Part shown: positions 1 to 26,725 of the stretch, in pieces
Layout: each line of letters begins with the position of its first letter
Numbering within the stretch: the stretch's first letter is position 1
Source: an uncultured Erysipelotrichaceae bacterium
GTDB lineage: Bacteria > Bacillota_I > Bacilli_A > Erysipelotrichales > Erysipelotrichaceae
Direction of reading: 5' to 3'
NCBI GenBank assembly: GCA_944325295.1
Contig: CALUZL010000143.1
Coordinates: forward strand, 1-26,725
Length of the DNA: 26,725 nucleotides
Notes under the pieces: generated by a model
Seen by the model: the letters and a program-made list of their open reading frames with translations, nothing else
What the model was told of the DNA's origin: nothing
Databases searched by the model: none
Made by a program: the position numbers and the translations under genes

Positions 1-100
1 TGTATTCCGACATATGATAATCCTGAGTATTCAAATAGTAGACTTCGATGTCATTTTCGTACATCTTTCTTCTGAGCTGATCCAATCTCTCTTTTACCAT
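1..100 (-). CDS. Aminopeptidase P (M24B, Xaa-Pro aminopeptidase) family protein, N-terminal fragment running off the window edge
   Basis: Not in the ORF track. GGAGG at 106-110, then ATG at 100. Reads MVKERLDQLRRKMYENDIEVYYLNTQDYHMSEY with no stop, matching the 'RL..LR..M......Y.....D.H.SEY' N-terminus of aminopeptidase P proteins. Confidence 0.8.
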   Translation of the reverse strand, partial: MVKERLDQLRRKMYENDIEVYYLNTQDYHMSEY

Positions 101-109
101 AACTTCCTC

Positions 110-601
110 CTAGATAATGATCCCTTCACCTTCAAGCAGTTTCCTTTTTATGTCTTGACCCTCGCGATACTCACCGATCGACTTGTCGCTTTTGTTCACT
201 CGATGACAGGGTATATAGATCAAAAAAGGATTATGTGACAAAGCTGTCCCGACCGCCTGATAAGAAATGCCCTTCATCCGCAGACGCTCTTTGACCCGAT
301 CGCCGAGTTCCTTGTAAGTCATCGTCTTGCCATAGGGGATCTTTGAACACTCAAGCAGCGTTGTCTTAAAAAAGGTGCTGCCTTCAAGTTTGAGCGGGAT
401 CTTGACAGCACTTGCCCTGCCGCTGAAGTACTCCGAAAGAAACCGACCAGCTTGTTTGAGTGCATTTGGGTAATTTAAAAGGGTCAGGGCATCGGCGCAA
501 GTGAAGATATCTCTTTTTGTGCCGATGCTCAAAAGCTCGCCGGCTTCTTCGATCAGGTAAAGATCGCCGATCGGCGACAAAAACTTCAGATAACTTTTCA
601 T
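110..601 (-). CDS. ogt: Methylated-DNA--protein-cysteine S-methyltransferase
   Basis: Active-site PCHRV, IPYGKTMTYKELG and AVGTALSHNP motifs. ATG at 601 (MKSYLKFLSPIG) preferred over TTG at 619. Confidence 0.93.
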   Translation of the reverse strand: MKSYLKFLSPIGDLYLIEEAGELLSIGTKRDIFTCADALTLLNYPNALKQAGRFLSEYFSGRASAVKIPLKLEGSTFFKTTLLECSKIPYGKTMTYKELGDRVKERLRMKGISYQAVGTALSHNPFLIYIPCHRVNKSDKSIGEYREGQDIKRKLLEGEGIII

Positions 602-633
602 GACCTTATTATCTATCAAGACTTGACACTTGT

Positions 634-2478
634 CTAATCTTTTGAAGACAAGGAGGTGATTTTATAACTTCCCTTTGCAAGGTCGACACTGACTTTGATG
701 CCGCCTTCAAAGGTCGACTCCATGACTTTGCCATCAGCGCTTAAAAGTCGATGATCTAAAAGTTCACTGTAAGCGACCTTTCGGTGCAGGTCGTTGACGA
801 TCTTGGCACGCTTAGAGCGCTCTTCAAGCGAAAAAGTGCTGCCAAAAGCGCCATCGACATCAGGATAGGCACCATCTCTTATTATATAGGGCATACCGCC
901 ATTCATCAGGGCGTATAACAGGTAATCTTCATCGGCCTCATCAGTGATCCAGGGCAAGATCAGCACATCGTGATAGACCAGGTCAAATAGCGGGATCGCA
1001 AGACCCATCCGCTTGGCTCCTTTCTCTTTAAGCATGAATTCGTAGGGACCGTAGTGGCAAAGAACCAGGGTATCGACTGCCCAATCCGTACACTCCTCAC
1101 TTGAAGGGATGATGCCCTTACTTATGAGATAATGGAAATAGGCTTTTCGCAACTGAGCACACTGAAAGCGGGTCATAGGGTGTCTTGAGTCGTAGCACTC
1201 ATCCATTTCGTTACAGGTAAAGACGTCAAGATAACTGGCAGTCAGTTTGATATCGGCTTTAAAGAGCTCATTGAAATTTCTTTTGACATAGTCTAGGGCC
1301 AAATTGGCACAGAGATAATTCTGCCGTCCGCCGGCCCAGCGATGATGCTCATAGACACTGCCATCAGCTTCCTTTAGCGCATTGTCGATGTTGTATGAGG
1401 GCGCCTTAAGGTAATAATCGCGATATTGATCATGCAGTGCGAAAAGGTCGCCGTTTTCATATAGATAGTGCGAAAGTTCTCTTAGACCCTCACTGCCCCC
1501 GGCCGCCTTACAGATCGGCAAGTAATCCGGATGGCAATTGTCATAGCCCGGATCACCCCAGCCGTCCAAGTGAACATAGAGGCGATCTTTGTGGATCTTC
1601 TTGAGGACCTTCAGTTCATCTAAACGCTCCTTAAAAGTGTGCAAGATGTCATCCTTTGTCGCTTCACTATAAAAAGTCGAAGTCTCATCGGTATGCGTCT
1701 TGATCCCAAAGTGGACAAGGGAAGCACCGATCAGTTTTTTGATAGATGGAAGAGCGATCTCTTTTTCCCGGAGGCTTTTAAAGTGACCTGTCTCTTTTAC
1801 AAAATGCCGATAGATCTTGGCCGCTCTTACATAGTCCATATCCTTTTCAAATGTAAAGCGGGCCGTGCGCTCATAGCCAATCTTCGCTAAACTTTCAAGC
1901 CATCTGAGACCGATCGCCGTAAAAGCTTTGTCACCATGATGGATGACTTTGTACTTGCAATCAAAAGGAGTCAGATTGATAAGACAGTACCCTTGGCCTT
2001 TCTCATATTGATGATACATTGACAAGTAGGCATCGTGACTTAAAAACTGACCATCAAAATCGAGATGGTCGAAGCTGAAATCGTAGGTGTTTGGAAGGTA
2101 TACACCCTGCATTATCGGCAAGGAACTGTAACCTTTGGGATCTTCACTTTTAAAGTATGAAGGCCAGATGATCTCCTTTATCGAAGCTTCATCAACGATC
2201 GGTAAAAGCTTAAAAAAGATCCCTTCAAAACTTATGTAGACAAAGGTCTCAACGATTAGCTTATCGCTAAAGACATAACGTGACAAGATGCCTTTATTTA
2301 CCCCGAGATCCCTGATCGTTTCTTCTTTCAGATGATCTTTAAACAAAAACTGATCACCATTTGCCATGATGATCTTGGGCTCGATGGCCTTGTAGGGTTG
2401 CCAGGTGTGGTCTTCAAAGATGACCGAGTAGAGTTCATCTTCTTTGATCAGGGTAATGTCATAGTTTTCGATCTTCAT
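634..2478 (-). CDS. Cytoplasmic glycoside hydrolase, GH129/DUF5696-like (alpha-N-acetylgalactosaminidase-like)
   Basis: 614 aa with motifs HLDGWGDPGYDNCHPDYLP, HDQYRDYY, WAGGRQNYLC, YLDVFTCNE and SSEE, recognised from GH129 (NagBb-type) enzymes. No signal peptide visible. Confidence 0.8.
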   Translation of the reverse strand: MKIENYDITLIKEDELYSVIFEDHTWQPYKAIEPKIIMANGDQFLFKDHLKEETIRDLGVNKGILSRYVFSDKLIVETFVYISFEGIFFKLLPIVDEASIKEIIWPSYFKSEDPKGYSSLPIMQGVYLPNTYDFSFDHLDFDGQFLSHDAYLSMYHQYEKGQGYCLINLTPFDCKYKVIHHGDKAFTAIGLRWLESLAKIGYERTARFTFEKDMDYVRAAKIYRHFVKETGHFKSLREKEIALPSIKKLIGASLVHFGIKTHTDETSTFYSEATKDDILHTFKERLDELKVLKKIHKDRLYVHLDGWGDPGYDNCHPDYLPICKAAGGSEGLRELSHYLYENGDLFALHDQYRDYYLKAPSYNIDNALKEADGSVYEHHRWAGGRQNYLCANLALDYVKRNFNELFKADIKLTASYLDVFTCNEMDECYDSRHPMTRFQCAQLRKAYFHYLISKGIIPSSEECTDWAVDTLVLCHYGPYEFMLKEKGAKRMGLAIPLFDLVYHDVLILPWITDEADEDYLLYALMNGGMPYIIRDGAYPDVDGAFGSTFSLEERSKRAKIVNDLHRKVAYSELLDHRLLSADGKVMESTFEGGIKVSVDLAKGSYKITSLSSKD

Positions 2479-2492
2479 AATTTCCTCTCTTT

Positions 2493-3689
2493 TTACACTT
2501 CCTTTTTATAATAGCGCTTCAGGGTGCCATAGACAAAAAACGGCGCCAAAGAACAGATCGTCACGGCGACCGCCATATAGTAAGGTCCACCGATCAGATA
2601 ATAGGCAGCCACGATCAAAGACATACCGGCGCAACGCCCCAAAGACATCGCCGTCTCCTTGGCTATGACCCGACCGGTTACATTCTCACTCTTGTCGTAT
2701 CTGGCTATCGCGTTGAGCATGCAGTAATTGTAGGGATTGCCATAGACGGCGGTCCCGATCGCATTGGCAAAACCGAAGTAGATCGCCCCGAAAAGATTGT
2801 CAAAATACACCAAAAACAAGCTCGAAGTTACGATAAAGAAAAGACCGACTTTCAAAAACCGAAACAGCGTCTTTTCAGTCATCCTTTTACAGAGCTCATA
2901 ACTGAAGATCGAAGCGAGCGCAAAGAAGATCAAAAGATTGGCGTATAAAGCATCCGATCCTCCTGTCGCTTCAAAGATCAGGATATTTGTCAAAGTCAAA
3001 GTCAGAGAGTTTTGAAAACCGTAGGCAAAAGTACTGACTTGGATCATATACCAGTTGGGATCAGCACCTTTAGATATCCAAAGTTTGTCCAGTACTTTGA
3101 CAGGCTTGGCATCCTTGCTTGTGAGGTCGAGTTTTAAAGAGACGATGATTATCAAGATGTAGACGAATATCACCAAGGCAAATATCCCATAATAACCAAA
3201 GAGTTCATTAGCGATAAACGCAAAGATGAGACTGGATACAGAGGGGGCGATGATACTGGTGATATTGTTGGCGATGCCGATATTGGCAAGGTAGTCATTG
3301 CGATGTTCACTTAAAGGCGCGATCTGATTGGCACTGTTGATGCTGAACCAGTAAAGACCCTCACCGACCCCGTAAAGGATGGCTGCACCATAAACATAGA
3401 TCGTATTTTCGGAAAACAGATTCTGCATGACGAGGATATAGATCATCATCAGCGTCAAAAAAAATAAGCCACCGCTGATGGTGACAGAATACGGCACCTT
3501 TCGCACCGCTTTACCACCGATGGTAAAAAAGAGCGGGAAAAGGGCGATCCTGATGATCGTATAGATCGACATCATGACCAGTGACTTAGTATATTCGTAG
3601 ATAAAAACACTGACAAAGGAAGTAGACAAAACATTAGCGAAGTTGAAAAGACTGTTTATCAAGACCAGCCGTGACTCGGTTTTTGTCAT
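2493..3689 (-). CDS. MFS transporter
   Basis: 398 aa with about 12 hydrophobic segments in a 6+6 arrangement. RBS upstream. Confidence 0.85.
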   Translation of the reverse strand: MTKTESRLVLINSLFNFANVLSTSFVSVFIYEYTKSLVMMSIYTIIRIALFPLFFTIGGKAVRKVPYSVTISGGLFFLTLMMIYILVMQNLFSENTIYVYGAAILYGVGEGLYWFSINSANQIAPLSEHRNDYLANIGIANNITSIIAPSVSSLIFAFIANELFGYYGIFALVIFVYILIIIVSLKLDLTSKDAKPVKVLDKLWISKGADPNWYMIQVSTFAYGFQNSLTLTLTNILIFEATGGSDALYANLLIFFALASIFSYELCKRMTEKTLFRFLKVGLFFIVTSSLFLVYFDNLFGAIYFGFANAIGTAVYGNPYNYCMLNAIARYDKSENVTGRVIAKETAMSLGRCAGMSLIVAAYYLIGGPYYMAVAVTICSLAPFFVYGTLKRYYKKEV

Positions 3690-3700
3690 AGTTCCTCCCC

Positions 3701-4840
3701 TTAGTCAAACTTGTACATCTCTCCTTCGATATAGACATCGATGACATCAAAGTCATCATCAAAGACGACGATATCGGCGCGTAGACCCTCACTTAAAAGA
3801 CCACGGTCTTTTACGCCCAAAAGCAGGCACGGGTTTATCGTACAGGCCCGAAGACATGTGACCTCGTCTATTTTGGCTTCTTTTATCCCAAATTGCAAGA
3901 CTTTATTCAAACGATTGGCACTGCCGGCTATCGTTCCATCTTCCAGGCGGGCAACACCGTCTTCACATACGCGGCTTGTGCGCTCACCGTTTGTATAGAT
4001 ACCCGGCTTTAGACCTTTGATCGCCACTGAGTCGGTCACAAAGATGAGCTTATCCTTGCCTTTGATCCGCGCCAAGATGTTGGCAGCCCCTTTATGGACA
4101 TGGACGCCATCGCAGATCACTTCCGCAAAACAATCGTCATTTACCATACAAGCACCTACGACCCCGGGCTCGCGATGATGCAGGGGGCGCATGCCGTTGT
4201 AAGTATGAGTGAAAGAGGTCACTCCTTTTGCTATGGCTTTATTGCAGATATCATAAGTAGCACCACTGTGACCGATGGTCACCCGGATCCCCTTTTTGAC
4301 CAAGTATTCGATGATGCTCATATCCTCGTCGAGCTCTTCCGGTGCCAACATGACAAGTCTTAAGTGATCATGACACGCCTTTGCAAACGCATCGATGATC
4401 TCTTGCGTCGGGACGAGCTTGTTTTCAAGGGATTGGGCACCCCGATAATCAGCCGCTATGAAAGGTCCTTCGCTGTAGACGCCAAGGATCGCTGTACCCT
4501 CTTTCTTTTCATCGATGTAGTTGCCGATGACTTTAAGGCTTGCGATCAATTGAGCATATGGTGCGGTCGAGATCGTCGCCAGAGTCGAAGTTACGCCCTC
4601 ACTTGGCAGATAGTGACACCACTTGCTCAACCACTCTTCACTGGCGTCGTTATTATCACCTAAGAGATAACCGTGATTGTGGATATCGATAAGGCCCGGC
4701 ATGATAAGTTTATCGCCATAGTCTTTATCGGCTTTCAAAAGGCCATAGGGCAAGATACGTTTGATGATCCCGTCTTCAATGACCAAAGTCTTTGGGGTTA
4801 TCTTATCATCGCAGAAAACGCGTTTACTTTGAATTATCAT
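3701..4840 (-). CDS. nagA: N-acetylhexosamine-6-phosphate deacetylase (NagA/AgaA paralog in the sugar cluster)
   Basis: DIHNHG, EGPF, GHSGAT, THTYNGM, DGVH, VTDS and IAGS motifs. Substrate (GlcNAc-6P or GalNAc-6P) cannot be determined from sequence. Confidence 0.9.
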   Translation of the reverse strand: MIIQSKRVFCDDKITPKTLVIEDGIIKRILPYGLLKADKDYGDKLIMPGLIDIHNHGYLLGDNNDASEEWLSKWCHYLPSEGVTSTLATISTAPYAQLIASLKVIGNYIDEKKEGTAILGVYSEGPFIAADYRGAQSLENKLVPTQEIIDAFAKACHDHLRLVMLAPEELDEDMSIIEYLVKKGIRVTIGHSGATYDICNKAIAKGVTSFTHTYNGMRPLHHREPGVVGACMVNDDCFAEVICDGVHVHKGAANILARIKGKDKLIFVTDSVAIKGLKPGIYTNGERTSRVCEDGVARLEDGTIAGSANRLNKVLQFGIKEAKIDEVTCLRACTINPCLLLGVKDRGLLSEGLRADIVVFDDDFDVIDVYIEGEMYKFD

Positions 4841-4841
4841 C

Positions 4842-5822
4842 TTAAATATCCTTTACTATATGATCGTTTAATTCGTTTCGCCAATTCAGGTAGGCGTCAT
4901 TGTTTCGACTCGGATGGACCCGGTTTGCAAGTAAGATCAATCCTTCCATCTTGCGATAGTCAAGCATGATCGAAGTGCCGGTAAAGCCGGTGTGATAGAG
5001 GATACCGTCACCATACTTTTTATCCCAACCAAGGGAGCGGCCGCCGACATTTGTAGCCAATAGAAGTTCGATCGTCTCGCGCTTCAAAATACCATCCCTT
5101 GCATAGAGAAGCGATCTTGCAAAAGTAGCGATATCGCCAATCGTCGAAAAAAGTCCGGCACTGCCACAGCGCCCTTTTAAGATATACCCTTTAGAGTCAT
5201 GACATTCACCGACGATAAGACCTCTTGTCGATGTCAACTCCTCCGGCACACAGCGACTCTTATCGGGGTCAAAGGTGCTGTCATTCATCTTTAAGACATC
5301 AAAGATGTTTTCTTTATAAGTCGCCGCCAGATCCTTGCCGTCGACCTTGGCGATGATAAAGCCCAAAAGGATAAAGCCGATATCGGAATAAACGGTCATC
5401 TCTTCGGGTTTATGGACAAGATCGGTCTGCATGATCCTTTCGTAAATATTGTCTTTAGTGAGCGTCTTTTTATCCTCAAGATCAGCAGGAAGTCCGGAAC
5501 TGTGAAGCAAGAGCTGACGGATCGTCACCTCTTGATGACGAAAATCGGCAAGGTACTTGCAAACTTTGTCGTCAAGGTTGATCTTGCCCTGCTCGAAAAG
5601 TTGCAAGATCCTGGTCGTCGTCGCTACGACTTTCGTACAAGAAGCCATGTCGTAAAGTGATGAGAGCTCTAACTCTTTTGTGTCATAGGGAGCGATCTTT
5701 CCCATCTTGCCCTTGATCATAAAGGTCGATGAATCCTCCTCGATGATAGCGGCACTGATCCCTGCGACAATGCCCTCATAGACCAGATTATCGATCTGCT
5801 CTTTGATGTAGACCGTGTTCAT
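4842..5822 (-). CDS. Serine hydrolase, beta-lactamase/PBP-like fold (AmiE/YfeW-like esterase or amidase)
   Basis: SxxK (SCTK), YSD, LLLHSSG and HTGFTG motifs. Start at ATG 5822 overlaps the murQ stop (ATGA). Confidence 0.85.
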   Translation of the reverse strand: MNTVYIKEQIDNLVYEGIVAGISAAIIEEDSSTFMIKGKMGKIAPYDTKELELSSLYDMASCTKVVATTTRILQLFEQGKINLDDKVCKYLADFRHQEVTIRQLLLHSSGLPADLEDKKTLTKDNIYERIMQTDLVHKPEEMTVYSDIGFILLGFIIAKVDGKDLAATYKENIFDVLKMNDSTFDPDKSRCVPEELTSTRGLIVGECHDSKGYILKGRCGSAGLFSTIGDIATFARSLLYARDGILKRETIELLLATNVGGRSLGWDKKYGDGILYHTGFTGTSIMLDYRKMEGLILLANRVHPSRNNDAYLNWRNELNDHIVKDI

Positions 5823-6724
5823 CTTGTGAGTTTGGCGATCGTCTCTCTTATCTGACCATCGCACGCCACAAAGGCTTCTTTAGCCTTTTTGAGGTCGACT
5901 TTTGCCTGATGCATGATCGTCGCTAAGGCAACGCTTTGACCGCTTTCTTCAAAGAGCGCTTGCGCCTTTTCCCAAGAAAGATCGTTGATTGCGCTGATCA
6001 TGTTGATAGCTCTTTTTACTAGTTTCTCATTTGTCGGCTGGACATTGACCATGTAGTTGCCATAGACTTTGCCGGTCTTGATCATTATCCCTGTTGACAA
6101 CATATTCAAGACCATCTTTTGGGAAGTCCCGGCCTTCATCCTGGTCGATCCAGAGATGACTTCGGGGCCGACGATCGGCGCGATCGAGTATTTGGCGACT
6201 TTTGCCATCTCGCTTTCACCATTACAGGTAACAGCGACCGTCACACAACCCAAACTGTTGGCATACTCTAAAGTGGCGATCGTATAAGGTGTCCGTCCAC
6301 TGGCGGCAACGCCGACAACGCTGTCTAAAGGCCCAAGGTCGATCGCCTTCATATCCGCAATACCGAGCTCCTTGCTGTCTTCAGCGCCTTCGACCGCCTT
6401 AAACATGGCTCCCTGACCACCGGCCATGACGCCAAAAGCTCGCTCCGGTGCTAAACCATAAGTCGGCAAAAGCTCTGAGGCATCCATTACCCCAAGTCTT
6501 CCCGATGTTCCGGCACCGGTATAGATCAGTCTTCCGCCTTTTTTGAAATTGACCACGATCGCATCGATCGCCTCAGCGATATGACCGATCTCTTTTTCGA
6601 TCGCCAGTGCGACCTTTTTATCTTCATTATTGATAAGGGTCACGATCTCTTCAGTGCTTAAAAGATCGATATCTTTAGTCGCCTCATTGCGACTTTCCGT
6701 AGTTAGATTTTTAAGTTCTGTCAT
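5819..6724 (-). CDS. murQ: N-acetylmuramic acid 6-phosphate etherase
   Basis: TTESRN, GAGTSGRLGVMDASE, GAED, ASGRTPY, GPEVISGSTRMKAGTSQKMVLNMLST and GNYMVNVQPTNEKL motifs. Confidence 0.96.
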   Translation of the reverse strand: MTELKNLTTESRNEATKDIDLLSTEEIVTLINNEDKKVALAIEKEIGHIAEAIDAIVVNFKKGGRLIYTGAGTSGRLGVMDASELLPTYGLAPERAFGVMAGGQGAMFKAVEGAEDSKELGIADMKAIDLGPLDSVVGVAASGRTPYTIATLEYANSLGCVTVAVTCNGESEMAKVAKYSIAPIVGPEVISGSTRMKAGTSQKMVLNMLSTGIMIKTGKVYGNYMVNVQPTNEKLVKRAINMISAINDLSWEKAQALFEESGQSVALATIMHQAKVDLKKAKEAFVACDGQIRETIAKLTR

Positions 6725-6733
6725 CTTTCACCT

Positions 6734-7453
6734 CTAAAAATGCCGACAACGGCCTGCAAAATGTTCATAGATCGCATCGTTGTCAAAACCATCGACGTTT
6801 TGCGATTGGAATACATAGGGTTTGACCCCTTTTTCTACCAAGATCTTGATCGCTTCACTGACGATCGTATCCAGTAAAAACATACTGCTGATCGATGAAG
6901 CCGGGCCGGTCTTATACGGGCCGATCGCCAACAAGGAATCACCATCGGGGCAGCAATTGTCTATGATCACATCGACACATTCATAAAGTTTTTTGCCGCT
7001 TTGGTGGCGAGAGGTCGTCTTCTTTGACTGTTCAAGATTAGTCAACGCTACCGTAAAGATCCCCTCTTTCTTACAGCGCATCGCCATCTCGATGGGCATG
7101 GCATTACGGCCGCTGTTTGAAGAGATGATCATGATGTCACCCTTTTCGATCTTGTATTGATCAAAGATGATATCACTGATCCCGCTCAACTGCTCAAGTG
7201 CTCCCGACCGACGTGCTCCAAAGGCTGTGAGCGTATCGGGGTCTAAGATGGCATTGACATTGCCAAGACCGCCGGCGCGGGCAAAAAGTTCAATCCCGAT
7301 CATGTGGGAATGACCGGTACCGAAAGTGTGGATGATGTGATCGTTTTCGATATTTTCGGCAAATTTAGCCGCCAACAGTAATATCTTGTCATGATTTACT
7401 GTCTCTGCTTTATTTAAGACTTCGATTATCTTTTGTCCGTATATAAATTCCAT
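6734..7453 (-). CDS. SIS-domain sugar-phosphate enzyme, UPF0309-type (canonical copy)
   Basis: FGTGHS, ELFARAGGL, SNSGRN, SRHQSGKKL and IDNCCPDGD motifs. Confidence 0.88.
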   Translation of the reverse strand: MEFIYGQKIIEVLNKAETVNHDKILLLAAKFAENIENDHIIHTFGTGHSHMIGIELFARAGGLGNVNAILDPDTLTAFGARRSGALEQLSGISDIIFDQYKIEKGDIMIISSNSGRNAMPIEMAMRCKKEGIFTVALTNLEQSKKTTSRHQSGKKLYECVDVIIDNCCPDGDSLLAIGPYKTGPASSISSMFLLDTIVSEAIKILVEKGVKPYVFQSQNVDGFDNDAIYEHFAGRCRHF

Positions 7454-8181
7454 TAGATCCTACCTCGATATCTCTCTTTAAGTTCTTCATCTAATATACT
7501 GTCACCTCTAAGGAGCGGTACTTCTTTCTTGTCGTTGTACATGATCTCCACGACTCTGGCAGCCATACTTTGAGCGATGTAGTTATTACAGATGGAAGAA
7601 ACGGAACAGACTCTGGCTTCTCCTTCCGTTTCCAAAAGCGCATCGCCATGCGGACCGCAATTGTCGATGACGACATCACCGTACATGTACAGTTTCTTAC
7701 CACTGGGGTGGCGTGATTGCTCGGCTGTGGTATGCTTCATACTGGTGACGATGATCACCTTGTGACCGTTCTCTTTGGCCAAAGCGGCAATGTCGATCAC
7801 AAGACCGTTGATCCCGGAATTGGAAATGACGATAAAGACGTCTTGCGGGCGGATATCGTAAAGCGCATAGAGACGACCGGCGACATCCGGTCTTCTTTCA
7901 AAGACGTTGGTCTTATCCTGAAATTCCGTTAAAGACACAATGCCCTTGGTGACAAAATCACTCATCTCCATGATATGGATCGGCACCAAAGAGCCGACCC
8001 TGCCGGTTATGTCGATGCCAAGACCGACAGAATGGCCTGAACCGAATACGTGAACGACACCATCGTTTTCAAGACATTCAGCGACGATCTTAGCACATTT
8101 TTCAATATTGTCCTTTTGTGTATCATAAACTTCGTCTAAAAGACTCAAGATCTCATCTTTAAATTTCTTTGCGTCGATCAT
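7453..8181 (-). CDS. SIS-domain protein, UPF0309-type (second copy)
   Basis: FGSGHS, ISNSGIN, SRHPSGKKL and IDNCGPHGD motifs. TAATG overlaps with both neighbours. Confidence 0.88.
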   Translation of the reverse strand: MIDAKKFKDEILSLLDEVYDTQKDNIEKCAKIVAECLENDGVVHVFGSGHSVGLGIDITGRVGSLVPIHIMEMSDFVTKGIVSLTEFQDKTNVFERRPDVAGRLYALYDIRPQDVFIVISNSGINGLVIDIAALAKENGHKVIIVTSMKHTTAEQSRHPSGKKLYMYGDVVIDNCGPHGDALLETEGEARVCSVSSICNNYIAQSMAARVVEIMYNDKKEVPLLRGDSILDEELKERYRGRI

Positions 8182-9392
8182 TATCTAACCCTTCCCATGT
8201 ACACATCTGTCAGTGCGTTGTTGTGAAGATCGGCTCCTTTGAGGTTTGCCGACAATAGTACCGGAGCTTCAAGTCCTCTTTCCTTAAAACAGTTATAGAC
8301 TTCAGCCGTAAGCATCTGGGCCAAGACATTGGCAACAGTCGATGATGTCTGGGCGACCCTGAGATCGTCGACTTTGATGGCGATATCGGAGCGCGTGCTG
8401 CCCATATCGAGATACATGTCAGCGATATCCAAAAGTTTTTCACCCTGATCACCTGTCGCTTTGACGTCATAGCTCTTCTTGTTGACGACGGCGATGACCT
8501 TTTGGCCATTGGCTTTATAGCGTTTGGCAAGTTCAAGCGTAAACAGTTCGCTTGCATCTTTAGAGACGACGATGAGCATATCCCGATCGTCGAGTTTGTA
8601 GTGAGCGAGCATCTTATCGATATAAGAGGGATCGTTTGCGATCGAACCGTCGCTTATGATCGCATGGGGCGCTTCACCTTCAAGATCTAAGATCGAAACA
8701 CTCATGCCATGGTATGGAGCCATGCCCCCTGCTCTGAAATTGAGTTCATTGACGAATTCATTTGCGTGATTAAATCCGAAAAGCTGTACGACACCATTAT
8801 TGGTCATCGTATCGCAGATCATTTCCGCAGCCTCTTTGATTTTGTCGCTTTGATCGTCATAGACGTTTTCGATCTGCTCTTTTAGAATATCGAGATACAG
8901 CTTTTTGATGTCGACTTTTTCCATTTTCTTTCTCCTTTTAAACGGATTGCGAAAGGTCAGTTTTTTATTCTTGTTCAGCTCTTTTTGAAGCTGGATACTT
9001 TCTTTCTTATCGATGTATTTGCGAAGAGCCTTGTTGACCTTCGCTATCTGATAGGTCTCCCTTAAGATCTGGCGGCCGTCTTTTAGACGCAGATAGAGTG
9101 AATAGGGTTTAGCCCGATTGATGTTCCACTCTTCGATGTCGCTAAAGGGGATCGTCTCTTCAACACTGCCGCTATTTGGATCATAGATCGCCAGACGATC
9201 GTCGTAGATGTCTAAAAGGTGATAATCTTTGACCCCAAACTGGACTAAAAGGGAAAGTCCCACTAAGAATAGTCCCAGCAAGATCGAAGCGATGTGGCCG
9301 AAATAGACACACGCACAACCCAATAAAGCTATCAGCAACTGGGGAAAGACAGGCTTATAATTGACAACTACACATTCTTTTTCTTTATCCAT
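8181..9392 (-). CDS. Membrane domain (about 156 aa, 2 TM plus a soluble part) fused in frame to a degenerate UPF0309-type SIS domain
   Basis: GGAGGT before ATG 9392. Internal AGGAG (8932-8936) and in-frame ATG 8924 (residue 157) start a 247-aa SIS unit containing ELNFRAGGM and GEKLLDIADMYLD. Confidence 0.8.
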   Translation of the reverse strand: MDKEKECVVVNYKPVFPQLLIALLGCACVYFGHIASILLGLFLVGLSLLVQFGVKDYHLLDIYDDRLAIYDPNSGSVEETIPFSDIEEWNINRAKPYSLYLRLKDGRQILRETYQIAKVNKALRKYIDKKESIQLQKELNKNKKLTFRNPFKRRKKMEKVDIKKLYLDILKEQIENVYDDQSDKIKEAAEMICDTMTNNGVVQLFGFNHANEFVNELNFRAGGMAPYHGMSVSILDLEGEAPHAIISDGSIANDPSYIDKMLAHYKLDDRDMLIVVSKDASELFTLELAKRYKANGQKVIAVVNKKSYDVKATGDQGEKLLDIADMYLDMGSTRSDIAIKVDDLRVAQTSSTVANVLAQMLTAEVYNCFKERGLEAPVLLSANLKGADLHNNALTDVYMGRVR

Positions 9393-9407
9393 AACAACCT
9401 CCGAATA

Positions 9408-9442
9408 ATAAAAGAAACCTAAGGATCGAACGATCCTTAGGT
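9408..9442 (-). terminator. Intrinsic terminator-like hairpin after PTS IIB
   Basis: Perfect inverted repeat ACCTAAGGATCG (9417-9428) / CGATCCTTAGGT (9431-9442), followed on the minus strand by TTCTTTTAT. Confidence 0.8.
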
Positions 9443-9454
9443 ATTGATCATCTC

Positions 9455-9940
9455 TTATAGAAGACCTTCTTTTCTCAGACCCTCCATGACATCGACTTCT
9501 TCGTTTGCCGGGGTGATCCGAGATGTGACTTTACCAAAGTGATCACAGAGTTTTTGATAGACCTGAGCATCTTCCTTGGTAGCAGCGATCGTTTTCGTAA
9601 TCATCTTGTATTGGGTTCCCTGTACCGGTGCGGCTGTACCGACGTTGAATTCCTGGATCTCAAGTCCGGATTCGACAAGTGCCAGCGCATCTGTCGGAAA
9701 CTTACATATTACGAACAATGTTTCATCTTCATGAGCTTTGGCGTAATCGATCGTTTCCTGGATCGAGAAGACCTTGACCGGTGTTCCTCTGGCTGCCAGT
9801 GGCAGTGCCATCTTCTGGATACGATCTTGAGCGACTGCATCATTACAGACGATGATCTCTTTTGCGCCGATATGATTCATCCAAGCCGCTGCAACTTGGC
9901 CATGGATCAAACGGCTGTCAATACGCATGTGTTTAATCAT
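9455..9940 (-). CDS. PTS mannose/fructose/sorbose family IIB component
   Basis: RIDSRLIHGQV phospho-His motif, VCNDAVAQD and KFPTDAL. Confidence 0.95.
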   Translation of the reverse strand: MIKHMRIDSRLIHGQVAAAWMNHIGAKEIIVCNDAVAQDRIQKMALPLAARGTPVKVFSIQETIDYAKAHEDETLFVICKFPTDALALVESGLEIQEFNVGTAAPVQGTQYKMITKTIAATKEDAQVYQKLCDHFGKVTSRITPANEEVDVMEGLRKEGLL

Positions 9941-9984
9941 AATTTACCTCATTTCTATAGATTTAACATTGTAGCTGACTTTTT

Positions 9985-10818
9985 TTATTTAGCCAAGATT
10001 TCGAATGCACCTAAAGCGAATGTGACAATAGCCAAGATGAGGATTGTCTTTAAAGGTGATACACGGAATTTCTTGATCAGTAAGTAGCAACCGGCCGTTA
10101 AAAGGATCGGTAACAGATACGGTAAGATCGCATCTAACATACCTTGGACCTGAATGACGTTTGCAACTTCTTCACCGGCTTCGTTGATGATCGTACCGAT
10201 CTCGATATCATTGATATGTAATGAAGCCAAGATCGATGGTACGAAACCACCGATAACGGTGATACCTAAGATACTGGCTGCGACTTGCAATGTATCGAAT
10301 GTGCTCGTTCCGGCAACGTCGCTGATGACTTCCTCACCCTTACGATAACCATAGTAGAATAAAGGCCAACGTACAACGAAAGTGAGAAGGGTCGGTAAGA
10401 TAGCGACGACGACAGCCAACCAGTTACCTTCTGATGCTAAAGAAGCAGCTAAGATATTTAATGGCGGATTTAAAAGAATAGCTTGGATCGTATCACCGAT
10501 AGCGGCTAAAGGACCCATGAGCGCGATCTTCAAACTGTCGGCGATATCGGTCTGATAAGCCTCTTCCAAAGCGAGGGATGCGCCAAACTGGACAGCACCG
10601 GCCATCGGGTTGGTGTTGTAAAACTGCATGTGTCTTTCGAGGTTGCGGCAGATCTCATCGTTATCGTCGTAGAGTTCTTTGAATGCCGGTACCATTGAGT
10701 AAGCATAACCGGCACCCTGCATCTTTTCATAGTTCCAGCACCACTGTAAGCATGCGTTGTAACGCAGAGCTGATTTACTAAGTGTCTTCTTTGACAGTCT
10801 CTTATTAGTTCTAGCCAT
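9985..10818 (-). CDS. PTS mannose/fructose/sorbose family IID component
   Basis: WNYEKMQGAGY, RHMQFYNTNP and LMGPLAAIGD motifs. GGAGGT 7 nt before ATG 10818. Confidence 0.95.
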   Translation of the reverse strand: MARTNKRLSKKTLSKSALRYNACLQWCWNYEKMQGAGYAYSMVPAFKELYDDNDEICRNLERHMQFYNTNPMAGAVQFGASLALEEAYQTDIADSLKIALMGPLAAIGDTIQAILLNPPLNILAASLASEGNWLAVVVAILPTLLTFVVRWPLFYYGYRKGEEVISDVAGTSTFDTLQVAASILGITVIGGFVPSILASLHINDIEIGTIINEAGEEVANVIQVQGMLDAILPYLLPILLTAGCYLLIKKFRVSPLKTILILAIVTFALGAFEILAK

Positions 10819-11551
10819 TATTAGCACCTCCTACATACTTGTTCATGAACAGGGCACCTAAAGCACAACCTAATACTGCAAGAGCGATCGTGTTTAAGCC
10901 AAGGTAGCCATAGCCTACATAACCGATAAGCATGAATGGCCAGAATTTCTTGATATCCATGTATGACAATAAAAGCGCAAAACCGACTGCCGGTAAAGCG
11001 GCACCGACGACTGCCAGACCATTGGATACCCATTCGATACTGTTGGCGAAGTCAGCAAGTACCTGAACGCTGTCGATCATGAGCATACCCAAGAATACCG
11101 GGATAGCACGTGACAGGATCCATGGAAGTGTACCACACAATGTCCAAGTTTCAAATAAGCCGATCTTATTTTTAGCCAGGGCACTTTCACCTAAGTGTTG
11201 GAATACCGTTGTCGTAGCACGACCCAAGATATCCATCTGCGACATCAAAAGGGCCAATGTGACGGCGATACCAAGACCGACATCATAGCTGCCCGTTCTT
11301 GAGGCAACAACTGTACCAAAGACAGTACCGGCGATGTAGTCAGGTATTGTAGCTCCTCCATAAGTGAAGAAACCTAAGCTCATCAAAAGACAAGCCGAAC
11401 CGATTTGGAATCCCATCTCGACGTTTCCTACCATCAAGCCGGAGATGACGCCGGCCCAAAGGACGTTGTTTATGGAAACACCAGAAAGGGCGATTACCTG
11501 GCCGATACCTACGTACAAACCAAGTACGATTCCTAAAACTAAATTACTCAT
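10811..11551 (-). CDS. PTS mannose/fructose/sorbose family IIC component
   Basis: Hydrophobic protein with GGATIPD and GAALPAVGFALLL motifs. RBS GGAGG. Overlaps IID. Confidence 0.93.
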   Translation of the reverse strand: MSNLVLGIVLGLYVGIGQVIALSGVSINNVLWAGVISGLMVGNVEMGFQIGSACLLMSLGFFTYGGATIPDYIAGTVFGTVVASRTGSYDVGLGIAVTLALLMSQMDILGRATTTVFQHLGESALAKNKIGLFETWTLCGTLPWILSRAIPVFLGMLMIDSVQVLADFANSIEWVSNGLAVVGAALPAVGFALLLSYMDIKKFWPFMLIGYVGYGYLGLNTIALAVLGCALGALFMNKYVGGANNG

Positions 11552-11572
11552 TTAATTCATCCTCCTGCTTCT

Positions 11573-11602
11573 ATGATAATGCAAACGTTTCCAATTGTGC
11601 AA
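11573..11602 (-). promoter_or_regulatory. Sigma-A promoter of the PTS operon with a cre/LacI-type operator in the spacer
   Basis: -35 TTGCAC (11597-11602), 18 nt spacer, -10 TATCAT (11573-11578). TGCAAACGTTTCCA (11580-11593) fits TGNAANCGNWWNCA. Confidence 0.7.
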
Positions 11603-11644
11603 CCTTTTTCCCAAAGTTTCACATAATTCTCATAAACAAAATCT

Positions 11645-11676
11645 AAAAAAATTACCTAGTATTTCCTAGGTAATTT
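11645..11676 (-). terminator. Intrinsic terminator after the patB-like gene
   Basis: 11-bp perfect stem AAATTACCTAG / CTAGGTAATTT with a 6-nt loop, ending in a T-run on the minus strand. Confidence 0.8.
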
Positions 11677-11684
11677 AGGTTATC

Positions 11685-12860
11685 TTATATGATTTGATTA
11701 TTCTTTAACCATCTCACTAAACGGTCCAGACCCTCTTTGAGGTTGGCACGCGGTGTGGCACAGTTGACGCGAATGTACTTCTGGTAGCGCTCATCAAAGG
11801 ATACGCCCGGATTGAAGTGGACACCACCCTCTTCCTTGAGACGATCGACAAAATCAAGCGGCAGATCAAAAGCATCTAGGCTTACCCAGGCAAGGTAAGT
11901 AGCGTCAGGGATATGCGTCTTGGCCAAAGGCAGGTTCTCCTTTAAGTAATTCTCCAAATACTTGAAGTTAGCTAAGATGTAGGTGTTGCACTCCTTTAAC
12001 CACTCATCGCCATAGCGGTAAGCCGCTTCAAGAGCCGTGTAACCGAAGATGTTGATCGAAGCGATGCCCACGGCCTTAGCCTCATCCTGAAGCATCTTCA
12101 TGATCTTTTCGTTTTTGCAAAGGATGTAAGATACTTTGATGCCGGCAAGGTTAAACGTCTTTGTCGGTGCACAAAGGACGACGACATTGTCAAGGTACTC
12201 TTCTTTTGTTCCTAAAGCGCTGTGGTGAGTGTGTCCGGGCATGATGAGGTCGCCATGGATCTCATCGGAAATGACATAGACACCGTATTTATAACAGATC
12301 GCCAAAAGGCTTTCGATCTCCTCTTTGCTGAAGAGATGACCGGTAGGATTGTGCGGGTTGCAAAGGATAAAGCACTTGATCTTCGGATCATCTTTAAGCT
12401 TCTTTTCAAAATCTTCAAGATCGACTTTATAGTTTTCATCTTCGTTCACAAAAGATGTCATAACGACTTCTCTTTTAAGCTGTCTTGGCGTATTTACAAG
12501 CGGTGGGTAGCTTGGCATCATGACTAACACCTTGTCATCACTTTCAGTCAAGACGCTCAGCGCCAAATGTAACCCGTGGACGACACCGGTCACAAGAAGG
12601 ATGTCCTTGGCTTCGATGTCGATGGCGTGATGCCTTTTGACAAAGCTTATGATCTCACTGTTTAGATCTTTCATGGCGACGGTATAACCATAGATACCGT
12701 GCTCGGCGCGCTTGACGATCGCCTCCTTGACCTCAGGCACCGTCTTAAAGTCCATATCCGCCACCCAAAGCGGGATGATATCCTTATCACCATACTGATC
12801 CCATTTAGTACAATCCGTACCTTTGCGCATTACGACTTCATCAAAATCAAACATTTTCAT
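11685..12860 (-). CDS. MalY/PatB family PLP-dependent C-S lyase
   Basis: PLWVADMDF, CNPHNPTG, SDEIHGD and APTKTFNLAG (PLP lysine) motifs. Confidence 0.93.
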   Translation of the reverse strand: MKMFDFDEVVMRKGTDCTKWDQYGDKDIIPLWVADMDFKTVPEVKEAIVKRAEHGIYGYTVAMKDLNSEIISFVKRHHAIDIEAKDILLVTGVVHGLHLALSVLTESDDKVLVMMPSYPPLVNTPRQLKREVVMTSFVNEDENYKVDLEDFEKKLKDDPKIKCFILCNPHNPTGHLFSKEEIESLLAICYKYGVYVISDEIHGDLIMPGHTHHSALGTKEEYLDNVVVLCAPTKTFNLAGIKVSYILCKNEKIMKMLQDEAKAVGIASINIFGYTALEAAYRYGDEWLKECNTYILANFKYLENYLKENLPLAKTHIPDATYLAWVSLDAFDLPLDFVDRLKEEGGVHFNPGVSFDERYQKYIRVNCATPRANLKEGLDRLVRWLKNNQII

Positions 12861-13644
12861 TCCTTCTTTCTATTATCGCGATCGCTTCTTTAACACTGCC
12901 TACGACATGATCGCTGTTTCTTTTGACCTCTTCATTTGCCCATTGCACACAAAAACCCAAAGCGGCATGCCTTATCATCTCAAGGTCATTGCCCTCATCA
13001 CCGATACAGGCAAGTTCTTTGGTATCAAGACCGTGTTTCTTCAAAAGATACTCGATGCCATACCACTTGTTAGTCTTGGCACTGACGACCTCAAGACTTT
13101 TGTGATCGGCATGAAAAGCCTTAAAGTCATCGCCATAGTCTTCGTTTATCTTGGCCATGACTTCTAAAGCGAGCTCATCACTTGCACACATCACAAAAAA
13201 CTTGAAGATGACTTCATGATCTTCAAAGAAAGTATCAGGCTTTAAAATATTCAGTTTGCCGAGATCTTTGATCTGCATATGCCTTGCGAAATTACCGTAT
13301 TTGGCCTTGGCATACTCTTGAGGTGTATTGGCATCGATCGTGTAGTCAAGACCTTCAACGCCATCTAAAAAAGCGATCATCCTCAAACCTTCTTCTTTTC
13401 TGATCCCGGATATCAAGACTTCATCTTTACCATCACTGACGACTGACCCGGTCGAGCCGATCATGTATTCCGGATAAAGCCCCTGACGATTGAGCTCCTT
13501 TAAGAAACTGCAAGGACGCCCGCTGGCGACCCAAAAACGACCGCCCTTTTCCACAAAAGCATTCAGGGCAGCGATGTCGTCTTTAGCGATCGTCTTGTGA
13601 TCGCTTCCTAAAAGGGTGCCGTCCAGATCTGAGACAAAGATCAT
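12847..13644 (-). CDS. Cof-type HAD-IIB phosphatase
   Basis: DLDGTLL, ASGR, K.tNKWYG and IGDEGNDLEM motifs. Confidence 0.92.
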   Translation of the reverse strand: MIFVSDLDGTLLGSDHKTIAKDDIAALNAFVEKGGRFWVASGRPCSFLKELNRQGLYPEYMIGSTGSVVSDGKDEVLISGIRKEEGLRMIAFLDGVEGLDYTIDANTPQEYAKAKYGNFARHMQIKDLGKLNILKPDTFFEDHEVIFKFFVMCASDELALEVMAKINEDYGDDFKAFHADHKSLEVVSAKTNKWYGIEYLLKKHGLDTKELACIGDEGNDLEMIRHAALGFCVQWANEEVKRNSDHVVGSVKEAIAIIERRNENV

Positions 13645-13646
13645 TA

Positions 13647-14045
13647 TTATTGAGCCTGTTCTAAGACCTTCTTGAGGTCAGCTACACCATCTTTACCCGT
13701 ATTTAAAAGGTTGGCTACATCGATGTCACCGAATTCGCGGGAAGTCATGACTTCTAAGACCATCGGCAAGTTCATTCCGGTGATGACCTCGACTTTGTCG
13801 TTTAAGATCCTGGCCATGCAGTTGCAAGGACTGCCAAACAAAAGATCGCAAAAGACAAGGACGCCATCGCCTGTATCGACTCTTTCACAAGCCGCCTTTA
13901 AGACATCGACGAATTCATCGGGGTTGTCTTCCGGTTTAAGACAGACAGCTTCGACCTGTTTTAAATCTTCTCCCAAAAACAGTTTAACTGTTTCAAGCAT
14001 CCCTCTGGCGAGGTCTCCGTGACTTGTAATGATTATACCCTTCAT
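13647..14045 (-). CDS. PTS mannose/fructose family IIA component
   Basis: IIITSHGDLA, DLLFGSPCN and TGMNLPMVLE motifs. Confidence 0.95.
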   Translation of the reverse strand: MKGIIITSHGDLARGMLETVKLFLGEDLKQVEAVCLKPEDNPDEFVDVLKAACERVDTGDGVLVFCDLLFGSPCNCMARILNDKVEVITGMNLPMVLEVMTSREFGDIDVANLLNTGKDGVADLKKVLEQAQ

Positions 14046-14071
14046 CTTTTCTTCCTCCCTAAAGTATAATT

Positions 14072-14602
14072 CTATTTTCCTTCCATCTTTCTCTTTTTGA
14101 AAAACGCCACAAGAAAGATGATACTGAATACCAATACGATAGCGGCCAAGGCATAGTTGAGGATCGCTGTCAAATTGTCAAAATCACTCATCTGCACATT
14201 GACACAAAGCAAGATGCTCATAGCCAAACACAAGATGCTGGCCGTGATGATCCGCGCTTGGCTCAGCGGCTCGACGATCCGATCGATGAGCGATGAATTC
14301 TCCGGTTTTTTAAAGCCGCTTATGACCTTGAGACTGGGAACGAAATTCTTATAAAACATGAAAGTCATCCCGACATAGATAAAAATGCCAAGACCGATAC
14401 CCAGCCAAAACTGGTTCAAGACGCTTGTGACGATAAAACCGATGATGATCGCTAAAGGCAGACGTGATTGATAGATCGTATACTTCTTGTATTCATCATC
14501 GTCGTTGATCCAATAGCCTTTTTTGTCAAAAATATTGTAGAAGACATAGCGTCCCCTTTCATCTGTGTAGACATGCAAACCTACTAATCTTCCTTTTTTC
14601 AT
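14072..14602 (-). CDS. Hypothetical membrane protein (about 4 TM)
   Basis: 176 aa. ATGA overlap with the upstream gene. Two hydrophobic hairpins. Confidence 0.75.
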   Translation of the reverse strand: MKKGRLVGLHVYTDERGRYVFYNIFDKKGYWINDDDEYKKYTIYQSRLPLAIIIGFIVTSVLNQFWLGIGLGIFIYVGMTFMFYKNFVPSLKVISGFKKPENSSLIDRIVEPLSQARIITASILCLAMSILLCVNVQMSDFDNLTAILNYALAAIVLVFSIIFLVAFFKKRKMEGK

Positions 14603-15732
14603 TTACCGAGCTCCTTTAAAAAAGATATGATCCTCTCTTTGGTACCTTTAGTCAGTGTATCGAGAAACATCTCATAAGTCACATAGGGAAAATCTACCGG
14701 CAAGATGTAAGGACCATAACCGTTAGAGTAAGATACCAAGATACTATTATTAATATTAATATAATTTAAGTAATCCGAAAAGATTTCATTGGGATAAAAT
14801 ATGACCTTAAAAGTTCCAAGAGAAAGGATGCTGATCTTAGCTCCTTTTTGTGCCTTGGTAAGGTCGATACGAGAGCGCATGATCTCGCCATACCTTATCG
14901 TCTCAAGCTCCCTCTCACTCAGATCGCTGCGGATCTCATCTAAAGCGATCGGTGCCAGTGTGTGCTCATAGGGCAAAAAATACTCCTTGCAGTCAAGAGC
15001 CAGCTTTTGGTATTTTTCTTGAGTTTTAAGACTCTCGATCTTTTTGACCAAGAGCTTTGCAAGTCTTGAGACTTCCTTATAATCCTGGCCCTCTCTTACA
15101 AAACGCGAAGAGATGTCGCCCATCGCACCACTGAGATAAGTGAAATCTTCAAGCGGATAGTGCTCATGTAACTCTTTTAGGACAAGTCCTGGAAATTCGC
15201 TGCTGAAATAGGGTGTATCGGCACTTAAGATCGTCGGATGACAATTGTAGATGACGATGTTTAAAAGGACATCATTAGCGTCTTTGATCTCTATAAGACT
15301 GAGGTATTCATTGTGGGCCTCATAGCCACTTATCCTTGACTTTCCAACTTTATCGAAAGGAGTGGTCACCTTTGCATAGTAAAGATCGCCATACTCTTTG
15401 ATCGTCATCTTTTCGATATTGGTCTTGATGACCTTTAAAAGATAGCTTCGATATTCACTGTCGCTCACATCATTCCCATAGTGGGTATGCGTCGCTGACG
15501 TTATGAGCTTTACATCAGCGCCCACATAAGCCTTTAATTCGGCGTAGAGCTTTTCATCAAAACCCAAAAGATCTAAGGATATGTGCAAGACCTTGATATC
15601 TTTCTCAAGATAAAAGATCCGTCCCTTTAGATCATCATGATATTTATCGATCTTTTCTGTCTGCATCAAATGACCGCATTGTCTTGTTGCAAAAGGTGCC
15701 GCGATCGAAAACGCACAAAATCCATAACGCAT
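14599..15732 (-). CDS. Neutral/alkaline ceramidase N-terminal-domain-like metallo-amidohydrolase
   Basis: SLDLLG, SATHTHYG, YNCHPTIL, SSEFPG and GAMGDIS motifs match this family's metal-binding pattern. No signal peptide. Confidence 0.7.
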   Translation of the reverse strand: MRYGFCAFSIAAPFATRQCGHLMQTEKIDKYHDDLKGRIFYLEKDIKVLHISLDLLGFDEKLYAELKAYVGADVKLITSATHTHYGNDVSDSEYRSYLLKVIKTNIEKMTIKEYGDLYYAKVTTPFDKVGKSRISGYEAHNEYLSLIEIKDANDVLLNIVIYNCHPTILSADTPYFSSEFPGLVLKELHEHYPLEDFTYLSGAMGDISSRFVREGQDYKEVSRLAKLLVKKIESLKTQEKYQKLALDCKEYFLPYEHTLAPIALDEIRSDLSERELETIRYGEIMRSRIDLTKAQKGAKISILSLGTFKVIFYPNEIFSDYLNYININNSILVSYSNGYGPYILPVDFPYVTYEMFLDTLTKGTKERIISFLKELGK

Positions 15733-16343
15733 CAGCTTTTCCCCTTGGACTTCTTAAGACTTTCCTTATAGCGCTCAATGATGAGCCCCTGTTTATAATA
15801 AACATTCAAATAGCGGATGTCTTTGATGTTAGTCTCATAGTTACTTATAAGCGTCTCGATATCTTCATAGACAGCTAAAAGGATGTTGGGGATGACAAAC
15901 ATGTGGTCCGGTTTGTTTGGATCGTAGGTGATATAGACAAATCCGTTTGGCAGCCGCGTCATCGAACTGTTGAACTTCTCATAGATGACCCCTTCGTGTT
16001 TTTTGAGATCTTTATCATAGAACTCGACCTTCAGACACCAGATCGGGTATTTGCGGTTGTTTGAATCTTTGATGATCCTTTCAAAGGTCGTATCCGTGAT
16101 CTTGGCCAAAGCGATATAGCCATCCTTGACCATCTTGTTGATGATGTTTTTATCGGCATTGTTTTCATAGTACTTGAAAAAGATGAGGAAGACTGTCGAT
16201 ATGACAACCAGTAAGACTATGACTTCCAAACGCGCACTGTACCAGACGGTCGGGTTGAGCGTCAAATAGATTATCGCTGCCAACAAAAGCGCTAAGAAGC
16301 TGATTATCATGATATTGCAGCGTCGATTTAATTTAAGTTGCAT
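15732..16343 (-). CDS. Hypothetical membrane protein, 2 TM plus a DUF3592-like soluble domain
   Basis: 203 aa, AAGGGG RBS, TGATG overlap with the next gene. G..ALAKI and V.I.YDP..P pattern. Confidence 0.65.
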   Translation of the reverse strand: MQLKLNRRCNIMIISFLALLLAAIIYLTLNPTVWYSARLEVIVLLVVISTVFLIFFKYYENNADKNIINKMVKDGYIALAKITDTTFERIIKDSNNRKYPIWCLKVEFYDKDLKKHEGVIYEKFNSSMTRLPNGFVYITYDPNKPDHMFVIPNILLAVYEDIETLISNYETNIKDIRYLNVYYKQGLIIERYKESLKKSKGKS

Positions 16344-16439
16344 AAAATTTCCCCTTTTATCTTACCTCATGATACAACATAATAGCCTTGTTGACCATGA
16401 TATTGTACACATCATCTTTGGGTTTGGTATCATATAATC

Positions 16440-17441
16440 ATGGATATCGTCAAAGAAGTTTTTAAAAAGGTGTCATTCAATAAAAACAAGCTCATCGCCT
16501 ATGGCTTTAAGCAAATAGACGATCATCTTCACTACGAGCGATCGTTTTATGAAAACTTTAAAGCCGTCATCGATATCGACAGCCAGGGAGAAGTGAGTGC
16601 ATCGGTCTATGATGAAGATATGGACGAGGAGTATCTGCCGGTCAAAAATAACAGTCAAAACGGTGAGTTCGTTTCCACTGTCCGCTACCACTTCCTGGCT
16701 CTTCTTGAAGATATCAAAGCCAATGGTTTTGATAATACTTACTTTCAAAGTCAGCAAGCCAATCGCATCGCCGCCTGTATCAAAGCTGAGTTTGGCGATG
16801 AAGCGCTGTTTCTTTTTAAAAAAGACGGCGATAAAGATACCGGTGTCTTCAAAGACAGGACAAACGGCAAGTGGTATGGCATCATCATGAACATCGACTA
16901 CCGAAAACTCGGCATCGAAAAAGATGGAAAAGTCGATATCATAAACGTCAAACTAAAACCAGATATGATCGACGAACTAATTGCTAATGACGGCTTTCAT
17001 CGTGCCTATCACATGAACAAGCGCTATTGGCTCTCGATAAGACTTGATGAGACCCTTATAGACGAGGTGATCATGAGCCTTGTGGCTAAAAGTCATGATT
17101 CGATTACCATCACTTCAAACGAGTGGATCGTCCCAGCCAACCCCAACTGGTTTGACATCTTTGAATATTGTGACCGTAAGGGCAATATCACTTGGCACAG
17201 GATAAAAGGGGTAAGACCAAATGACACTATCTATCTTTATATAACTAGTCCGATCAAAGCCTTGATGTATCGCTTTAAAGTCTTAAAAGCTGATGAAAAC
17301 GGCATCATCATGAAACGCGAAAGGAAATATCCCAAAGACCGCTATCCCTACAGCACCCTTGTAGCCTATGGCATCAAAACTGTCCGCGGCCCAAGAAAAG
17401 TAAGCACCGACTTAAGTGAGCTCTTAAAAGAAGATCAGTGA
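16440..17441 (+). CDS. MmcQ/YjbR-family protein with a C-terminal EVE/PUA-like domain
   Basis: YjbR motifs KWYGIIM, INVK and AYHMNKRYW. The C-terminus WIVPANPNWFD...NDTIYLYITSP resembles an EVE domain. Confidence 0.82.
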   Translation: MDIVKEVFKKVSFNKNKLIAYGFKQIDDHLHYERSFYENFKAVIDIDSQGEVSASVYDEDMDEEYLPVKNNSQNGEFVSTVRYHFLALLEDIKANGFDNTYFQSQQANRIAACIKAEFGDEALFLFKKDGDKDTGVFKDRTNGKWYGIIMNIDYRKLGIEKDGKVDIINVKLKPDMIDELIANDGFHRAYHMNKRYWLSIRLDETLIDEVIMSLVAKSHDSITITSNEWIVPANPNWFDIFEYCDRKGNITWHRIKGVRPNDTIYLYITSPIKALMYRFKVLKADENGIIMKRERKYPKDRYPYSTLVAYGIKTVRGPRKVSTDLSELLKEDQ

Positions 17442-17474
17442 TCATAGACGAATTTTAAAAAGGAGATGACCAAA

Positions 17475-17862
17475 ATGAAAAGCTACTCAGACCATTATTG
17501 ATCTGTGTATTAGTTCTGGGTCTTACTGCTTGTAGCAATACCCAAATCGAGCCATCACCAACGCCCACTACAAATACTGAAAAGATCCAAGATAAAGATC
17601 AAAGTGTCACAAATGAAGATCACACTCCTTCAACTGACTATACAAACATAAGTGATGATTCCTCAGACAGCATTAAAATACAGATAACGACAAGACCACA
17701 ACAACTCAAAACCCAGAGAAGTCTGAACCTAACAAAACACAATCAAACAATACTTCTTCTAATAATAATTCATCATCAAATAACACATCTTCAAACTTAT
17801 CATCTAATAGTGGATCCTCTCTTTATGAAATTCCCTCAAGATCTCTATTTCTTCATCTTTGA
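17475..17862 (+). pseudogene. Frameshifted lipoprotein with a Ser/Asn/Thr-rich linker
   Basis: AGGAG plus ATG 17475. Adding one A at 17478-17481 gives MKKLLRPLLICVLVLGLTAC (lipobox). Adding one A at 17675-17678 continues into TDNDKTTTTQNPEK...SNNNSSSNN to TGA 17860-17862. Confidence 0.75.
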
Positions 17863-17905
17863 TTTTTGTATATAACATCATACAATTACTTTAGGCACAG
17901 TGCCC

Positions 17906-17955
17906 TCCTTTCTTTTGATCAGTTACCCGTTTAGATCATAAAGAAAGGACTTTTT
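17906..17955 (+). terminator. Terminator-like hairpin after the lipoprotein pseudogene
   Basis: TCCTTTCTTTTGATC / GATCATAAAGAAAGGA stem with one bulge, followed by CTTTTTAT. Confidence 0.6.
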
Positions 17956-18057
17956 ATATACAACAAAAGATACACCCACACGGTAGTTTAAAGGTGTACC
18001 CTAAATCCACGATAGTTTAAATTTCCGTTTTTAACCGGGGTTAATAAGATCTAAAAA

Positions 18058-18089
18058 TTGACAATCAGTTTATAAATGATAATAATATA
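18058..18089 (+). promoter_or_regulatory. Sigma-A promoter for a short non-coding RNA
   Basis: Perfect TTGACA at 18058-18063, with an AATAAT/TAATAT -10-like box 17-19 nt downstream. Confidence 0.6.
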
Positions 18090-18147
18090 GATGTGGGATG
18101 TGATGACGTATCACATCAGAAAAGAGGAGCTGGTGACTCCTCTTTTA
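18090..18147 (+). ncRNA. Candidate antitoxin antisense RNA (about 57 nt, RNA II-like)
   Basis: Lies between the promoter and a terminator. Contains an 8-bp hairpin (18097-18117) and a 15-nt segment complementary to the region just upstream of the small hydrophobic ORF on the opposite strand. Ends are estimated. Confidence 0.6.
18120..18146. terminator. Bidirectional intrinsic terminator
   Basis: AAAAGAGGAG-CTGGTGA-CTCCTCTTTT, a 10-bp perfect stem with a T-tract on each strand. Confidence 0.88.
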
Positions 18148-18196
18148 TTTAGCACTGCCATCAAAATTTTAGCTACTTCCTAGATAATTCTAAGAA

Positions 18197-18268
18197 TTAG
18201 TCTTTTTTATTTATCTCACGGACTATGAGATATAGATAGATCAATTGAATAATGATCTCTACATTCAT
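18197..18268 (-). CDS. Small hydrophobic peptide, candidate type I toxin (MNVEIIIQLIYLYLIVREINKKD, 23 aa)
   Basis: One TM-like segment with a charged tail. Sits inside a predicted ~205-nt transcript ending at the bidirectional terminator. Has no SD of its own. Confidence 0.5.
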   Translation of the reverse strand: MNVEIIIQLIYLYLIVREINKKD

Positions 18269-18308
18269 AAAGTGGGATGTGATGACAGTGCATGGATGTA
18301 TTATTCAT
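18216..18308 (-). CDS. 30-aa leader ORF (MNNTSMHCHHIPLYECRDHYSIDLSISHSP) overlapping the candidate toxin in another frame
   Basis: GGAGGT (18316-18321) lies 7 nt before ATG 18308. A perfect TATAAT (18328-18333) is just upstream. Confidence 0.4.
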   Translation of the reverse strand: MNNTSMHCHHIPLYECRDHYSIDLSISHSP

Positions 18309-18401
18309 GACTAATACCTCCGAATAAATTATACAATATATGTAAGTTTTGCTTAAAGTTAAGATAACTTACACAATTTTCTTGACAATACCGACAATAC
18401 C

Positions 18402-18440
18402 AAAAAGGGTGCGGTATGTCTTTTAGACATTTGCACCCTT
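18402..18440 (-). terminator. Intrinsic terminator after the PepSY operon
   Basis: AAGGGTGC/GCACCCTT outer stem plus ATGTC/GACAT inner stem, ending in a T5 run on the minus strand. Confidence 0.75.
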
Positions 18441-18445
18441 GATTT

Positions 18446-18712
18446 CTATTCTTTGCTCTTAGCTTTTTTGCGTTTTGGTGAAAGTGTTTTATCTTCTGCT
18501 TCCTCATCTTTTTGTGCGGGTTCTTGAGCGGTCTTGACACTTACTTCACTCAGTTTCTTCATAGCTTCTTCTTGTTTATAAAGTCTTTCATCTACCCTTA
18601 AGAAAGCTTTTTCAAATACTCTGGTTTGATATAAAATAGCCGCAAAGACCAAGATCAGTACTAAGGCCATAAAGACATCACTTTCAAATATATCTTCTAA
18701 TAACTCAAACAT
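18446..18712 (-). CDS. Small single-TM hypothetical protein
   Basis: 88 aa, one TM and a charged tail. Starts 3 nt after the PepSY gene stop. Confidence 0.65.
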   Translation of the reverse strand: MFELLEDIFESDVFMALVLILVFAAILYQTRVFEKAFLRVDERLYKQEEAMKKLSEVSVKTAQEPAQKDEEAEDKTLSPKRKKAKSKE

Positions 18713-18715
18713 ATC

Positions 18716-19597
18716 TTACTTCCTCCAGGATTCAACACTCCACTCTAAGACGTTGCCGCTTTGCGCATCGATCTCAAATTCGTACTCCATACCATCATAG
18801 TAGATCTCACCCTCATAGATCATATACCCGTCGTCGCGATCGAGCTGGATTCGGATATCGTCTGTCGTTGCGCCGTTTACTTTGCCAAGAGCGATACTTT
18901 TGGCTTCATCGATACTGATGATGTCGCTTGTGGTATTATTTGTATTTTGTGATTGATAGTAGTGCTCGGCATCGTGATCTTTAGAGATGATCTTGCCATC
19001 GGCGACCTTGATCTCATAGTCATATTCAACGCCATTTGCGTAAAACTCAACATCCCAGACCTCTGAACCGTCATCATAATCTTTCTTTGCCCACATGAAG
19101 CTTGTGTCAGCCTCACTTACATCGGCATCCACAAGGGCGATCTCTTTAGCTTTAGCCTCATCTATAGATACAGTTTGAAAGTCGCTTGTACTTTGAGCGG
19201 GCTTCGTTGATGATTCGCCTTTGGATCCATCTTTGACTGTCGAATTGTCTTTCGAGTCGGAAGTCATATCTTTTGTGGTGTTATCGACAAGTGTATCTCT
19301 TTTGATCAAAGAACTGTCAGTGACTTCACCGTTTTTGTTTATGCTGTAGGTGTAATCGTAGTCATCATCGCTGAAAGTTACTGTATAGTGGTTGCCGTTA
19401 TCGCTTATGGCCAGTGAGCGCAAGCGATCTTTATCAACCGCTGCTTCTTTTAAAGCTATCTTTTTAGCATCGCCCTGATCGATACTCCCTCTATTAGTAT
19501 TGGCATCGACCGCAAAGGCTATTGCTACGACAACGCCAAGGCCAATGATGACGCCCATGGCTGTCTTTACCGTTTGTGATCTCAATAAACTTTTCAT
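18716..19597 (-). CDS. Membrane-anchored PepSY-domain protein (three PepSY repeats)
   Basis: N-terminal TM. Three 'I....AK.IAL' repeats, two of them followed by (W/Y)(D/E).E and YEF/YEI.A..G.(I/V) segments. AGGAGG RBS. Confidence 0.88.
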   Translation of the reverse strand: MKSLLRSQTVKTAMGVIIGLGVVVAIAFAVDANTNRGSIDQGDAKKIALKEAAVDKDRLRSLAISDNGNHYTVTFSDDDYDYTYSINKNGEVTDSSLIKRDTLVDNTTKDMTSDSKDNSTVKDGSKGESSTKPAQSTSDFQTVSIDEAKAKEIALVDADVSEADTSFMWAKKDYDDGSEVWDVEFYANGVEYDYEIKVADGKIISKDHDAEHYYQSQNTNNTTSDIISIDEAKSIALGKVNGATTDDIRIQLDRDDGYMIYEGEIYYDGMEYEFEIDAQSGNVLEWSVESWRK

Positions 19598-19621
19598 ATA
19601 TTCCTCCTTGTTTATGGCATC

Positions 19622-19655
19622 AGTTTAAACGACAAAGATTAAAGTAAGATTAAAG
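19622..19655 (-). promoter_or_regulatory. OmpR-family-like tandem repeat upstream of the PepSY gene
   Basis: AAGATTAAAG at 19635-19644 and 19646-19655 (11-bp period), next to a weak -10 TAAACT (19622-19627). Confidence 0.6.
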
Positions 19656-19733
19656 AGCCCATTTTTTCAAAAAAATATGTTTTGTCTTCAAATAATCGAA
19701 AGACATCAGCCCTTGCAGATCCAAAACAGTAAT

Positions 19734-19777
19734 AAAGGACAAATGTCCTTTTGTCATCGCAAGTCATTTGTCCTTTT
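19734..19777. terminator. Inverted-repeat element after nagA, probable terminator
   Basis: 12-bp inverted repeat AAAGGACAAATG (19734-19745) / CATTTGTCCTTT (19765-19776). Confidence 0.55.
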
Positions 19778-19812
19778 GAATAATTATTCTTATTGTTTTT
19801 AAGCGAAGAGGC

Positions 19813-20952
19813 TTACAGTCGGGCGCTGCCTTTTGTGTAAGTTTGAACTACTTCGTAGTCGTCGGCTAAAACGACGATATCGGCATCATAACCGGCGACC
19901 AGTTTCCCCTTGCGATCATCGATACCTAAAAGACGAGCCGGGTTTAGGGTGCAGGAATTGATCGCATAGTCCCAAGGGACTAAAGCTTTTTCTACCAATA
20001 CCTCAAGACCTTTGTTTACCCTGAGCGTCGATCCGGCAAGGTTTCCGGCTTCGACCAAATGCGCACTGCCATCTTCAAAAAGTTCGATCTCCTGACCACC
20101 GAAAAGGACTTTTGTGCCCACCGGCAGACCTTTGACCATCAAAGAATCAGTGATCATGACGGCATAGTCACGACCCTTGCTCATGAAGTAGTTGTTTAAA
20201 GCTTCCGGTGTCGAGTGGTTGCCATCGCAAATGATCTCACCAAAGACATCCCTTAGACGATACGCTGCTCCGACAAGGCCATTCTTGCGATGATTAAACG
20301 GCGTCATGCCATTGTAGACATGAGTCATCGATCTTGCGCCGTTGGCGATCGCCATGCTGGCTTGCTCATAGGTGGCACCGCTGTGACCGATCGAGACGAC
20401 GACACCGTTTTGTGAAAGATACCTTACAAGCTTAAAGTCGTCATCGGTCTCTGTAGCCATCGTGATGATCTTGATATTGCCATGGGCAGCATTTTGAAAC
20501 CTCTCAAACTGCTCGATCGTTCCCTTGACGATACACTCTTCAGGCTGTGCTCCCTTATAGACCATATCGAGATAGGGTCCTTCAAAATGGATACCCAATA
20601 TCTCAGCTCCTTCATAGCCCTCTTCTTTGACCTTGGCGACATTGGCTACGGCCTTAGTGAGGACTTCTTCGGTCTGCGTGATCGTTGTCGGCAAAAAACC
20701 GCAGACGCCATCTTTGACGATATTCTTCGTCCAGTTTCTAAGACCTTCTTCATTTGCATCGTTGGTGTCAAAACCATAGGCACCATGCGTATGGACATCG
20801 ATAAAGCCCGGCACGATCCTCAGATCGCCATAATCTTTATCTACCGGTCTTTCGCCATATTCGTAGATTCTTCTTATCTTACCATCTTCGATCTCGATCT
20901 GAGCTTTCAAAAATTGCCCGACGACCCAGACGCGTGTACTTTGAATGATCAT
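19813..20952 (-). CDS. nagA: N-acetylglucosamine-6-phosphate deacetylase
   Basis: DVHTHG, EGPY, GHSGAT, THVYNGM and LAGS motifs. True start ATG 20952 overlaps the nagB stop (TAATG). 379 aa. Confidence 0.95.
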   Translation of the reverse strand: MIIQSTRVWVVGQFLKAQIEIEDGKIRRIYEYGERPVDKDYGDLRIVPGFIDVHTHGAYGFDTNDANEEGLRNWTKNIVKDGVCGFLPTTITQTEEVLTKAVANVAKVKEEGYEGAEILGIHFEGPYLDMVYKGAQPEECIVKGTIEQFERFQNAAHGNIKIITMATETDDDFKLVRYLSQNGVVVSIGHSGATYEQASMAIANGARSMTHVYNGMTPFNHRKNGLVGAAYRLRDVFGEIICDGNHSTPEALNNYFMSKGRDYAVMITDSLMVKGLPVGTKVLFGGQEIELFEDGSAHLVEAGNLAGSTLRVNKGLEVLVEKALVPWDYAINSCTLNPARLLGIDDRKGKLVAGYDADIVVLADDYEVVQTYTKGSARL

Positions 20953-21695
20953 TATCTTACCTCGTAATCTTCTGGCTCTAAAAGCGAAGCAGCTTCGGTA
21001 TCGACCACGACGGTGACTGATGGGTGTTTTTGTAAGATCGAAGCCGGACACTTCTCGCTGATCGGACCCTTGATCATATCGTGGATCGCCTGTGCTTTAT
21101 TCTTGCCATTTGCCACAAGCAGGATATTTTTGGCTTTCATGATGTTGGCCGGACCCATCGTTATAGCTTCATGCGGCACTTCTTCTCCAAGCGGATCAAA
21201 GAAACGGGCATTATCGGTGCGGGTTTGCTCTGTGAGTTCAGTGACATGAGTCGTCTGACTAAAGGGTGTATCCGGCTCATTAAAGCCGATATGACCATCA
21301 GAACCGATACCCAATACCTGAATATCGACGACCATCTTTTCCATGGCTTCATCGTAATCCTTAGCATTTTTAGCTAAATCGCCAAGACCGCTTGGAATAT
21401 GGATGTGGTCCTCAGGAATATCGATGTGATCGAAAAGCTGCTTGTGCATGAAAGTGTAGTAACTTTCACTGTGCTCAAGCGGCAGACCGACATATTCATC
21501 AAGGTTAAAAGTATAGATGCCCTTATAGCTGGTGCCGTTTTCCGTGTGATCTTTGATCATGCGCTTATAAAGACCGATCGGACTTGAACCGGTAGCCAGA
21601 CCTAAGACACTGCCCTCTTTCAGATAAGGCTTCATGACTTCGAAAGCGACATCGCTGACGCCGTCATAATCCTTCGTACAAATTACTCTAAACAT
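20952..21695 (-). CDS. nagB: Glucosamine-6-phosphate deaminase
   Basis: LGLATGSSP, FNLDEYVGL, LGIGSDGHIGFNEP and CPASILQ motifs. Confidence 0.97.
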   Translation of the reverse strand: MFRVICTKDYDGVSDVAFEVMKPYLKEGSVLGLATGSSPIGLYKRMIKDHTENGTSYKGIYTFNLDEYVGLPLEHSESYYTFMHKQLFDHIDIPEDHIHIPSGLGDLAKNAKDYDEAMEKMVVDIQVLGIGSDGHIGFNEPDTPFSQTTHVTELTEQTRTDNARFFDPLGEEVPHEAITMGPANIMKAKNILLVANGKNKAQAIHDMIKGPISEKCPASILQKHPSVTVVVDTEAASLLEPEDYEVR

Positions 21696-21742
21696 TCATT
21701 ACCTCCCAATAGATATCAATCTATTACCATCATAACCCTTTT

Positions 21743-21766
21743 TAGCGCTTTTTAAAAGCGCTATCA
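21743..21766. promoter_or_regulatory. Palindromic operator upstream of nagB
   Basis: TAGCGCTTTT-T-AAAAGCGCTA (21743-21763). The minus-strand TGATAGCGCTTTTA is cre/LacI-like. It lies over the -35 position of a TATGAT box at 21729-21734. Confidence 0.6.
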
Positions 21767-21824
21767 CCTACATTGTGATGATAGTGATCATCTGTTTTTG
21801 CAAGTTTACTTTTTTTGGCTCATT

Positions 21825-21848
21825 AAAAAAGGAGATCTTATGATCCCC
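21825..21848 (-). terminator. Intrinsic terminator after the MATE gene
   Basis: Minus strand GGGGATC-ATAA-GATCTCC-TTTTTT. Confidence 0.75.
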
Positions 21849-21854
21849 ATTATG

Positions 21855-23198
21855 TTATGCCGTCTTTAATTTCTTTGGCGCATAGTACAGATAATAGTAG
21901 ACGATAAAGACCAAAGATGTGACCGACCAGGATATCCCATAGGCCATGAGCACATCGCCCAAAGTACCCTGCGGTACCACAAAGAGGACCCAGATGACTC
22001 GGACACCGACAACACCGATTGCCGTGATCATCGTCGGTACGATACTGTTGCCGACACCGCGAAGACCGCCGGCAATGATCTCAATGGGCGTGTAAGCGAT
22101 CCAGAAAGGTGCGACCACAAAGATGATGCCGGCACCGATACTGATGACGCTCGCATCGCTGTTGAAGATGCCGATAAGACCCGGGGCAAAGATATAGACA
22201 ACGATCAAGATCCCGACCGTTATCGCCATCGATAAGGCCAACCAGCGGTTGAGACCTTTTTTGACCCGGCTTATATTTCGAGCGCCGAAGTTTTGGCCGA
22301 CAAAAGTAGTTATCGCAATGCCTAAAGCTCCGACCGTCTGCCAATAGAGCTGGTCGATCTTGCCATAAGCGGTAAAGGCAGCGATCGAATCGACACCCAG
22401 ACGATTGATGCTGGAATTGATGACAAGATTGCTTATGGAGTAAAGGACCGATTGAATCCCGGCGGGGATACCGATCTTGATGATATCTAAAGTTATATCC
22501 TTATCGATCTTCAACTCTTTAAGTTCTAAGTGCAAGGCATCTTGGCTTTTCATCAAAGAGAGGACGACCAAAGCAGCCGACACCGTTTCCGCGATGACCG
22601 TTGCGACCGCTGCTCCGGCAACACCCATATTGAAAGTGGCGATAAAGACGATGTCAAGGATCGTATTGATGATGCTGGCGACGATCAGATAGTAAAGCGG
22701 ATGCTTGCTGTCGCCAACCGCTCTTAAGATCGCGCAGCCGATATTGTATATGAGTAACGGTATCAGACCGACAAAATAGATATTGGTATAAGAAGTCGAC
22801 ATCCCTAAGATCGAACTTGGCACACCCAGAGCACTCAAAGCCATCTCAGAAGTAAAGATACAGATGATACTGAACACCAGGCCGACAACGATCGAAAGTG
22901 CCAGGGCCGTATGGACTGTCTTAGAGACCTTATTGTAGTCAGAGGAGCCGAAGTATTGTGAGATCAAAACAGTAGCTCCACTTGCTAAACCGACAAAGAA
23001 TCCGACGTAGAGATTGACGTAGGTTCCCGTCGTCCCGCCGACAGCCGCCAGAGCTTCTTTACCCAAGAAATTACCGACGATCAGGGCGTCTACGGTGTTA
23101 TACAATTGTTGAAAAAAAGTTCCAAATAAGATCGGAAAGAAAAACATCAAAAGCGGCTTTATGATCGGACCGCTTGTAATCTTAAGGGAACTACTCAC
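21855..23198 (-). CDS. MATE family efflux transporter
   Basis: FQQLYNTVDALIVGNFLGKEALAAVG, LRAVGDSKHPL and NTILDIVFI motifs. About 12 TM. GTG start. Confidence 0.95.
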   Translation of the reverse strand: MSSSLKITSGPIIKPLLMFFFPILFGTFFQQLYNTVDALIVGNFLGKEALAAVGGTTGTYVNLYVGFFVGLASGATVLISQYFGSSDYNKVSKTVHTALALSIVVGLVFSIICIFTSEMALSALGVPSSILGMSTSYTNIYFVGLIPLLIYNIGCAILRAVGDSKHPLYYLIVASIINTILDIVFIATFNMGVAGAAVATVIAETVSAALVVLSLMKSQDALHLELKELKIDKDITLDIIKIGIPAGIQSVLYSISNLVINSSINRLGVDSIAAFTAYGKIDQLYWQTVGALGIAITTFVGQNFGARNISRVKKGLNRWLALSMAITVGILIVVYIFAPGLIGIFNSDASVISIGAGIIFVVAPFWIAYTPIEIIAGGLRGVGNSIVPTMITAIGVVGVRVIWVLFVVPQGTLGDVLMAYGISWSVTSLVFIVYYYLYYAPKKLKTA

Positions 23199-23239
23199 GT
23201 CTTAGAATTATAAACAACCCTTTGATAAAATCAAGACGG

Positions 23240-23971
23240 TTAATAATAAATTTTCATTAAATACAGTCCGCAGGCATCGATGTTGTACCTTTTGGTATCT
23301 TTAGAGGGCTCTGCAAGCATTTTTTGCACCTCTTGGATCGTCTTTTGCCCACGACCGACATCGATCAGTGTCCCGACGATCATCCGGACCATATGTCTCA
23401 AAAACCCGTCACCTTTGATATCGATGAGCAATAGATCATCGCGCTTTTCGATATCAAGATTAAAGATCGTTCGCACCTGATCGCTTTTCACTTCAAGCGG
23501 GGTCGTATTAAATGAGCTGAAATCATGACGTCCGACAAATAACTTGGCCACTGCTATCATCTTTTCGAGGTCGAGATCATAAAAACACTGATAGGCAAAA
23601 CCGTCTAAAAACGGTGAATACTCACCGGTATTGATGATGTAGCGATAGTACTTGCCCTTACAGTTGTAGCGGCAGTGAAAATCAGAAGCTGTGACTTCGG
23701 CTTTATTAATATGGATGTCTTTGGGCAAAAGGGCATTGAGACTTCCTTTTAAGCGGTAGGGATCGATGTCCTTTTGGGCATCGAAGTGGAATACCTGATC
23801 TAAAGCGTGGACTTTACTGTCAGTCCGTGAAGCCATGATGATCTTTATCTTTTCCTTAAAAATGACCTCAAGCTGCTCTTGGATCACATCCTGGATCGCC
23901 AGTCCATTGATCTGGCTTTGAAAACCGACGTAGTTATTGCCTCTATAGGCGACATGACAGAGATATCTCAT
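23240..23971 (-). CDS. truA: tRNA pseudouridine(38-40) synthase
   Basis: ASRTDSKVHA catalytic Asp motif, HCRY and FLRHMVRMIVG. Confidence 0.96.
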   Translation of the reverse strand: MRYLCHVAYRGNNYVGFQSQINGLAIQDVIQEQLEVIFKEKIKIIMASRTDSKVHALDQVFHFDAQKDIDPYRLKGSLNALLPKDIHINKAEVTASDFHCRYNCKGKYYRYIINTGEYSPFLDGFAYQCFYDLDLEKMIAVAKLFVGRHDFSSFNTTPLEVKSDQVRTIFNLDIEKRDDLLLIDIKGDGFLRHMVRMIVGTLIDVGRGQKTIQEVQKMLAEPSKDTKRYNIDACGLYLMKIYY

Positions 23972-24768
23972 AAGAAAAGCGCTAAAGCGATCATGGCCAA
24001 AAGTATTAAAATCGCCCCGACAAGCAAGATGTAGTCACGCCTTACATAGTGCAAGCGCCGATATCTCGTCCTTTGGGCATCGGGAACATAGCCTCTGGCT
24101 TCCATGGCATTGGCCAATTCATCAGCTCTTTGCAAGGACACCGAAAAAAGCGGAACGACCAAAGAGACGACCGCAGTGATCTTTTCTTTGAGTTTGCCCT
24201 CTTCAAAATCGACACCTCTTGATTTTTGCGAGTTCATGATCCGAATGGTCTCTTCGATGATCGTCGGGATAAATCGCAAAGCGATCGAGATCATCATCGC
24301 GATCTCATGGGCCGGGACCCCGATCCTTTTAAACGGCCCCAAAAGATACTCGATGCCCAAAGTCAGATCGAGCGGTTTTGTCATCATGGTCAAGATCGTA
24401 GTGAGCATGATCATCAAAAACAGCCGGATGATGATGTAAAGCGTATTGAAGATCGCATCGGCATAGATCTTTACAAAGCCGATATCGACCAGTAGCTGGC
24501 CCTGTTTCACACTCAAAATATTGACCACAAGCAAAAAACACATCATGAAGATCAGAGGTCTAAAGGCCCTGATGATGACTTTGAATTTGATCTTGGAAAC
24601 TTTGACGACAAAAGATATCGCTAAAGCTAATACGACATAACCTGTCCAGCCGGCCGGGATGAATATCGCCACCAGCATCACAAGCATCGCCAAGATCTTG
24701 GCACGCGGGTCAAGGCGATGGATCGGTGTATCAAGCGGGATGTATTTACCAAAGACGATATTATTCAT
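23968..24768 (-). CDS. ecfT: ECF transporter transmembrane component T
   Basis: HRLDPRAK, ALRFIPT, SQKSRG and AMEARGY motifs. GGAGGT before ATG 24768. Confidence 0.95.
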   Translation of the reverse strand: MNNIVFGKYIPLDTPIHRLDPRAKILAMLVMLVAIFIPAGWTGYVVLALAISFVVKVSKIKFKVIIRAFRPLIFMMCFLLVVNILSVKQGQLLVDIGFVKIYADAIFNTLYIIIRLFLMIMLTTILTMMTKPLDLTLGIEYLLGPFKRIGVPAHEIAMMISIALRFIPTIIEETIRIMNSQKSRGVDFEEGKLKEKITAVVSLVVPLFSVSLQRADELANAMEARGYVPDAQRTRYRRLHYVRRDYILLVGAILILLAMIALALFL

Positions 24769-25609
24769 GATTACCTCCAAGGGCAACTGCGAGATCTTGG
24801 ATACTGTAGATATTGTCAAGTTTTAGACCCTTGTCCATTAAGAGATCTTTAAGCTTGACGATCTTGGGTTCAATGATCGCATGGCTTTTTAAAAGCGCAC
24901 GATCTTCAAAGAAAGAATGCGCATCTTGTTTGCAGACGACCTTGCCGTCTTCCAAAAGTACGACTTCATCGGCACTTTCATAGACGATCTCGTTATCGTG
25001 AGTGACCAGGATGATCGTCTTGTGAAGTTTTTTATTCAAAGCGCTAAAAAGAGCGATCATCTCTTTAGTGCCGCGCGGATCAAGACCGGCTGTCGGTTCA
25101 TCCAAAACGATTATATCCGGATCAATGGCCAAGATCCCGGCGATCGCCGCTCGTCTTTTCTGACCGCCGCTTATATCCAAAGGACTGCGCTCATAGTAAG
25201 ATTCATCAAGACCGACAAGTCCTAATGCCTCCTTAGCACGAGCGATAGCTTCTTCTTCACTAAACCCGAAATTTTTCGGACCGAATGCGACATCCTTTAA
25301 GATCGTCTCTTCAAAAAGCTGATACTCGCTGAATTGAAAGACCAGGCCGACCTTTCTGCGAAGAGCTTTGAGACCCTTGGGTTTTTTATCGGAGGTTATC
25401 GTAAAATCAGCGATCGTAAGCGTACCGCTGCTTGGCAAAAGCAGGGCGTTTAAATGCTGGATCAGCGTCGACTTCCCGCTTCCTGTCTTACCGATGATCG
25501 CCGTGATCTTGCCCTCGCTTATCTCAAGGTCGATATCTGAGATCGCTTTTGTGGCATAGGGCATGTCCGGCGAATAGATATAACTCAATTTTTCAAACTT
25601 GATCGCCAT
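24761..25609 (-). CDS. ecfA2: ECF transporter ATPase A2
   Basis: GKTGSGKST, VFQFSEYQLFEET, ISGGQKRR and LDEPTAGLDP motifs. Confidence 0.95.
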   Translation of the reverse strand: MAIKFEKLSYIYSPDMPYATKAISDIDLEISEGKITAIIGKTGSGKSTLIQHLNALLLPSSGTLTIADFTITSDKKPKGLKALRRKVGLVFQFSEYQLFEETILKDVAFGPKNFGFSEEEAIARAKEALGLVGLDESYYERSPLDISGGQKRRAAIAGILAIDPDIIVLDEPTAGLDPRGTKEMIALFSALNKKLHKTIILVTHDNEIVYESADEVVLLEDGKVVCKQDAHSFFEDRALLKSHAIIEPKIVKLKDLLMDKGLKLDNIYSIQDLAVALGGNHE

Positions 25610-26415
25610 ATTTCCTCCGCCAGATCTTCGATCTTAGCTACATCCCTGATCATGATGCCTTTTTCCTTCAGGGCAAAAGCCACCTTATAGGTAAAGGGTA
25701 TATCTAGCCCGATGGCCTCTATCCCCTCTTTGTCTTTAAAGGTATCTTCCGGTCGACCGCTCTTATAGAGCTTGCCGTCATTTAAAACGATGACATAGTC
25801 GCTGTTTAAAGCTTCTTCGATATCATGAGTGATCGAGATGATCGTGAGCGCTCGATCGCTGTGCAGGTCATGGATCGTCTTTTTGATCTCTTCTTTACCT
25901 TTGGGATCAAGCATACTGGTAGCCTCATCGAAGATGATGATCTGTGGCTGCATCGCTAAAACCCCGGCGATCGCCACGCGCTGTTTCTGACCGCCGGAGA
26001 GGTTTGTCGGCTCTTTTTCCAGCTTATCTTTCATATCGACAAGGGCGGCATAGCGCTCGATGATCGCATCCATCTTTTCCGGATCGACACAATAGTTCTC
26101 AAGTCCAAAAGCGATATCTTCCCTGACACTTGAAGCTATGAACTGATTGTCGGGGTTTTGAAAGACGATGCCGAGTTTTCTTCTGATACTCTCGATGCTT
26201 CGCTCATTCAAGATCTCGCCATCGATTAAGATCTCACCGCTTTTAGCTACCAAAAGGCCGGAGATGAGCTTAGCGATCGTGCTTTTGCCAGAACCATTAT
26301 GACCCAAGATCGTTGTATAAGTACCTTTTTCAACCGCAAAACTTACGCCTTTAAGCGCATCGTTATCTTCCTCATAGGCAAAATAAACATCTTTGACTTC
26401 GACGACGTTTTTCAT
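25585..26415 (-). CDS. ecfA1: ECF transporter ATPase A1
   Basis: GHNGSGKST, VFQNPDNQF, LSGGQKQR and DEATSMLDP motifs. ATG 26415 preferred as start. Confidence 0.95.
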   Translation of the reverse strand: MKNVVEVKDVYFAYEEDNDALKGVSFAVEKGTYTTILGHNGSGKSTIAKLISGLLVAKSGEILIDGEILNERSIESIRRKLGIVFQNPDNQFIASSVREDIAFGLENYCVDPEKMDAIIERYAALVDMKDKLEKEPTNLSGGQKQRVAIAGVLAMQPQIIIFDEATSMLDPKGKEEIKKTIHDLHSDRALTIISITHDIEEALNSDYVIVLNDGKLYKSGRPEDTFKDKEGIEAIGLDIPFTYKVAFALKEKGIMIRDVAKIEDLAEEIWRSSLKN

Positions 26416-26435
26416 AATGCCCATATATAATACCA

Positions 26436-26725
26436 TTATTTTTCTGAATTATTCATCTTTTTGTCATCGCAAAATACGATCCGACCATAAGCCACAAGCC
26501 AAACACCGCCATACAACACCAAAAACACCGAAAGCGTTATGAGCACAAGCGGGATCATAAAAAAGGAGATATAGGGGATAAAGTTGCCAAACAACCAACA
26601 CACCGCTACAAAGATCAGAGCGATGATGATATCTATCCGCCAGCGTTTTAAGACAGTGCACAGATAACCGGGTCCAAAAAGATCATATTTTCGCATCATG
26701 TCGCCCGCAAGCCACAAGATCAGTG
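26436..26725 (-). CDS. Hypothetical membrane protein, possibly 5'-truncated by the window edge
   Basis: Frame is open to the edge. Two hydrophobic segments. Stop at 26436-26438. Confidence 0.55.
   Translation of the reverse strand, partial: LILWLAGDMMRKYDLFGPGYLCTVLKRWRIDIIIALIFVAVCWLFGNFIPYISFFMIPLVLITLSVFLVLYGGVWLVAYGRIVFCDDKKMNNSEK

Follow-up and report, generated by a model that had tools for sequence, protein, structure and literature searches.

The window, a stretch of 26,725 nucleotides from an uncultured Erysipelotrichaceae bacterium, carries a closely packed run of genes that all lie on the minus strand (Table 1). Every gene named in a preliminary description of the locus, i.e., PTS IIC-IID-IIB, three SIS genes, murQ, a serine hydrolase, nagA, an MFS transporter, and GH129, was confirmed in position and strand, and the run was found to continue upstream to 16343 with genes for PTS IIA, a HAD phosphatase, a PatB lyase, a ceramidase-fold amidase, and small membrane proteins. 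The tight packing with start/stop overlaps noted there also holds, as most joins are overlaps or gaps of <15 nt. One nucleotide is common to the genes at both the SIS1/SIS2 and the SIS2/SIS3 junction, the murQ stop overlaps the hydrolase start as ATGA, and the remaining gaps measure 1–14 nt apart from three longer ones of 44 nt (IID-IIB), 62 nt (IIB-SIS1), and 133 nt (PatB-IIC). Hairpins with a T-run lie in the latter two, and the one between IIB and SIS1 is a possible terminator or attenuator. The two terminator-like hairpins make the run divisible into three possible transcription units, which counts against reading it as a single module. In agreement with the preliminary description, the window lacks a gene of the AgaS type as well as genes for a tagatose kinase or aldolase. 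Four congeners show synteny over the entire cluster.

Table 1 Features of the locus, in order of the packed run, and the canonical nag genes of the window
Feature	Position	Strand	Basis or remark
u203, small 2-TM membrane protein	15732..16343	-	First gene of packed run
u377, cytoplasmic amidohydrolase, neutral-ceramidase fold	14599..15732	-	AF2 model pLDDT 92.7
u176, small membrane protein	14072..14602	-	Kept in congeners
PTS EIIA, mannose family	13647..14045	-	PF03610, 95 bits
Cof-type HAD-IIB sugar-phosphate phosphatase	12847..13644	-	PF08282, 134 bits
PatB/MalY-family PLP-dependent C-S (beta) lyase	11685..12860	-	TIGR04350, 376 bits (cut-off 340)
Terminator-like hairpin, patB/IIC intergenic	11649..11676	-	11-bp stem, then T-run; consensus match only
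PTS EIIC, mannose family	10811..11551	-	PF03609, 157 bits
PTS EIID, mannose family	9985..10827	-	PF03613, 247 bits
PTS EIIB, sorbose/mannose family	9455..9940	-	PF03830, 133 bits
Hairpin + T-run, IIB/SIS1 intergenic	9417..9442	-	11-bp stem, 5 GC pairs, then TTCTTTTATT
SIS1f N-terminal domain, two TM helices + PH-like (YcxB-family)	8925..9392	-	AF2 pLDDT 85.6
SIS1, degenerate UPF0309 domain (putative pseudoenzyme subunit)	8181..8924	-	NF002805, 167 bits
SIS2, UPF0309 subunit, full cis catalytic set, no Asn228	7453..8181	-	NF002805, 230 bits
SIS3, UPF0309 enzyme, complete set of NagS catalytic residues	6734..7453	-	NF002805, 243 bits
MurQ, MurNAc-6-phosphate etherase	5819..6724	-	TIGR00274, 371 bits (cut-off 302)
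Cytoplasmic PBP/beta-lactamase-fold serine hydrolase (YfeW/AmiE-like)	4842..5822	-	PF00144, 161 bits
NagA paralogue (N-acyl-hexosamine-6-P deacetylase)	3701..4840	-	TIGR00221, 257 bits (cut-off 226)
MFS transporter	2493..3689	-	PF07690, 30.5 bits (below cut-off 33.4)
GH129 alpha-N-acetylgalactosaminidase	634..2478	-	PDB 5wzn (NagBb), E 1e-140
Canonical nagB	20952-21695	-	TIGR00502, 256 bits (cut-off 237)
Canonical nagA	ORF 19813-21051	-	TIGR00221, 312 bits

All three SIS proteins (S1, S2, and S3 for SIS1, SIS2, and SIS3; SIS1f for the PH-like + SIS1 fusion protein, 8181-9392) score above the 135-bit cut-off of NF002805, a profile search that places them in the NagS/UPF0309 family (Pfam SIS_2) and not among AgaS- or GlmS-type proteins. 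NagS itself (SCO4393, Streptomycetaceae; PDB 9eol, 9f7o, 9f7v) is indeed published as a GlcNAc-6-phosphate dehydratase, as the preliminary description had stated, and has its active site across the dimer interface (PMC12680351), as the proteins studied here would. The relationship is nevertheless distant, with phmmer scores against NagS of 116 bits for S3, 76 for S2, and 61 for S1, and all three are nearer to the uncharacterised BH3325 protein (PDB 3cvj), which SIS3 matches with an E value of 2e-45 compared with 1.5e-32 for NagS (9eol). The nagS-dmdR1 synteny is absent here, and a triad with a pseudoenzyme partner is instead linked to a PTS. Since dehydration of GlcNAc-6P is reported to be absent in the tested Firmicute homologues, which share 26–33% identity with NagS (PMC12680351), even the reaction class of the SIS groups is an extrapolation.

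Catalytic residues were mapped onto the NagS numbering of PMC12680351, in which Arg64 and Asn228 sit on the neighbouring monomer. S3 keeps all eight (His53, Ser54, Arg64, Glu94, Ser119, Ser121, Asp179, Asn228), which are invariant in 78–79 of 79 orthologues, and is a complete NagS-like enzyme, presumably acting as a homodimer. Among 67 orthologues of S2, H53, S54, E94, S119, S121, and D179 are invariant and N228 is a gap or variable. S1 keeps the equivalents of Arg64 (66/67), Asn228 (66/67), and Asp179, has Gly in place of Ser54, and varies at Glu94 and Ser121; the alignment of S1 is poor in the E94 column (24 D, 20 N, and 10 E among 67), which leaves the loss of the phosphate-binding serines better established than that of the catalytic base. 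Rather than the three equivalent SIS enzymes first described, these residue patterns point to S1 as a conserved pseudoenzyme partner. Because S2 is without the trans Asn228 and S1 has the trans Arg64 and Asn228, we read S1·S2 as a heterodimer, which would be obligate and form a single composite active site, with S2 giving the same-subunit (cis) residues and the degenerate S1 only the interface-crossing (trans) Arg and Asn. The three SIS genes would then correspond to two enzymes, S3 and the S1·S2 heterodimer.

The triad is present in 71 of 80 Erysipelotrichaceae loci that were fetched with S3 as the query, the other nine having S3 without S1/S2. Anaerorhabdus furcosa and Holdemania are among the cultured relatives in which the module occurs. 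S1 and S2 occur in matching numbers (67 and 67), and S1/S2 pairs without S3 were found in loci L110 and L113. Each of S1, S2, and S3 is monophyletic (support of 0.997, 0.978, and 0.944), and median spacings are -1 nt for S1-S2 and +1 nt for S2-S3. Fused two-domain UPF0309 proteins display a split similar to that of S1/S2, with N228 in the C-terminal half and not in the N-terminal half. Complex prediction of SIS2 with the SIS1 domain scored 0.92 (best of three controls 0.00), a level that 51 of 78 solved complexes attain, compared with 2 of 108 mismatched pairs; as structures of related homo-oligomers have been solved (3cvj, 9eol), this pass may stem from resemblance to these, and it does not discriminate between paralogues as the binding partner. 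The runs share at least 95% of their contacts with a partner pLDDT of at least 89, and the predicted interface includes R220 and N383 of SIS1f together with H50 and D180 of SIS2.

The first SIS gene also departs from the plain SIS enzyme of the preliminary description, in that its product joins a membrane PH-like domain to the degenerate SIS domain. The top AFDB cluster match of the N-terminal domain is a YcxB family protein (TM 0.81), and its PDB matches are PH, PTB, and FERM-F3 domains. This fusion occurs in five species of the genus; a free-standing PH-like gene, mostly directly after IIB, is found in 24 of the 71 triad loci and in none of the nine S3-only loci. The fused domain would tether the S1·S2 heterodimer at the membrane beside the transporter.

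Linkage of the SIS genes with NagA, MurQ, and a mannose-type PTS holds across the 80 loci, in keeping with the proposed cluster. The recurrent neighbours are NagA (47/80 loci, the commonest neighbour of S3), the mannose-type PTS, MurQ with the PBP-fold hydrolase, and the ceramidase-fold amidase, while M20 and M29 peptidases recur near the loci as well. Block order and orientation differ between genera, and the minimal loci L032 and L052 read SIS3-NagA-u377-IIC-IID-IIA-IIB-MurQ-hydrolase. The u377 family (22/80 loci) has invariant His82, His84, His165, Glu316, and Tyr353, and u377 resembles human and Pseudomonas neutral ceramidase (Foldseek E 2e-20, probability 1.00, TM 0.77). Neither u203 nor u176 matches a Pfam or NCBIfam family; the u203 family is present in 26/80 loci, mostly adjoining the PTS, and has an atlas lead only, below 0.9, to DUF3592-like proteins. 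None of the PTS subunits reaches an NCBIfam equivalog cut-off, the best model for EIIA being AgaF with 89 bits (cut-off 130), and the HAD phosphatase falls narrowly below the cut-off of TIGR00099 (131 vs. 137 bits). MurQ directly follows the triad here, is ≤10 kb away in 32/80 loci, and is the sole match above the TIGR00274 cut-off in the source assembly (85% complete). The adjoining hydrolase has an SxxK motif and no signal peptide, and its best NCBIfam model is PBP4B (99 bits, below cut-off).

The GH129 protein is a full-length homologue of NagBb from Bifidobacterium bifidum (residues 19–609 align to 22–630) and keeps the putative catalytic Asp/Glu and metal-site residues, among them the Asp and Glu of NagBb 435 and 478 and the His and Asp altered in the 5wzq variant; in both proteins no signal peptide was noticed. 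NagBb belongs to a bifidobacterial GNB/LNB context, whereas the gene studied here ends a PTS/MurQ/SIS cluster beside an MFS transporter that is kept in congeners. Within the 80 loci, GH129 and MFS were found only in those of the source genus and therefore fall outside the conserved core.

No match was found between the cluster and a characterised pathway, which agrees with its initial description as a candidate new one. We tentatively favour, with somewhat less than even confidence, that the stretch represents a form, enlarged in the source genus, of a salvage module for amino sugars that is conserved across Erysipelotrichaceae, with a MurNAc-type input and with S3 and S1·S2 as its SIS enzymes. 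The mannose-type PTS (IIA/IIB/IIC/IID) and small membrane accessory proteins would import and 6-phosphorylate an amino sugar with an N-acyl group, for which a muramic-acid-type peptidoglycan fragment or another amino sugar retaining an amide- or ether-linked substituent is the likeliest candidate. Cytoplasmic amide hydrolases, i.e., the murQ-adjacent PBP-fold serine hydrolase, the ceramidase-fold Zn enzyme, and the NagA paralogue, would remove substituents, and MurQ and the NagS-family SIS enzymes would perform C2-deprotonation and C3-elimination/hydration chemistry. All routes would lead to GlcNAc-6P and, via GlcN-6P, to glycolysis through the canonical NagA-NagB of the window, and the genus-specific GH129 and MFS may add a second input from alpha-GalNAc conjugates.

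The MurNAc recycling operons of E. coli (murQ-murP-yfeW) and B. subtilis (murQ-murR-murP-amiE-nagZ) similarly combine a MurQ equivalog adjoining a PBP/beta-lactamase-fold hydrolase with a PTS, and pass their GlcNAc-6P product to NagA and NagB (PMC5061867). However, they employ the Glc-family IIBC MurP in place of a four-part mannose-family PTS, and the present locus is without a MurR regulator or a signal peptide on the hydrolase and additionally has three NagS-family proteins, another NagA, and the ceramidase-fold amidase. The congener genome G010 (100% complete) contains MurQ and no Glc-family EIIC, hence no MurP. This counts in favour of the MurNAc reading, as do the adjacency of murQ and the hydrolase, the minimal loci L032 and L052, and the recurring M20 and M29 peptidases. 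We know of no mannose-family PTS that carries MurNAc, which counts against a MurNAc input, and a function in a MurNAc route is not evident for PatB, the HAD phosphatase, GH129, or MFS. GalNAc use is documented for Erysipelotrichaceae (PMC8063399) and favours a GalNAc reading over a MurNAc reading.

In the route of the preliminary description, the substrate would be a 3-O-substituted sugar or a non-GlcNAc HexNAc-6P, for example ManNAc-6P or the GalNAc-6P derived from the GH129 product. NagS-like enzymes would dehydrate it, and MurQ would rehydrate the resulting 2,3-unsaturated intermediate to GlcNAc-6P. Such a succession is possible and has several points in its favour: S3 has the full set of NagS catalytic residues, MurQ follows the triad, NagS is reported to accept both GlcNAc-6P and ManNAc-6P (PMC12680351), Erysipelotrichaceae depend on GalNAc (PMC8063399), and G010 has GH129, one class II aldolase only, and no PTS-adjacent two-SIS AgaS-type protein. 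We nevertheless regard this route as rather unlikely, given that C2-C3 dehydration alone leaves the C4 configuration of GalNAc uncorrected, that the tested Firmicute homologues are inactive on GlcNAc-6P, that GH129 is not in the module outside the source genus, and that MurQ is an ordinary equivalog by score. MurQ moreover travels with a PBP-fold partner typical of MurNAc operons, and as the pair resembles the usual MurNAc module known from E. coli and B. subtilis, a "rehydratase" role is not required of it. It is likewise unlikely that the NagA paralogue deacetylates HexNAc-6P and that the UPF0309 enzymes replace AgaS/NagB-II as aminosugar-6P deaminases/isomerases forming a ketose-6P. This would fit the layout of the Aga (GalNAc/GalN) pathway (AgaVWEF/AgaBCD PTS, AgaA, AgaS, tagatose-6P kinase and aldolase), which also unites a mannose-family PTS, a NagA-type deacetylase, and SIS-fold enzymes, as well as the frequency of NagA beside S3 and AgaF as the best model for IIA; aldose-ketose isomerisation is likewise within reach of SIS enzymes through their His/Glu chemistry, as in GlmS and AgaS. 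Yet the SIS proteins are single-domain UPF0309 members and not two-domain AgaS, all PTS subunits stay below the Aga equivalog cut-offs, and no kinase or aldolase is linked, those for tagatose-6P not being found among the neighbours in the 80 loci and G010 having a single class II aldolase. NagB is already in the window, and the sole characterised UPF0309 family member is a dehydratase.

Import of a sugar-amino-acid conjugate (Heyns/Amadori, or an O-/S-glycosyl amino acid) that is then split by the SIS enzymes, PatB, and peptidases appears improbable. Its model would be the mannose-family Gfr PTS of Salmonella, which takes up glucoselysine and fructoselysine and works together with two SIS deglycases, and it would account for the PatB beta-lyase within the unit and for the recurrence of M20/M29 peptidases, an amidohydrolase, and three amidase-type genes. 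However, known deglycases are two-domain PF01380 proteins and not UPF0309, PatB was found in few of the 80 loci, and such a route leaves little room for the MurQ equivalog and NagA. We consider it least probable that there is no single pathway but three or four independent operons (u203-to-PatB, PTS, SIS-to-NagA, MFS-GH129) lying side by side in a compact genome. The hairpins with T-runs (11676-11649 and 9442-9417), the variable order and orientation of blocks between genera, and the genus-specific GH129 and MFS point in this direction, whereas the re-association of the same gene families in many arrangements across the 80 loci, the separation of IIA from the IIBCD that it must serve, and the physical fusion of a PH-like PTS neighbour to SIS1 argue against it.

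Overall, the three SIS genes of this gut bacterium represent a module conserved family-wide in the Erysipelotrichaceae, which probably comprises a complete enzyme and an enzyme with a catalytically dead partner. From its gene content, the cluster would serve the import and breakdown of cell-wall-type or mucin-type amino sugars.

The genes of the window form an almost unbroken minus-strand run, and those named in the preliminary description are all present, each one backed by Pfam, NCBIfam and PDB sequence searches. The tight packing reported there is real, with 1-nt overlaps among the three UPF0309 SIS genes (S1, S2 and S3), an ATGA overlap of murQ with the adjoining hydrolase gene and remaining gaps of 1–14 nt; the real start of this PBP-fold hydrolase is the ATG at 5822, inside the ATGA overlap. 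The packed run reaches upstream to position 16343, beyond the limits first drawn for it. This extension encodes a HAD phosphatase of the Cof type and a C-S lyase of the PatB/MalY family (TIGR04350, 376 bits). It also supplies an EIIA that was absent from the original gene list, a protein of 377 aa (u377) and a pair of small membrane proteins. Terminator-like hairpins are present in the patB–IIC gap and in the gap that separates IIB from the first SIS gene, and the cluster may give rise to as many as three separate transcripts. Short contigs of a gut metatranscriptome (X19) cover IIC/IID and patB only and, being contig data with possible DNA carry-over, are informative on neither co-transcription of the cluster nor use of the hairpins. 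No classical regulator (MurR/RpiR, GntR, DeoR) is found in the cluster, which leaves a divergent 333-aa ORF, with a central YjbR domain as its sole recognisable part, as the only candidate DNA-binding protein nearby.

Location of the principal genes and the basis of their assignment
Feature	Position	Strand	Basis
PTS IIC, mannose family	10811-11551	-	Pfam/NCBIfam searches
PTS IID, mannose family	9985-10827	-	Pfam/NCBIfam searches
PTS IIB, mannose family	9455-9940	-	Pfam/NCBIfam searches
UPF0309 SIS genes S1 (fused), S2, S3	8181-9392, 7453-8181, 6734-7453	-	NF002805
MurQ	5819-6724	-	TIGR00274, 371 bits vs cut-off 302
MFS transporter gene	between NagA paralogue and GH129	-	member of cluster
Canonical nagA + nagB	19813-21695	-	same window
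u377	14599-15732	-	ceramidase fold
u203, small 2-TM protein	15732-16343	-	
Divergent ORF	16440-17441	+	YjbR domain

A scan with an alignment of S3 yielded 80 loci, nearly all from Erysipelotrichaceae; cultured carriers among them are Anaerorhabdus furcosa (ATCC 25662, L090), Holdemania sp. (Marseille-P2844, L075) and Massilicoli timonensis. S1-S2-S3 occur together in 71 of these, nearly always in that order and with median spacings of -1 and +1 nt; the other nine have S3 without S1 and S2. In trees of the SIS proteins from these loci, S1, S2 and S3 are each monophyletic (support 0.997, 0.978 and 0.944). Whole-protein scores against the NCBIfam model of the UPF0309/NagS family (NF002805, curated cut-off 135 bits) are 167 bits for the fused S1 protein, 230 for S2 and 243 for S3. 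The early description of three UPF0309 SIS enzymes therefore holds as to family, but S1, in which Glu94 and the serines that bind phosphate are missing, is read as a pseudoenzyme. Each protein has a single SIS_2 domain and none qualifies as an AgaS/GlmS-type SIS deaminase, a type defined by a pair of PF01380 SIS domains within ~350–390 aa. The database matches of S3 all bear the name 'SIS domain-containing protein'.

In NagS, residues His53, Arg64, Glu94 and Asp179 are essential, along with Ser91 and Asn228, and Arg64, Ala65, Gly227 and Asn228 are contributed by the neighbouring monomer (PMC12680351). The functional residues of NagS were mapped onto alignments of the three paralogues. S3 keeps His53, Ser54, Arg64, Glu94, Ser119, Ser121, Asp179 and Asn228 in 78–79 of 79 sequences; at Ser91 it has Gly, with a Ser one position earlier. 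The full set of residues acting within their own subunit (cis) is found in all 67 S2 sequences, the C-terminus of which lacks Asn228. S1 retains the residues that reach into the partner subunit (trans), Arg64 and Asn228 (each in 66 of 67), as well as Asp179, and has lost others: position 54 is Gly, position 121 is variable, the GRN loop is changed and Glu94 is not conserved. The losses of S1 and S2 are thus complementary, and an S1·S2 dimer would hold one complete site, formed by S2 cis and S1 trans residues, and one dead site.

We propose that S1·S2 would be a pseudoenzyme-enzyme heterodimer in which the S2 active site is completed by the dead S1 subunit. The counts of S1 and S2 are equal, each being accompanied by the other wherever it occurs, and S1/S2 pairs without S3 exist elsewhere in related genomes. 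Related genomes also encode fused two-domain UPF0309 proteins, in which Asn228 is missing from the N-terminal half and present in the C-terminal half. Two such single polypeptides of 455–459 aa with two UPF0309 domains (L112:1602-2969, G009:C61; L114:5242-6621, G015:C3) are, to judge by this distribution of Asn228, probably covalent versions of the proposed heterodimer. Complex prediction for S2 with the SIS domain of S1 scored 0.92 (best of 3 controls 0.00), a level that 51 of 78 solved complexes attained, as did 2 of 108 mismatched pairs; the pass may reflect recall of a like complex because homo-oligomers of the family have been solved (3cvj, 9eol), and such a prediction cannot tell which paralogue pairs with which. 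The runs share at least 95% of contacts with a partner pLDDT of at least 89, and the predicted interface includes R220 and N383 of the fused S1 protein and H50 and D180 of S2. The equal counts, the split two-domain proteins and the complex prediction agree with an S1·S2 dimer with one complete site.

The S1 protein of the window has 403 aa, of which the first 156 are modelled as two TM helices and a PH-like sandwich (pLDDT 85.6). In structure searches, the best AFDB match of this N-terminal domain was a YcxB family protein (TM 0.81), and PDB matches were PH, PTB and FERM-F3 domains. In 24 loci the PH-like domain has a gene of its own, typically directly downstream of IIB; none of the nine S3-only loci has it. 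In-frame fusion to S1 occurs in five species of the host genus, with the old S1 start Met still visible in four. By Rosetta-stone reasoning, this hints that the PH-like membrane protein and S1 may interact, which would place the S1·S2 heterodimer at the transporter. A free-standing homologue of the N-terminal membrane domain also occurs on another contig of the host genome (L107:1-16000, G000:C101, at 8130-8564). That locus further encodes two more PTS sets of the mannose family, in one of which IIC and IID are fused (523 aa), as well as a GlmS-C/deglycase-like two-SIS protein and two Mga/PRD-type regulators.

The host genome is a 1.3-Mb MAG (85% complete) whose relatives are uncultured Erysipelotrichaceae, and near-identical DNA is found in chicken-gut metagenomes. 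Neighbourhood conservation, which the preliminary description had named as a check, was borne out: the entire cluster is syntenic in four congeners, where the hydrolase and NagA genes usually have a fourth UPF0309 gene between them. In the 80 loci, the families that recur within 10 kb of S3 are NagA (47), mannose-type IIC, IID and IIB (45, 45 and 44), IIA (38), MurQ (32), u203 (26), the PBP-fold hydrolase (24), the ceramidase-fold amidase (22), CutC (17) and a GFO/MocA oxidoreductase (15), along with HAD phosphatases and M20 and M29 peptidases. The smallest loci (L032, L052) have the order SIS3-NagA-amidase-IIC-IID-IIA-IIB-MurQ-hydrolase. In ruminant MAG loci (L038, L050, L033, L047), a mutY-like gene (HhH-GPD + NUDIX_4) lies between the triad and GFO-NagA-MurQ; it is found at that spot in 12 loci, often with two esterases and an ATP-grasp enzyme downstream. 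UPF0309 genes are numerous in some of the Erysipelotrichaceae genomes, which measure 1.1–1.6 Mb. One of 1.3 Mb (G009) has 16 matches to the SIS domain or N-terminal domain of the fused S1 protein, an unusually high load for a reduced genome. The host genome has a fourth UPF0309 gene (L109:1270-3744, G000:C15), which keeps all NagS residues and lies directly downstream of a UlaA/galactitol-type EIIC and EIIA_2.

MurQ is the sole match above its equivalog cut-off in the host genome and in two others (G010, G008). Against TIGR00221 (cut-off 225.65), a model that does not separate GlcNAc-6P from GalNAc-6P specificity, the NagA of the cluster reaches 257 bits, compared with 312 for the canonical one. 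GH129 aligns over its full length with Bifidobacterium bifidum NagBb (5wzn, E 1e-140) and passes the Pfam GH129 cut-off (26.8 vs. 25.6 bits). Its putative catalytic Asp and Glu are conserved in the columns of D435 and E478, which we take to be the catalytic residues of NagBb, and the His and Asp altered in the 5wzq variant are also retained. The AF2 model of u377 (pLDDT 92.7) matches the neutral ceramidase catalytic domain in Foldseek (E 2e-20, TM 0.77), a likeness at the level of fold only, with no Pfam match and no sequence-level PDB match. Its invariant H82, H84, H165, E316 and Y353 are candidate metal-site residues that would fit a Zn amidohydrolase; no signal peptide was found. The hydrolase beside murQ scores 99 bits against the PBP4B (YfeW) model NF002968 (cut-off 385) and shares with PBP4B/AmiE only fold (PF00144, 161 bits), SxxK motif and murQ adjacency. 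All PTS subunits fall below every NCBIfam equivalog cut-off, and no specificity is called.

NagS, MurQ and SIS isomerases share a first step, removal of the C2 proton from an open-chain sugar phosphate; whether C3 elimination, hydration or isomerisation follows cannot be read from sequence. The triad should not be called NagS because the Clostridium and Paenibacillus homologues assayed by the NagS authors did not dehydrate GlcNAc-6P, the NagS reaction that yields 6P-chromogen I (PMC12680351). Replacement of NagB by the SIS triad was set aside as the main idea, since nagB exceeds its equivalog cut-off in the window and each of 5 genomes examined for it has the gene; with canonical nagA and nagB at hand, the organism needs no NagB substitute. 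SIS dehydration followed by MurQ rehydration, the scheme originally suggested, is chemically sensible but leaves both the PBP-fold partner and the C4 problem of GalNAc unexplained. An AgaS-like deaminase role is a rival for which the downstream kinase and aldolase are missing. The canonical Aga route fails within the cluster, AgaS equivalog, kinase and aldolase being absent from the window, as first reported for AgaS, tagatose-6P kinase and tagatose aldolase, and from neighbour loci; the rest of the host genome offers only another generic ketose-bisphosphate aldolase, the second, on C18 and the two-SIS protein of C101, which does not qualify as an AgaS equivalog. A Gfr-like deglycase role is another rival, without precedent in the UPF0309 SIS subfamily. 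A route to KDPG via NagS, NagA and a dehydrogenase was rejected, there being no Eda-type aldolase nearby; the 227-aa gene between GFO and NagA encodes a CAAX-protease-like membrane protein.

The adjacency of murQ and a PBP-fold protein gene is the arrangement of Escherichia coli (murQ-murP-yfeW) and Bacillus subtilis (murQRP-amiE) (PMC5061867). The 100% complete congener G010 has a single MurQ, in the cluster, and no Glc/Fru-type PTS EIIC (PF02378), so that MurP is missing; PTS permeases in its fetched loci are mannose-type. The mannose-type PTS would be the obvious supplier of the MurQ substrate. The sugar enzymes are flanked by several amide hydrolases and peptidases, which points to an amino sugar with amide-linked substituents, as in muropeptides. 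On the murQ/PBP-fold pairing, the missing MurP and these hydrolases and peptidases, we favour, only moderately, a peptidoglycan-derived, muramic-acid-type substrate. A GalNAc-related role is less favoured but plausible because Erysipelotrichaceae are GalNAc specialists (PMC8063399), GH129 and the MFS transporter were added in the host genus, and G010 has no AgaS-type protein next to a PTS and just a single class II aldolase. In a published GalNAc transcriptome of one Erysipelotrichaceae strain, the module genes go unmentioned. Within the muramic-type reading, we regard as an improbable but specific elaboration that S1·S2 is an obligate heterodimer docked by the PH-like protein to the mannose-type PTS and forms, with S3 and the second NagA, a new route for MurQ-refractory muramic variants. 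Candidate substrates would be peptide-bearing or N-deacetylated MurNAc-6P, or spore-cortex muramic delta-lactam; ether cleavage of the latter would give N-lactoyl-GlcN-6P, to be taken by NagA or the ceramidase-type deacylase. We found no literature linking MurQ to a mannose PTS in Erysipelotrichaceae and none on muramic lactam catabolism. If true, this route would comprise the first mannose-family MurNAc transporter and a second reaction class for the NagS family.

NagS proper is delimited by an identity of about 59% or more to the Streptomycetaceae proteins and by a divergently paired dmdR1 (PMC12680351), whereas the SIS proteins studied here are only distant relatives (at most 116 bits) and no dmdR1-type neighbour occurs in the window. 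NagS is the sole characterised family member, its non-streptomycete homologues having been explicitly left without function (PMC12680351), and we found no paper containing 'UPF0309'. As a PTS-based catabolic unit for amino sugars, the cluster is of a kind already known. It differs from every described unit in that MurQ is coupled to a mannose-type PTS, a conserved NagS-family module stands in place of AgaS-type enzymes, one module subunit is a putative pseudoenzyme whose residue pattern complements that of its partner and which gene fusion would tether to the membrane in the host genus, and a ceramidase-fold amidase belongs to the set. Erysipelotrichaceae are abundant gut bacteria whose growth tracks amino-sugar supply. 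Being conserved, linked to a PTS and subject to a clear prediction, an S2 site completed by dead S1, the module is an entry point to the function of the family and could settle how MurP-less gut Firmicutes live on amino sugars from mucin or on debris of peptidoglycan.

Follow-up and report, generated by a model that had tools for sequence, protein, structure and literature searches.

The window, a stretch of 26,725 nucleotides from an uncultured Erysipelotrichaceae bacterium, contains a compact cassette of ~280 bp (18058 to 18335) in which a predicted small RNA gene faces a gene for a 23-residue peptide. Its neighbours, encoding YjbR-domain, PepSY-domain, and amidohydrolase/NagA-like proteins, are ordinary chromosomal genes. 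The genome that carries it comes from chicken gut, and the cassette is unannotated there. The layout, which the preliminary description had read from this single sequence, recurs in 34 distinct copies collected from Erysipelotrichales genomes and gut metagenomes, and the sequences proposed to pair co-vary among them. Sequencing runs that contain the window's sequence are chicken-gut DNA metagenomes; canine runs labelled 'transcriptomic' contain Kandleria-like copies, behave as DNA contigs, and yield no transcript ends.

On the plus strand, a TTGACA box (18058-18063), a 17-nt spacer, and an AATAAT box (18081-18086) form the predicted promoter of the small RNA (18058..18086). These two boxes agree with the consensus at 11 of 12 positions and were the top match of the region in a promoter scan, and related loci have a TATAAT-like -10 box at the equivalent place. 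The transcript, a putative antitoxin of ~57-60 nt with predicted ends (18093..18150, plus strand), consists of a 5' tail, a small hairpin (18097-18117), and a terminator, a plan that recurs in most of 17 relatives whose RNAs were folded. For the 59-nt plus-strand RNA, the folding energy is -23.7 kcal/mol (z = -4.7).

The terminator (18120..18146) is a bidirectional intrinsic terminator that both transcripts are predicted to share. Its 10-bp stem is a perfect inverted repeat with arms at 18120-18129 and 18137-18146 (AAAAGAGGAG and CTCCTCTTTT), lying between an A-run and a T-run. A simple terminator scan missed it because the tail, TTTTATTT, breaks the rule of at least five T residues used by that scan. 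An equivalent A-run, stem, and T-run is present in 32/34 loci, and the same fraction carries the motifs for convergent promoters and a bidirectional terminator at equivalent places. The predicted small RNA and mRNA overlap at the terminator, where they are fully complementary. The proposal that two convergent promoters meet at one terminator is thus borne out at the level of sequence motifs, by the 11/12 promoter match and the perfect inverted repeat at these positions.

The opposing promoter lies on the minus strand and comprises a TG followed by TATAAT (18333-18328; feature 18328..18335), read directly from the sequence. Relatives have TGnTAnAAT 7-9 nt upstream of a GGAGG motif. The toxin mRNA is predicted to start at ~18321-18324 and to end near 18117, giving a length of ~205 nt. 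A 209-nt minus-strand RNA folded with RNAfold reaches -69.4 kcal/mol (z = -7.6), a stability matched by 0/200 shuffles, and its structure contains a 5' stem-loop (18321-18294), a helix joining 18291-18280 to 18163-18152, and the terminator. A search of the window against Rfam returned no family at gathering score. The matches at E<=10 were at chance level, the best being to caiA (21 bits against a 55.5-bit threshold).

The toxin ORF (18197..18268, minus strand, with its ATG at 18268) encodes 23 amino acids followed by a stop codon. In this peptide, a hydrophobic core precedes the tail REINKKD. All 34 loci encode homologous peptides (19-27 aa), each with a charged tail of the form (R/K)E(L/I)KK after the hydrophobic core, and a start codon stands at residue 1 of the conserved peptide in every case (33 ATG, 1 GTG). 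The peptide frame evolves as a coding gene: variable columns are most frequent at codon position 3 (by position 15/6/20, 9/3/18, and 2/1/8 in three peptide subfamilies), and codon columns with only synonymous changes number 6, 10, and 9 in the toxin frame versus 0-1 in the other frames. We infer that the 23-aa peptide is a membrane-active toxin. Counting against this assignment, the uncharged hydrophobic run is 8-15 residues long, which is short for a membrane-spanning helix.

The preliminary description also held that the peptide has no Fst signature, and wider comparison agrees. Trp and Pro are absent from all 17 peptides counted, Gly occurs in 2/17, and Trp is absent from all 34 listed peptides when these are read by eye; the P/D/S/TxxxG(C) helix motif of Fst and Ldr is not found in them. 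Searches of the peptide against Pfam, including PF13955 (Fst_toxin), and against the NCBIfam type I toxin models returned nothing at E<=10. PF13955 is a short, weak model with which 1/14 control genomes gave a match, none above the cut-off; it was not found in the window's genome, and searches with it revealed no authentic Fst loci in 200 genomes of the class. When the toxin and leader peptides were compared with Pfam and NCBIfam, a match to PSII_Ycf12 scored 16 bits against a 24-bit cut-off and was dismissed as chance. A 41-aa read-through version of the peptide (contig C24) has no homologue in a large protein database, and the peptides are therefore missing from public gene calls.

Near its 5' end, the predicted mRNA forms a stem-loop (18294..18321, minus strand) that holds GGAGG (18321-18317) in its stem and an ATG (18308-18306) in its loop. 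Across 33 loci, the mean pairing probability is 0.87 for the Shine-Dalgarno (SD) sequence and 0.06 for the loop AUG, and the paralog on contig C114 has a compensatory change from G-C to A-U in this stem-loop. The loop ATG, 8 nt after GGAGG, opens a leader ORF of 30 codons plus a stop (18216..18308, minus strand), whose frame differs from that of the toxin ORF it overlaps. GGAGG lies ~50 nt upstream of the toxin start in the window, and the SD is 50-95 nt away from it across loci. In 17 loci, the duplex with the anti-SD has an energy of -10.1 kcal/mol before the leader start versus +0.6 kcal/mol before the toxin start. The toxin start never has an SD of its own, and the sole SD, which is buried in the stem-loop in every case, would serve the start codon in the loop. 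The claim that GGAGG is sequestered in a 5' stem-loop stands, with the refinement that this motif is not the toxin's own SD.

No stop codon interrupts the leader before the toxin start in any of the 34 loci, and its peptide sequence is not conserved. Judged by stop-codon counts, this openness is weakly significant, with a per-locus chance of 0.4-0.8 and a summed log10 P of -3.8 that assumes independence. Conservation of frame is a stronger argument for the leader than these counts. Relative to the leader, the toxin start falls in frame +1 in 32/34 loci, over seven spacings (40, 43, 46, 49, 55, 58, and 85 nt); of the remaining two loci, one has an ATGA stop/start overlap and the other an in-frame fusion. 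About 8/10 independent spacing changes are estimated to be multiples of 3 (P ~0.003), although the frame statistics, like the permutation statistics below, overstate independence because the loci share kinship. By analogy with hok and mok, we infer that production of the toxin is coupled to translation of the leader, in a positive or a negative sense.

A 15-nt direct repeat, GTGGGATGTGATGAC, links the two predicted RNAs. Copy 1 (18093..18107, plus strand) forms the 5' end of the putative antitoxin and would be its target-recognition sequence. Copy 2 (18272..18286, read here on the minus strand) is the predicted antitoxin target and occupies positions -18 to -4, counted from the toxin ATG, and the repeat is found at 18093 and 18272 as first described, the second copy ending 3 nt before the ATG. 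The duplex between the two copies has an energy of -32 kcal/mol in the window, and in relatives the predicted duplex spans ~-20 to +4 of the toxin start. This site follows the leader start at a distance of 20-45 nt or more. Pairing the antitoxin 5' end with the toxin start region gives -29.0 kcal/mol for cognate partners and -12.6 kcal/mol for non-cognate ones. The cognate partner is the best in 26/32 loci and 0/20000 permutations do as well, subject to the kinship among loci noted above. The antitoxin and target copies of the repeat therefore co-vary in a locus-specific manner. Counting against this pattern is an intact-looking relative (L004 in G010) with weak antitoxin/target complementarity (-13 kcal/mol).

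The helix that joins the 5' and 3' regions of the mRNA also co-varies. Its 12 bp pair a 5' arm (18280..18291, minus strand), which overlaps the antitoxin target by 7 nt, with a 3' arm (18152..18163, minus strand), and it begins after the stem-loop, not at the extreme 5' end. RNAfold recovers this helix, which had been proposed from the window alone, and an alignment of relatives (A1) shows changes on both sides at 10/12 pairs with 95% of cells paired. Cognate arms pair with -21.5 kcal/mol versus -11.0 kcal/mol for non-cognate arms. Over the whole structure, double changes occur at 16/29 pairs and 91% of cells are paired, a result reached by 0/500 shuffles. The toxin AUG itself is paired in the window's copy.

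The peptide profile matches 31/401 species genomes and 18/109 genera of the order, with up to five copies per genome, in line with the expectation that the peptide would be conserved; the window's own genome has three copies. The 5' hairpin pattern occurs in 11/401 genomes of the order. Among 399 genomes sampled from the class, strong profile matches came from Erysipelotrichales only, and the family is, as far as searched, restricted to this order. Profile matches outside the order had E>=0.001, and the four inspected (L046, L047, L049, and L050) did not have the cassette layout. Six BLAST or pattern matches (L006, L007, L015, L017, L022, and L027) proved to be ordinary gene starts that resemble the SD-ATG hairpin. 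Within the genus searched, two of nine species carry the cassette (G000 and G010). Genomic contexts vary from locus to locus, and blastn with three family members found no match in plasmid and phage collections. Three decayed copies have no antitoxin (L002, L029, and L110); L002 has lost the stop codon and terminator, while L029 retains the first 45 nt only. The patchy spread, multiple copies, and decay of antitoxin-less copies are suggestive of selfish-element behaviour.

Since the pairing sites have co-evolved across ~30 related copies, the cassette very probably represents a new family of RNA-controlled toxin-antitoxin genes. Taken as a whole, a chromosomal type I toxin-antitoxin (TA) module of an undescribed family, with par architecture and a leader-coupled toxin, is the best explanation of the locus and one that we consider distinctly likely. 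Conservation, the coding pattern, and both covariations support the earlier reading of a type I TA locus with par-like architecture and a non-Fst peptide.

In the mechanism proposed, the minus-strand mRNA of ~205 nt would encode the hydrophobic peptide with its basic tail, the presumed toxin, and the convergent plus-strand RNA of ~57 nt would act as antitoxin, its 3' end overlapping the mRNA at the shared terminator. The first 15-25 nt of the small RNA likely pair with ~-20 to +4 of the toxin start and so block initiation, and the resulting duplex may become a substrate for a double-strand RNase. The mRNA would also repress itself, with its sole SD buried in the 5' stem-loop and the covarying 12-bp helix closing the molecule. 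The toxin cistron has no SD; ribosomes would load only at the SD and AUG of the hairpin and would then read the out-of-frame leader across the toxin start. In its most specific form, this proposal describes a new type I toxin family that joins two designs hitherto regarded as separate: the Gram-positive one of par, with a 3'-encoded small RNA, co-varying repeats, and a shared terminator, and the enterobacterial one of hok/mok, with a toxin start that is SD-less or weakly served and relies on an out-of-frame leader, and a leader SD locked in a hairpin. The leader frame would be kept so that ribosomes cross the toxin start without making toxin or stopping beside it. We advance this form tentatively, rating its chance a little below even.

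Much of the same evidence bears on a different view, in which the peptide is a very divergent but true member of the Fst/Ldr family, the leader has no role, the 5' SD serves, through ribosome binding, to stabilise the 5' end of the mRNA and for nothing else, and the toxin start is used independently of an SD once the antitoxin is gone. The locus has the architecture of par in its promoters, terminator, repeats, SD stem-loop, and helix (PMC7472228), peptides this short quickly lose detectable homology, and the leader peptide is unconserved in sequence. Such membership is nevertheless unlikely, given that the peptides lack both a Trp ahead of the charged tail and the P/D/S/TxxxG motif and do not match PF13955 or NCBIfam, and that no Rfam antitoxin family matches the RNA. 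Moreover, 50-95 nt separate the SD from the toxin start here, whereas in par the SD adjoins the start codon, and a leader that keeps its frame over seven spacings and is open in 34/34 loci is hard to explain if it is untranslated. The leader frame could alternatively be the source of the peptide itself, by a programmed +1 ribosomal frameshift rather than initiation at the peptide's own ATG. A frameshift would suit a toxin start that has no SD and whose frame is shifted by +1 from the sole SD-served start in 32/34 loci, yet we regard it as highly improbable: a start codon occupies residue 1 of the peptide in 34/34 loci, stop codons interrupt the toxin frame upstream of this codon in 10/17 loci, and neither the ATGA overlap nor the in-frame fusion suits a +1 shift. 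A conserved slippery or pause motif is also impossible in this segment, because it co-varies freely with the antitoxin.

Whether the peptide is a toxin at all bears on a further reading, in which the cassette is not a TA system but a regulatory pair and the antisense RNA controls a small, non-toxic membrane protein, such as one that modulates a transporter or the envelope. The patchy spread (2/9 species of the genus and 31/401 of the order), the occurrence of up to five copies per genome in differing contexts, the layered repression by a buried SD, a closed mRNA, and an antisense RNA, and the altered state of antitoxin-less copies (L002 and L029) are typical features of type I toxins and not of small housekeeping proteins. 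This makes a non-toxic role quite unlikely, though such a role would fit the short hydrophobic core, the ordinary chromosomal neighbours, and the lack of plasmid or phage matches.

Genome annotation almost never includes type I TA systems, and none was found reported in the literature for Erysipelotrichales, a common gut and rumen order. The present family is a well-supported case, in which ~30 natural variants act as a compensatory-mutation experiment for both the RNA-RNA interaction and the mRNA fold. Intact copies are present in two cultured type strains, Kandleria vitulina DSM 20405 and Massilicoli timonensis Marseille-P3755, and experiments are therefore feasible.

Ibs and similar type I toxins are ~19-30 aa long, and the Sib RNAs that control Ibs are fully overlapping cis-antisense RNAs. 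The cassette resembles Ibs/Sib in having a tiny, strongly hydrophobic peptide under apparent antisense control, often in several copies per genome. It is not known to be related to Ibs/Sib in sequence, and Sib overlaps its target fully.

The closest architectural parallel is with par of the Enterococcus faecalis plasmid pAD1, which encodes RNA I/Fst and RNA II, and with the chromosomal par-like loci parEF0409 and SprA1/SprA1AS (PMC7472228). Like par, the cassette has convergent promoters, an mRNA of ~200 nt opposite a small RNA of ~60 nt, and a shared bidirectional terminator, all predicted here from sequence. In both, direct repeats outside the overlap cover the toxin start and differ in sequence between loci, and the encoded peptide is small and hydrophobic and ends in a charged C-terminal tail. 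The SD-covering 5' stem-loop of par and its mRNA-closing intramolecular helix (5'-UH) have probable counterparts in the cassette, although the buried SD there belongs to the leader start and the helix begins only after the stem-loop. The cassette peptide differs from Fst in being shorter (19-27 aa), in having neither a conserved Trp nor a PxxxG-type motif, and in matching no Fst model. The cassette has one continuous repeat block, whereas par has DRa and DRb, and it shows no RNA-level similarity to Rfam antitoxin families. In par, DRa/DRb extend over the SD and the start codon next to it (PMC7472228); the sequestered SD of the cassette instead appears to serve a loop start codon and an overlapping leader, leaving the toxin start without one.

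It is in this last respect that the cassette resembles the leader-based systems hok/sok/mok of plasmid R1 and the Ldr/Rdl loci (PMC9841398; PMC8594479). As in hok/mok, the leader SD is predicted to be sequestered in a stem, the leader runs out of frame across the toxin start, long-distance pairing of the 5' and 3' regions would close the full-length mRNA, and the sequence of the leader peptide seems unimportant. The gene for Sok, however, lies opposite the start region of mok, whose translation Sok blocks, while the small RNA of the cassette is 3'-encoded and would target the toxin start within the leader. Further differences are that hok is served by an SD of its own, that its toxin family is unrelated to that of the cassette, and that the cassette has a Gram-positive host. 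The SD-less toxin start and frame-conserved leader of this family offer a testable candidate example, in a Gram-positive organism, of leader-coupled toxin translation, a design previously tied to hok/mok and Ldr.

The predicted antitoxin small RNA would be transcribed from the plus strand behind a TTGACA at 18058, a 17-nt spacer and AATAAT, which together match 11 of 12 consensus positions and form the top promoter match within the scanned kilobase. On the minus strand, a sequence reading places the putative -10 box of the predicted toxin mRNA at a TATAAT with TG ahead of it (18333-18328). Between both promoters lies the predicted shared terminator, a perfect 10-bp inverted repeat (18120-18129 and 18137-18146) bordered by an A-run at one end and a T-run at the opposite end; a simple terminator scan did not list it solely because its T-tail is interrupted. 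A 15-nt direct repeat occurs at 18093 and 18272, the second copy ending 3 nt before the ATG of the 23-aa putative toxin ORF (18268..18197, minus strand). The preliminary description had the convergent promoters, bidirectional terminator, repeat and ORF in these same positions. In the fold of the predicted 209-nt minus-strand RNA (-69.4 kcal/mol, z = -7.6), the terminator and a 5' stem-loop (18321-18294) accompany the long-range 12-bp 5'-3' helix proposed earlier (18291-18280 with 18163-18152). The predicted 59-nt plus-strand RNA consists of a small 5' hairpin and the terminator (z = -4.7). An Rfam search of the locus gave no match.

Several features surround the locus. Two copies of a 14-nt direct repeat, CACG(G/A)TAGTTTAAA, lie 29 nt apart a short distance upstream of the antitoxin promoter (17979-17992 and 18008-18021), and might be a regulator binding site or a chance occurrence. 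A tandem pair of the 9-mer GACAATACC (18384-18401) comes immediately after a TTGACA, with the toxin promoter on one side and, on the other, a hairpin (~18407-18432) that looks like the terminator of the minus-strand 88-aa gene. Further away, a plus-strand 125-aa ORF (17498-17875) has a lipoprotein-like N-terminus (LTAC), a long low-complexity tail rich in Ser, Thr and Asn, and no Pfam match; a short lipoprotein and a truncated gene are both possible readings.

The window's genome, a 1.3-Mb chicken-gut MAG, contains two additional copies of the module, of which that on contig C114 is intact. A pattern search found the conserved hairpin in 11 of 401 genomes of the same order, and the carriers identified by exact scanning of species-representative genomes all belong to the Erysipelotrichales: Kandleria vitulina DSM 20405, Massilicoli timonensis, Traorella, and several uncultured Erysipelotrichaceae. 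A metagenome scan contributed further variants. The hairpin pattern includes the loop ATG, which could bias the sample, so the search was redone with a peptide-only profile; this matched 31 of the 401 genomes and 18 of 109 genera of the order, with a maximum of five matches per genome, and in a sample of 399 genomes of the class strong matches were confined to this order. The homologue search suggested in the preliminary description thereby yielded 34 distinct loci; the peptide and the helices are conserved among these relatives, and the repeat recurs with a locus-specific sequence.

The peptides are 19-27 aa long and fall into three subfamilies, in all of which a hydrophobic core leads into (R/K)E(L/I)KK. 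Variable columns fall mostly at third codon positions (15/6/20, 9/3/18 and 2/1/8 for the first, second and third positions of the three subfamilies), and synonymous-only codon columns number 6, 10 and 9 in the toxin frame versus 0-1 in each of the two remaining frames. In all 34 loci the first conserved residue coincides with a start codon (33 ATG, one GTG). Judged by these substitution patterns, the peptide frame is a real gene.

Covariation indicates that the toxin RNA structure is conserved as well. RNAalifold recovered the hairpin, long-range helix and terminator from an alignment of ten toxin RNAs, in which 16 of 29 pairs have changes on both sides and 91% of cells are paired; none of 500 shuffles came near the observed pair count, and neither did slid controls. 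The long-range helix, for which covariation had been named as a check, bears this out, with 10 of its 12 pairs covarying and 95% of cells paired. In an alignment-free comparison of 32 loci, the 5' and 3' arms of one locus paired at -21.5 kcal/mol, versus -11.0 when the arms came from different loci, and 0 of 20000 permutations was as good as the observed pairing.

In each locus, 15-35 nt just upstream of the toxin start, often spanning the start codon, recur at the 5' end of the small RNA gene, and the sequence of this repeat varies between loci. Pairing of the antitoxin 5' end with the target of the same locus is predicted at -29.0 kcal/mol on average, versus -12.6 with non-cognate targets; the cognate target is the top partner in 26 of 32 loci, a result equalled by 0 of 20000 permutations. 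These values show that the predicted small RNA and toxin mRNA co-evolve. The target lies at about -20 to +4 relative to the toxin start and overlaps the 5' arm of the long-range helix (by 7 nt in the window).

The preliminary description had the GGAGG of the long RNA sequestered in the 5' stem-loop. The sequestration of this Shine-Dalgarno (SD) sequence holds (anti-SD energy -10.1 kcal/mol, pairing probability 0.87), but it is not the SD of the toxin itself and lies 7-9 nt ahead of a start codon that is unpaired in the hairpin loop (pairing probability 0.06). None of the loci has an SD for the toxin start, where anti-SD duplexes average +0.6 kcal/mol. The leader frame from the loop start is open as far as the toxin start in 34/34 loci, and in 32 of these the toxin start lies in frame +1 of the leader, at spacings of 40, 43, 46, 49, 55, 58 or 85 nt. 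In one exception (41 nt), the sequence ATGA combines the toxin ATG with the leader stop TGA, a classic coupling arrangement. In the other (L044/L097; G070:C30:21340-21402, minus strand; 42 nt), the loop start is in frame with the toxin, so that the SD-served ORF would encode a 35-aa N-terminally extended toxin; this fusion may offer a naturally occurring test of the leader-frame rule or may be a one-base assembly error. By our count, spacing changed by a multiple of three in at least 8 of about 10 independent events (P ~0.003). Conservation of the leader peptide ends beyond the hairpin while its frame is conserved, so that selection appears to act on leader translation itself and not on the peptide produced. 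In the favoured frame, loading ribosomes would traverse the greater part or the whole of the toxin ORF; in the alternative out-of-frame option they would terminate no more than a few codons from the toxin start.

The toxin mRNA is likely made in a closed, translationally silent form, with the SD in its stem and the 5'-3' helix formed; the toxin AUG is paired in the fold of the window's copy, and its mean pairing probability across the family is 0.67. The small RNA, complementary at the shared terminator and repeat, would then cover the toxin start region, preventing initiation there and probably marking the duplex for cleavage. Once the small RNA is lost, occasional opening of the hairpin would let ribosomes start the leader ORF, and their passage would melt the helix and the start-codon pairing, permitting low-level, SD-independent toxin initiation. 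Leader translation may instead hinder initiation, the sequence being compatible with either effect. A programmed frameshift from the leader is an alternative source of toxin, opposed by the conserved toxin start codon, upstream in-frame stops and both frame exceptions.

Whether the module encodes a toxin or an ordinary small protein can be weighed from the peptide and from the distribution of copies. The uncharged hydrophobic run is short (8-15 residues), which counts against a toxin. The module is patchily distributed (two of nine species of the genus searched), its multiple copies sit in unrelated genomic contexts and some have decayed (L002, L029 and L110), and these observations support a toxin-antitoxin nature. 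The copy on contig C24 (L002 ~1500-1700, plus strand; C24:2283-2424), which by eye adjoins a tRNA-like sequence, retains the promoter, hairpin and 21 toxin codons. Its stop codon is lost, as are the terminator, the antitoxin and the 5'-3' helix partner, and a read-through ORF of 41 codons remains. Because the window's antitoxin is still predicted to pair with its start region (-19.5 kcal/mol), this copy may be held in check in trans. In Traorella massiliensis Marseille-P3110T (L029/L035), only the promoter, hairpin and ~45 nt of the module are left and unrelated sequence replaces the remainder, identifying a family remnant in a cultured type strain. L110 lacks both antitoxin and helix partner.

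A second, weak peptide match in Kandleria vitulina (L071, G043:C15:10527-10580; E = 2.5e-5; ...FLYLIIREIKK...) continues into a terminator; neither a hairpin nor an antitoxin could be recognised with it, and it may be a further relic. On C24 and C114, the two additional copies of the window's genome have a common flank 60 nt upstream of the toxin promoter, containing the inverted repeat CCTTATTA...TAATAAGG, which the window's copy lacks; this suggests that they moved as a slightly larger unit. Two syntenic loci on metagenome contigs (L079 ~4400-4700 and L080 ~4480-4800, both minus strand), flanked by a surface-protein-like gene and the same small downstream gene, each contain one complete module, of differing toxin subfamily, and an additional toxin-less element comprising terminator, repeat and -10 box. 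In its recognition sequence, each such element is similar to the antitoxin of the subfamily present at the other locus, and the element may be an orphan antitoxin from reciprocal toxin loss, or provide immunity.

We found no literature linking type I toxins with the Erysipelotrichales, an order mentioned neither in the T1TAdb paper, which gives 24 families, nor in the main text of a 2010 genome-wide survey (PMC2887945). The peptides are also absent from public gene calls, as queried in a protein database with the 41-aa read-through version from C24. In the Enterococcus pAD1 par locus, RNA I and RNA II cross direct repeats and a bidirectional terminator in opposite directions, and specificity comes from interaction sequences with poor conservation from one locus to another (PMC7472228); the repeat/terminator arrangement and locus-specific pairing described here are those of par. 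Fst/Ldr toxins are recognised by a conserved Trp between helix and charged tail and a P/D/S/TxxxG motif (PMC7472228), whereas the family peptides have neither Trp nor Pro, contain Gly in only two of the 17 counted, and match neither Pfam Fst_toxin nor NCBIfam at E<=10, in keeping with the non-Fst peptide first described. A second and more striking difference is that the sequestered SD of par adjoins the start codon, while here the buried SD serves the loop start. In hok/mok of plasmid R1, a 5'-3' interaction closes the full-length mRNA (PMC9841398), and the leader over the toxin start here resembles mok over hok. We class the family as a par-type layout combined with an unrelated peptide and a mok-like leader.
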